From assembly GCA_002633005.1 (NCBI GenBank), contig NMRA01000049.1, forward strand, positions 573,189 through 637,188: a stretch of 64,000 nt of DNA, read 5' to 3'. Shown in pieces: positions 1 to 64,000 of the stretch; position 1 is the stretch's first letter; every line of letters starts with the position of its first letter. Origin of the DNA: Phoronis australis (taxonomy: Eukaryota; Animalia; Phoronida). The translations under genes were made by a program, and so were the position numbers. The notes beneath the pieces are model-generated. The model ran no database searches. It was not told the DNA's origin and saw nothing but the letters and a program-made list of their open reading frames with translations.

Positions 1-24
1 ACAGAAACTAAATACTACACTCAC

Positions 25-105
25 GGTATCGGACGATATGCTGTGTTGGACGATATGCTGTGTTGGACGATATGCTGTATCGGACTATATGCTGTAACAG
101 ACCCT
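25..105. repeat. 17-bp tandem repeat (ggacgatatgctgtgtt), ~4 decaying copies
   Basis: Visible periodicity. Confidence 0.85.
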
Positions 106-966
106 ACATTATACCTAAAATTACGCTGTATCGGATGCTGTGCTGTATCCTATACTCCTGCCCATTCAATAACATGAAAGACTTCAGTGAAATTGAGCAT
201 CAGTGACATCTTTACTAAAAATTTTCAAAAAAATCTTTTACGGTATTCTCACACCCAAAATAATTTACCAACATCAATATTTTACCGTTCTGTTAATTCG
301 TACATGGTCTCATAAGGTCAAGAACACGAAGTAGCTTACGGGGAGACCAAGAAAACGGCATAAAAATGCAAAATCTTGTTTCATGATCATGCATGCCAAA
401 ATTGCCCTTTCACGGGTCAAAAACCATGCTAATTTGGAGAATCAGTTCTGCGCAGAAGTTTTGTCTCAGGATAGTGATAATCCTAGTAATCCATATGTCT
501 TTGGGGATTTGAAATCCTGCTCTGCATCTCCTGGTCCTTACATGAACATGCCTTAACTCTTAATTGAATTTAGGATTGACAATTCTATTCAATTCGTACA
601 GTAGTTGCTGCGAATTGTTTAACTTTCTGTTCGTTTTTGCATGGGCCTTATGAGATTTCCAGCCATTCTGCTTATTTAACACATCCCCACCTCATGAAAT
701 AACTAATTATTTAATTTTATGCTTAATTTTGGAGTGATTACTGTATGAGCTTATTCACCTTTGTAACTTTAAATTCATTTAAAAATTACATTTCTTTTAA
801 GTCAACAACGACACATTTTTAGTTAACACTTTTCTTAATGCTGATTACAATTTTCACATCGGTCATTTTCAAAATAACGATTCATTTGCCTACTTGGTTT
901 GGTGCTTGCTTGGTGCGACTGCATCCTAACCTCCAGTTTTAGAGAGTGCTGTTTGCTGGTTTGTAG

Positions 967-1029
967 GTTTCGGCGCGTCTCATAAGGAGACCGAGGGTGT
1001 GGCTCTGCTTGGTGTCAAGAAAAGATCAG
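967..1029 (+). CDS. Probable N-terminal anoctamin exon, 63 nt, phase 1-1 ([21 protein letters not shown])
   Basis: ttgtag|G...TCAG|gtttaa, upstream ctaac branch-like site, open frame, phase fits the next exons. Confidence 0.6.
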
Positions 1030-4000
1030 GTTTAATTCTCACTTAACTCGCACATTGTGCATAGTTAACTCCCCTGTCTGTGTGGTGCTGTGCATGTGGT
1101 GATTCATAACGACGTCGTTCATTTTAATGTCACGTGTCGCTTGTAGAAGTACTAACAACTTCGTAAAGAAAAAAATGATACCTGGCTGTTTGACGCAAAC
1201 TATCATTGGATATCTTCGTAGTGAACATACTGAGTTTGTTTATGGAGTTGGTACTTCTACTCGAAGTTGTATGATTGTTCTTTTGATTCTTTAAAGATTT
1301 CCTCCTGTCTTATTTCATACGCGGTATTGCATATCTAATGTAGTTTTGACTAAATGTTTTTTATTTTCATTTCTAGATTGTAATTTTAATTGAAACTATG
1401 AAAAAAGAGATTGCTGCATATGTCTGTTACAAGTTTGGCCCTTCGTGATTTTGAATGAAATGATGTTAGCTTAGAACTGTGTTTGAGTTTACCTGTGGAT
1501 AAACTGACTTCAACAAAAAAATCTCTGAGCTTGAGTAATCTCACTGTTGTTCAATGCTTTTTGACATCTTAAAAATTGGAGGAGCAGTTTGCATGGCTTT
1601 CGGTTATAACACTTAAAATTTAACAATCAAATCCTTCTCCACTATGGTTTTAGTTCAGCCTGTATCACTCATAGTAAAATCTTTCTAATTTTGGACAAAA
1701 TATGACGAACAAGTGAAAATTTATTTTCTATCTTTTCATATATGGTGCTTTACCATGTTCAAGTTGTGTACTGTAGCTAGCAACAGAAAATATTTTGAAC
1801 TGTTGTGGTTATTCACAATAATGTTAGAAACCCTTTGAAATTTTTAAAAAGTGCAATGTTGGCAATAATTTTTGTCCGAAATTGGTGAGATTTTAACGTA
1901 TTTCTACAACAGCTTCAAATTTCAGGTGGTGGAAATGATTCCATGGCCACGCCTCTAAATTCCAATTGCGATTCATAATCCTGCACAAGAAATCATCCGT
2001 ACTCCGTGACCAAACTTCATATACAGGGACCAGAATCCTCTCTTGGACACTTTTGGCCGTGGAATTGTTTCCATGCCCTGTTCCTTGGTTCATTACTGAA
2101 TGTTAGTTGACAGAAGACCTGCTTGCAATATCTGCATACTTCATGTCAGTTGGGAGTTTTATTTTTCTCACGTGCTTCTGGTTTGCTTAGCTTGTACTGC
2201 AGTTTTTTTCTGAACAAACAAAACGAAAATTTGGAACCTAACGTTGTTGTCTGCACCTACATTTTCAATACTTTAGGACTATAAGTCAGTCATATCGTTT
2301 TGGCACAACTCGTCTGTTATTTAGTTGTAAAGTGTCTTCAATGTAAGTTTTGCTATCATCCTTATTTTAAGTTTGCGGTAGTTCTTCATCGTTGACCAGA
2401 TTTAATTTTAATGTCGGCTTAGTGCAAGAACCTCACAAGAGCTGTTCACTTTTATGCTCAAATTTTACCTCGAAAAACACTGTTAGTGAGCACACCTGTA
2501 CGGTTTGTGATGATGAAAGACTCGCTATACTGTAAGTGGAAATGACAACTTGGCGTTCCAACTCCACAAACCTAGTTCCATTAATTAAGTTAAAACTGCA
2601 TTTCACCCCGTTTTGCTGGCTCAAAACGAAAATCGAAATAGGCCTTTTATTCTCCTATAATCAGTCCTATATTATTCCTTACAGTGTTAGAACAACATTT
2701 TTGCTACCAAATCAAGTCACAGGCAATGGGTACATGCACCATTTTCAAATTTCCAATTTTTCGCTATTCTACCATTGTTGGAACTTCATATCATTTATTA
2801 TCAAAACACGTTTCCAATACTTCTTATTTAAAAGAATTACGCCTGTGCAATGTTTTCGGATCGCCATCAAACTGTGACAACTTTTATGTCCACTAACTGC
2901 CAGTCTCAAAGGTTCAACAAACTTCACAGTTTACAATATTGATACTTCCTCCAACGATGTCAATGAGTTGGTAGGAAAGGGCCTTATATCTATAATATTA
3001 TTTGCTTTTTGATTTCCTTGTTTTTTTCACTGTGCTTTCCAAATTTTTTACTTGCTTTAGGAGTTCTGGCTGTCTCGTTCAAGATCCTTTCAAAATGGAT
3101 CACTCGATATACACTAGGTGGCGTTAATGATTAAGGTCTGTCTGACATCTGAACAGATTTAGAGTAAGAAGCAGTTAATCAGTACAGAGGCAGTTGTGCG
3201 ATAAGGGTCCATAATTTCATTTGCATTACCTAGTGCATTTCGAGTTCCACAGTCTTGCATAAGCTGCTTTTGACTTTTGACATCTTTACTATAGTGAGTG
3301 AAAGACCTGCATTTGTCTTCTGGTGGTTTTGTCTGTAAAACATCCAATGTTACAAAATTGGTCTGTTTTGCTTGTTTAGTCTAGGATGTTGTGTTGTGGT
3401 GAAAATGCAAGTTTTTCCATGTTCGTGTGATCTGAAAGTACGGTAAATTCTCGCCAGTTTACGAAGTTTTGTTTAATCACTATGTCCTTGAAAACTATGC
3501 AAAACCAATGATTTTCTATGTTTAAGTTCTGTTACCATAGCTACCATCAGATAATTCTTTTAAAAATGTTTCCATTAGTAATAGTGTTGAAATTTAAAAA
3601 GGCAGTTTTTGGCAAATACTTTTGTCTGAAATTTGTGAGATTTTACCGTACAAGAATTATTTATTAAGTGAGTGACTAGACATAAAAATCTGAAAGTGGT
3701 TTCAAGTCATGCAGTTGTCAGGTGTTAGCAATCTATTCTGTGTTTTGAGTACTCTAAAAATGCATTGCTCACGTTGTTAAAACCATCCTTTGGAAGCTTT
3801 GTGGGTAAAGGTATTGAATCCATGGTAATTTGTGATTTTGATCGCTCATCTTTAAAGTGTGTCAATTAATAATTTCATTTATACTAAATCATGCTTGCTA
3901 CAATTGACCTATCGCAATCTTCACCCCCTTGCGAAATGTCGACAAACAATAAGTTTTACCTGGCAACGTCATGTTTGTCAGGTAAAATGGTGGCTTGAAA

Positions 4001-7000
4001 TTGAAGATGTGTCAAGAATGCTGCGTTCTGATTGGTCAGTTAAGCAGTCACTCAAAATTCTGGTGATAGGTCAATTGGTTTCTACTATCACTGTTTTTAG
4101 CAAGTGCATATGTTTTGGCTTATACTTTTCATTTACATCCCATCCTAATATATGCCTCTCTCAGTCAGTTGCCATGACAACTACAAGAATCCTTTCATTT
4201 CAGCAGACATGGCAACCGTGGAGCTTGATACTGGAGTTAATTCAGAAGAGGTTTGTGTTGTTTTCTTACATTGTTCAGATCACTTGACATTCAATATTAT
4301 TTCTATGTTTTATGGACGTGTTTGGAATGCTGCTTTTACTTTTGATTTGACGGACAAGCTTGTGCATAATTAACAGGTAACCTTCATGAGTATGTTAGAA
4401 TATTTAGTGCCTGTGATTAATCCCTATGTTAGAATATTTAGTGCCTGTGATTAATGCCTATGGTTTACACTTAAGACAAAACTTGTTGAATACACAACAA
4501 TGTTCACGGTGAATAATTTTCAACGATATTTTCTTGAGCCCTCTGTATCTTTGATGGCCCTTCACAGCGCCACAATGAAGCAGACGTCCAAGAGACCTGA
4601 GAAAAGTAATGATTAAAATGACAGCTATATTGCCAGAAGCGTGTTCAATAGAGTGNGACAAACAATAAGTTTTACCTGGCAACGTCATGTTTGTCAGGTA
4701 AAATGGTGGCTTGAAATTGAAGATGTGTCAAGAATGCTGCGTTCTGATTGGTCAGTTAAGCAGTCACTCAAAATTCTGGTGATAGGTCAATTGGTTTCTA
4801 CTATCATTGTTTTTAGCAAGTGCATTTGTTTTGGCTTATACTTTTCATTTACATCCCATCCTAATATATGCCTCTCTCAGTCAGTTGCCATGACAACTAC
4901 AAGAATCCTTTCATTTCAGCAGACATGGCAACCGTGGAGCTTGATACTGGAGTTAATTCAGAAGAGGTTTGTGTTGTTTTCTTACATTGTTCAGATCACT
5001 TGACATTCAATATTATTTCTATGTTTTATGGACGTGTTTGGAATGCTGCTTTTACTTTTGATTTGACGGACAAGCTTGTGCATAATTAGCAGGTAACCTT
5101 CATGAGTATGTTAGAATATTTAGTGCCTGTGATTAATACCTATGTTAGAATATTTAGTGCCTGTGATTAATGCCTATGGTTTACACTTAAGACAAAACTT
5201 GTTGAATGCACAACAATGTTCATGGTGAATAATTTTCAACGATATTTTCTTGAGCCCTCTGTATCTTTGACGGCCCTTCACAGCGCCACAATGAAGCAGA
5301 CGTCCAAGAGACCTGAGAAAACTGATTAAAATGACGGCTATATTGCCAGAAGCGTGTTCAATAGAGTGAGCGCCCGCGAGCGATTTGAGCGCCCTCGTCC
5401 TGAACAGCTGTGTTTACGTTAGTGCTCGCGAGCTCTCGCGAACAACCTCGAGAGCATGTTCGCTTAGATTTCCAAGATGGAGTCCTGTGAAGGCTTCACG
5501 TCTGCAACATATGAACCCATTATGGTTCTGCAACACGAAAACTAACCTCGAAAGTTGACCGACTCGTCTGAAACTGCGACTTAAATTGCGGGTCGCTGTA
5601 GCGAGGAACAGTTTCCTCGACGTAATTTTCGCTTCTTGTCGTTCCAAAGCCTTCACGGTTGTTGTCTTGGGCTGCCGATATTAATATTGACAAAGATTAA
5701 TCATATTTATCGCTCAGTACGCCATAGGAAGGACTGTTAGTGTTAAGCTCATCGGCTAAGACGTTCAACACAATCTGCTTCAGAGTCGCCATACTGGATC
5801 GCACAGTGAGTGCTCACAGCTGTTCAGGAGCTGATCCTTGTGTTCGCGAGTACACGCTAGCGGGCGCTCACTCTGTTGAACACACTTCAGGCTATTCTTG
5901 TCTCATCATAAAGCGAAAATATGCTTTATAAAAAGCTAAAAATGAAGCGTGCATGCATTTAATTTTGCTGGAGCATTAAGTTCAACTGTGTGAACTCTGT
6001 AAGAGCTCGTTCATATGCCAGCCATTTATACTTTGTTCATTTTATAATGTTGCTCTAGTTCATGTACGTACTTATTGCCTTTACTTACACCACAGCAATT
6101 TATAAAGGTAGGCATGACTTCTGTTAGGATAGACTGGTGTTGGAATTTCATCTTTTGAGATTTGAACATAAGATTTGCTGTAGCTAAATTGTGTTGTTAG
6201 ATTTCACTGCATAACAAGAGGCTGCAACTGAACACGGACTAAGTATCCCATGGGCTGTGTTTCTTATTGTGCCATCCAGCTGACAGTGGACTGAATAAAA
6301 AATCCAAAAATTTACCCGTGAGCAAAATTTTCCAAAAAGTACTCACTAGTATGTTAAAATTCAGCAAAATTTTGTTTCGGAAATTTTTAGCTGACATATG
6401 AAAAAAATTACGGCAAAACATTTTTGTGCAATTTCTTGGCCATCTTCAAAAAAAAGTAGACCAGAATCAACTATGTTTTCCTGCCTTATCCCTGTTAATT
6501 CTCACAAATTAGTTTATAGTCATGCAGCTAGGTGTCGCCATGAGGCCCCTGTACCATGTGATCTGAAGTGCTAGGTGAAAACTCATCCTTTGGTACTAAC
6601 ATTTTCTGTGTAGTATTTGTGCTTTATATGTATGTGCTCAGCTGACAATGCTCTTAACAGTGGAAGGTCTTAACATTTGATGATGTTCATTTTTTAAAAT
6701 TTCCATTGGTTTAAAATATTGTTCAAGGCCTTTATTTAGAGCGTGTCCAGGTTGTTCAAATGGACATCACGACTTAAATTCAAGTTGATACACCCTTGTT
6801 AGGACGCTCTGTTCAGCATGTTGATACAAGCCAACATGGTTGTCTCTTGTAACTCGTTAACAACAGTTCTGGGAGCTCATTTGCCTATCCAAGATAGAAA
6901 CATTGGTTTAAAAGTGATGTAAGATACAAAATATTTTGATTGCAAAACCATGTCTCCACAGAATACGACACTGTTCAACAATTTAACCCAGGGTCAGGAA

Positions 7001-10000
7001 AACAAGGTCGCGCGTTATTGTTTATGGAAGGCGTAAGAAACTGGGAAACTTATTTTGGAACCCCTATTTTAGAATTCTGGATAAATCTCTGGTTTCATGC
7101 TCATTTAAATCTGGATTTTTGATCATGTCTTTGCGCCTTTTTGTTATACAAAAACATGCCAAATACCATCAGTGTTCCATGCGAACCATGCAAAACACTC
7201 GCTTGTTTTGATTCTGGGACTTTTTATAATGTGAACACTACTGTTGCTTGTTTGTGTGCTAACTGTACGTTTAACTAAACCACCACCTTACTGACTCTTT
7301 TCTGTTTTAACCAAGAACACGTCAAAGGTAAGTGCCCATATTTATGTCTATTGTACACAGCTTTTGTGTTTTTAATAAATGAATAAAAAATTCCCGCCCA
7401 TATCTCCTTCAATGTCGTCTGTGTTGCCCCTCGTAAAATCACGGTACTACAGCAATGGGAAAAATCATGTCTAGATGGCTAGCGTTGTTGCGTGATGTAG
7501 CTTGAATGTTATCACCTGGAAAAGTAATATTGTATTGGCCGTTGGGTGTTTGCATTTTTATCTGGGAGCTTATTTTGCAGTGTGTTGGCTAAAAGACCTT
7601 TCTTGCTATGTATTCAACAGCAACTCTTCAAATTGTTCAGTTGTTCTCAGAGCCCAGCAATACTTACTGTCTTTTGCTTGTTCTTGTTCTAAGTTATGAT
7701 TTCCACCTGTCATCATTACTCAACTTGCAACTTGTTATAAGGTTTAAGAAAAGCTGATACCGGGTAATGGCTAGAAAGTCAAAATTTGTGATTTAAATAA
7801 AGAATACCGAGTTAGTTTCAAGTTAAGCAAATTGAAACGGTCTCAAAGTTTCAGTTTTCTACTAGACAGATCTCTAGGGGGTGACCCATTTCTGCTGGGT
7901 TTTATTTTGCATCTTATTCCCTGACAGGTTATATGTCAGAACAACTGTTTCGCTGTTGGTTTTGACCGACTCGGGCAGTAAAATATTTTTTTGTAGAGTA
8001 TCAGCCTGGCCATTTTTCAAAAATCTGCTGACAAACATCTGTTGTTGAAGCATTGCATTCATCAGCTTTTATGCTTGCTATCGTTGGGTACCAGTAGCCA
8101 GTACACATGTACTCTATAACTTGACAAAGATTCTTTACGCTGATGCTTATATCAACACTTGTGTTGCTGGATAGTCAGGCATTGGACCTTTTAACCAGTT
8201 CTCGTCTGCCTGTCGGGTTATAAGCAAGGCATGTAGTTTCTGAATTCTGTTAATTTTGGCTGCTGATGTTAGAACTTTCATTGTGTACATAATGAACATT
8301 ACCAGTCAACAGGGCCTGTCCAGTGAGCTTTTGTGGGTGAGGATCTAGTTTTGCTTCTTCTTGGTGGTGGTTGGGGGTACACAATGATGGAAAACAAGTG
8401 CTCAGTTCATGACTAAGCACATTGCTAGAAATTATTTGTTTAACTGTATATTGTTTTCTGGAGAAGACTATTCATTGTGTATTTAGCCATGATTGTAAGC
8501 ATATAGAATTTGTCTTGTATATTTTTCAGTCTGCAGTTATTATACACGTTGGAACAACATAAATGTTTGCTTGGAGTCAAACTTGGTTTTTTTGTTTGTT
8601 TGTACGCTACAGGTCACATGTGGTGTTTGATCGATTTCAAATCAACACACACCGTGTTTCATTTTCCTGCCAAATGACATGCAACATGCTATGTCGTGTC
8701 GTGTCGTGTGATTGCAGACTACAGATCAAAGTGTCCATTGTTACATTAGTCACCAAAAAGATTTTGCACATGTATGCTAAAGTAGGAAATTACAGCACTG
8801 AAATGTCACGGAAAAACCTCATTGAGGATGGTGCTATATTTCAGTCTCAAAAGCAGACAATGTATTTCCGCGATAATAAAAGGCGCATAGACTATGTGCT
8901 GGCCTACCAAGAGGATGATGGAAAACAGGAGAGTGCACGGAAAGAGAAGCGTAGAGAGTTTGAGAAAAACTTGAGACAAGAAGGGCTGGATCTGGAATAT
9001 GAAGACAAAGCAGTGAGTTGATTGGTTGATTGGTCGGCATTCACCTTTTAATAGACAGACGAATGCTGGTTAGAGTACTTCCCAGTGCTTTGAGAAACGT
9101 TTCGGAAGTTTCGAGCGCGACAAGTCTTCGTACAAAGCTGTATAAATATAAAGCTTTGGGTCTATCTGGGTAAATCTGGCTCAAAGTCAATGCCATTAGT
9201 AAATTATCTTGGTTACTAACATAAAAAGAATGCTTTTTGTCCATTATTCTGTGGTTTAAATTTGTGGAACGCAGGAATTTCGTGCGTAGTTTTGAGTGTT
9301 TCATTATATCAAAAAAACTGCAGTTCTAAGCATATTTTGCATAGAGCTTAATTTTGGCGAAGATGTCACCATCTCCTTAAAGATGTCGTTTTACCAAACC
9401 AAAAATACGTGAAGTTGCACGTGGATGAGTCATGAACGTACAGTTTTGAAGTTGATGTGTGGCTTTTCCTTCTTGCAAAAGCGAGAGAGTGACGTATTAA
9501 ATGGCGTTCATCTGATTGAGTTTTTTAGCGGAAATGCTTAGTGCCATTTGAATGTCCAAGTTGCAAAAGTTGAAGCACAGTTGGGCGTGCTAGATTTTGT
9601 TGCAAGTTTCATTACGAGGAGATCACAAATCGAGTTTGAGTGATCATTTGCTTAAACTGCCAATTTTGTATCTACATCTGTTCCTATCTGTGACGTTCAG
9701 TGAACATAGCTAGTGTGCTGGCTAGAGCTAGACTTGTTGTCAATCTCCTCTCTTTACCAGCACGCTGTTGATTAGTTGCAGTGTCAAAAGTACGTAGTAC
9801 AAGTTTGGATTTCGTAAACTTGGTATTCCAGTTTTTAGTTTGAACTCGACATCCTGAAGTCACACGCTGCGTTCTCTCTAAATAAAGCAAAATATACTTA
9901 AACTCAGTGTGGGACTCAATTCACAGATAATGAGTTAAGGCACATTTTAAAACTTTTATGGATGTTTGTGGTTCTTTTTTTTCTAGCAATCTCAGGATGG

Positions 10001-13000
10001 TAAGACCACATTTGTGAAAATCCATGCGCCATGGAAGGTGTTGACCGTCTACGCCGAGCTGATGAAAATTAAGATGCCCATGAAGGTTTGTAGTCTGTGA
10101 GCACCACCTTTTGAGCGTGATAAAGTCCACCAGTGGTTGTTTGTTTGGGAAACTTTGGTAAGTGGGTAGGTGTTGTAGTATAACCTGGTGGCAGACAATA
10201 CTTATCTCAGAATTATTGAGCATCGTACTTCAAAAAGGTGATAACTGTTGTATTGGGTTCAGAACACGTTGTTTACTTGAGTGATTCTGATGTTTGGACG
10301 ATTTGAGACTTGGAAATTCCTATCCACGAGTCCTACTAACATGTTAGTAATCTCACCTCTTTCAATCCAAAATAGTCCCTAGAATAGATCTTTTTTGTTT
10401 TTAAAAGCTCCTAACGTTATGAATGCCTACAGTTCCTCAAAACAGTGTCTGATGATGTCTGTGGTTTGGAACTTGAAAAATGCAAAGCATTTATGTGATG
10501 CTGCTTATCTTTATGAAAACACTGAAACAAGAAAATTTCACTTGTCTGCCGTGCTATCTTCTAAATTTGTGAAACTTTACCTTCTTAATGTTTTGTGTTC
10601 TTAGATCAACGACGTTGATGAGGATGAAGACCAGTGTTGTCATGGTTGTAAAGCTACGTGTGCATCGTGTTTTGATCTGTCAGAGGAATACATACAGGAT
10701 GAACCGGACTACTTCACAGCGATTTTCAGTCGCCATCGTTTAGATCAGTCAGTATTTGAAGATCTCTGTCGAATTTTTACAATGTCGAGGGTCATGGGAC
10801 TGGAGCCTGTTTCAATTCACGTCCCGTGATTAAAAAACTGCGTCCGTGTTTTTGAAATTTGGTATTGAACACTTGTATCAAACGAAATTTGATCATGCTT
10901 TTGTTGCCGTTGTTTTGCTGGGGTTTTACCTCTTCGTTTTTACTATATTTTATTAAAAAAACATGGTCACATGATCCATTATACGACACGTGATCCATTC
11001 AATGACAAAGTCGTTTAGATTAAAAAATTCTACAGACTTTTTGAGTTAATTCTATTAGTTTTGCAAATATTTGGATGAATGCACAGACTTCTCAATATGG
11101 TCTGCATAGCCTCAAGATAATAGTCTGTTGGTGGCATAAGTTGCGTTACGTTTTCTTAAGGGTCTGATTAAAAAAACAAAGAAGCCTTGTCATTCTTAAG
11201 TCGACCAGTTTCTCTGCAAGTAGTTTGAGACTGAGGACACAAATAATGTTCGAACTTTATTGTAACGTTTTATGCATTTCACAGTTGAACGGTTTAAAGC
11301 TGAATTTCGCCCAGTTTAACTGGCTAAAATGAAAGACCAATTTGGTGTAATACGGTGCTCTCATAAAATCCGTAAACGGAATCCTTTCATGGTAAGGATT
11401 GTTATGGAATCCTTTTATGGTAAGGATTATTACGAGACCAAGTTTATGAAAGTAAAAGACCAAATTCGGGTTTCGTTTTTAAGCCATCTAAACTGGACAA
11501 AATGCAGCTTATCATGTGTCGCAAAATCTGACAGAAGTTCACACAATGGCTTCTATTGCTGTGTCGTTACGGGAAGTATACGATGAAGGATAGATGCTTC
11601 GCAGTTGTTATCACTGCATATCTTGCATGCGTTGTACACACAAATGTATATGTCGCACCTCATGCTCTATGACATCAATTCTTCGACTCAGCAAGTTCTT
11701 GTCTGCACCGAATTATAAGTGCTGCTTGTCAATGATGGGCTGCATAGTTATGTCACCAGTATCTTACCATTCAGTCTGCAGTTACGCTTTGAAGTCTCAA
11801 ATTTAGAGTGTTCTGTGGTAGGGATCTGTATACTCGGAATTCGACTCAAAATTTGATCACTTACTAGGCATGCTTTGAGGAACCTTACCAATTTGTACTC
11901 AAATAATGGGACATGGTTGCTTAATATGTTTTGAATCTTGTGTCTGAGTCAAGTTTGAGCCCTGGTCTTTATTCTAATTCTTTTATTGTGCTTTCACTCT
12001 GTGCCAATACATGCTCGTGCCTTTTGGTCCAGAAATTGGGTTGAGTTGAGAAGTTGAGGTCTGTCCTTACTTGCAACCATTTTTCAGTTCTTATGTTCAT
12101 TAGGTCACGTGATGTGGCCAACAGGTGGCGTGCAGACCAGGCTTGAAATAATTGTGATTATTTTGATGTTTTTATGAATTTATGAAAAAAACTGTTGTTG
12201 GAATGCAGTGACAATTGTGGCCTACTCACCCAAAAACTTCAATCCATCAAACTTGAGGGTGTAACACCTTTGCGTGTGATGGCCGTGTCTGTTTTGAAGA
12301 TTGAGATTTTTAGTCGAGTGTTCTCAGGAACTGAGGTGTTTCTTTGGACAATCAGCTTGTTGCCTGGTGTTGTCGAATGCATGTTGAACAGCTTAAGCAT
12401 GGCTTCTTGCCCTTTGTTCATCAGCCAAAGATGTACACATGCCTGTATCATATTGACTGGGTCACATTTGTTTGACCTCATCATCATAATTCTTGAGCAG
12501 CGAGGTTGATTCGGTATTTCAGGTGTCATTCTCATATTAACTTTTGAGAATTTCCGTCTTTGATCTTGTTACTCCCCACGTCTGTCGTCATCGTTCATCG
12601 GGGTTTGACCCCCCTTTCTTACCCAACCTACTGTGATATCGTTATAGGCGAAACATCACCCTACTTCAACTTTTTTGATTGAGTTTCTATTGAACGATAA
12701 AGTCATCAATCCTTCAACCCCTCCTCCGTCATCAACCAGATGACCTCCGACCTCCAGTGATGATGTCATGTGTGTATCGCTCCTTAGTTTCTCTGAAAGA
12801 ATTCTGTTCAGCTAATCAGTTATTCTAGTTTGAAAGAATCAATGCTCATTGGCAATAGGCTTGGCTTGAATGCAGTCTTGCTTATATTTAGGCAAAATTC
12901 CACGTCTTGGCTTGATGGGGATATGCTTAGAGGCAGTATTCTTGTGTGACATCGTAATCATAACGTCTTCTCTTATTTGCTTCTTCTTGGCATATGGCGA

Positions 13001-16000
13001 TTCTGTCCGGGGTAAACTACGTCATCGTCTGCTTTTCAGAGACATGTAAGACTCTGTTTTCTTTATTTTCATTTGCCTGTCCAGCTTCAAAACTCTATTT
13101 GAGTACAGGTACCCTGTCCAGTCTTCTTTTCATATGCGCTTGAATCCTCACCTCAGGTTGGAAGTGGAGGATGTGTCAAGTGTCAAACTCAATAAAGTCT
13201 CACTAATTTATGTATTGCAGAGAAGTCGCATTTTTTCTCTCATAATGAAAAAAGGCTGAACATGGGTGTTATTTTCGTCCAAAATTAGTGAGGTTCCATG
13301 AGATAATGCCAAAAGTGTAGTTCAATGAAGGTGGAAGTCTATGCTTTTATGCTAACGGTCCTTGTTTGTACATTTGGGTCAAGTGTTGGCTGAATGTATG
13401 TCGCTACTCCACCTTCAATTGTGCTTTAAAGAATGACTTCAAAAACGCAGCTTGATGTTCACATTTTTATTTCTGTTGTCTGAAGGTCCAAACCAGTCTT
13501 CTCTTAATCTGTATGTGGACCTTGATTGAACAGAAATAAAAGAAGTAGGAGTTGAAATTGGAGAAAAATTGTGCTCAAGGGAGGGGGGGCTGCTTTGGAC
13601 AATAGTGAAAAAGAAAATTTTGGAGGTCTGCCAAAATCGACAGTAAGTCATTCAGGCTTGAGTTGAGAAAGTGAAATTTGCCGGTACTGGTATCTCTTTG
13701 CTATTCTGTGTCTGAGCAGGCTTTTATTAACTGTACATCCATTCTGGTCATATGATTATTAACACTTGCATTGTTGTTTTAGATTTCTCATTCCCGAAGA
13801 CAGAGACACATTCTTCACAAATGCTCAACGAAGTCGAATGGTGTTTGAAATTCTTAGTCGTGCCCGTTATGAGGAATCGAGAGAAAAGTTTGGTACGTTC
13901 ATGTTGTACAGTAGAAACGTAGTATTCGGGTCGCTGGTAAATCTGGTTTTGTCTCTGAAAACATCCCCTTTTTCACAGACGTATTTGTTCTTTCAAACTA
14001 ATTTTAGAACGCGTTTTTATCCTTTGTTAGAGCTGAAATTAGGTGAAATAATTGCATGGAATTCTCCAGACAACCATGATGCCTTGGTGTTGTGGCATCA
14101 GTGGGAAATTGGCATTACTCCATTGAGTTTGGTCTTGGTGGCGGTTGTACACGTGGGAATGGAGTGAGAACCGCTATGTAATGTGGAAACTATTTCCAGG
14201 AGTGTCCTGATATATTTAAAAAATTGTATGTCTTTCATTTTAGTTTAGCTTCATTTTCTTTGTCATTGATGTCGATTACGGTTCGGTCGATTCTAGATTC
14301 TAGTCGGCCCTCTTCTGAGGTGCACTATGTCAGCAGTGAAGATGACAATACTCGCAGTATTGGTATAAGTTATGTGTTAAATACCATGATACTAACCAGT
14401 GTTTTGTTTTTTCATTTATCAGTCTTTTACTTTTGTGTTATTCATTTGAGTTATTTTCCTTTCACTTTGGATAGTACTTAAGACAAAGCAAGTTGCATTT
14501 TTGACATTATTGTTTGTCGTTTTGCTACTGGGCCTCAAAGCCAACGTTTATTTTTTAATTACGACAAGTTAGTATTCAAATCTGTATTAAGCTAACTCTT
14601 AACTAGATAAAATCTCTTTGCTTGCTCTGATTTGCACTATTTTACCTTTTCAGAGACCAAAATTAGGCCATTTCTTCTGAGGGCAATAAAATATCTTGCA
14701 AACATTTTCGTTTCCTACTTCAGGAAATTTCTGCCATGATCGTGCGTGATTTCATTTTAGATTTTGCATCAATCTGTGCATCATAATTTTCCGGAAAAAA
14801 TGCTCCAACTTTCAACAGTATGGAATTTTGGTAACAGACTCGGTCTGTATAATAGAGACACCTTCGCGTCAAAGAAAACTATGTACAATTGGTTTAAAAA
14901 TCAAGAAACCTGTGGTATCTGGAAGCGCTGAGTATATCAAAAGTGTTCCAAGATTTAGAGAGCTATGCTTTAGACAATTTTGAATATGCGTTTTTTAATT
15001 CTTCATATCAGCAAAATTTCTGAATCTGAAGACCGAGTCTCCTGAAATTTGTTATATTTAGTGTTACTGTAACAATCTGTTGGTAAAAATTTTTAAGTTA
15101 ATACTTGTGAAATTGGTCAAATTGGGACTCATTGCACCTTGGGAGATTTTACGTTATATGTCTAAAGAAATCCACAAGTTTTCAGATACCCTGTGGGATG
15201 TTCTTGTACAGCGTCGACTTTGTCACCAAGTGCTCTAATCGCACTGTAATGCATTAGCCAATCATTTTCCTCCACAAACTCATTGCTGTTGTGTATTGCC
15301 CAGGTATCAAGAGACTGTTGAACAATGGGACCTACACGGCTGCCTTCCCACTCCATGAGGGTGACTACACAAGCATACACTCCATACTGACCCGCGGTCC
15401 GGCTAACGACAGACATGTGAGTCGTGCATTCGTGTACCCAGTGTAGAGAATCAATTGGAATACCGACAGTTACAAAGCAAAAAGTACTGATAATTTTCTA
15501 ATCATTTGCAATTAATTTTCTTCGGAGTCTCTCATCAGGCGAGGGAAAACAAACCCTTAGCTCGGGCCACGTTCTTATTACGGATCCTGAAATCTACAGA
15601 CACCAGTGCAAGTGCCCAAATTGCGCGACCTAGTTCCTAAGTGTTTCGCGAATCTCGGCATGATAATACATGCGGAATGACCTGTAGATACTCTCTGGTA
15701 CTTGGACTATAACTGCCATTGATATCTAATCCAAAACCAATGAGTCATGACTCTTAATCATTTTTCCTCTGATTACAGCTTCTATACGAGTCGTGGGCCA
15801 AGCCGGCTCGCTGGTACAAATACCAGCCTCTTGATCTGATCAGGTATTTAGCTCCAATCTTTTTGTCGCTATAAGATGTTACATGCGTTCATTGTTTTCG
15901 AATTGCTCTCTCATTAACAGCTTTCAGTTGTTCAAGAGAAAAGAATTCTGTCGCTTAGGAAAGAACTATGGTTAGGGAAAGACTTGTGGTTTGTGTGAAG

Positions 16001-19000
16001 TGAAATTTATCACGTGAGAAGACATGTGTTCGTGAAAAATTAACTCTGTGAGAATGCCCTTTCGATTTACGAGTTAGAAAGAGTGGCTTCCAAACATTTG
16101 GCCTGTGGTTCCTGGGAAGTGTTTTTATCTTTTGCTTCTTGGCAGATTTGAATTCATTAGAATTTTTGGTTGTGATGAATCGAAGGGATTTTACTTCCAA
16201 CAATTTGAAGCCGTCCAAATCACTTTAGGGGATCCTCACTTTTCGAGAACCAGTTTTCTCCACTGAATAACAGGCAACAAACTGGTTCTCAAAAGATTGG
16301 AGGCCGTTGTGACTATTGCTGTTAAACTATTTCCTGCATGCTATTCACATCATCAAAGATTTGATATAATTATAAAGTTTGGCAGCAAACTATTCACTAT
16401 ACTGTCGCCGAGCTCCAAACAAGTTTTTGATGGCAATAATGGTATAAAATTAAAAATTAACTACTGTGGCCTTGACCGTGACAACTTGTGCAGTATCACG
16501 GTCAGGATTCTTGAAGTACTGGCATAAAAAACAATTCTCGATTCTGTCGATCATTTTAGAAAGTCAGTTGGCCGTTTTGTAAGAATTTTTTGTTGTTGTT
16601 TCAACACTCCTTTGCGTGCTAACTTGTTCTTGTTGTCAACTGATTAGTTGCTGTGTGTTGTTACAGGAAGTACTTTGGTGAGAAGATAGCCATTTACTTT
16701 AACTGGCTAGGCTTCTATACTTCCATGTTGATCCCCGCGTCCATCGTAGGCGTGATCGTGTTCTTCTACGGCGTGGGTACGATGTTCTCTGACCAGACTG
16801 TGTAAGTTGTGTGTCTTCACTCGTCTGTTATCATTCGCTCATTTCTTCAATACAAGCTTGAATTTCATTGACCTATTTGAGGAACTTAACAAAGGTCCTA
16901 CCTGTGAAAATACGTGCAGTCATGTCACGTGGCACCCTTTTCTCTCTCAAACGCCCAATGCTAGTGAACAGCCTATTTTGATTGTGCTCTTTGTTAGGAT
17001 CATCTACTGACCACTTAGTCATTCGATGAAACCGTTGAACACAAGTTACAATATTTTCCATTAGAGAGCGCCGTCAGATGTGTCTGTCACAACTGTCTCA
17101 TTCTCTTGCTTCACTTCTTCACTAACACTTAAGATGGGCTCAGTCTTAACAGGTAGACGCTACGGCCAAGACTTGATTAACACATGTCTCTTAATTTTAA
17201 ATGTGGCACATTTGAGGAAATACTAGTTTAGACCTCTGTTGTTTTGTGAGAGCAAGATCTGCAGGACGTAATCTGAAACTTTGTTGGACAGGGGGCGCTG
17301 ATTTGACTAAAATGAAAGGCACTTTCTTTCTGCAATACTTCATTAACATGCTTTTTCACAAATCATTTAGACACCCCGTTGCACAACGGTGGCAAATTTG
17401 TCGACATGATGACGGTATCTAATTTGTTCAAAGGTCTGTAAAATCACATTGTTATGAATCCAAATGGCACGTCAACTGTAGGAAGCGCTAAGCATGTGTT
17501 ACTTAATATCATGTTGTCACAGCTTATTGTCAGTTGCTCTGTCAGAATGGTAAGAACTTGCATTTTCTGCTCAGGCAAGGTAACATGTTATATAAATATG
17601 TATTCTTAAAACAGTCATAGAAATATGTATCGCAAGAATTTTCAAGTCTAGTCAGCACAGTTAACAGTTCGAGTCCCGGTTGGTACAGAAATCTTTTCGG
17701 GCTTATATTCATTGGGTCACGTGATGTGGCCACAGGAGGTGTGCTCACCAGACTTATAATGTTTGCTATAACAGGTTATGTTTAGACTGGTGCAGGATAA
17801 TGCATTCAGTTGTCAGACTGTATATACTTATAATGTTTGCTATAACGTTATGTTTAGACTCGTGCAGGATAATGCATTCAGTTGTCAGACTGTATATACT
17901 TATAATGTTTGCCATAACAGGTTATGTTTAGACTGGTGCAGGATAATGCATTCAGTTGTCAGACTGTACATACTTATAATGTTTGCCATAACAGGTTATG
18001 TTTAGACTGGTGCAGGATAACGCATTCAGTTGTCAGACTGTATATACTTATGTTTGCTATAACGGGGTTATGTTTAGACTCATGCAGGATAATGCATTCA
18101 GTTGTCAGACTGTACATACTTATAATGTTTGCCATAACAGGTTATGTTTAGACTGGTGCAGGATAACGCATTCAATTGTCAGACTGTATATACTTATGTT
18201 TGCTATAACGGGGTTATGTTTAGACTCATGCAGGATAATGCATTCAGTTGTCAGACTGTACATACTTATAATGTTTGCCATAACAGGTTATGTTTAGACT
18301 CGTGCAGGATAATGCATTCAATTGCCAGACTGTATATACTTCCAGTTTGGAGATCTGTGACCCGAATAACAAGTTCTATGCGGGCAACATGCAGATGTGT
18401 CCTCAATGTGACGAACGTTGCGGTTACTGGAAACTGAAAACCAGTTGTCTCTATTCGCGTTTCACGTATATTTTTGACAACTACGCCACCTGCGGTTTCG
18501 CCATCTTCATGTCACTTTGGGGTAAGTTGGCGGTCGTTATCACAGCAAGATTTCACCATACGCGAACAGTAGTTAACCTTGTCATGACTTTGGTAGGGTT
18601 GGTAACCTGTTACATCTTTTTGCACACAGTTGGTAGTTACAGGAATTTTGTTTGAGTTGTGTAATTTTGTTGGAATTGTGGTGAAAGACCTGAAGGAAAT
18701 CCGAATATATTTAAGTTTAAATTGTCTGAATAGCAGTATCCGAAGTGTTTTGGACAAGTAGATACTTGTCAATTTTTTTTAACTCTAATGCATTTTTAAT
18801 TTTCATGAAATTTCTTTCAATAGTCGCTCTCATTCAGTTTCGTGTCTTGCGTTAAAAATTAAACTTCCACATGCATGCTTATCATCGGTTCAGTTAGGTG
18901 TGAAAATAATGAAATTTCTGTCATTTAATTAGTTTCAGACTGTGTTGTAATCATTAACTAACTTTAATTAATTTAAAATCATTGAATTCCGACGTAAGTA

Positions 19001-22000
19001 AAAACTTTGTCAAGTGATCTCCTATCACGTCCTAGTGGGTGGTAATGTAGTCAGCAGAGAGTAGTTGACTAGAACTGCCTAGTATCAGTCTAAATGCATT
19101 CATCTGATTGGTTTTGAGTTTTTCATTTTCATCCTCATTGTCATAATCTGCCAATGGCAAGATTTGTTTCATCTCTAGATTACGCTCCCGAAAGGTTCTC
19201 CCTCACATTCACAGTGATGCACAATTCACCTGGGTTGTAGTTTTATCGAGTCGGTGACATAACAACATCATATATATTAAATAGTTATAAAGAAGATCTA
19301 AACAATAAATCTGTGAGTTGTTATACTTGTCAGAGTCACTTAAATTGCTTCCATTGTTTAGACTCGCAAAGTGTGACTAGTTTACTCGTAACACGTGCTT
19401 CAATCGTTTCCACGTTTACGGGTTTTTTTTGTTGTTTCAGCCACTTTCTTCATAGAATTCTGGAAGCGTCGTCAGGCGGAGTTCCAGTACGACTGGGATG
19501 TTGCTGACTACGAAGAGGAGGAGGTAAAGAAATTTCCTGTAGATTGCACTTTGTCTCGCCATTATGTCAACAGTAAAGTGAATGGTTGTAGTGATGATAA
19601 TTACTGTTTTTTCCAAATCGTAAATGGTTGTAGTAATTCTAGGGAGTTACTTTCCTGGCATATGTGACTGTGGAAGTTTTGCATAAAACACATTGGCATA
19701 ACTGTAGTCTAAATGCCGTGTACTTCCAAATGTTGTTGTGCAGAGATAGTTTGGTTGTTCGGAAAACGTGAAACATGAAGTGGTGGTTTGTTCACAAAGT
19801 GCCACAATTTCTTTTGAGGGTAGAATGTTATTTTGTTCGGAAACGCAGTAAAAGTGAGGATTTCTCAGCTGGTCTCAAATTACATTTCTTATTATTTAGT
19901 TGACAGAGTTCGGACTTAGCAGCACAAGCCAAGTTGCAAAAAGCCTCTGTTATTGTTACTTTTTGTGGGCTTTGAAATGAGAAGTAGCAAAGTGTTGACA
20001 TGAATTATTTTAAAGATTGTTTTGAAGTAGTGAGAAGCTTTTTATTCTACGATTTGGCTTCACGTTCGGAGCAAAAATTGCCAGGTTCTGTTGTTAGCTC
20101 ATGCATTTTAAAGACCTCTTTTACCAAGCTCGTTCTCAGAATGTCCGAGCTCATTAGACTATTAGTTGATGAAACGAGATAAGACCTAGTGGAAAAAATG
20201 CCGCAAGTGCAGCACTCTCTGCAGGGTTCTTACTCGGTTTTTGTCATATTTTCTTATTGGGACCTACCTTGGTGACAGGCCCTTAATGTCTGGTACAGTG
20301 CATGGCCAGCAAGATCACTTTTGTGACGACTTTGTTTCAGCAAAACATTCGTCCGGAGTTCGAGGCGGCCGTACGGCACAAGAAAAAGAACCCTGTAACT
20401 CAGGAGTATGAGCCGTTCCTGCCACTTTTCTCAAAGATACCTCGCTGGGCCTCTTCATTCGTCGTCATTCTATTCATGGTAAGAAGTGATAAATGAATCT
20501 AGGAACGGTGGAATGCTTTATTGAGGGATGTGCACCTGGTCATAGCTGGGATTGTTGTAAGGTTGTAATAGGAAATCCAGTGCTGTGATGTTTTTTTTTG
20601 ATTACAAAACATTGCAAACATGAATTCGATCACAGTTGATATTCAGGCTAAAGTACCATCTTCGAATTGTGTGGTAGTAAAAATAGAAGATGCAACAATT
20701 GCATTGCAACAGGCTTTGATAAATTTGGTCTCCTGGTGGTAAGGCTACAACAGGTACCCCAAATTACTTGGGACTGGGGTTCCTCTGCTGATAAGTGACG
20801 ATTCGCGTCTTGTTTTAGTCTGAAAAATCCAACTAAATAGGGTAAATAATAATGAGATGGTGACTGGCACGAAAATCTTTTCTATCAAATCAATGATATG
20901 TTTATTAATTCTTGCATCTAGTACCAACTACGGTACCTGGGACAGCGATGAGCACAGCAGATCGATAATGACCTTTTGACCTGCTTTTATGTGCCACAGC
21001 GTCTACAATAACTCGCTGAATTAACAAACTGACTCAAAAATAGAAAGTAGCCCAACTCATTTTGACACCTTAAAAGCAACTGCGTGTGTGGCCAGACTTA
21101 TGTACCATCNNNNNNNNNNNNNNNNNNNNNNNNNNNNNNNNNNNNNNNNNNNNNNNNNNNNNNNNNNNNNNNNNNNNNNNNNNNNNNNNNNNNNNNNNNN
21201 NNNNNNNNNNNNNNNNNNNNNNNNNNNNNNNNNNNNNNNNNNNNNNNNNNNNNNNNNNNNNNNNNNNNNNNNNNNNNNNNNNNNNNNNNNNNNNNNNNNN
21301 NNNNNNNNNNNNNNNNNNNNNNNNNNNNNNNNNNNNNNNNNNNNNNNNNNNNNNNNNNNNNNNNNNNNNNNNNNNNNNNNNNNNNNNNNNNNNNNNNNNN
21401 NNNNNNNNNNNNNNNNNNNNNNNNNNNNNNNNNNNNNNNNNNNNNNNNNNNNNNNNNNNNNNNNNNNNNNNNNNNNNNNNNNNNNNNNNNNNNNNNNNNN
21501 NNNNNNNNNNNNNNNNNNNNNNNNNNNNCAAGATTTGTTTCATCCTCATTGTCATAATCTGCCAATGGCAAGATTTGTTTCATCCTCATTGTCATAATCT
21601 GCCAATGGCAAGATTTGTTTCATCCTCATTGTCATAATCTGCCAATGACAAGATTTGTTTCATCCTCATTGTCATAATCTGCCAATGGCAAGATTTGTTT
21701 CATCCTCATTGTCATAATCTGCCAATGACAAGATTTGTTTCATCCTCATTGTCATAATCTGCCAATGGCAAGATTTGTTTCATTTCCAGATTACACTCCC
21801 GATAGGTTCTCCTTCACATTCACAGTGATGCACAATTCAGCTGGGTTGTAGTTTTATTGAGTCGGTGACATAGCAACATCATATATATTAAATAATTATA
21901 AAGAAGATCTAAACAATAAATCTGTGAGTTGTTATACTTGTCAGAGTCACTAAAATTGCTTCCATTGTTTAGACTCGCAAATTGTGACTAGTTTGCACGT

Positions 22001-25000
22001 AATACGTGCTTCAATTATTTCCACATTTACAGGTTATTTTTGTTGTTTCAGCCACTTTCTTCATAGAATTCTGGAAGCGTCGTCAGGCGGAGTTCCAGTA
22101 CGACTGGGATGTTGCTGATTACGAAGAGGAGGAGGTAAAGAAATTGCCATTATGTCAACAGTAGAGTGAATGGTTGTAGTGATAATAATTACTGTTTTTA
22201 CTAAAAAGTAAATGGTTGTAGTAATTCCAGGGAGATACTTTCTTGGCATATGTGACGGTGGAAGTTTTGCATAAAACACATTGGCATAACTGTTGTCCAA
22301 ATACCATGTACTTCCAAATGTTGTTGTGCAGAGACAGTTTGGTTGTTCAGAAAACGTGAAACATGAAGCGGTGGATTGTTCACAAAGTGCCACAATTTCT
22401 TTTGAGTGTAGAATGTTATTTTGTTCGGAAACGCAGTAATAGTGAGGATTTCTCAGCTGGTCTCAAATTACATTTCTTATTATTTAGTTGACAGAGTTCG
22501 GACTTAGCAGCACAAGCCAAGTTGCAAAAAGCCTCTGTTTTTGTTACTTTTTTGTGGGCTTTGAAATGAGAAGTAGCAAAGTGTTGACATGAATTATTTT
22601 AAAGATTGTTTTGAAGTGGTGAGAAGCTTTTTATTCTACGATTTGGCTTCAAGTTCGGAGCAAAAATTGCCAGGTTCTGTTGTTAGCTCATGCATTTTAA
22701 AGACCTCTCTTACCAAGCTCATTCTCAGAATGTCCAAGCTCATTAAACTATTAGTTGAGGAAACGAGATAAGACCTAGTGGAAAAAATGCCGTAAGTGCA
22801 GCACTGTCTGCAGGGTCCTTACACGGTTTTTGTCATATTTTCTTATTGGGACCTACCATGGTGACAGGCCCTTAATGTCTAGTACAGTGCATGGCCAGCA
22901 TGATCACTTTTGCGACGACTTCGTTTCAGCAAAACATTCGTCCGGAGTTCGAGGCGGCCGTACGGCACAAGAAAAAGAACCCTGTAACTCAGGAGTATGA
23001 GCCGTTCCTGCCACTTTTCTCAAAGATACCTCGCTGGACCTCTTCATTCGTCGTCATTCTATTCATGGTAAGAAGCGATAAATGAATCTAGGCAACGGTG
23101 GAATGCTTTATTGAGGGATGTGCACCTGGTCATAGCTGGGATTGTTGTAAGGTTGTAATAGGAAATCCAGTGCTGTGATGTTTTTTTTGATTACAAAACA
23201 TTGCAAACATGAATTCGATCATAGTTGATATTCACGCTTAAGTACCATCTTCGAATTGTGTGGTAGTAAAAATAGAAGATGCAACAATTGCGTTGCAACA
23301 GGCTTTGATAAATTTGGTCTCCTGGTGGTAAGGCTGCAACAGGTACCCCAAATTACTTGGGACTGGGGTTCCTCTGCTGTTAAGTGACGATTCGCGTCTT
23401 GTTTTAGTCTGAAAAATCCAACTAAATAGGGTAAATAATAATGAGATGGTGACTGGCACGAAAATCTTTTCTATCAAATCAATGATATGTTTATTAATTC
23501 TTGCATCTAGTAACAACTACGGTACCTGGGACAGCGATGAGCACAGCAGATCGATAATGACCTTTTGACCTGCTTTTATGTGCCACAGCGTCTACAATAA
23601 CTCGCTGAATTAACAAACTGACTCAAAAATAGAAAGTAGCCCAACTCATTTTGACACCTTAAAAGCAACTGCGTGTGTGGCCAGACTTATGTACCATCCA
23701 ACAAAGACCAAAATGGACAAGACGACGAGTCAGTACAATAATGTACACATTCAGTTAGCTAAGTATAAAATATTCACCAGGAGGCACATTGGCTATGGTC
23801 AAACATTTGAGCAGAAACACTTCATTGATGTAAGTATTACAACGCCAGAACAACAAATGACTCCTGGTCCTAGCTAATCATTACTTGCCCCTCTGGCTAA
23901 GAAGTGCCTGGGCATGCCTGCTACTTTAATTGCTAGTGAACAGGTGGTTTCTAGAGGTGGTGTTACGGCCCAGAGAACAGTCATGTTATGAACAAGTAAG
24001 CCGGCTAGTGTTTTTGAAAACCAACATGTATGGCACGTCATTGTATACTTACAACTCATTTTCAAAGAAATAACAAAAAAGTTTGGTTCCAATAATGTTT
24101 CCACCATGAAATTAGAATGGAAAGTGTCATGAATAATTTCAAATTTTGTTTTGAGTAATAGATGAGACCCCGGACGCTGATTTCACCAGTCTGTAGCATG
24201 TTTTTTCACTTTGTTTTCTCAGTTACTCTCATTATAGAATCCACCTTGTTCTTTCCCATTTCAGATCGTGTTGGTGTTGGCAGCCATATTTGGCGTGATC
24301 CTCTATCGTATCGTCGTCGTGGTATTGCTCTATTCGACCAAAGTCGAAGTCGTCATGAAAACAGCAGGCATCGTCAAGTCTATCACGGCAGCCATAATAT
24401 CCCTTGTGATCATTACTATACTGAACAAGGTAAGACATTGGATCATTGCTATACTGAACAAGGTAAAACAATGGACCATTGTCAAGACTATCATGGCAGC
24501 CATAATATCCCTTGTGATCATTACTATACTGAACGAGGTAAGACATTGGATCATTGTATGCGGTGTTCAGTGGTATCAAGTTCAATCTGTGTTATTTACA
24601 TTTTAATTGGCAATATTGACATATGCTTCAGTAGCGCCATGAGATGTCACTTTTTTTCTGCTGACATCACATTTGCCATCAGCAAGAGATGGCTTGCGTA
24701 TCGATTACCGTTGGTCTTGAAATATTGATGATCTCCTGAAAAAAATAGTGTTGTTGTATATTATATGAATGCATGGGTCCGTCCATAAATCTATTGCTGA
24801 ATTTACTTTTTATTTGTTAAGTTTGATTCAGTAAATGAATCGAAGAGATTTGAGAATTGATGTTCCCAAATCCCCACCTTGAAGTGGTTTTTTGAAGTCA
24901 AATTTGATTTTCCATTATGCACTGAGCTTGCAGAACCAAATCAAATTTCTGTATAATTTTGATTTTTTCAGGTATACGAAAAAGTGGCCTACTACCTTAC

Positions 25001-28000
25001 AAACTGGGGTGAGTGATACGGCTACGTGCTCTGTGTGGCAACCTGTCTGCCATGCAACCTGTCTGCCATGCAACCTGTCTGCCATGCAACCTGTCTGCCA
25101 TGGAGCCTGGCTGCCATGGAGCCTGGCTGCCATGCAACCTGGCTGCCATGGAGCCTGGCTGCCATGGAGCCTGGCTGCCATGCAACCTGTCTGCCATGCA
25201 ACCTGTCTGCCATGCAACCTGTCTGCCATGCAACCTGTCTGCCATGCAACCTGTCTGCCATGGAGCCTGGCTGCGTTACTATCCTTTATGTCTTTTCAAA
25301 CTTGGTATATTTGAAAACAGCACAGTGTGAAAAGTCCCATGTTAAGGGTGTTTGACACAGCTTTGATTTATCGTTCATTTTTAATTGTGCTTTGTTTCTT
25401 GGTCTTTGCATACTACAAATCTCTCCACTGCAGCCACCTAAACACAGGCACCTCTGGCAAAAATAATATTCACATGGACACCTGAAAAGCCACTTTTTAT
25501 TGAATCAAGTACTGAAGTCTTTTGGAAATGGGATAATTTCCAATGTCAGTTTTATGTTGTGATGGCTTCTGTATTTTCCGGTTTCTTTAAGGTTTTATTT
25601 TGATGCGCTACGTGTTTGCTATGAAATCAGAATAAAAATTAGAGGGTCACGGACAAGCTTAAACTGTGGGACTTAAGAAAGCCTGCCAATTTATTTCAAG
25701 GTGACAATTACTCCGTTGCATTTCACTAGATGGCGATTATGCTAACTTATCGAGTTTGTTCGAATTAACTAAAACATAAACTGTCTTCTGTAATAAATTC
25801 AAATTTGCCATCTTGCTACAAATATAGTCTGAAACGAGATTCTAAGTTTCAAGAGCACGAAACCATGAAAATAACGTTGGAAGCACGGTTGCAGATTTTA
25901 AATTTATTGGAACTTGGCATGAAATAGCAACATGCGTACCCTTTTGCCTGGCAGTTTTACATCCATTAATTATCAGAAGTAATATACACTGGTATTTTTA
26001 GCGCTCAAAATGGTGGAGTAGTAAATGTTTTTTAATGGAACGTAGAGTCATTTGTATGCATGAGAGTCCGATTGTTTGCACTCTTTGAATTCTTAAAATA
26101 TTATTTATTGGTGTAGTAATACTAGCATACAGTAGTTTCTTAAGGGGAGACAACTCTACAATTGGATACTAAAACACAGTGACTGATAATACTGAGCTGT
26201 GATCAGAAGAAAATGAAACTTTATTTCTCACTGCAGAAAGTCATAGAACCGAAACTGAATGGGAGGACAGCTTCACGTTTAAGATGTTCTTGTTCCAAGC
26301 TGTCAACTACTACGGCACCATATTCTACATTGCTTTCTTCAAAGGAAGGTAGGAATGTTTAATTTGTACTTCGGCCATCTTGATTTAACGAACGAATGGT
26401 TTTGATAATTGAGCTGGCTTTTAAGATAGTCTGGCACAGTTGAACTTTGTCTTGGCATCACAACGCGGTTTTTATTATTCTTGAAATGTGTAGTATGTTA
26501 TTATAATAGATTTTGTTCAGTAAAAAATCCAGTTGAAGTATTCTAAAATCTTCATTCTCATGTTGACCTCTATAAGTCGGTATAGATCAAAATTTTCAAC
26601 ACAGCTTATGTAGCATCAGATTTACCAGAATTTCATAGTTTAAGTCACGATGCGTCTGCATATCAGTCGTGTTCCTCACCAGATGTCTCAGCATTCAGTG
26701 ACCTGTAGAAGACATCTGGTTTTTACCGTAGTGTCAAACGAAATGTATCAACAGGTTCAACGGGACACCGTATGACAGAGCCTACTTTCTTGGTTACCGG
26801 ATGGATGAGGTATTATTATATCGTTGCAAAAATCGCTGGGATTAATGATTTCTGCAGGAGTAGGGATTGTAATCATATTATTGTAACGTCTGCTTAACCT
26901 CGCGCTGTGGCTATGACGAGGTTGTGGTATTAGTTATGGAAGCAGACATCTTTAGGCTTGGATTAGGTCAGCTGTTTATATTTTATTGTCGCTTGGCTTG
27001 TTTTTTCGTATTTGCCAGCTTACTGTGAAGGAGGTGGTGACTGAATCCAATGAAATCTAAATATGCCAAGCTCGCCGAAATTACTCTATTCTTACATTTA
27101 ACATTGCGTTGCCTGCTCTGTGATGAAACGTTGTCGCTATAGAGGTGAATCGTCATTTTCTTGTCAATTACTGGGTTCCGTGTGTTGTGTGTCGTCTCTA
27201 ATGGGAGAGTCGAATGAAGCCTCTGTGTAGGGTAATGTCGCTGTTGAGGTGAACATTAATGTCATTATGTTTCAGGTCATGGGTTAATGGTCATCCGAGT
27301 AGCAGGAATTACATAGGAGGCCACTATTACCCGGAATCGGTGACATTTTTTTCGTTCATGTTTCTAGGTTTGCATGGTGCGATGACGTCATAGCTTGTTG
27401 CTGGGAAAATATCTGGAGATGTTCTATGACTTTGAGTCTTAATTTGGTTTTTGCAATTCCCAAAGCACTGTAGACAAAGCTGCACCAGTGTCTTTCCGAT
27501 TTTCTGTTTGGAATTTCCATCATGAATTAAGTAAGGCAGGTTAGGCTAAGCCGCAGTGGGTCTCGTACTTTTCAGTTCATTTCCAGTCTTCTCCCTTGGT
27601 ACTTAAAGTTCGCGTCATGCGAAGTGCATAAAACTTTGTTTTTGCTAATCGCTGTAAAGATATTGACAAGTTTATCTTTTGTTTTGGAAACTTGTCCTGT
27701 TATTCACTATATTAATTCTGTTTTTGAGTTTAGGAATTGTCAGTTGTTTGAAAGGAAACGTTAGTGATCACAGAAAAATGAAAGGTTGTTTGCTGAATCA
27801 CATCTTTACTGCATTTACCTATATCACCCAAGATCCAACGATGGACTGAACCGAAATTATTAATCCATACCCGCGGATCCAGGTATTTTTGGGTACCCTC
27901 TATTTTTTTTGCCCTAAAGAAATGCAATGTACACATCGAATTATCCCAGCAACTTTGCTATGGTGTCTCGAAAACTTGAATTCCCCTTCATACTTCCTCC

Positions 28001-31000
28001 CATCATTTCGCCGATTGCTTTCAGGTTGTTTCAATCCATGCTTGTCGCAGTGGCTGTCCCAACAACGCTTGATCCTGCAGAGTTGTTTGGCCAACTTTTT
28101 CAGTTCTAGGAAAGTAGCTTGCATCGACTGTTTGGATAGTACGCGTCCGATTATTGGAGCCACGTAATCTTGTCTTGGGCCACAAAAGCTTAGTTGAACA
28201 AATATGAACTGGGAGTAGTGTTAAACTGAAATGCACTAATTTACATCGCTCATTGGAAGTTTTAACCTTTCCATCATCTTAGACTTTGTGCACCAAGTAC
28301 TAAAACATTGGGCTCGTGTCTTCACCAAGATGAATTGACTAAGTCATAAACATTATTCGACAGGCTGTGATTAGTTGTTCGATCGAAACACGTGTTTCTG
28401 TGTTGTACATACATTTAGTTATGCTCATGTTGGCGTCAGGATTCCTTTCTGATTTTAGATGTAAATACATCTACTTAAGCGACAAAACACACGATTGTGG
28501 CATTCTACTTGAAAATATATACGTGACCCCAGGATTTAATCTTTGACCCAAAATTTAACCAATCATCTCGCATTATTTGATTACAGATTTGTAAGCCTAC
28601 ATGCAATTGATTGATTTCAAGTCAAATGTGGAGTACCGGGATTTGACCCCGCAGCCCAGATGAGCTCACCTTATTGGAACTTGAGACAGATTTCGTGTGG
28701 CCCATTAACTGACTAGTACCTTTTAGCGGATGATTCTGTATGATGGTTAAATCTCACCAATTTCAGGCTGAAATAATCGCCAAAATGTCCTTCCACCCAC
28801 AAATTTTCAAAACTTTGCTTAACAGCGTAGGTATTGAACAAAACTTGTACATGGTAAAGCACTTAATTTGGTGCCGTATATCTTTCGTGGAAAAACAATG
28901 AAATGAAATTTCACTTGTCGGCCATATTGTGTCCTAAATTGGCGAGATTTCACTGTATTTGTCACGTTTTCAGGTTCGCTGACAGACAGTAGAAGTGGCT
29001 GCAAACGTAACGCTTAGTAGTTATTGTCCGGGGACCAGTTTGGTCGATTTCATCTACAGCGCTGTTGTTGTCTTGTAAGTGCACTGTGGGACGGTTGTCG
29101 ACTATCCAGTGACATCATGGATAACTTGGTGACCTGTGGATATTAATTTAATGGAAAACAACGTTTGTCTCTTAAGCATATGAGGGGTCCACTGTAACGT
29201 GCTTCTTGGTGCAAGTATGACTAAGCAACGCTCATCATTGTAAGTGAGCCAAAATACATTGCGTAAATTCACACAATAGCAAATCTTTTGCACAAAACGT
29301 TCTTGATCCCATGAAGTTAAGTGTTGCGGCCTAAAATGGATATTACAAATCATATCGCACATCCTCATGTTATTTGTGATGTCACCGGATTTTTCCTTGC
29401 CATCAGCCATCCCACAGTGCAATTGGAAGACAACAGCAGCATCATGGATGAAATTCTCCGAACTAATTTAGAGTTGTTATTGTTATCCAATTTTGTAATT
29501 GTGTTGTGGTATGTATTTTATTGACTTGGTACAATTAGTTGAGCTTGTCTACTAACTGTAAAAGTTATGTGTTGCATTTTTTTCTGTCACTCACTTAGAT
29601 TCAGCGGTCGTCCTGGAAACTACGACTACTCCGTGGCCAACTATCGCCTGGATGAGGTGCCTTTTTCTAAAGCAACAACATAAATAACAAAGTCCTAACA
29701 TGTCGTCTTCCAAATTGCACCATGCGCCTATGAATTCGGCTTGTTGATCTTTACTCTGGAAATTACTGTCTTTCTAGTTTTTCTGCATCAATAAGGTGTT
29801 TGGAGTTCTTTGACCAGTTGCATGAAACAGTCCCAAATAGGGACTCAAGTTCCCTAAATGTACTGCGTATTTATGTTCTTCACTCACAGATGTAATATTT
29901 TTTCTATCATTCTATTTTTATTACGAGCTCCTCCTTGACTATACTGAGCCCTTAATTAAGTCATAATAATTAGGGACTTAGTCCTTAAAATAGGAATGTT
30001 GCATGAAAAGATCGCCACTCATTTTCAGTGATATTGATAATTCTACATAGAGTTCACTCTCGATTTTATATCAAAGTCAAAAATTGACTTAATAATGAGA
30101 CTCAAACAAGAAAGGACTATCAGTGTTTTCACAAGCCCACAAATACGCAGTAGATTTAGGAAGCTTAGCCGAGTCCCAATTTGGGACTGTTTCATCCATT
30201 GGAGCAAAGGTGATGTTAGTTTTGGAACTGTACTTGTTTGGATTAATGCCTTCTGAAGGGAACTCAAGAATCGGGGAGTAGGCATTACCCTTAGTATGGG
30301 CACTTAAAACTAATTGTAGAAATAAGGGATGGGCGTTTACCGAACGGTCGATTTGGTTAAACATCAAGGGAATTGTATTAAAGTGGGATTACACATAGTG
30401 GGAGTCGAATAAAACTGGTATGTGAGTACAGGAATTTTACCACCCGGGTATGGTAAGGTGCTGATGAAACTGTGTTTGTTACTCATGGGTATGTGAGTCG
30501 TAGTTTTGTACCTTTTGGGAGATGAAATTCACACGAGGCAGGGATTGACAAAGACATGGGCATTTTGAAGAAAGTTTCGTTCGTTTGAATTGGGAGATGA
30601 CGTTGAAAAATGAAAATTTTGAAATTTCCAGCACAGGTGTTGAGTCGAACTTGGGTTTTAACCTGAATGAGTATGGTAAAAACCTGGGAACTATAAAACC
30701 TGGGAACTATTTTTGTCAAAAGTTTGTTCTGTATTTGTGAAATCATTCTCTAATGAAAAGGTCATAAAGTATTCAAACACCTGTTGACGCAGTCATTGAA
30801 ACCAAAACCACGATTTCTGGAGCTGGAGATCTCTTGTTTCGGCAGTAATGCAGGCTTGTGTGACTGGCAGTCATGGCAAAGTTCATCAGCTCTTATCATA
30901 GCAAAGGTCATCAGCTCATGTCATAGCGCATGAATTCAGTGATCCTCTGGACAGCTTTGGTACACTCATTAGATGGCAGCACTGTGTATCACCATGGTGT

Positions 31001-34000
31001 AATTTTGGAGCTGTGCTTTAACATTGCCTGCACAATAATTCGAAGTTTTATGCGATCATGCAGCCTTTTTGCACCCTGAGTTTGTAACCATTGGGTGGCG
31101 TTCTTATCCTTGGTTTATGATCAGTGGCTGCTCAGAAGGACTGGTTTTGACCATCGTTTTATACTCCTCAGTCATCAAAATAATTGTATAGATGAGTTTA
31201 TATATATATATATATATATAGGAGTTTCTAAAAACGGTTTGTTCCAGTAATGCTGAAACATTTATGAGAAAATGGTCCGAGATTAGCTTGAAATTTTTGT
31301 TGCAAAACTTTACTGATTTTTCAGCCAAATGGTATCGGTCAATTGTGTTAAACCACTGGGTTTCTGAGCAGCCGTTTTTCAGAGTTTCCGAGTAGTTTGT
31401 GTTGTTTATACTCCGGCTTGTGTGTCTTTGTTGAAGTATTTGCCTAACATTTTAATTCCTTTTTGAAATCATTGTTTTTCAGTGCATGCCGCGCCTCTGT
31501 TAAATGTTAGCTTGCCTAATATTAAGATTCTGGCTTAAATATAATTTTTTTGCACCTGTGTTGTCACTAGGACTATTGTTGGACGGCCTGGACAGTACAA
31601 CCGTATCTTAGGCTTCCGCACTGAAGAGGTTTGAGTGCATTCGGATATGATGTAGTGCCTTATTTGTCTGTCTGTCTGTCTCTGGAGGCCTTTGCGTATT
31701 AAGAAATTCTCAAAACAAGTATTTGCGGTAATGGGTAGAAAAATCTTTTTATGAAATGTACATTAATTGATCAGAATTTAGTTACTAAAACTCAACTTAA
31801 GACTTTCCAATTTTTTCAAAAAATGGTCAAAGTTTCGTGGATTTACATGCCGCGTTTACTGCAGACGTCTCCTTTTCTCAACTTCAGTACTGTTTAGTTC
31901 GAATAGGTTACTAGGCAATATCTGTTTTGTAGTAGGTTTCATCTTTACAAGTATGGAAACTGTCCTCCTGTAGATGTCACTGTTACTAACACTCTTGCTA
32001 CAGTCAGTATCCTGAGCAAGTGGCGCACTCTGTTGTTTATAGCTTTGCTCCACAACCAGTGGTGGCCAAACTGCTTACAGCATAGAGATTTTCTAAAACA
32101 TTACCCCACTACAGAGGCACAACATTTGCCCTTTTGCAGTACCCTGTGTTTCCAAGTAAATGACAGAATTTCATGGTATGTTGGTCCGGTTAAGCCTGCA
32201 GCATACTGACCAATCTTTGACAGTGACAAAGATAATCACAAAGTGTGCTGCAGGCTTTATGGTGGACTATAAGGCATCCTAAGATTGAAGACAGTGAGTA
32301 GAAATATGTACAAAAATTTTGAACTACGCAAAATCAAATTGGCCAAATAACTTTAAGCGAATTCATGACATAGAACATAACTTGTGCGTGTGAAAGTGTT
32401 CATTCTTGAATTCGATGAGATTCTGTTACCATTGAGATAACGCGTCTCTGCAGCTAGCTGTTGGTCATTGGCTATAACTGATAGACATCGTGTTGGCAGA
32501 GTGCGCTTTCACATTACTCATTCCTAGCGGTGAATTTGGTTTTCAGTTTCTGACATTCTACAGTCGTGCAAGCCCCTGTTCTTTGTTCTTTGCCTGCATG
32601 TGCGTACAGGACTTTGGAGACCATTAACAATCTTAAGCTTCCGTAACATTTCCTCTTCGTTCTAAATTTCTTCAGGATTCAAGGTAGACCCGGTGACTAT
32701 GCACGTATTGCTGGCTTTAGACAGGAAGAGGTTTGCATGTTTTAGATAATTCCTTAGAGGGTGGCACAGATATACTGACGGCACTAAAAAAATAGAATGA
32801 TTTAAGTTCTGGGTGACAATGTCGTGCCGTTCTTCGCACCGTCTAAACCAGAGAAAACGTACCTAAACTAAACTAACTATAGGCCCCAGAAGTAGTCGGA
32901 CAAAATGACATTCACAGATACGCCCTGGTGGATGGGGCAAGCACAAATTCTCTGTCAAATTAACTGTCTTTCTTGACCAGGAACTAAGGTTGACCTCTCT
33001 GAAAAATGGGAGCATCGTGGGATTGCTGATATTCTTGACAGGCTGACTGTTTCATGAAAGTGAATTGAGACATGTCGTTGGCCATGGTGTTGCCAGATGA
33101 CATGTAACTACAGGATAAAGTTATAATTTTTCCTTATCATTCTTTTGTTGAAATTACAGGGGGGGGGGTTCTTTTTGTAAAACTGATATCGACTTCTGTC
33201 ACTGGAGTTCCATGACATGATTTGTAATTCTCTCTGAAAATTTGTCTCTTGTGCCACCCCCTGAGATCACCTTTCTCTTCTAAAGTAGTTCTAACAATAT
33301 TATTGTACATAAATTTATCGAATTAAACAAAACCAAAGATTTTTTGTACTAACCAATGATCATAAGATCAGTTGTTTAACTCACGAACAAAGCCTATTAA
33401 TTCTGAATGACTGAGTCTGGATTTGAATTGGCATATTCACTGTTTTTACACTAACTGCATGCTTTTATATTAAGTTTCGCTCTGTCCTTATTTTAAGTTT
33501 TGCTTTGTCCTTGTTTAAGTTTCTTTGGAATGCCAGTGCGTGTTTTGTGTCATTCTAACAAATCTATTGCTCTTTTTAAGTAAGGTGAATCGGTTAATTG
33601 GTTGAAATCACTTGTAATTAAAACGCATTTATGATGAAAAAACAATCCTGAAATTAATGTAAAATGCATAGCTTAGAGGCCTTTATGCTGAGTTTTGAGT
33701 AGTAAGTTCACATCCATCAAATCAAATTACCTGCAAATCCTGTGAAGATATTCATTTTCAGTTGAATTTTTGTCCGATAACACTGAACTGTGTCTGTCAG
33801 CTCCTCCTTGTTACAAATACTATGAAAACAATCACGCAACTGTTAGTATGTCTTTCATATTGATGTTGTAGGGGGTTTTGCACCTGGCTTGAAGTAGTTT
33901 TCAAAATAAACTAGGCATACCTCTGCCACACAGCCAAACATGGACAAACTTCTTGCCAGAATTTATTACCAATTTAGTTGATTGTTTGTCTCAATAGCAT

Positions 34001-37000
34001 GAGCATTTTTGTGGAATTATAAGATATTACGGTAGAGTGCGATGATAATGTTTATATGTAGATGGACCTGTAGGGTAACTTGTTCTGATTTCAAAAAAGT
34101 GGGTGGAGCAACACCTGTCAATATTTAACCTGAAGTAAAGCTTCTAGCTGAAAAGAAATAGATAGTTAGTACTGCTGTGGTTTTGTTCATCAAAAGTTTT
34201 TTCATTGCCATGCACATTTTATTTTGAAAACTGCTTTCAGGATATAACTGAAGTACGGTAAAAACCTTTTTACTTCGAACAAAAACATTATTTTTGCTAA
34301 AGTTGCAGTTTTTACATTTTAAGAGGTCTTCTACTATATCGCAAATACTCGATTTTTTTCCAAATGTTGTTTGGTGATATATGCAGTACAGACGGTGAAT
34401 GCTAAAGGCAAAGTAAAATTTCCTGAAAATTATTTTTGTAGAGAATTCTGAAAAAAATAAATGTCAGTTGTCTACCATATTGTTTCCCAAACTGATTTTT
34501 TTACCTGAATTCTGCATATTGGCCTTTTTGCTGCCTTCTTCGTTATTACTGTTTCTGATCTCAAGTTTGTATTTTAGTGTGACCCGGCCGGTTGTCTGAT
34601 TGACTTATGCATTCAGCTTGGAATAGTCATGCTTGGTAAACAGTGTATTAACAACTTCAAGGAATTATTTATACCGTAAGTTTGCCATTGTTACAGTACA
34701 CGCCAAAAGTATCCAGACAAAATGAACCGTAAGTTAACCTCGGTTGGATGGACAGAAGCCAAATTCATGGTCAGAGTAATATTTCCTCATGACTGAGAGT
34801 GAAGGGGTCCAAAATGGAATGTTGGGAAGGTGGCTGACCCGTACTATTAAGAATTTTGTCGTAATTAGCTGTCATGCTGGGGAAAACTATTTTGTCTGAT
34901 TACTTTTGCCTTGTACTGTATGTCTGTCTTTATTTTAAGAAACTAAATGGAGATTAATTGGAAGTTTAAATGTATATATAATTACCCGTATTGCTCAAGT
35001 CAAGAAGTATACGTACTATGTCTGACACAGAAAATATCAGTTTAAAGCCTTCGTGGGATAGTTTTTTGTTATCCTTGATTTATTGGATTTCGCAGGTGGT
35101 CATAGTGCTTCAGCAGCGCAAGACGAGATTATTCAAACACTCCGAATAGGTGTAGTAGACTTTCCATCGCAGTGAGAAAACAGGTAGCAAAGAACGTCTG
35201 CCTGCAGTATTTACTTGCAGTGGGTTCCAATGTATATTGAATAGAACGCCAATGTGGACGGTTGCTCGAAGCACGTGCAGCTGTTTGAATGAACTGGGAA
35301 CTTTGGTAGTAATGAAGACGAAAGGCGCAATAAGCCTTACCTTTCATTACATTTGACAATTGATGACTTCGTTGTCATCAGAATGGTTCTTGTATCATAT
35401 TTTAGGAACTTAATTCACTTGTGTTAGTTTTTAGTAATGGAGGGTCTCTTAAACAATGGTGTGACACTGTTTAAAAACAATGGTATGGCACTGGTTGGTT
35501 TTTGGAAGGAAATCTTCTACTCTGCAAAGGCTTTAACAGTTGATGTTTTGTAGAGACTGTGCGTAATGTTTCTGTCATTTGGCAAATAATGCCATTAGGA
35601 AGGTTGGGTAGAAATTATTGCAGGTGCACAAACATCAAGCTTTCCACTCATCTACCATTCCATTGTTGCAAGGTTTCCTCGTTGACCTATTAAAGTAGTC
35701 GTCTTACATTGTAATCTTTTGTGGGAGTTTGCAAGATGCCCTGTTGACCATGGTTAAGTGGTTTCTACTTTCTCAATAGGTGGATATTGAAGTGCTTGCG
35801 CACACGCAAGTCTAAGAAGACCGAGAAAGAGAATGTGTACACTCGGTGGGAACAAGATTTTGATCTGTCGCTACAACCGAACAATGGATTATTTGAGGAG
35901 TACTTGGAGATGGGTAAGTGGCAACATTAACCAATAGAAGGCCGAGGGACCATTCTTAATTGACCTATCGCAAGCTCCGCCCCCTTGCGAAAAGTCTACA
36001 AATAAACAATAAGTTCTACCCAACAACGCATTGTTTGCTGGGTAGAATGGCAGCTTGGAAACGATGGTTTGTCAAGAATGCTGCGTTCTGATTGGTCAGT
36101 TAAACCGTCACTTATCACTGTTGTCATGTGTGTACAAACTGTATGCTTTCAGTGACCCTGTGCCTCCCCCCAAACGGTATGTCTATGCTTTTGTATGTGT
36201 GAGTGTGCTCAAAATTAAATGCCAATTTTGGTTTCTACAGTGATGTGGTATAAAAATAAAATATTTTTTGAACAGTTTTTGGTATTGTTTTCGGTGGGTT
36301 GGATCTCAGAAACATTTGTGCTATTTGGTATTTCGTAATGTTTTTATGATCTTAAAAAGTAACTAAAAACATTGACGTCTGTCATTTTTATGACGTCAAA
36401 AGCGTATGCAAGCAGCAAGCCCCGACCCCGCCCCTCTAAAGCGTACCATTTGTACAATCTTGAAAGCATCGATAATTGCACGTTCTCACTTAACACATGC
36501 ATGGAAAAGTTCAGCTCCAGAGATATCTGCCAGCAATTATGCAAGAATATACTATCTAGTTTAACGGTTGATTTATTCAAGTTGGCAACAAAAGGGTGAC
36601 CTCTTGGATACACTACTAGGCATCCTCCAAGCTGAGCACTAATCCTCTTCTTTATCAATCATCTATTGAATTTGAATAGCTGTTCTCCCTAGACTCTCCT
36701 TTGTGGTGCATGAGAAAGGCTGATCACTGCATTTGCATACCGTCCAAGTGCAGTGACTGATATCGGCGCAAAACCTGGTGTACGTTTAGTAGACGCATGA
36801 ATTTCGCGGAAACAAAGATCACGCAAGAGCTTGCAAAATTACTCAAGCGAAAAGTTAGTGTTTCTCAATTTTGCTGAGGATGTTGCAAACTGGTGGCCAC
36901 TGAAATGGTGAGGTTGTGATGTTGAGTTCATCATTTCAGTTGCGTAAACGAAGATGTCTAGCTCTGTAATGCTTCGCACTTGTGTCCAGTCTGCGTAGCA

Positions 37001-40000
37001 CACTCTTGGCTATTGGCAGTATTGGCCAGTAGGAGATGGACGCTAAGCCTATGCCTTACAGTCTCAGCCTTGTAGGAAACTTCCTCATTACTCACAGTGT
37101 TTGCCTGGGCAGTATCAGCCAATTGGAGACTGACACAAATTCTATATGTGAGGGTAGTTTTAACCAATAGAACACTTCCACATAATATCAGTGTTGATCC
37201 AGGCTGTCTTGACAAATGGGGGGCAGCCTTAATCTCCAATTCATGTGTTATCACATAATAAGAGATTGGAAAAATAACATTTACTATATGAAACAAATAG
37301 GGCCTGCTATAGCAAATCAGATCTTCGACATGTGTGGGTAATTAAAAGCTTTGTAGATTTAGACTTGAGTGTTACTGCACAGCACAGACTGCTGTGCAGA
37401 CCGCCCCCTTTAGTCTGTTGTTAACTTCCTGTTCTGGTTTAATCAACTGTTTGCTTGCAGTCATTCAATTTGGCTTCGTCACCATTTTCGTCGCCGCCTT
37501 TCCATTGGCTCCATTGTGCGCCTTGATTAACAACTTCATTGAAATCCGATTGGACGCCTACAAGTTTGTGTGCGTGTGGCGACGACCAATGGCGGCGAGA
37601 GCTCAGGACATTGGTAAGTTCAGTTTCGCACAGAATATGCATGTATTAGTAATAAATATAGGGTGTCTTAAAAATTCGGTTCCCGCGGATTGGGCCTACT
37701 GTATGTTTACACCTTGCTATGAAAGTAGGCGTGAGTTGATACATGCTCTGTTTACACAGTAATGGCCAACAAACAACTCGGAAAATTGATCGCGCAATTC
37801 AGCTGTAAACTCAGATACGTCAAAATACATTTATTATGGTTTAAGGAATTGGTTCCTTTTTGATCACCTATTGATGAAATTAAACCAGTAATCTTGTTCC
37901 TAAGTTAATACGCAATGCAGTTATTATCATTTGAAGTGTGGGTACTTTTTTCAAGACACCCTGTGTATCGTATTAATGTGGAAACTTTTGCTGGATATCT
38001 GAAGCTTACTGAGTCCTCTTCATTCCTACAGTGTCTTACACACTCGTCTGGGTTAACCTTCGTGTTCAACTTACACGCCCGCCCCAAATTTTAACTTTGT
38101 TGGAGTCGTGCTCAGCATGATTCCCTTCTCCTAATTTTTGAGTTTCCCAAGTCGAACACCCTGGGCATTAGTCTGGATGAGACAGGTAGTACGTTGCGCG
38201 TCAGTGGTTGTTCACACTGCTCCATCACCTGGGACAGCCAATAACAAGGCACCGACTATGTATTGTTCTGCATGCTATGTCTTCCAAAATGGCAGGGTGG
38301 TCTAATTAGTCATTCATAAGTCACCATCTACACTCAACAATCTTTAAGATGTTGCACAGTCATTTGCTATCTAGTAACGGCGATTCTGCATGAATTTTTG
38401 AGACTCCATCTACAGGCAACTCCATGTTTGAACTTAATATTCTTAAACCGGACGATCGCCGCTCAAATAAAAAAGTTCATTTAGGACAACAAGTGCCAAC
38501 ATACAGCTCAGGTAACATCCATAGAGTGAAGTGAAAGATACATAGAATACTCTATGGATGTTACCTGAGCTGTATGTTGGCACTTGTTGTTTTAAATTGT
38601 TGTAAATATGATCCCGATGATGTCTATTGAAAAGACGAAACATTGAATTGAACATAAACTTTTTTACTTGTGCGGCGATCGTCCGGTTTTTGATCTTATT
38701 GTGGCCAAAAACTGATTTAATTTATATTGTTAGTGACTGAAATATTGTGTACGCATCTTCACTGCCTATTTTCAGGTGTCTGGTTCTACATTATAAAGAC
38801 CATTGCTAGAATTGCTACTCTGACGAATGTAAGTTTTCATCCTCTTCATTTTGGAATTAGGGATTCAACAAAAATGTGTTCATTATGGTGCTGTCTCTGT
38901 CCCCCGATTATCTGTGTGCAACTACTGTCAGTCAGTTGTAAGGACTGGGGCCATTTAAAGGCAAGAAGTTCACGCTGAAAATGAGCCATCGTTGAACTGT
39001 AGTTCATCACAGTTTCATAAAGGGGACATGGGAAACTGGAAGGTTCAGCCAAAATATGGCATAGCAGTAACTTCTGGTTTTTTAAGGCGACATTGATAAA
39101 AGTTCCATAGCTTTGGAAATCGCTGCAATTCGTAGCAGATGTAAATGATTCTTCTGTTGTTAGAAGTCATTCCTTACGCTGCCTATTTCCGAGATTTTGC
39201 CTTGCAAAATGGTCGCTGCTTTCTGAATGAGTAGCTGATTGTCAAATATTTGACCTTGAATTGACCTTGAGACTGTCTGTTGCAGGGGTTTATTCTGGCT
39301 TTCACCTCGGACTTTGTACCCAAGCTGGTCTATAAGTACTTCTACAGTGACAATGAAACGACCGAGGGCTATGTAGCCTGGTCCTTGTCCTCCTTCAATA
39401 CATCAGACTTTGAAGCTCGCAGCGTGCCGCAGGGTGTATGGAATGTCACAGAATGCAAGTACGTTCTTTGTTTTCAAAGTCCTGGATGTGTGAGTTCATG
39501 AGAAACCGTGAAAAGATCTGGTTTGTGAAACACTTCGACTCATTTCACCTGCAAGGGCAGGGTACAAGGTCACATGTTATCAGAGGTTATACAACAAAAT
39601 GTAGCGATTAACTCTCAACTGATACACTGTTCATTGTGGTAGATTATGATGACGGTTTCCTTGTGGGAATACTGACTAGTGTCTCAGTTCCATTTTTATG
39701 AAAACTAGAAGTGTCATGTTAGTTTTCGCAAGCCTGTAAGCATCTTAGCTGCTACTGAGAACACGACCTCTTTAGGATCTCCTAAGCTGTATTTAAAGTC
39801 GTGACATAACTCATTCTACTTTGGTAAGGTGTTCTGATTCCATGCATTTTTATTGTTCTTCAGTTGACATGCATTGGTATATAGATCTGTGCACGTTTGT
39901 AAGACATGTGTTATGTTATGTGGCAAATTTGACGTTTGTTTTCAGTTTGCATAGCTTTATGTGTCCCAGTGGAAAAGAATTCAGTTGACTTTGAAAAAAA

Positions 40001-42158
40001 CTTAAACTCCCTTACAGCACGATTTTGGTCAAATGGAAATGACAAACAACAAACTGGAATAAATCGAGTTAGCATTGATGAATGTTCCCAATAAAGTCAA
40101 TCAATAAACTCCATCTGGCCATTGTTTTAACAAACATGAACTAACAGATTTTCAAAGATGGAATTGCACGGAGCTTTTTAAAGCTCAAATCATTAAGAGG
40201 GTTTGAGAATGTTGAACCTACCCGTTTTCGTTCACGGTTATCATGTCATCAACATGCCAATGTGTCATCACTCTTTCAGGTACCGTGATTTCCGAGAAAG
40301 TCAAGATGAAGGCTACACGTGGTCTCTGGCTTACTGGCACGTGTTGGCTGCGCGCCTGGCCTTTATTGTTGTTTTTGAGGTAAGTAGGCGCTTGTCCTCT
40401 TGAAATACCCTTTAGTCATTGTGTTTGTTTTCAGGCAGAAACTAAAGAAGCAGGACAGTTGCCCTGATGTATGTTGCTTCACTACTGTTGCACACGTCCA
40501 GAGCCCTCATTCATCCGAGGGAAAAGGTGCTTGTCCCTTCTGAGGGAAATTTTTTGGGGTGAAGGGAAGATTCTGCCTCCCGATCGCCATCAGTAGCACC
40601 CCCTCCCACCCCGTTGCAAGCCCTCATAGGCTTTGTCTCAAGTAGCCAAAACTAACATTTTGCTCTCTTTCTAATTGTCAGTTATGTGAGTTACAAGTGA
40701 TTCGAACATCAGGGGAATTTTTCATCATTTGGGGGAATTTTTGGGCCTCATGGGATGGAACCTTTTTCAAACGGGAGTAGGGCTGATAATTGGGATTGAG
40801 GGCCCTGACGTCATTCATGACAGCGTGGGCTCAGGACCACCAAAGTTTACTCAGTCCCTTACCCAGATTTTGTAATTTCTTATGTCTTGGAGAACACCAA
40901 ATATACTAAATCAATTAAAAGTACTCATTGAGCAATTTTGTTTTCCGATTAGTACTCCAGAAAGCTTGACCACCAATAATTTTAATTTTGAATAAATGTT
41001 CATAGCTGGCACCATTACATAGTTTGGGGGATAGATTAATTATCTATAGGCGACCTGTTTGTGTTTGTGGACCTAGCTTTCGATCCCGTCGTGGGCCCTT
41101 TGTCGATGTACTGGTGGGTACTCTTTCAGCGGTTCTTCAACTCTATGTGGTGGCTGTTGCTTGCGCGTAGGTGCTGGTAATTACCTGGTAATTCATATCC
41201 ACTGTCTCTGTTTAATTTTAGTCTATTGCCCATGATTTTGACTGCTGCTCTAATTTTACGATTCCAATATTTATTTTCTGTAGATAATATTTTGACTATA
41301 AGCTTGCGAATGTTGTGCAAAATATCCATACATTGTTCTACAACCGTTGGGTTGTTGCTTTAGTGTGGTGCTTAGAGTCTTGGTAATTTATGGATATGAG
41401 TAAAGTTTGTTGGCCACGGGCCTATTTGAAATAAATAATGTTGAAATACATAAGATAACCGGTGATTTGAATTTTCATAACAAATAGTTCCTTTCAGATA
41501 TTGTAGTAAGCCGATCGTACTGAGCGTCTCTGCCTTTTAGATATGATAAAGGATATTATCCCTGTGTGTCAGTGACTGAGGTACCTTTGGTAAATCAAAA
41601 GCACCATGTGGCTGTGTCTTTAATGTGCCGTAATGTGTTAGCTGTGTCGACATACTAACTTCCCCTGGCAATAGTCATTCACAGAGTCCTGCATTCTGAG
41701 AACCAGTTTGAACCAATAGAGAAAACTGGTTCTCAAAGTGCAGGACCCCTGTAATGACTATTTATCCAGCTATCCTTGTCTACATTTATGGAATAGGTGT
41801 CGCACATAATAGCCTCAGGGAATGCAAAAGTCAGATATAACATGCCCACATTATGATAACCAGTTTGCCGCGTGTTATTCAGTGGAAAAAACTATTTTTC
41901 AAAATGGGGACTCCTGTAAGAGAATATTACCCAGCCTCCCCGTCCCCGGCTACATTAGTCCAATTGCCCTCTGCTTTTCAGCACTTCATCCTCTTCCTGA
42001 CGTGGATCGTGGCTTACCTCGTGCCTGATATGCCGGCAGACGTCAAAGTTCTTGAGCTGCGGGAGAACTTCCTGGCCAAGAACGCCCTCTATGACGCAGA
42101 GGTAGTCAAGGCGAATCGGGCCAAGTCTTCACACAGTGACAATTCTGATACTGTTTAG
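967..42158 (+). CDS. ANO: Anoctamin/TMEM16 family gene (Ca2+-activated scramblase/channel), multi-exon span; 5' end probably upstream of the window
   Basis: Spliced exons give [112 protein letters not shown] and [11 protein letters not shown]. All junction phases are consistent. Paralogue identity cannot be assigned by eye. Confidence 0.97.
2912..2970 (+). CDS. Candidate alternative N-terminal exon, 59 nt, phase 1-0 ([20 protein letters not shown])
   Basis: ctaac branch site 2893-2897, aag| acceptor, donor TTG|gtagga; same phases as and weak similarity to 4204-4250. Confidence 0.5.
3438..3651. mobile_element. Small MITE-like element (gtacggtaaa...ttttaccgtac ends); related 3' part at ~1830-1900
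   Basis: Short terminal inverted repeat plus dispersed similarity. Confidence 0.5.
3941..5368. repeat. Near-identical ~715-bp direct duplication joined by a single n at 4656 (likely haplotype/assembly artefact)
   Basis: 3941-4655 vs 4657-5368 differ only by a few SNPs and an indel. Confidence 0.9.
4204..4250 (+). CDS. N-terminal exon, 47 nt, phase 1-0 ([16 protein letters not shown]); NAGNAG acceptor; identical copy at 4920-4966
   Basis: cctttcatttcag|CAG...GAAGAG|gtttgt; contains an in-frame ATG. Confidence 0.65.
5346..5892. mobile_element. MITE with ~35-bp terminal inverted repeats
   Basis: gaagcgtgttcaatagagtgagcgcccgcgagcg vs cgctagcgggcgctcactctgttgaacacacttc. Confidence 0.8.
7316..7327 (+). 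CDS. Candidate 12-nt microexon (NTSK), phase 0-0
   Basis: ctgac branch site, pyrimidine tract, aag|AACACGTCAAAG|gtaagt (consensus donor). Confidence 0.6.
8845..9012 (+). CDS. ANO: Anoctamin exon ([19 protein letters not shown]...EDKA)
   Basis: tttcag|...|gtgagt; conserved anoctamin N-terminal domain motif. Confidence 0.95.
9987..10085 (+). CDS. ANO: Anoctamin exon ([16 protein letters not shown]...KMPMK)
   Basis: ttctag|...|gtttgt; FVKIHAPW motif. Confidence 0.95.
10605..10747 (+). CDS. ANO: Anoctamin exon (INDVDED...[14 protein letters not shown])
   Basis: cttag|...|gtcagt; phase 0-2 fits neighbours. Confidence 0.9.
11299..11508. mobile_element. Degenerate palindromic MITE
   Basis: ccagtttaactggctaaaa...accaatttggt mirrored by accaaatt...ttttaagccatctaaactgg. 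Confidence 0.55.
13783..13892 (+). CDS. ANO: Anoctamin exon ([20 protein letters not shown]...KF)
   Basis: tttag|...|gtacgt. Confidence 0.95.
15304..15416 (+). CDS. ANO: Anoctamin exon ([20 protein letters not shown]...DRH)
   Basis: cccag|...|gtgagt. Confidence 0.95.
15779..15843 (+). CDS. ANO: Anoctamin exon ([22 protein letters not shown])
   Basis: ttacag|...|gtattt. Confidence 0.95.
16667..16801 (+). CDS. ANO: Anoctamin exon, TM1 ([18 protein letters not shown]...)
   Basis: ttacag|...|gtaagt. Confidence 0.96.
17750..18341. repeat. ~72-74-bp minisatellite, ~8 copies, abutting the acceptor at 18345
   Basis: Repeating ttatgtttagactggtgcaggataatgcattcagttgtcagactg. Confidence 0.95.
18346..18521 (+). 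CDS. ANO: Anoctamin exon, Cys-rich extracellular loop and TM2 (EICD...[12 protein letters not shown]...FDN...MSLW)
   Basis: tccag|...|gtaagt. Confidence 0.95.
19441..19523 (+). CDS. ANO: Anoctamin exon ([12 protein letters not shown]...EEEE); second copy at 22052-22134
   Basis: tttcag|...|gtaaag. Confidence 0.93.
20341..20478 (+). CDS. ANO: Anoctamin exon (QNIRPEFE...NPVTQEYEP...ILFM); second copy at 22930-23067
   Basis: tttcag|...|gtaaga. Confidence 0.93.
21529..21783. repeat. 40-bp VNTR, >=6 copies (about one copy at ~19128-19173)
   Basis: caagatttgtttcatcctcattgtcataatctgccaatgg unit. Confidence 0.95.
24265..24429 (+). CDS. ANO: Anoctamin exon, TM3-TM4 ([15 protein letters not shown]...IITILNK)
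   Basis: tttcag|...|gtaaga; extra in-frame donors after 24462 and 24537. Confidence 0.94.
24972..25008 (+). CDS. ANO: Anoctamin exon ([12 protein letters not shown])
   Basis: tttcag|...|gtgagt. Confidence 0.93.
25038..25274. repeat. 16-bp minisatellite with two interspersed unit variants
   Basis: gcaacctgtctgccat / ggagcctggctgccat, ~15 copies. Confidence 0.95.
26237..26348 (+). CDS. ANO: Anoctamin exon, TM5 ([26 protein letters not shown]...FFKGR), ends phase 2
   Basis: ctgcag|...|gtagga. Confidence 0.96.
26755..26809 (+). CDS. ANO: Mutually exclusive loop exon A ((R)[18 protein letters not shown])
   Basis: caacag|...GAG|gtatta; 55 nt, phase 2-0; homologous to TMEM16 RFVGRPGDY...FRMEE. 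Confidence 0.88.
27276..27339 (+). CDS. ANO: Mutually exclusive loop exon B ((R)[21 protein letters not shown])
   Basis: tttcag|...TCG|gtgaca; 64 nt, phase 2-0; keeps the GxP...Y...E pattern; most divergent variant. Confidence 0.7.
29599..29656 (+). CDS. ANO: Mutually exclusive loop exon C ((R)[19 protein letters not shown])
   Basis: cacttag|...GAG|gtgcct; 58 nt, phase 2-0. Confidence 0.9.
29814..30202. mobile_element. MITE with ~60-bp imperfect TIRs, between exons C and D
   Basis: atgaaacagtcccaaatagggactc...tactgcgtattt vs aaatacgcagta...gagtcccaatttgggactgtttcat. Confidence 0.8.
31571..31628 (+). CDS. ANO: Mutually exclusive loop exon D ((R)[19 protein letters not shown])
   Basis: cactag|...GAG|gtttga; 58 nt, phase 2-0. 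Confidence 0.9.
32676..32730 (+). CDS. ANO: Mutually exclusive loop exon E ((R)[18 protein letters not shown])
   Basis: cttcag|...GAG|gtttgc; 55 nt, phase 2-0. Confidence 0.92.
32753..33265. mobile_element. Probable MITE 22 nt downstream of exon E
   Basis: cttagagggtggcaca vs tgtgccaccccctgag. Confidence 0.55.
34578..34675 (+). CDS. ANO: Anoctamin exon, TM6 ([14 protein letters not shown]...NNFKELFIP), starts phase 0
   Basis: ttttag|...|gtaagt. Confidence 0.96.
35780..35913 (+). CDS. ANO: Anoctamin exon (WILKC...RWEQDFDL...LFEEYLEM)
   Basis: caatag|...|gtaagt; Ca2+-site EYLE. Confidence 0.96.
37461..37613 (+). CDS. ANO: Anoctamin exon, TM7-TM8 ([18 protein letters not shown]...EIRLDA...AQDIG)
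   Basis: ttgcag|...|gtaagt. Confidence 0.97.
38445..38689. mobile_element. Foldback/palindromic MITE
   Basis: aaaccggacgatcgccgc termini plus an internal ~42-bp perfect inverted repeat. Confidence 0.85.
38776..38828 (+). CDS. ANO: Anoctamin exon ([18 protein letters not shown])
   Basis: tttcag|...|gtaagt. Confidence 0.94.
39286..39458 (+). CDS. ANO: Anoctamin exon ([16 protein letters not shown]...NVTECK)
   Basis: ttgcag|...|gtacgt. Confidence 0.95.
40280..40379 (+). CDS. ANO: Anoctamin exon (YRDFRE...[16 protein letters not shown])
   Basis: tttcag|...|gtaagt. Confidence 0.96.
40499..40807. mobile_element. MITE with cagagccctca/tgagggccctg TIR and 5-bp TSD ACGTC
   Basis: ACGTC at 40494-40498 and 40808-40812. 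Confidence 0.7.
41126..41340 (-). mobile_element. Penelope-like retroelement fragment (GIY-YIG endonuclease C-terminus)
   Basis: [19 protein letters not shown]...[10 protein letters not shown] matches the PLE IL..E....RK..EA..I....LNRD.G..L pattern. Confidence 0.7.
41982..42158 (+). CDS. ANO: Anoctamin terminal coding exon ([18 protein letters not shown]...DTV*)
   Basis: tttcag| acceptor, TAG stop; AATAAA near 43034 is a possible polyA signal. Confidence 0.95.
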   Translation, partial: HFILFLTWIVAYLVPDMPADVKVLELRENFLAKNALYDAEVVKANRAKSSHSDNSDTV

Positions 42159-43618
42159 TTGGGCAATGGTGTCGGGGGACGGAGTTGTTTCAACAGGTGT
42201 TACGACATGTAGATGGTATCCAGAAATGATCTATCATATAACTCACAACATACAGCGCCATCTACTTGGCTACAACTTAATTGCTGTACCGATGTATTTT
42301 AGGGAGAAATTTGCTGTCCCTATGAGGACAATGTCAATATGTGGTGTATTCCTTCTTTTGTGATGTGTTTGTGTGAGATTCTGATTAGCAGATGCTTTGC
42401 ACCGTAACCCAAGGTGTGTTCAGCTTCTTGTGAATTTGGTGAGATCACGCAAGTCTTTACGTGATATCATCAAGCATTACATGTAAAGTACGTAATCTCG
42501 CTAAGTTCCACCTACGAGAAAGAAGCGTTACTGAGCACACTCCTAATATCATTGAACACTAATTTGCTCTACTGATGGTTCAAAGTGGAAAAAGCCTATG
42601 GTGAAGGTGCTGAAATTGCGCACTTACGATAGAGTTTTACAATGATTTTAAAGTGTATCAGCTTCGTGTATGATTTTGAATGACCGAAGTAAAATTCTGG
42701 CATTCGCAATTCATTTTACCTTTGGTAATTGTCTGTGGTTTGTTGTCACTGTGTGGTGTAGTTTGTTTAATCGAGGAATTAATTAAATAATTTATAAATA
42801 ATCTTCATGATTGTGTCAACAAACACGGCATCCAAATGTAGTTTCCTTGAGTAGGATGTCTCCTATTGTTGGCTTTGCTTGTTGAGCGTAGTTGTTAGAA
42901 GTGAAGCGTTGATACTGATCTTTTTTGAGGAGCCGTACTAGGATATGGAGTTGCGATTTTTATCCATTTATAATCTTCAGGTTGCTTTTAAACTATTTTT
43001 TATTTTTAATTATTAGTAAGTCCAGAAAGCCGTAATAAATATTTCTTTTTGTGACAAATCACTCGATGTAATTAGCATGGTTAAATTAAGGTGAGAATCT
43101 TACTATGAATTATTTTTTATTGTTTTGAAGTACAAAAAGTCATAGCAATAGATTCTTTAACTCGCTATGCACTGAATGTATTTAGCTGGGTTAAATTAAG
43201 ATGGAAACAAACAGTGTAGAAGTCTTGTCCTCGTTGTTTCTTAGTAAAACAATGGCTCCTCAGTTTGCCATTCTTTGACTGCGCCATGTAGAAATGCTTT
43301 AGATGCTTGCTGACTTAGTAGATTAGTAAGAGGTTTTCAAACTTGGTCCAGGTATTTAAAGGTTGACTGGGATTACTTGAATGTGCAGTATCTTGTTTCA
43401 AATGATATAAGTAGTGACTTGTGTATGTGGGTGTCTAAATCTGGATAGATTTTCTTTGGTAGTAAGTGCTGTAATGTTTAGTTATCTCAAAATTCTAATC
43501 TGAAAGAATTCACCCTGTCGAAAAATTAGCCAGTTAATTTGTATTTTTTACAATTCGTATCTGCATGAATTTTTGTAGCATACATATGTCCGAAGTGTTT
43601 ATTTGTATTTTATACAGG

Positions 43619-43780
43619 AAGCGAGTAGAATTTAAGTTTTTATCTAAAGTGCTCACCACTGGTTTCTTATACAGAAAGCGATTAGAATTTAAGTTTTTAT
43701 CTAAAGTGCTCACCACTGGTTTCTTATACAGAAAGCGATTAGACTTAGTTCTTATCTAAAGTGCTCACCACTGGTTTCTT
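43619..43780. repeat. 57-bp tandem repeat, ~2.8 copies, downstream of the anoctamin stop
   Basis: tatctaaagtgctcaccactggtttctt x3. Confidence 0.9.
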
Positions 43781-45174
43781 GTCATTAAGCTATTTGCTTC
43801 CTATTTTAGGAATCAGTAAAGTAGAACTCAACAAGAAACATTGCCTTATTTTTGTATCCATGTATAAAGGAATGCTGGGTAACACTCTTAATACTAATTC
43901 TAGTGAATTTGACTGGTTGTGGCATTCACCTATCTCGCTGATGGCCGTAGACTTCTCCTAACTGGCAGCGTCAAGATCTGGTGACATGAGCCAGGTTCTA
44001 TAGGTAACCAACTTTCAATGACAGAACGGTGTCATCTTGTAATGACTAATTATTTATTTTTCTCAGGTAATTAGTGACGCTGCAGGTGGAAGTTATTATT
44101 GTTAAATGCCTTCTTCTTTTGACTTGCTTATGTCAAGAAAATTTTCTTCCAAATGCCCAATCCATTGACTGTGTAAAATGGGGATGCTAGGAGAACTTTA
44201 TAGCTGTTTTGATTTTACCGGTAGTTGGCTTTTATTCATGTACCTATGTCTGGGTTATGAATTGTCCTAGAATCTGTGTGTGATTAGTATATTTGAAATA
44301 TAGCAGACATTCGCGGTTTTACGGGTTCTCAAATGTAGTGCGCAGAGAACACAAGTGGTTCCCCCTTTCATGCCTCGTGGTACTCTAGAGACACCTGGGC
44401 TGCTCAGTTCAAGTCATTTGAAGAGTCCATAAAATGCTCAAACGGGTCACGCAGTCTTGATCACTTTTGGATTACTGCCGTTAGTAACGCTAGTCTGTAT
44501 TTTTGGTGAACTGTGTATCAAAAACTGTGTTCAGTTACTCAGGTGTCACTGGCCTGAACTTCTGTAAACATGAGTTAGAGGGTTGGGGACTCTGATAAAT
44601 GACTTGATCGTATTTGTGGTAACCCTTTGAGCCCCGTTTACTAATTTGTAGTCATTTGCACTAATTCGGTATTGCCTGTGTTTTACTCGTACATTGGATG
44701 TATTCATTATACTGTCTGGTTGATTGATTGTAAGTTTTGTAATTTGAAAAATATACTTCGTACCTACTTGCGTGATTTCCTTGAATCCTGGTGTACCCGT
44801 AGTCTTTGGCCACTTCGTATTCCTGTAATTTTTAAACGATACGTTGTTTTGAACTATTTTTCTGTTAGCCATTGACTTTTCAGATACGGTAAGTCAAAGA
44901 ACAGAAGACAAAACTGATTTGTTTTATTGCCGAATAGCCAACCGATTTCACTTTATTGTGCGTAACAAATTGCAACGTAGTTTGGTAGTACAACAGTTCA
45001 CACGCCAGCATATTAGAGAAACATGCCCTTCAGGCATCGTTTAAGAAAATTCGAGGACAGTTTTGTTTTACTGCTGTTTAGTTTTGACCTAGGCTGAAAC
45101 ACAAATGTTTTGAAACATGAAACAAAGGTGTGAATGCTTATTCCAAACTGATGTCCTTGTGATAACATTCAAAA

Positions 45175-45410
45175 TTAGACTCTAAACAGAATATTTCTAT
45201 GAGCCCTGGCTTCATTTTTGCCGCGGATGAAGGTTTTGACAGCGTTCTTGAGAGCAACGTAACGTTTGAACACAATATAACGTTTCGACCTCTCATAGCT
45301 GAACTTCAATCTTCCTAACAGTTCTTTAACTTCTTGATTGTAACCATTGGTTTCTCTGATCTTCTCGTTCAGGTAGCGATTTTCATCTCCTATTTCACTC
45401 AAACTCATGT
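45175..45410 (-). CDS. Probable terminal exon of an unknown minus-strand gene (DMSLSEIGDENRYLNEK...LFRV*)
   Basis: Strong acceptor (ttcttcatttacatttttttcag|), open 78-codon helical-looking frame, minus-strand AATAAA at ~44923 and ~44952. Confidence 0.6.
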
Positions 45411-45636
45411 CTGAAAAAAATGTAAATGAAGAAAACAGAATGCCGAGACCAGCTCACAAATGTGACTGAACTGACTTTTTAAAAGACAGACGAAAATTCA
45501 TGGTTCCAATCCCTGTGCAGAGAATGATGGGAAGTTTTTTCTCTCATCAGCGTCACGCGACTCATCTGCTGCCACGGCAGACCAGTTCGCGATTACCAAA
45601 ACTCATTCACTTCAGCTCTTGTTAGAAACAACTTCG

Positions 45637-46835
45637 TTATTACTCTGCGCGTGCACGCGCAGAGTACTGTTGTTCCTGGGTTTTCTTCAATTTTCTTCTT
45701 ATTCTTCTTCCGACCGACTTTGAGGCTTAAAAAATCCAAATTGGGTGCAACTACGTTCTTCAGATTTAAAATATAATTTTAGGCAGTATATAAATTTTGA
45801 TTCATTATATATTCATATTCCATAATGCGCCGGAAGAGGTCATTTGGTGCAAAAGTCATGTAATTTTCAAAATGCTACTCCTTCTTTATTTTAAAAGCCA
45901 TTCTTTTTAAATTCGGTACACAGGAATAAGTCAATAACGCAATTTAAAAAGTTACTTTTTTAAGTAATCGGGTCATTCAATCAGGCTAAATAGGTCAAAG
46001 GTCATTAGGTGCAAACTAAGATTTTGAGCTAGACACTTCAAATTCACAGTTCTGATTGGCACAGGTAATTTAATTCGGAATCCGAAGTTTCAGGTTACTT
46101 AGTGTACACATGGGGTCATTAGGTGCATTTTTCGTCTGAAGGTTTGACCTTTTCATTCACCAAGTATTCTGATTTGTCAACTGTAAGACAACTGTGATTC
46201 TCAGCATTAAACACATTTTTCATGGGCTTTGCAATAATTCTCCTAAAGACGCTTATAATGCACCGGATAGGGTCAATTAGTGCAAAGGTCATCTAACGTT
46301 CAAAATGTTATATCTTACGTTTTTCAAGGAATTCTTTTCAATTTCAGCACACTGGTGTAAGTCAACATGCCAATTGAACACCCTACTTTACTACGCAATA
46401 GGCGTAACCAATAAGAAAAAAATAGGTCAAAGGCCATTGAAAGCAAACTAAAAATTTGAGCTAGAGACTTCAATATTACATACCGGTATCTGTTTCCTAA
46501 ATGAGATTGAGCTTGAATTCTAAATTTTCAGGTCATTTGGTACACCCATGGTGTCATTAGGTGTATTTTTCTTCTGAAAGTTTGACCAATTCATTCATCT
46601 TGTATTCTGAAGTGCTTCACGTAAAACATCTGTGATTGTTAGCATTAACCACACTTTAAATCGAGTTTACAATTATTCCCTGATCGGGGTTCATAATGCA
46701 CCGGAAGAGGTCAATTAGTGGAAAGGTCATCAAAATATTAACATGTAATTTCTCCTACAATTTTAAAAAATTCCTGGTTGCTGTCAGTAACTTCCCAAAA
46801 CAATTCCAGTAATGCGCACGCGCAGAGTTCTAGTT
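45637..46835 (+). mobile_element. Helitron/Helentron-like non-autonomous element with ~435-bp internal tandem repeats
   Basis: 5' palindrome actctgcgcgtgcacgcgcagagt, (ttc)-rich tract, repeats starting ~45821/46254/46692, 3' subterminal IR gcacgcgcagagt followed by CTAGtt. Confidence 0.7.
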
Positions 46836-47021
46836 TGGAAAATCTTGTTTTAAGCCGAGATGCTCGTTCTCATGCATCAGTATATTATTAAAATCGCTCT
46901 TAAAGAGAGGTCCAAGGATAAGCATATTTAAATTGATTTGAGAAATCACATAAATCGTAGCCAAACCTCAGACAAACGCGGCAGCTCACCAGTCACTGAC
47001 ACTTGTTGCCTTCTGCTCCCC

Positions 47022-47245
47022 CAGTGGCGGATTTAGGGGGGGCAAGGGGCCCATGACCCCCTACCAGATACCATTTGGGAGTTCGGGTGCGAATTGCTGA
47101 CTAGCACACGCGCGCAACCAGGGGTTGAATAAACAATGCAAACAATGCATAGGCTCTGGACAAACCCTGTTTACCGTTTTTTAGTCAAATTCTGGTTATT
47201 TCTGTGCCCTGGCCCCACTAACTCAAAATCCTGGATCCGCCCCTG
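47022..47245. mobile_element. MITE (cagtggcggatttagg / cctggatccgcccctg); another end at ~55678-55699
   Basis: TIR plus a dispersed copy. Confidence 0.7.
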
Positions 47246-47324
47246 TCAACCCCCTCCCGCCCCAATAAACAAGCACCAGTGGCCTGTTTCTTGAAGAGAC
47301 CATTGAGATTTATCTTCACCTTAA

Positions 47325-48143
47325 AGTGTACGCAACATGACTCTAGTACCTCAAAATAAATTTTATTATTATATCTTACTTGATTTCAGTGCCTTTAGTG
47401 CACAGCTCATAAAGAAACACGTAAAAATTGAAAAAAAATAATAATTATGTACAACGTCATGGGTTGAACCCNCGAAATGGGGTTGCACAAAAGCGAGAAC
47501 GAGTTTGATATGTTTTCAGCTGCGTACTTTTATACTTTGAGGCCTTACGAACTGGATCCTCCCGCTAGAGAAGCGGCCTCGGGCTCGGCCAGTCAACCCA
47601 GTCATCCAACAGACGATCCTGAATAAAGAGCCGATGTTTCTGAGTAGTAAATATTGTCCTTTATTGAACCAGGCCTTCATCGTAACATTACATCTCCTCG
47701 GATTGGAGTCGAAACACGACTCCTCAAAGTGGGCAGAACACAGAGTGGCTCCGGACAGAATCGCTTGGTCCACGCTGAGGTCCCACACTCTCGTTCGGCG
47801 CACGAAGCGATGCCACTACTGCGCAACTTTGGCGTCCTTCGGAACACCGAGACGTTCTCCGTCTGACTGCTGTTGCTGCAGCCTCCGCAAACCCATCTTT
47901 TCATCCCTCTACGAACCTTCTCGACGCTAAATATACTTTACTTTCACTTCACTCTATGCACTTAGTTGCTGATCCGAACAGTGTGCAGAACGACTTGGGT
48001 TCAACCCATGACGTTGTACATAATTATTATTTTTTTTCAATTTTTACGTGTTTCTTTATGAGCTGTGCACTAAAGGCACTGAAATCAAGTAAGATATAAT
48101 AATAAAATTTATTTTGAGGCACTAGAGTCATGTTGCGTACACT
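47325..48143 (-). mobile_element. Kolobok-like DNA transposon derivative with decayed THAP domain
   Basis: 147-bp TIRs, AG...CT termini, TTAA flanks; minus strand encodes MKRWVCGGCSN../(F)PKDAKVAQ*WHRFVRR..LCSAHFEESCF (THAP C2CH). Confidence 0.8.
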
Positions 48144-50099
48144 TTAAAGTCATAATCTGACTGCGAATAGCCAAAAGTTGACTTTTGCCTTTTGGGTTTC
48201 TCGAAACGTTTTATCGTCTGTCTAGTAGAGACGTTCTAATTTGTATCTGCACAGAGGCATCTGTAAGCACGCGCTTGACACTAAGGGTAGCAAAAACGAC
48301 TATATACTGTCATGGGAAACAGGAAATAATTATGTTTGTTAGAAAAATTGCAGTACACGAAAAACGAACTGAAAAATGAATCATGAAAAACGATCATTTT
48401 TAGTGAGGACAGCAGTGCGTTTCGCGGAAGAGGAAAATAAGTAGAATTGGTATTACAACAAACCTGCGAATCTATCCGTTTTACTTCCAATGCTCTGAGT
48501 AGATGCGAACCTCAGCGCAGGGCTTGCTTCCTTAGCAACTTCCAACTGAAGTAATGCTTTCTTAACCATCCACTTCAATTTGCCGTGGCGATGAATCATG
48601 TGATAAGACTTCGAGTTGTCGTATTCGGTCATCATTTGCTCTATTGTAGATTGAAAATTCTTTTTTATCAGAAGCACGTGATCGTATTTGTTCGAGAGCC
48701 TTCCGTTTTCCTTGACAAGATCCAGTTTAGACTTGGACGTAGGTTCAGCTGAAATAGGCCGTTGGATAAACAGTTGTCATTCCTACTGTAAGGGACATTG
48801 TCTGGCGTCGATAACGATCCATGATATAAGAATTCCTTGCCCGTCAGAAAAGCCGGGAAGCCTGGAGTCCCTGACCTAGGAATTGAAATATTTTTTCTTC
48901 CAGAAATTTAAACCTTTAATGCGGCTATAAGCCCGCTCTCCATCACAAAAACAAATTTTTGTTTAGACCACTTACCATTATAAAATCTCCAAAACTTCCT
49001 TCTTTATGCCCTAGGCGACCACTTACAAAAACTGCAACTGGAATTCCCAAAGTCAAAGCGTTAGTAGCGCTTGTCGATTTTGTAAACTGTGCATTGGGCT
49101 TAATTGTCAAACTTGGTTCAAGCTTTTTGGGGTTGTCGAGGCCCTCAGCGTATTGTTTGTTTTCAAAGAGTAAACCAAAGTGATGTAGGAGCAGTTAATT
49201 TCAGTTGCTTTTAACGGACTTCAGGCGTACAGTCGCAACGTATGGAATCGCAGTTCAAACGTTCGAGACAAAAATGATGACTTTACCTTCTGGCGGTTTA
49301 TTTGGTTCTTGTGCGACTTCCTCTCTTGACATCCATTCTTTTAAACTGTGCGCTCGCATCAGTTTTTTAGTCCGACTTTCTGAAACATATGAGCGCTCTC
49401 TGACAAATAGCCTTACACTAGATTAACGACTGGTCATTGGACTAGAATTATGATGTACAAAGGCGTCTGCTGAATAACAGTCTCCGACTTCAGGGACATG
49501 CCCATGAAAGACGCAGCCTCTGACAGTACTGACCACTGTTGTATTCTTTTTCCACAGGCAAGAGGCAATGAATCCTATGAATTTTCGTGAATTGGAAATT
49601 TCACCTGTTATGGTTGAATTTTAAATGTTTCGATAAGTTCTGAATCGTATTCGATTGTGTAATGTGTATTGTTACTTCATTCCAGGTTCCAGTGAATTCA
49701 AAACTTGGAGTTATGTTCTGGGACACCATTTTCATGGTTTTGTATTCTTCAAACCTGCAACTTGAAACTTCGAATCTTAAACCTCGAAGCTGGTCCCGGG
49801 TTCAAGTGATTTCAATATTTCTCAAGGTCTCCCGTTTAACAATTTTCAGACAACCCTTCATCTTTGAAAATTTCATTACTAACTGTGTTTTACCACTTGT
49901 CCATCCATTTTTCTAATTTGTCAATACTTGCGACATAGCTCCAAAAGCAATCCTTGGGATCGAGACCTGTTAGGGTTCACCAGTACCCAGATTCAAGATA
50001 ATTGTTCTAGAAGAATATTCTCTTTACTAACAAACGTTGCTTGTGTCGACTTCGCTGTGAATTGTCCAGAGTACTAAACGCAAATATCTCTTTTCTACG

Positions 50100-50494
50100 G
50101 TGGCCCGAAAGTATCATCGCTATTTTAGTTTATTAATTATTTTATTTTTCCTTTTCCACCTAGGTTGAAATAATTTCCACCCGGGTGAAAATAATTTCCA
50201 CCTAGGTTGAAATAGTTTCCACCCGGGTGAAAATAATTTCCACCCAGGTTGAAATAGTTTCCACCCGGGTGAAAATAATTTCCACCTAGGTTGAAATAAT
50301 TTCCACCTAGGTTGAAATAATTTCCACCTAGGTTGAAATAATTTCCACCCGGGGGAAACAATTTCCACCTAGGTTGAAATAATTTCCACCCGGGTGAAAA
50401 TAGTTTCCACCTAGGTTGAATTATTTCCACCTAGGTGGAAAATGAAAAATGAAAAAATATTTAAACAAAAGTAGCGATGATACTTTCGGGCCAC
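50100..50494. mobile_element. MITE with 23-bp TIR enclosing a 21/22-bp satellite
   Basis: gtggcccgaaagtatcatcgcta / tagcgatgatactttcgggccac; ~13x ttccacctaggttgaaataat. Confidence 0.9.
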
Positions 50495-51454
50495 ATTCAC
50501 CCATACGAACACGGTGTAAATGTAAATTTACATTTACACCCGGGTGTAGATTTATGTATGGTGTATATTTACGCACGGGTGTAAAGTGCTGCATATAAAG
50601 GGGGCTAAGAATTCGAATGAACTGAAACTTGGAACCTAGAACTATGTCCGAGGTTCTAGGTTCCTAGGTTAAGAAAAATGAACCGCAGAAATAACAATAA
50701 CAACATGGTTCCAGGCGCTGAAGCCGCAGGTATCTGGCGGTGGACATGACTGTTCATCCATGAACAACCCTGCCCATGTGGCACATACTGAGCCACAACA
50801 CCACGTTCCTTACAATATCTCTTTTTATCATTCCGGTTGGTCTGCTTACTCAGTTTGTCCGGAACCGGCTTTGCAGGTTGTTATAGCCCAGTTGGCTGTT
50901 TGGTGTACCCACTTGGTACTTTATATGATATTTGCCTATTTGGCAGTTTGTACCCACTTGGTACTTGTTATTGAATTTGCCGTTTTGCTCAACCCAGTTG
51001 GTAGGCTGATTTTGATTCTCGCAATACGCCAGCCGTCTGGAATTGGTGGCAAAAATTTAAACAGCAAAGAATTGTGGACTAGATCACGAACTTAGCTTGT
51101 TTTTATTTGTAACTGATCATTATTATCATGCCTTTGGGTGTATTTTTTAACTTATACGGCAGTTCGTGAACCATCTATTTCGGAACTGATCCTTGTCTCC
51201 CGTGTAAGTACACTTAATACAGCGTCACAAATATTCAATGAGTCTTCGAGAATCTGAAAGTTTATCAATTCATGACAATTCCTGGATTTTGTGGTCGTAC
51301 AGGACGCAGGCCATAAGGTTACATACAGTAACACGGTTAGCAGAAAGTCCCTGGCTCGAGCCCCGGACGAGACAAAGAACTTTTCGGACTTAACTATAGG
51401 TCACGTGATGTGACCAATATATGGAGTACTTCAAGAAGACTTATAATTTGTACT

Positions 51455-52337
51455 TTTATCCCATACGCGTTGAATCTGTTGAGGGAAATACGGCCATGTA
51501 ATAAAGTTTTCCGTATTCACCTCCCGCACTACTTCAACAGTGACCCTGACATTGAAAGTTCAAAAGGTAGGTCAATGTCGACTCGACGTCTTCAGCCGGT
51601 TCGATCATCAAACTTTCCGAATATAGTTTAAAGTAATACAGTTGCAGCAGTATAAATAACACTCGACATGCAACCAGGCCCTAAACGTAAAATCTGAAAC
51701 AAAACTGTTAATTATATGACACTTATGTCTCAAATTTCAATTACTGAATACTATATCGTCTGCAACACAGACGCCGATTCCTAGGAAACTACAATATCAA
51801 ATATTGTTGTTTTTTAACTGTTTCCAGGAGATGTTACAAGTTCACTGCCCAGTTGCCGTTGTTTTCATCTTTGTTACCTCTTTTCAAGAAATAAATCGTT
51901 AATTTTAAAACCATTTTTTATAAGAGAAAACTTGCAACCTAACGCGCAAGTACATACATACATGTATAGGATGTGATCCGCCATGTGAAGAGTCTGGCTG
52001 AAGCATTTAAAAAATCTGCCGAAAAAATGTAAGAAACTTAGAAATTCGAAGCGTATGGAATGAATACACAAAAGGTACCTCGACTGGCGTGCATGAAGTA
52101 ATATCGCACTCGTGCGATATTACTTCATGTACGCCACTCTCGGTACGTTTCGTGTATTTATCCCATACGCGTTGAATCTGTCGAGGGAAATACGGCCATG
52201 AAATAATGTTTTCTGTATTCACCTCCCGCACTACTTCAACAGTGACCTCTGACATTGAAGGTTCAAAAGGTAGGACAATGTCGACTCGACGTCGTATAGC
52301 CGGTTAGATCATCAAACTTTCGAAAAATAGCTTAAAG
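51455..52337. repeat. Dispersed repeat family: ~175-bp direct repeat (51455, 52157) plus long hairpin 52075-52146; relative at 56776-56940
   Basis: tttatcccatacgcgttgaatctg twice; gcgtgcatgaagtaatatcgcac/gtgcgatattacttcatgtacgc. Confidence 0.8.
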
Positions 52338-52339
52338 TA

Positions 52340-53449
52340 TACTCGGGAACCCAATGGTCGTCCGCCTAAGCATAAAAAACAACTCAGGGATTGTTTATGC
52401 AATGCATCTATTTGTCCCAGGCACTAACCGACACCCGTTAGGCCAAAGGAAAAACGCAGCAAACAAATGGAACACACTGGGTGCTTAACAGTTTCGGCCC
52501 AACGCCTTGGTCATCAAAATATTGTCCACTTGTTTTTTATTGCAAAACAAAGTACCGAGCTCAACATTTATGTTGAGAATTTAGGTTAAAGCATTTTGAA
52601 TTTATTTGAAGAAAATTAAAATACTTGAATTGATAGAGAATGGCCACCAATAAAGTAAAACATTGACTTTATTTCACTATATTGCATTGTTACATGCAAC
52701 ACAGACATAATCAAAAATAAAAGAAGAGATTGAGCAATAAAATTCAAATGCAACTTGTGTATTTATTTATTTATTTATGATTGCAGAAGCCTGTTAAAGA
52801 TGAGATAAAATCAAACAATACGATTATGGGTAATTTATTAGAACAATTGCATCGAGGTTCAATGATCAACTTGCGCCAACAAAGTCTCAAAGGGTTACAG
52901 TTCTCTTTTGGCTGACAAGGTGTTAACAGAGAATGAAGAAAAACTGAAAAGAAAAAGAAAGACAGAAGAGATAAGTTGTGTTAAGAACAACAAGAGCACA
53001 AAATCAAATAAAGAGGAAACAAATAGAAAATAAGTAAGGTCTATCTGGAATAAAACAATTGCGATTTATTTTCCAGAACTGAAATTCTAAATCAATCGTC
53101 TAAATCAATTTTAATCGATTTAAAAATCGATATCATACTAGAAAAACAGTTGTGGTTGAAGTAGAATTGCTGTAAACCCCTTTGCACTTTTTTGGCCTTT
53201 TTCTGTGTGGTTTTCTGTTCTTTCAAAAGGCGGCGGCATACGGCGACCATAGGAGTCATGATTATAAAGCAATGCACATTTGAACAACTCGGCATAAGTA
53301 AAAGAAAACGTTTGAATCAACGAATAGTATATATTTGTGAGAGTTAAATCAAATCCTATTCAGAGCATAACTTTAAAGTGGAATAATTGGGTGAGTACTA
53401 CAACAAGCCGGTTTTATGCTTAGGCGGACGACCATTGGGTTCCCAAGTA
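52340..53449. mobile_element. MITE with ~38-bp TIRs, TA-flanked (Tc1/mariner-like)
   Basis: tactcgggaacccaatggtcgtccgcctaagcataaaa / ttttatgcttaggcggacgaccattgggttcccaagta. Confidence 0.85.
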
Positions 53450-53455
53450 TATAAT

Positions 53456-54524
53456 ACTACATGGTATGACACTCCCGACTAGAAATTCCACGGGTGCTTC
53501 ACTTCAGCCGTCCACAGTGTTACTGCAGACTGCCATGTTATGTTATTCTGATTTAGGCGTACGAATACGCTTGTTTCCCGCCATGTAAGAAGACTTGCTA
53601 CTGCGTAGTTCTTGTTCCAGATGTCGCTCTCTCTGACTATTTATTCTCGTACCGCCCTTTTTGAACGCCATTCCACAAACGTTTTTATGGTGGATAAACG
53701 TCAATGTACATAATTATTTTCTTCGGATTTTGGTTGGACTTGGGGCGATATTGGCGTAATGAGTACTCATGTTTCTTACAATCCAGTTTATTTGCTTTCA
53801 TTAGTATATTAGTTTTCCATGATCTCTCAGGTGTACTTAATGTTTTGAACGCTTGCTATTAATGTATACCCTTTGCCAGTTATCATTTTTCTTGGGCGTT
53901 GTCCTCCTAATTGTTACTATATATAAATGGTAGAGCGCTATGCAACGTGTAAACTTGAACATAGTTTTTTTTTGTTATTTCAGTTTACCTACTACTACTA
54001 CTCTACTATCATGCCTTCTACTACCGCTACATACTCTGTCAATAAAGAGTAAAGCCCCCTGAGCCTGTTTGTTTTGCTCCAACACATAGCAAACGCAAAT
54101 CTCAATAAAGTTACACAAAACAGAGGTTCAACAAACCATAAGGAATAGTTCTTTTCTCCCAATACCATTTACGGTGTCCTGCTTCACCCAGTTCGCACGG
54201 AAAGTTACGAAATCGTGACAATCGGCAATTGCCGTTCATCCGTAACTCATCGGATAATTCCGCAGTAATCGTCCTTGACCTTCGATTTACAAAGGAGTTC
54301 CTCCGGACGTATTTTTTGGCAAGATTTTTGTGCTTTGACCTCGAACTTCTTGCGAACTGGGTGAAGCAGGTCAGGACATCGTAAATGGCATTGGGAGAAA
54401 GAACAATTCCTCATGGTTTGTTGAACCTCTGTTTTGTGTAAATTTATTGAGTTTTGTGTTTGCTGTGGACGGCTGAAGTGAATCACCCGTGGAATTTCTA
54501 GTCGGGAGTGTCATACCTTGTAGT
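53456..54524. mobile_element. MITE with ~135-bp TIRs, left TIR interrupted by a solo LTR
   Basis: 53456-53517 plus 54090-54160 together mirror 54393-54524. Confidence 0.85.
53518..54084 (+). mobile_element. Solo LTR (567 bp)
   Basis: TGTT...AACA termini, 5-bp TSD CACAG/CATAG, TATA-like ~53918, AATAAA 54041. Confidence 0.75.
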
Positions 54525-57500
54525 CATGATAGTGTATTGTGGACGATCAGAAGCTGAGAACGCCTGTGGGTAGCTGTATGAACAGACTGTCGTATATTTG
54601 GTATACAGCTTTGTTCCAAGGCTACAGAATCCATAGAAATGCGACCAAACGTACCTGCAACAACGCTACAACAGGCATATTCGCCGGAGCTGTCATCAAC
54701 GGTGGCACTTTAAGTTTTAACCTCTTCGTGAAAACAGACGACGTGTAGGCATAGACTACAGATAGGGACTGCCAACTCCCGTTAGAGCGCGTTGCGCATG
54801 TCGCGGGCCACGGGACATAAGCACTAACGATGAGAGGGCGCTGCACACGCAGGATAGAAAACTTCCGGTTTTATGGAGCGGTCGTTCCCTCGGTTCAAGA
54901 TTTGGTAAAGTAATGAGTCGAATTGCTTGATTTTTTGGAGTGTTTAAGACTTGTAAAAATAAAATGCGTCATGTCATTTAAAACATTCACAAGATAATTC
55001 AGACATGTTATGAGTTATTAACGCCAGAAACGTCTTCAGCTGATTTTCCGGTGTTTATCATTTACACTTACACAGTCGCATCAGCTGATTTTTTGTTGCA
55101 ATTAGTATTGATGTTTGTTTAAATTGAGTACCGTACAAATCAGCTCATAATCATAAGCACAAGTATTAACCAACAAAAATGAATTTGTAACAATGTTACA
55201 CAACAAATATTTGTAATTCACACACAGTTTGTTCCAGGGGGAAGGCCAAAGGCTAACTGACATTGACATATCGTTTGCAAAACTTGAGTGTCAAAAACTT
55301 GTGTGTCAAAACTTGCTGTCACTACTATCATAGGCCAAAAGTACATTGTAAGGCAACTTCTAAACATAGCTACGATTATGCAAAATTGGTTCGATACATG
55401 ACACTTGTTGCTGTTAACAATCTTTATTCCATTCCATTCGTATCGTCAGAACATTGGTAAAGAAACTGACCAAGAGACGACAAACGATATTTCGAAAATA
55501 CTTGTTTCATCAAGTTGAAATAAAATGACAGTAATACCACCACAAAGTAAAAGCTAATCAAATGTGCAATGGTACTCAGCAGGTGTGAAATACTGCAAAG
55601 ACTGACAAATGGAGGGGGTAACAAGAATGTCTGAATGACAAAATCCTGGCTAATACTCTGCTCTGGTCCCCCTAACACAAAATCCTGGATCCGCCCCTGG
55701 ATATACATATCATTAAAATCGGTTCAGTAACGGCCATTTAGCAACTGAAAATTTATCCCCTTCTCAAGTGTTGCGGTACTTCGATTTTTAAAAGTATTCA
55801 TGAATGCCCCCATTAGTTGAAACGGATATCAATATAAAGAAGAAAGTTTAAATATTTCGATGGCATACTTTTCACTTTCCACCACTTTTCATCATGCTAA
55901 TATATATGAGCTTCTGAAAATCATGCCGATGAAAAATGGCAAAATTTCGCTCTTGCTGAATTTCGGGTAAACCATGGCTTATGTATTGTAAACATAGTGA
56001 CGAATGAGAAACTGCATTTAGGTCGATCCAAAATTCATACAAAATCACAAAATTCAAACTAAATTTCATCGTAAATGACTGAGAATTCAACTGGTGAAAA
56101 GAATTATCCATTTAGCTCAAACTTTTCATTGGGCCAAACTCCTCGATTCGTGTGTTGAACTGAGCCAGCAAGCGGGCCGATCAACAACTTTTCAAGTTAA
56201 TTCCGACACGTTTCGTACCAATAATCCGACTTGAATGGCTCGCACACGCGATTTAGTTTGCATTAAACACAACAAATTAATTTTAAACTCAAAAATTTGC
56301 TTGACGTGCGTGAAATAAAAACGAAAGTTCACCTTCGTTACTATGCTTAGCCATGAGACCGGAAGTTTTGAATCCTGCTCACGTACTTTTGCGTTAGGCC
56401 GCGAGACTTCACGGAGTCGCGAATCTCTTTACTAATATCTATGGTGTAGTCTACGCGCTCCGGTCAATGACCTAGTTTCATGAATGAGTGCAGCTACTCG
56501 ATGAGGATTTTACAATGTTATAAACATTCTTGTTATTCATTTATTTTCGAAATGTGATACAAGTTCAATGCACAATAACAGTCGTTTTCACACTTTCTTT
56601 TTATCAATTTCAAGTGATAAACCGTTGCATTTAAAACTGTTTTCTTTTACTATAGTAAGTTAGAAACATGACGCGCACGTACATACACAACAGGTTGTGA
56701 TTCGCCACGTAAACAGTCAAGGTGAAGTATTTATAAAATGCCGTAAGAAAACAAAAGAAACTCAACGAACTCGATGCGTATGGGATAAATACAAAACGTA
56801 CCTCGAGTGGCGTACATGAAATAATATGCCACTCGACCTTATTCCGCGTATCGACCGAGACCGAAGTTCGAGGTCGATACGCGGAATAATGTCTCGTGGT
56901 ATATTACTTCATGTACGCCACTCTCGGTACGCTTTGTGTATATATAGCTATACAGTAACATTTTCCTATAGATTGGAATATGCTAAATTCGATTAGATTT
57001 TAAGCATCATGTCTCTGGTAGATTGCATTCAATTGAAACTTTTTGTAAGTTATGCACTCTTCTCTAAAAGCTATTATGAATTATTTTTGATTTCTTCTTT
57101 TTTTGCACTAAGAGCTAGTTTGTAAAAAAATTAAAATCATTTTTTCGGATGAAATTCTTAAGTCGGGTGAAGGGCGAAGGACAGATCAGACGTATGACGA
57201 GCGTTCACATGTGATTTGTTTTCAGAGAGCAGACAATCGATGTGCCTTGTAATCGGAAAGCATGTGAACGCTGTGTATTTCACTGCATTTTTAAGTTTCG
57301 AAGATCGCCAATTTCGAGTTCCAAAACTACAACCATATTATTGTTCATCTTTAGGTCCGTTCATGCAGAACATGAACGCAAACTTGTGCACTTTTCCATC
57401 TCTCAAATTTTGAAGAATATATCCCCGGAAAAAAACTCAAGCGCGTAAAAAATGAAGACACAGCGCACAAACGCATTTTCGATTGACCTTTAGCGGTTAG

Positions 57501-58204
57501 ATAATGTAGTAGAACATACGTCTGCGTCGCCATCTGCTGCACGAAAATGCTGAGGTTCGGGTCTCATGGTTTGGTTTCATCTTATTTGAAAGACCTGTGT
57601 TCCACAATACATTGAGGATATACATCAATTCGCCAACTACAAGAAGAGCAATCAAACTGGCCATCATCAGTTGTTTCCTTTCAATCAAAACCCCCAAAGC
57701 AAATGACTGGGTCATTGGTTCCACTTCGGACGCCCTGTAAGTTCACCGTTTGACACGTGGCGTGTGGACATGATCTATTTAGCAAAGTGTAATAGATTAA
57801 AAACCGTTATCTCCTTGTACCTTTTCGACATTTTTCAGACAAAGCGTGCCTCATATTCTAAATTGATGTTCATCTTGTCCCCGCTAAAAATTAAGTGCAC
57901 TGTATTTTTTGAATTCGTTTTTAATAAAAGCAATGTCGAAAAAGTCGGTATCTCAACACAAAAATAGCAAGCAATGTCTCAAATATTCAAAAGTACAAAA
58001 ATAACACTGACATTCATATTCGGTTGACGCACACTCTGCTCACACTTGCGATATTTTTCAATTTTGTTTATAGAACCTGATCATTTTTGCGGAATTGATA
58101 GTATGAACGTTCTTTAATATCCGGATTTTTTTGTTAAAAAATGGCAAACGTTTGGTCACATGAGATGACCTGGCTAGATATGGCTCTTAATATTTTTTAC
58201 TCAC

Positions 58205-58400
58205 CGACAATATGGCGAAATGTCCTCTTACTGTCCGGGAGATTAGGTGATGCATCTGTTCCCGTTTCACAGTTATCACCTGAAGCAAAACTTCGCACCC
58301 GAGTCAGAGGTGCGGTTGCCACTATTAACGTTTTCGATAACGAAGCATTGAGCATTTCCGCAATCGATGGCGGAGAGGACCCGTCGTCATGATTAAACAT
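58205..58400 (-). CDS. Candidate upstream exon of the same minus-strand gene (MFNHDDG...KRTFRHIV)
   Basis: Ends GTCG|gtgagt, phase 1, matching the acceptor at 45410. Confidence 0.4.
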
Positions 58401-59239
58401 ACCTTCTGCTGGAGTGTCACTTTATGCCGACCGATGATAGGGGGGAAATTGTTTGACTATGGAAGTGTACAAACAAGTTTTGAATAAACTCCAGTGGCTA
58501 TATATACACAACCCTAGTCGTTGTCGCGATTCGCATTCGTCCGAGATATATCTGTCGAATATTTTAATCTTATTAAAGAGCGCAGTTGTTTCGTTTCTCA
58601 GAAAACACGTCAGATCAAATCGTTGGGAATTGTCAAATCTCCTTTTGACTGAAAAAGTTGGTGAATCCTTTACATACAGAAATTAATTACAAAAACGTGT
58701 CGGCACTTTTCGTCTCACCAGAGAACTGTTTGCTATTATGGCGTGCATATCAGCACTTGATTCGCTCCTCTTGTTCAGTTGGTCCGGCCAATATATCTGG
58801 TTCCCGATGACGACTCCAGACTTACAATTCAATAAGGGATGCGTTCTGCAGGCGCGAGAAATCAGCGAAAAAGCAAGTTCACACAAGACCACGTAAAATC
58901 ACGTGAGTCAAAGGCCGCGGCATTGGCCAGTATGATAGGGAAGTTGCTACCGTGCCCTAGCAAAATGACAGCACCTGAATTATGGAATAAAATTCATTGT
59001 TTCCGTTCCACGAAAGAAGATGTATCGCCACAGGTGCCTCGCGAGTGCCTGATGTCTTTGGCGGTCGATCATGCTTGAACTGGGAAATTGATTTTTTGTC
59101 AAAACTATGTGTACAGACGTCACTCTATTAAAAACCATATTGTTTAGATATAATATAACTGATCAAAGCTGGCTCGTATAGTGGGAAGAAAATTTTAGAG
59201 GGAATCAAATAGTTCAGTTATTCATGGTTGGAGGAGAAG

Positions 59240-59575
59240 TAGAGAAGACTGTGGATTAGTGGTTTGAACTCCGAACTCCCTCTTGGGAGACGTGGGTTCG
59301 AATCCATGTGTTACTGGCAGACAGTGGAGCATCGCACAAAGGTGACGGTTGCAAAGGAGACTGTGAGGCTCAGTGGTTTGAACTCCGGAGTCCCGTTCGG
59401 GAGACCCGGGTTCGAATCCTGGTCTTGCTGGCAGACAATCGAGCATTGCACAAAGGTGATGGTTGCAGAGGAGACTGTGAGGCTCAGTGGTTTGAACTCC
59501 GGACTCCCGTTCGGGAGGCCGGGGGTTCGAATTGTGGCCTTACTGGCAGACAATAGAGCGTTGCACCAAGGTGTC
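59240..59575 (+). mobile_element. Tandem array of three ~113-bp tRNA-derived (SINE-head-like) units
   Basis: A-box ggctcagtgg and B-box gggttcgaatcc in each unit; no clear acceptor stem. Confidence 0.75.
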
Positions 59576-60039
59576 TCCTACTGCTGCGAGCTCGGTCTTA
59601 ATAGCGAATGTATGCAAGGGAATGAATGAGAACCTGGATATTATGTGAAGGCGATTTCTGGTGCTGTGCTTAAAAAAAGAAGCAGCTTGAGTCACTGCAT
59701 TTTTGTAATATCTTGAAAGTTCTTAAGGTGTTTGTCTTATCTAGAACCAAAGAGGGTTATTTTGTTTCCACTGAAGATTCTAGGAATGTGAAAACGAAAA
59801 CAGTGAGTCGCCGTGATTGTTTTGTAAACTAGAGTGTTTGCTAAGAGATGTGTGTAAACGATAATTTCTAACTGGTCTGTTGTTTGAGTTTGATTGCAAA
59901 TGAAATTGTTTTGAAAGTAATGTGGAAATTGTTTGTGTAAAAACATGCAATATATGATCGAGCAGCATATATTAAAAGTGCCTTCAAGTATTTTAAAAAT
60001 TTCGCGTTGGATTTGTATGGGCAAAGTTGCGTGAGATTA

Positions 60040-61015
60040 TTCTTAAAGCTCGTTTCTGAAAGAGTTGGAATATGCTGACATTTTTAAGTCTCCATATTGT
60101 GATAACAATATTAAATGAGTGTCGATCAAGGAGTAGTAAATCGTTGTCAGCATCCATAAAGCTAAATATTTCCTGAGTGTGCTGAGTACGGCACAGGTTT
60201 TTGTTATTTTTGTTCCGACCAGGTGCATATGCTCTGACCAGGAGAAAACGGAGTCGTCAAATATTATTCCTAAAAACTGTAAAATGTTTCAACGAAAGTT
60301 AGGTTTTTACTGTTTAAAGAAGGCTTAGGTACTCATGGAAGTGGAATACCGTGTCGTTGTTGGTTGGTTTTGTAGACGAAGTTGTGTATGCAAGTAAGGT
60401 GTTGTCAGCGTACATGAGGCTCTCAAGAGAAGCGGATTTGTGAGGTTGTTAAATGAGGGGACTAAGAATAGATCCTTGGGGTATACCTGTGATGATAACT
60501 GATTTCTTAGGAAGGTGTGTTGTCACATGAACCATATTGCTGTCGATTGGTTAACTACACTTTGACGAATAAAAGCTTGACTCTAGTTTTACCGTAAAAT
60601 GAAAATTTGTCTTCGGATACTGTTGCAACTTATGTAGATCTTAATTTTTGAAAACCAAAGTTGTGTTCATAGAAGAGATTGTTTTTAGTGACGTCATCAT
60701 AAACCTGTCGTATGCATTTTCTCAAATAAAATTGAGAAGGCCGGAAGTAGAGTGATAGGCCTCCAGTTCTTTTTACTGACCTCATCTAAGTCATTTAATT
60801 TGTGTATAAGCACAAGTTTGTTAATTTTCAAGTCAGTTGGAAAATTACCTCTGTTAAAACGTTGATTGATGATGGTAGTGAGAGGGTTTATGATGACCTC
60901 AGTAATCAATTTCATAAGTGTGGTGGAAATGTTGTCAAATCCTGTGATAGGTTTCGATTTGATCTTGCCCAGGGCCATTGAAACATTGTTTGGATTTACA
61001 GCTTGAAATCTGAAA
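60040..61015 (-). mobile_element. Decayed LINE (CR1/L2-like) reverse transcriptase
   Basis: GFDNIS...NWRPITLLPAFSILFEK, ITGIPQGSILSP (~60460-60495), LMYADN (~60401-60418), FLGIIFD; frameshifted. Confidence 0.88.
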
Positions 61016-64000
61016 TTTGGTTTGCGTTGAATTGGATACGATTTTATTCAACGAGGTGTTCAATTATTTAGTCTCACAATCATGACGCCAGAAACAATGT
61101 TTTGTCACAGACGCCATTTATTGGGAGAATATTAAATCCCCTGAACGCCCTCTCACTGGCATAGGCTCGCATACAAATCGTTTGCCATATGTGTCGATTT
61201 CCAGTCTAGAGCTGACACACCGTTCTAAAAATCTCTACTCTGAGATGGGCATGCCTTCTTTTCGGAGACCGCAAAAAACAAAACCTTTAAAAAGGTTCGA
61301 ATCAATAAACTGATACATTTTACACATCATTAGATACACGAAAAACGGGAACACAAATGCATACATATCAATTCTAGGAACTCTAGAGATGATCTCACAA
61401 TCTTCAATGCAAAATAGTGAAAAAAAGTTTCCATCAGATATTAGTAATTACATTTTACTAACTAATTCACTGCCGCCTAATAAAAACAAGCTACAGAAAT
61501 GAATTGTTTAATGAATGCTACACCTGGGAAATCAACAAAGCATCTGCACGCCAGGTCTTTGTGATATCATTAATGTACTGTATTTTTATTACAAATGAGC
61601 GCATTTACATAACACGGAACGCCAACATGTTCTTTTGAGAACGCCTGGATTGCTTTCGTTCAATTCGAGTGCAATCCAATCGTCGCTGTAGTCCCTCGTC
61701 TGTCTGAGGAGAGCCTGTGCACGCCTGTAGTCTCCGCAGACTATGTATTGGCTATCATTGCTGTAGAGTGCATGCGTGAATCCGGAGCTCGCTGATAGAA
61801 TACCCTGAGATTATAGACCAATGAATGCTTTCACACCAATCGAGGGTGTTCTTTTTTATGTGAAAATCAAACGGCTAAAAATAGCACCTCCAAATCAAAA
61901 ATAGCAAGAAACCGATTTCTCGAAATCAGTCATGTAATTCCAAATAAACCAAAAAGGGATTACTTCACTTTCACTCAATTTCAAGTCTTAAATGACCATC
62001 TGGTTCGCAAGTAATCCGTTACCTATTGTCTTAGATCATTCGCGTTATGGTAGCTTCAATAGCAGGATTATGCAATTATTCTTTTTAATTGCCTGCCGTC
62101 ACTCAGTTTGGTGCCATGCATTGAGACGTAATTTAGTTCACAGGATAGTTCCGACAAGTGCAGTTGCCGTTTTGCCGCGTCATCAGGTCCATGGGCGTCT
62201 GTGCAGAGCTACACTTGATTTGATAATCTTAGGTGCATGCGTCAATATGCGAACCACTTGGGTGAAAAGGTCGCGAAAACAGGCATTATTTCGGATGTAC
62301 TCTTAGCCTAAAAATGAAGTGGACCACAATGCACCAGCTTGACCCACTTCATATGTTGGCTCCGCCCGTAACCTGGTTGCACTCCTTTGTGGAAATTGCC
62401 TTGATTAATTAAACGTTTTTATGATAATTAAGTTAATTACGCACTGCAAATTCAAATGACATTGCGCATCAATGTTGAAATAATGAACGCGGCTAAGGGG
62501 TGTATAGTTTATATTGACCAAAAACTAATTTTCATCGAACAATTAACCGAAGACCTTGAGACTTTCACCTCCCACTTCTTACTCGGCTTTGTCTCGGCTT
62601 CCACAAATCGACTTAAATTTGAAACGAGTTTTCTAAAACTGCTGGATGGATTTCGCTGAAACTTTTAAAACTTTTAAGATATTAAAATATCTATTCATCA
62701 AACGCTCTTAGGATTTTATATAAAGGCCCAGTTTTTGCGTAATATAACAAAGACAAAAACAACTCGTGTTTTTTTACAAAAATACCTTACGTTTCGGGAG
62801 TTGATTTGTCATTGAAACCAAACGAAAAGACTGATCGAAAATTTCTATCAGCGTTTTTGAGGTAACTGGTGAAAGTTTCATGAAAATTGATCGAGGGGTT
62901 ATTTTGATATGAATGTACCTTTCTTAAAATGAAATGTTGACTTGAAAAGATATTAACGCAAAGGTAACAGCGGTACGTCAATATGAAACATATTTTGATA
63001 TTTTTTAATCTTTTTCTTTCAGCAAATACAAACTTTTACTAGTTGACAAAGCCTAGTTTTTTGATACACGTGTTAGAATAGAGGTCACTAAATAAGGTTT
63101 GAGATAACCTTAACACGACCTCTAAGAGCAGAGTTTACATTATCCAACCAGTACACGGCTTTCCACAAATGTTCAGTTCGTACCTGCAACAGTCTAGTAA
63201 ACGACAGGTGACGCGCACCATATTGGATCGCCTGGAGAGACCGAAGTCTACGCTTCTGTGATTGAACAGCTGTGAATGATAATGGTTCAAAAACAAAACA
63301 AAAATACTCTAGCTAAGTTGCTAAATTCAATGTTTGGGTCCTTGTAGCCTGATAGAACATGAAGGTCTTTAGTGCTGTTCGGATGGCAACCCTACAATCT
63401 CCATGAGAACCACACAGGCAGGATCCTGTCTAGACCTTCCGAAACGGACGCCAAACCATTCGAGTCATTGCTCTTAATGGTTAAAAAGCAAACATATTTT
63501 GGTTATTAAAACGCGCATTTTTATGTTACGTGAGTAACACAACGTGCACTCATTTAACAAGTTATACACTGCAGATGTGTATTCTATTGCTTTGAAAATA
63601 CGTGCATGCGCGTGTTAAACATACGTTCTGGCTTAAACGTCAAGTGGAATCTTTGCAAAATAAACCGAGGTAACGAAATGAAAACAACAAATGTTGAATC
63701 GGGTANNNNNNNNNNNNNNNNNNCCCCCCCCCCCCTAAATCCCCCTATGTCTAGAGAGCCATAAATGGTCTTACTGGTTATATTTCACCTTTTTTCTTTA
63801 GCTATCAACGACGAATCAAATCGAGTGCCATCTTGTAATCTCAGGTTTTGACCTTATGACGTCATGTAGTGACCCGAATGCTATCCAATCTGCCAACTGA
63901 ACGCTTCATTTCACGAGTTCACAAAAATGCAAATGGCGGAGTGACAAGCGAAATAGTAAGTAAGAAGCCTAATCTTCGAGTGAATAAGTTCTTTCGAAGG

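Follow-up and report, generated by a model that had tools for sequence, protein, structure and literature searches.

An ANO4-like anoctamin gene with five alternative exons between TM5 and TM6

We analyzed a window of 64,000 nucleotides of the genome of the lophotrochozoan Phoronis australis (contig NMRA01000049.1, positions 573,189 to 637,188; all coordinates below are those of the window). Using tblastn with homologues, we located an ANO4-like anoctamin (TMEM16) gene on the forward strand at 8845..42158, in a model without the 5' end that comprises 20 constitutive exons and an exon cassette. All introns of the model are GT-AG, and the frame stays open for 826-829 codons whichever single cassette exon is used. 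The encoded protein carries a PF16178 dimerisation domain followed by a PF04547 membrane domain (Pfam), which places it in the anoctamin/TMEM16 family. It is 55-59% identical to ANO4-like proteins of molluscs and annelids; the protein tree was a quick version without ANO1/2/5/6. Elsewhere in the window, four open reading frames resembling transposon remnants and two further ones gave no Pfam match.

The cassette occupies an 8.2-kb intron between two constitutive exons of the forward strand. The first is the TM5 exon (26237..26348), ending in phase 2; the second, the TM6 exon (34578..34675), is in phase 0, covers Pfam Anoctamin positions 246-278 and starts with a Cys equivalent to TMEM16A C625 and TMEM16F C596. 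A preliminary description of this DNA had reported five paralogous exons here, all of 3n+1 length and stop-free. We found all five on the forward strand, each preceded by AG and followed by GT: A (26755..26809, 55 nt), B (27276..27339, 64 nt), C (29599..29656, 58 nt), D (31571..31628, 58 nt) and E (32676..32730, 55 nt). Both properties hold in the reading frame that the TM5 and TM6 exons impose. The motif GxP..Y..R.(D/E)E, described as common to all five, was only partly borne out, since the Arg-x-acid-Glu ending is present in four exons but B ends in Tyr-Pro-Glu-Ser. In exon A, the pore Arg is retained, Asp takes the position of TMEM16A E623 and an N-glycosylation sequon is present. Exons C, D and E each keep the Arg and two acids, C and E encoding loops of canonical type; in B, the most divergent exon, Tyr replaces the pore Arg.

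We scored 274 stop-free AG..GT/GC candidates (40-100 nt) from the 8.2-kb intron against another member of the cassette. The five exons and overlapping variants alone scored 26-64, B being the weakest member (26), versus 13 for the next unrelated intron candidate and 21 for the best of 298 reverse-strand candidates. No sixth cassette exon was found among the 274. The exons thus form a cluster of adjacent homologous units with similar lengths, identical phase and canonical splice sites, and the observation of five such exons in an anoctamin gene is confirmed.

Reading frame and RNA junctions support mutually exclusive use

Inclusion of a single exon left the frame open in all five cases. Skipping the whole cassette, or including several exons (26/26 combinations), introduced a stop 692-937 nt ahead of the last modeled junction. 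It had been argued that none, two or three exons would break the frame and that one exon is the sensible product; this stood, with the addition that four exons restore the frame modulo 3 yet meet stops as well. Exactly one cassette exon therefore gives the only open product.

RNA junctions were counted in stranded reads of runs X1, X2 and X3, of each of which about 18-19% was read, with a listing threshold of 3 reads; 15 of 18 joints were listed. The TM5 exon was joined to A by 4, 4 and 17 reads (X1, X2 and X3, respectively) and A to the TM6 exon by 2, 0 and 14, and a contig reading TM5-A-TM6 was present in run X4. The corresponding counts were 4, 4 and 4 (5' joint) and 3, 3 and 2 (3' joint) for C, and 17, 6 and 5 and 5, 13 and 7 for E. 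Exon B was joined to the TM6 exon by 1, 0 and 5 reads (6 in all), with no TM5-to-B joint among the 15 of 18 listed, and exon D had neither a 5' nor a 3' joint among them. Joints to the common flanks were thus observed on both sides for A, C and E and on the 3' side alone for B. In total, 65 reads crossed from TM5 into A, C or E and 55 from A, B, C or E into TM6, all of them GT..AG and on the sense strand. Cassette-to-cassette and skip-all joints numbered 0 among the 15 of 18 listed, versus 120 single-exon junction reads; rare multi-exon products may exist below the 3-read threshold or beyond the listed joints.

Exon usage shifted between samples, A being dominant in X3 and E in X1 and X2 (by distinct read starts, p=0.006 for 3' joints and p=0.057 for 5' joints). 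The junction count that the preliminary description had proposed thus revealed four exons (A, B, C and E) joined singly to TM5 and/or TM6; of the five isoforms it had claimed, these four are upheld and D is left without a listed joint. Mutually exclusive use, also claimed there, is supported by the RNA junctions of 4/5 exons, by the frame logic and, as described below, by a second genomic array and loop-swap isoforms in three other phyla.

Exon divergence and loop swaps in other animals

Exons D and E are sisters, with 13/18 residues identical. Their codons agree at position 2 in 14/18 cases and at position 3 in 5/18 (p=0.007), a pattern indicating that D and E diverged under purifying selection. 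Across the five exons, third-codon-position identity is 19-53% and the surrounding introns are unrelated. Together with the RNA joints, these values speak, like the earlier proposal, against an assembly artefact. In the exon tree, D+E was the sole resolved group (96), exon C was nearest to the single loops of other animals, and the divergent loops of Lineus, Owenia, a further transcript and Priapulus grouped with bootstrap values of just 51-78; the tree was compatible with one origin or several.

A conserved array had also been suggested as something to look for in related genomes. A search for close relatives with a C-terminal exon of the gene returned none. Among metagenome loci having both flanks, we observed an array at 1/48, in an annelid-like contig (L048) where three such exons (64, 55 and 55 nt) separate the TM5 and TM6 exons. 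ANO4-like database isoforms of Lineus longissimus (X9 versus X8), Owenia fusiformis (two isoforms) and Priapulus caudatus (X2 versus X1) resemble the P. australis gene in gene family, in the same swapped loop and in identical flanks, each pair having 0 mismatches beyond the loop. Each of these genes shows two loops among its listed members and is known from automatic database models, by protein; we found no paper describing them. A strongly divergent alternative loop thus recurs in genes of a nemertean, an annelid and a priapulid, indicating that the swap is not restricted to the P. australis gene. The Owenia isoform with the divergent loop, modeled by AlphaFold from a 36-row alignment, had the anoctamin fold with a pLDDT of 74; the loop itself was below 50 and thus uninformative on loop shape.

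Loop-swap isoforms were present in 3/30 database isoform clusters, with 0/17 in named mollusc clusters and 0/7 in deuterostome clusters. Because 27/30 isoform clusters have one loop and the array was found at 1/48 metagenome loci, the cluster appears dispensable in many lineages. As a tentative and rather doubtful extension, a protostome splice switch might be older than the divergence between priapulids and the annelids and nemerteans. It would alternate a canonical Arg-bearing pore mouth with a divergent, often Arg-less one, and hence ion-conducting with lipid-scrambling or differently gated modes, with five states in P. australis and loss in snails, bivalves and cephalopods.

The exchanged segment and its predicted function

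The TM5-TM6 extracellular loop, where the preliminary description had placed the cassette, is indeed the segment exchanged: the exon matches TMEM16A 606-624 and encodes equivalents of R621, E623 and E624. The TM5 pore position TMEM16A K588 (K584 in the a form) separates channel type from scramblase type. It is Lys in the ANO1-like loci L007 and L013, and Gln in the P. australis protein, as in TMEM16F (Q559), so that the TMEM16A/B-type residue is lacking. Gln at this position favors a scramblase or a channel of poor selectivity over a chloride channel.

In the parts of the sources available, R617(a)/R621 is described as a pore residue and E623 as a pH sensor of TMEM16A (PMC8835819, PMC8640346), TMEM16F current as abolished by R592E (PMC3639583), and inhibitors as affected by E623/E624 (PMC10245117). 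With R621, E623 and E624 having their equivalents in this exon, exon choice would retune the vestibule, and B, without the Arg, would differ most. Through this loop swap, the gene likely tunes what the pore passes and senses.

Proposed mechanism and alternative explanations

We assign a probability of roughly 80% to our main reading, in which tandem duplication produced a cluster of five alternative exons. Four of these were observed to be spliced in singly, and the cluster likely exchanges the outer loop of the pore; the isoforms are predicted to differ in ion or lipid passage, pH sensing or blocker binding. As the exon forms a self-contained phase 2/phase 0 unit with a length of 3n+1 nt, transcripts that carry zero or several copies after duplication would have a premature stop and would go to nonsense-mediated decay. 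Weak donor sites would make every copy optional, with splicing factors choosing one by tissue or state. All five cassette donors match the consensus at 1/4 intronic positions versus 2-4 in 19 constitutive donors (p=0.0003), a signal partly confounded because AG is the ending of the cassette exons and weak donors also occur in the single loop exons of other animals. Steric or U2/U12 exclusion was not indicated by the introns (466-2259 nt), the AG-free zones (21-42 nt) or the donors, none of which was U12-type.

The preliminary description had proposed a Dscam-like mechanism. Exclusivity would then depend on RNA pairings that compete with one another, a single docking site facing a selector at each exon, as known from Dscam, Mhc, 14-3-3zeta and MRP1, and the available part of PMC6071210 describes such pairing as the major mechanism where a cluster has more than two exons. 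Individual duplexes downstream of B, C and D did in some cases beat 19-20/20 shuffles, but each exon had a different target. For a site common to all exons, 57, 176 and 64 of 200 shuffles equaled or exceeded the observed score (160 and 86 of 200 in L048). No intronic site shared by all cassette exons rose above shuffles, and neither Rfam nor a search for repeats revealed a common element. This search used the introns of this gene and of L048, without a close relative, so that short conserved pairings could escape it. We thus consider docking unlikely and regard regulated choice combined with nonsense-mediated decay as the likelier mechanism.

Splicing might also be genuinely alternative with copies that are functionally near-equivalent, kept by drift while decay clears wrong products, D or B being on the way out. 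One exon suffices in most lineages sampled, D had no joint among those listed, and C, D and E all retain the Arg and two acids. However, D and E combine synonymous saturation with conserved residues, exon usage differs between samples, and nemertean, annelid and priapulid genes have a strongly divergent alternative loop as well, making near-equivalence improbable. An assembly artefact, or separate paralogous genes collapsed into one locus, is hardly credible: the window does contain, at N gaps, two duplications (95% and 98% identical) that are likely uncollapsed haplotypes, but the exons have the low third-position identity and unrelated introns noted above, RNA reads link identical TM5 and TM6 exons to differing cassette exons, and sense-strand intron reads occur in 30/30 bins.

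The loop residues have been called highly conserved across TMEM16 proteins and were previously probed by point mutation alone. The cassettes offer natural versions of the whole vestibule loop, five to a dozen, on fixed backgrounds and some without the pore arginine. Such a panel could be used to test how the outer loop affects anion/cation selectivity, proton gating, the binding of inhibitors and lipid scrambling, a question still open for these proteins.

Comparison with known systems

Exon 8 of the insect nAChR alpha6 includes pore-lining sequence. Swappable exons of channel pores are already known (nAChR alpha6, CaV1.2), and the anoctamin exon cluster would be a further variant of this kind. 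Insect nAChR alpha6 (exons 3a/3b; exon 8 with three alternatives) likewise has a small mutually exclusive cluster of homologous exons in an ion channel, as described in the available part of PMC5111602, but in another channel family and with two or three copies versus five here. Its exon 3, of 45 nt, can be skipped in frame, whereas skipping breaks the frame in the anoctamin cassette. CaV1.2 exons 8/8a (PMC4555475) and SCN exons 5a/5b (PMC12772994), as covered in the portions available, are tandem duplicated exons exchanging a functional channel segment; these are pairs in voltage-gated channels, versus five copies of an extracellular TMEM16 vestibule loop here.

Splicing also tunes anoctamin function in TMEM16A, B and F (segments a-d, exon 0, exon 4/14, V1-V5), but the variants listed concern optional segments at the N terminus, in the first intracellular loop or at the C terminus; none of them is a homologous swap or lies in the TM5-TM6 loop (PMC8835819). 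The preliminary description knew of no anoctamin cassette, and our literature search, which stopped short of subscription papers, supplements on bioRxiv and exon catalogues of invertebrates, likewise found none. The ANO gene names searched were absent from the human catalogue supplements PMC9741552, PMC5740500 and PMC8373072 (ANO8-10 being covered in the last alone).

Like Dscam, Mhc, 14-3-3zeta and MRP1, the gene uses one exon from an array with more than two homologous members. Unlike these, it has one cluster of five and no combinatorial repertoire, and the 3n+1 exon length turns each wrong product into a predicted decay target. Publications on exon clusters regard such a design as unavailable beyond three exons; the anoctamin gene supplies one with five.

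A five-exon loop cassette in an ANO4-like anoctamin gene

The anoctamin loop cassette is real, expressed and phylogenetically spread, and it is apparently undescribed. Five homologous exons lie on the forward strand between the constitutive TM5 exon (26237-26348, +) and the constitutive TM6 exon (starting at 34578, +), namely, A (26755-26809, 55 nt), B (27276-27339, 64 nt), C (29599-29656, 58 nt), D (31571-31628, 58 nt) and E (32676-32730, 55 nt). Their coordinates, AG/GT borders, lengths and stop-free TM5-to-TM6 frame, as given in a preliminary description, were all verified. Unbiased enumeration of candidate exons in the 8.2-kb TM5-TM6 interval returned 274 sequences, among which A to E (with overlapping variants) had mutual scores of 26 to 64, and the next unrelated candidate scored 13; the top candidate of the reverse-strand control (n = 298) scored 21. 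Exon B was the weakest member by homology score. With any one cassette exon, the frame of the gene model stays open over 826 to 829 codons. A stop 692 to 937 nt upstream of the last modelled junction results when all five are skipped and in each of the 26 products that combine two or more exons, which bears out the proposal that exactly one exon gives the sensible product. The cassette introns also contain inverted-repeat elements, together with one short dispersed repeat (29808-30209, 29037-29464 and 28906-28950), with deep read coverage on both strands; the two inverted elements sit on either side of exon C.

The old duplication and purifying selection proposed earlier agree with the codon-position pattern. 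Of 18 residues, 13 are identical between D and E, 8 of the 13 through different codons, and the two exons match at 14/18 second and 5/18 third codon positions (P = 0.007). Position 2 was better conserved than position 3 in nine of the ten exon pairs, the exception being B-C. The copies are thus old and have been under constraint, D too over most of its history.

The host gene is modelled with 20 constitutive exons (8845-42158), placed by homologues retrieved with one exon, and all modelled introns are GT-AG. Its predicted product carries both anoctamin Pfam domains and shares 55 to 59% identity with ANO4-like proteins of molluscs and annelids. In a quick protein tree (41 rows, with ANO1/2/5/6 absent), it fell within a lophotrochozoan group as sister to molluscs, with an unstarred support of 85. 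A block of about 2 kb that holds anoctamin exons of 83 and 138 nt is duplicated at 19127-21109 and 21738-23698 (95.4% identity) across an N gap (21110-21528). This is likely an uncollapsed haplotype; were it real, use of both exon pairs would break the frame. A tandem 715-nt duplication around a single N (3941-4655 and 4657-5368, 98.3% identity) is likely an assembly join artefact. Intronic tandem repeats occur at 17700-18300, 24430-24520 and 25010-25290, and the repeat following the exon that ends at 24429 copies part of the exon end and could supply additional donor sites. Minus-strand ORF fragments at 41126-41359, 47516-47937 and 60697-61047 look like mobile-element remnants and had no Pfam match.

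Expression of single-exon isoforms

Three stranded raw-read RNA runs (X1 to X3; about 18 to 19% of each sampled) and an RNA contig set (X4), all of the same species label, were mapped to 26100-34800, and joints with at least three reads were counted among those listed. Reads in X1/X2/X3 joined TM5 to A (4/4/17), C (4/4/4) and E (17/6/5), and joined A (2/0/14), B (1/0/5), C (3/3/2) and E (5/13/7) to TM6, all at GT..AG borders, giving 65 reads on the 5' and 55 on the 3' joints. One X4 contig runs TM5-A-TM6. No cassette-to-cassette or skip-all joint was among the 15 of 18 joints listed, nor was any exon D or TM5-to-B joint; the remaining eight were intronic repeat noise. Of the five predicted isoforms, A, C and E were thus confirmed on both sides and B on its 3' side alone, with no listed joint for D. 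Exon usage varied by sample, with A predominant in X3 and E in the other two runs (by distinct read starts, P = 0.006 for 3' joints and P = 0.057 for 5' joints).

Residues encoded by the alternative loops

The TM6 exon opens with the residue equivalent to C625 in mouse TMEM16A(ac) and to C596 in TMEM16F, so the cassette corresponds to TMEM16A 606-624, including R621 (R592 in TMEM16F), E623 and E624. R621, i.e., R617(a), is one of the basic pore residues on which anion permeation depends, and the TM5-TM6 loop residue E623 is the outside proton sensor (PMC8835819, PMC8640346); TMEM16F R592E abolishes current with the protein still at the membrane (PMC3639583), and mutation of E623 or E624 reduces the effect of several inhibitors (PMC10245117). 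The terminal Arg motif claimed for all five exons holds for A, C, D and E, which keep the pore Arg, and fails for B, in which Tyr replaces this Arg and Ser replaces E624. Exons A and C carry Asp at the E623 position, and A additionally carries a glycosylation sequon. The pore Arg is also missing from one of the two alternative loops in Owenia and from both of those in Priapulus. TM5 of the protein has Gln, as in TMEM16F, versus Lys in TMEM16A-like loci; we take Gln to indicate a scramblase or poorly selective channel. We infer that the cassette isoforms differ functionally.

Loop exons in other animals

Isoforms were surveyed in 30 protein clusters with up to 15 members listed for each. Among these members, two loops in identical flanks occurred in three clusters (Lineus longissimus, Owenia fusiformis and Priapulus caudatus), with no mismatch outside the loop in matched isoform pairs; these swaps are known here from protein isoforms. 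The other 27 clusters, including every one of the 17 named mollusc clusters and of the 7 from deuterostomes, had one loop per species. A metagenome scan for the TM5-exon end gave 111 loci, 48 of which extended to the TM6 exon. One of the 48, the annelid-like L048, has three loop exons (64, 55 and 55 nt), 15 have a single loop exon scoring at least 40, and the remaining 32, which are fused, short-intron or divergent paralogues, have no exon reaching this score. The suggested search for a conserved array thus yielded L048 and the three loop-swapping species, and, judged by sequence, the loop exon is duplicated in at least four phyla-level lineages. The loop is a separate phase 2/phase 0 exon in many anoctamin genes, able to duplicate as a unit.

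The duplication may date from a single ancient event followed by losses, or may have happened several times independently. Both here and in L048, canonical loop exons are preceded on the 5' side by a divergent one of 64 nt, and the similarity between the two 64-nt exons is low (score 10, z 1.3). The exon tree grouped D with E (support 96) and, weakly (51 to 78), the divergent-type loops from Lineus, Owenia and Priapulus with that of an unnamed transcript. An incomplete metagenome locus, L032, has a first loop exon of 61 nt (reverse strand, 580-640 nt past the TM5 exon) of divergent type without the pore Arg and possibly marks the beginning of a further array. In annelid-like loci L010, L011, L018, L040, L059 and L071, about 100 to 150 nt of intron directly 3' of the single loop exon, unlike the rest of the intron, is alignable (74 to 79%), possibly as a splicing element. 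A second ANO4-like gene in Lineus has one listed loop, which is similar to the minor loop of its alternatively spliced counterpart; duplication of the gene may have made one splice form permanent.

Enforcement of single choice

The introns between cassette exons measure 466 to 2259 nt and have neither U12 donors nor long AG-free zones, which rules out steric hindrance and spliceosome incompatibility. A Dscam-like array, proposed in the preliminary description, has so far found no support as the mechanism: no shared docking site was found upstream or downstream of the exons in the window or L048, the two loci compared. All five cassette donors are weak versus 19 constitutive donors (P = 0.0003), with the reservation that exons ending in AG tolerate weak intronic parts. 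A hexamer that we take to be an Rbfox site lies within 32 nt downstream of B and E, versus 1/20 constitutive exons, and is a lead only regarding exon choice. Decay is described as unable to police clusters of more than three exons (PMC6071210); it could in principle police this cluster, because each non-single product has an early stop. Since every non-single product stops early, steric and U12 exclusion fail and a docking site was not found, the favoured mechanism is one in which splicing regulators would choose among the weak cassette exons and decay would proofread.

Relation to known systems

No anoctamin exon cluster turned up in the literature searched or in three human catalogues, in line with the preliminary description, which knew of none, subscription papers and invertebrate catalogues being beyond search reach. 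A review section on anoctamin splice variants names no others than optional segments at the termini and in the first loop (PMC8835819). Loop-swap isoforms of Lineus, Owenia and Priapulus are already in databases, unremarked. Mutually exclusive homologous exons are well established in ion channels, as in nAChR alpha6 (PMC5111602) and CaV1.2 (PMC4555475), and the anoctamin cassette is like these.
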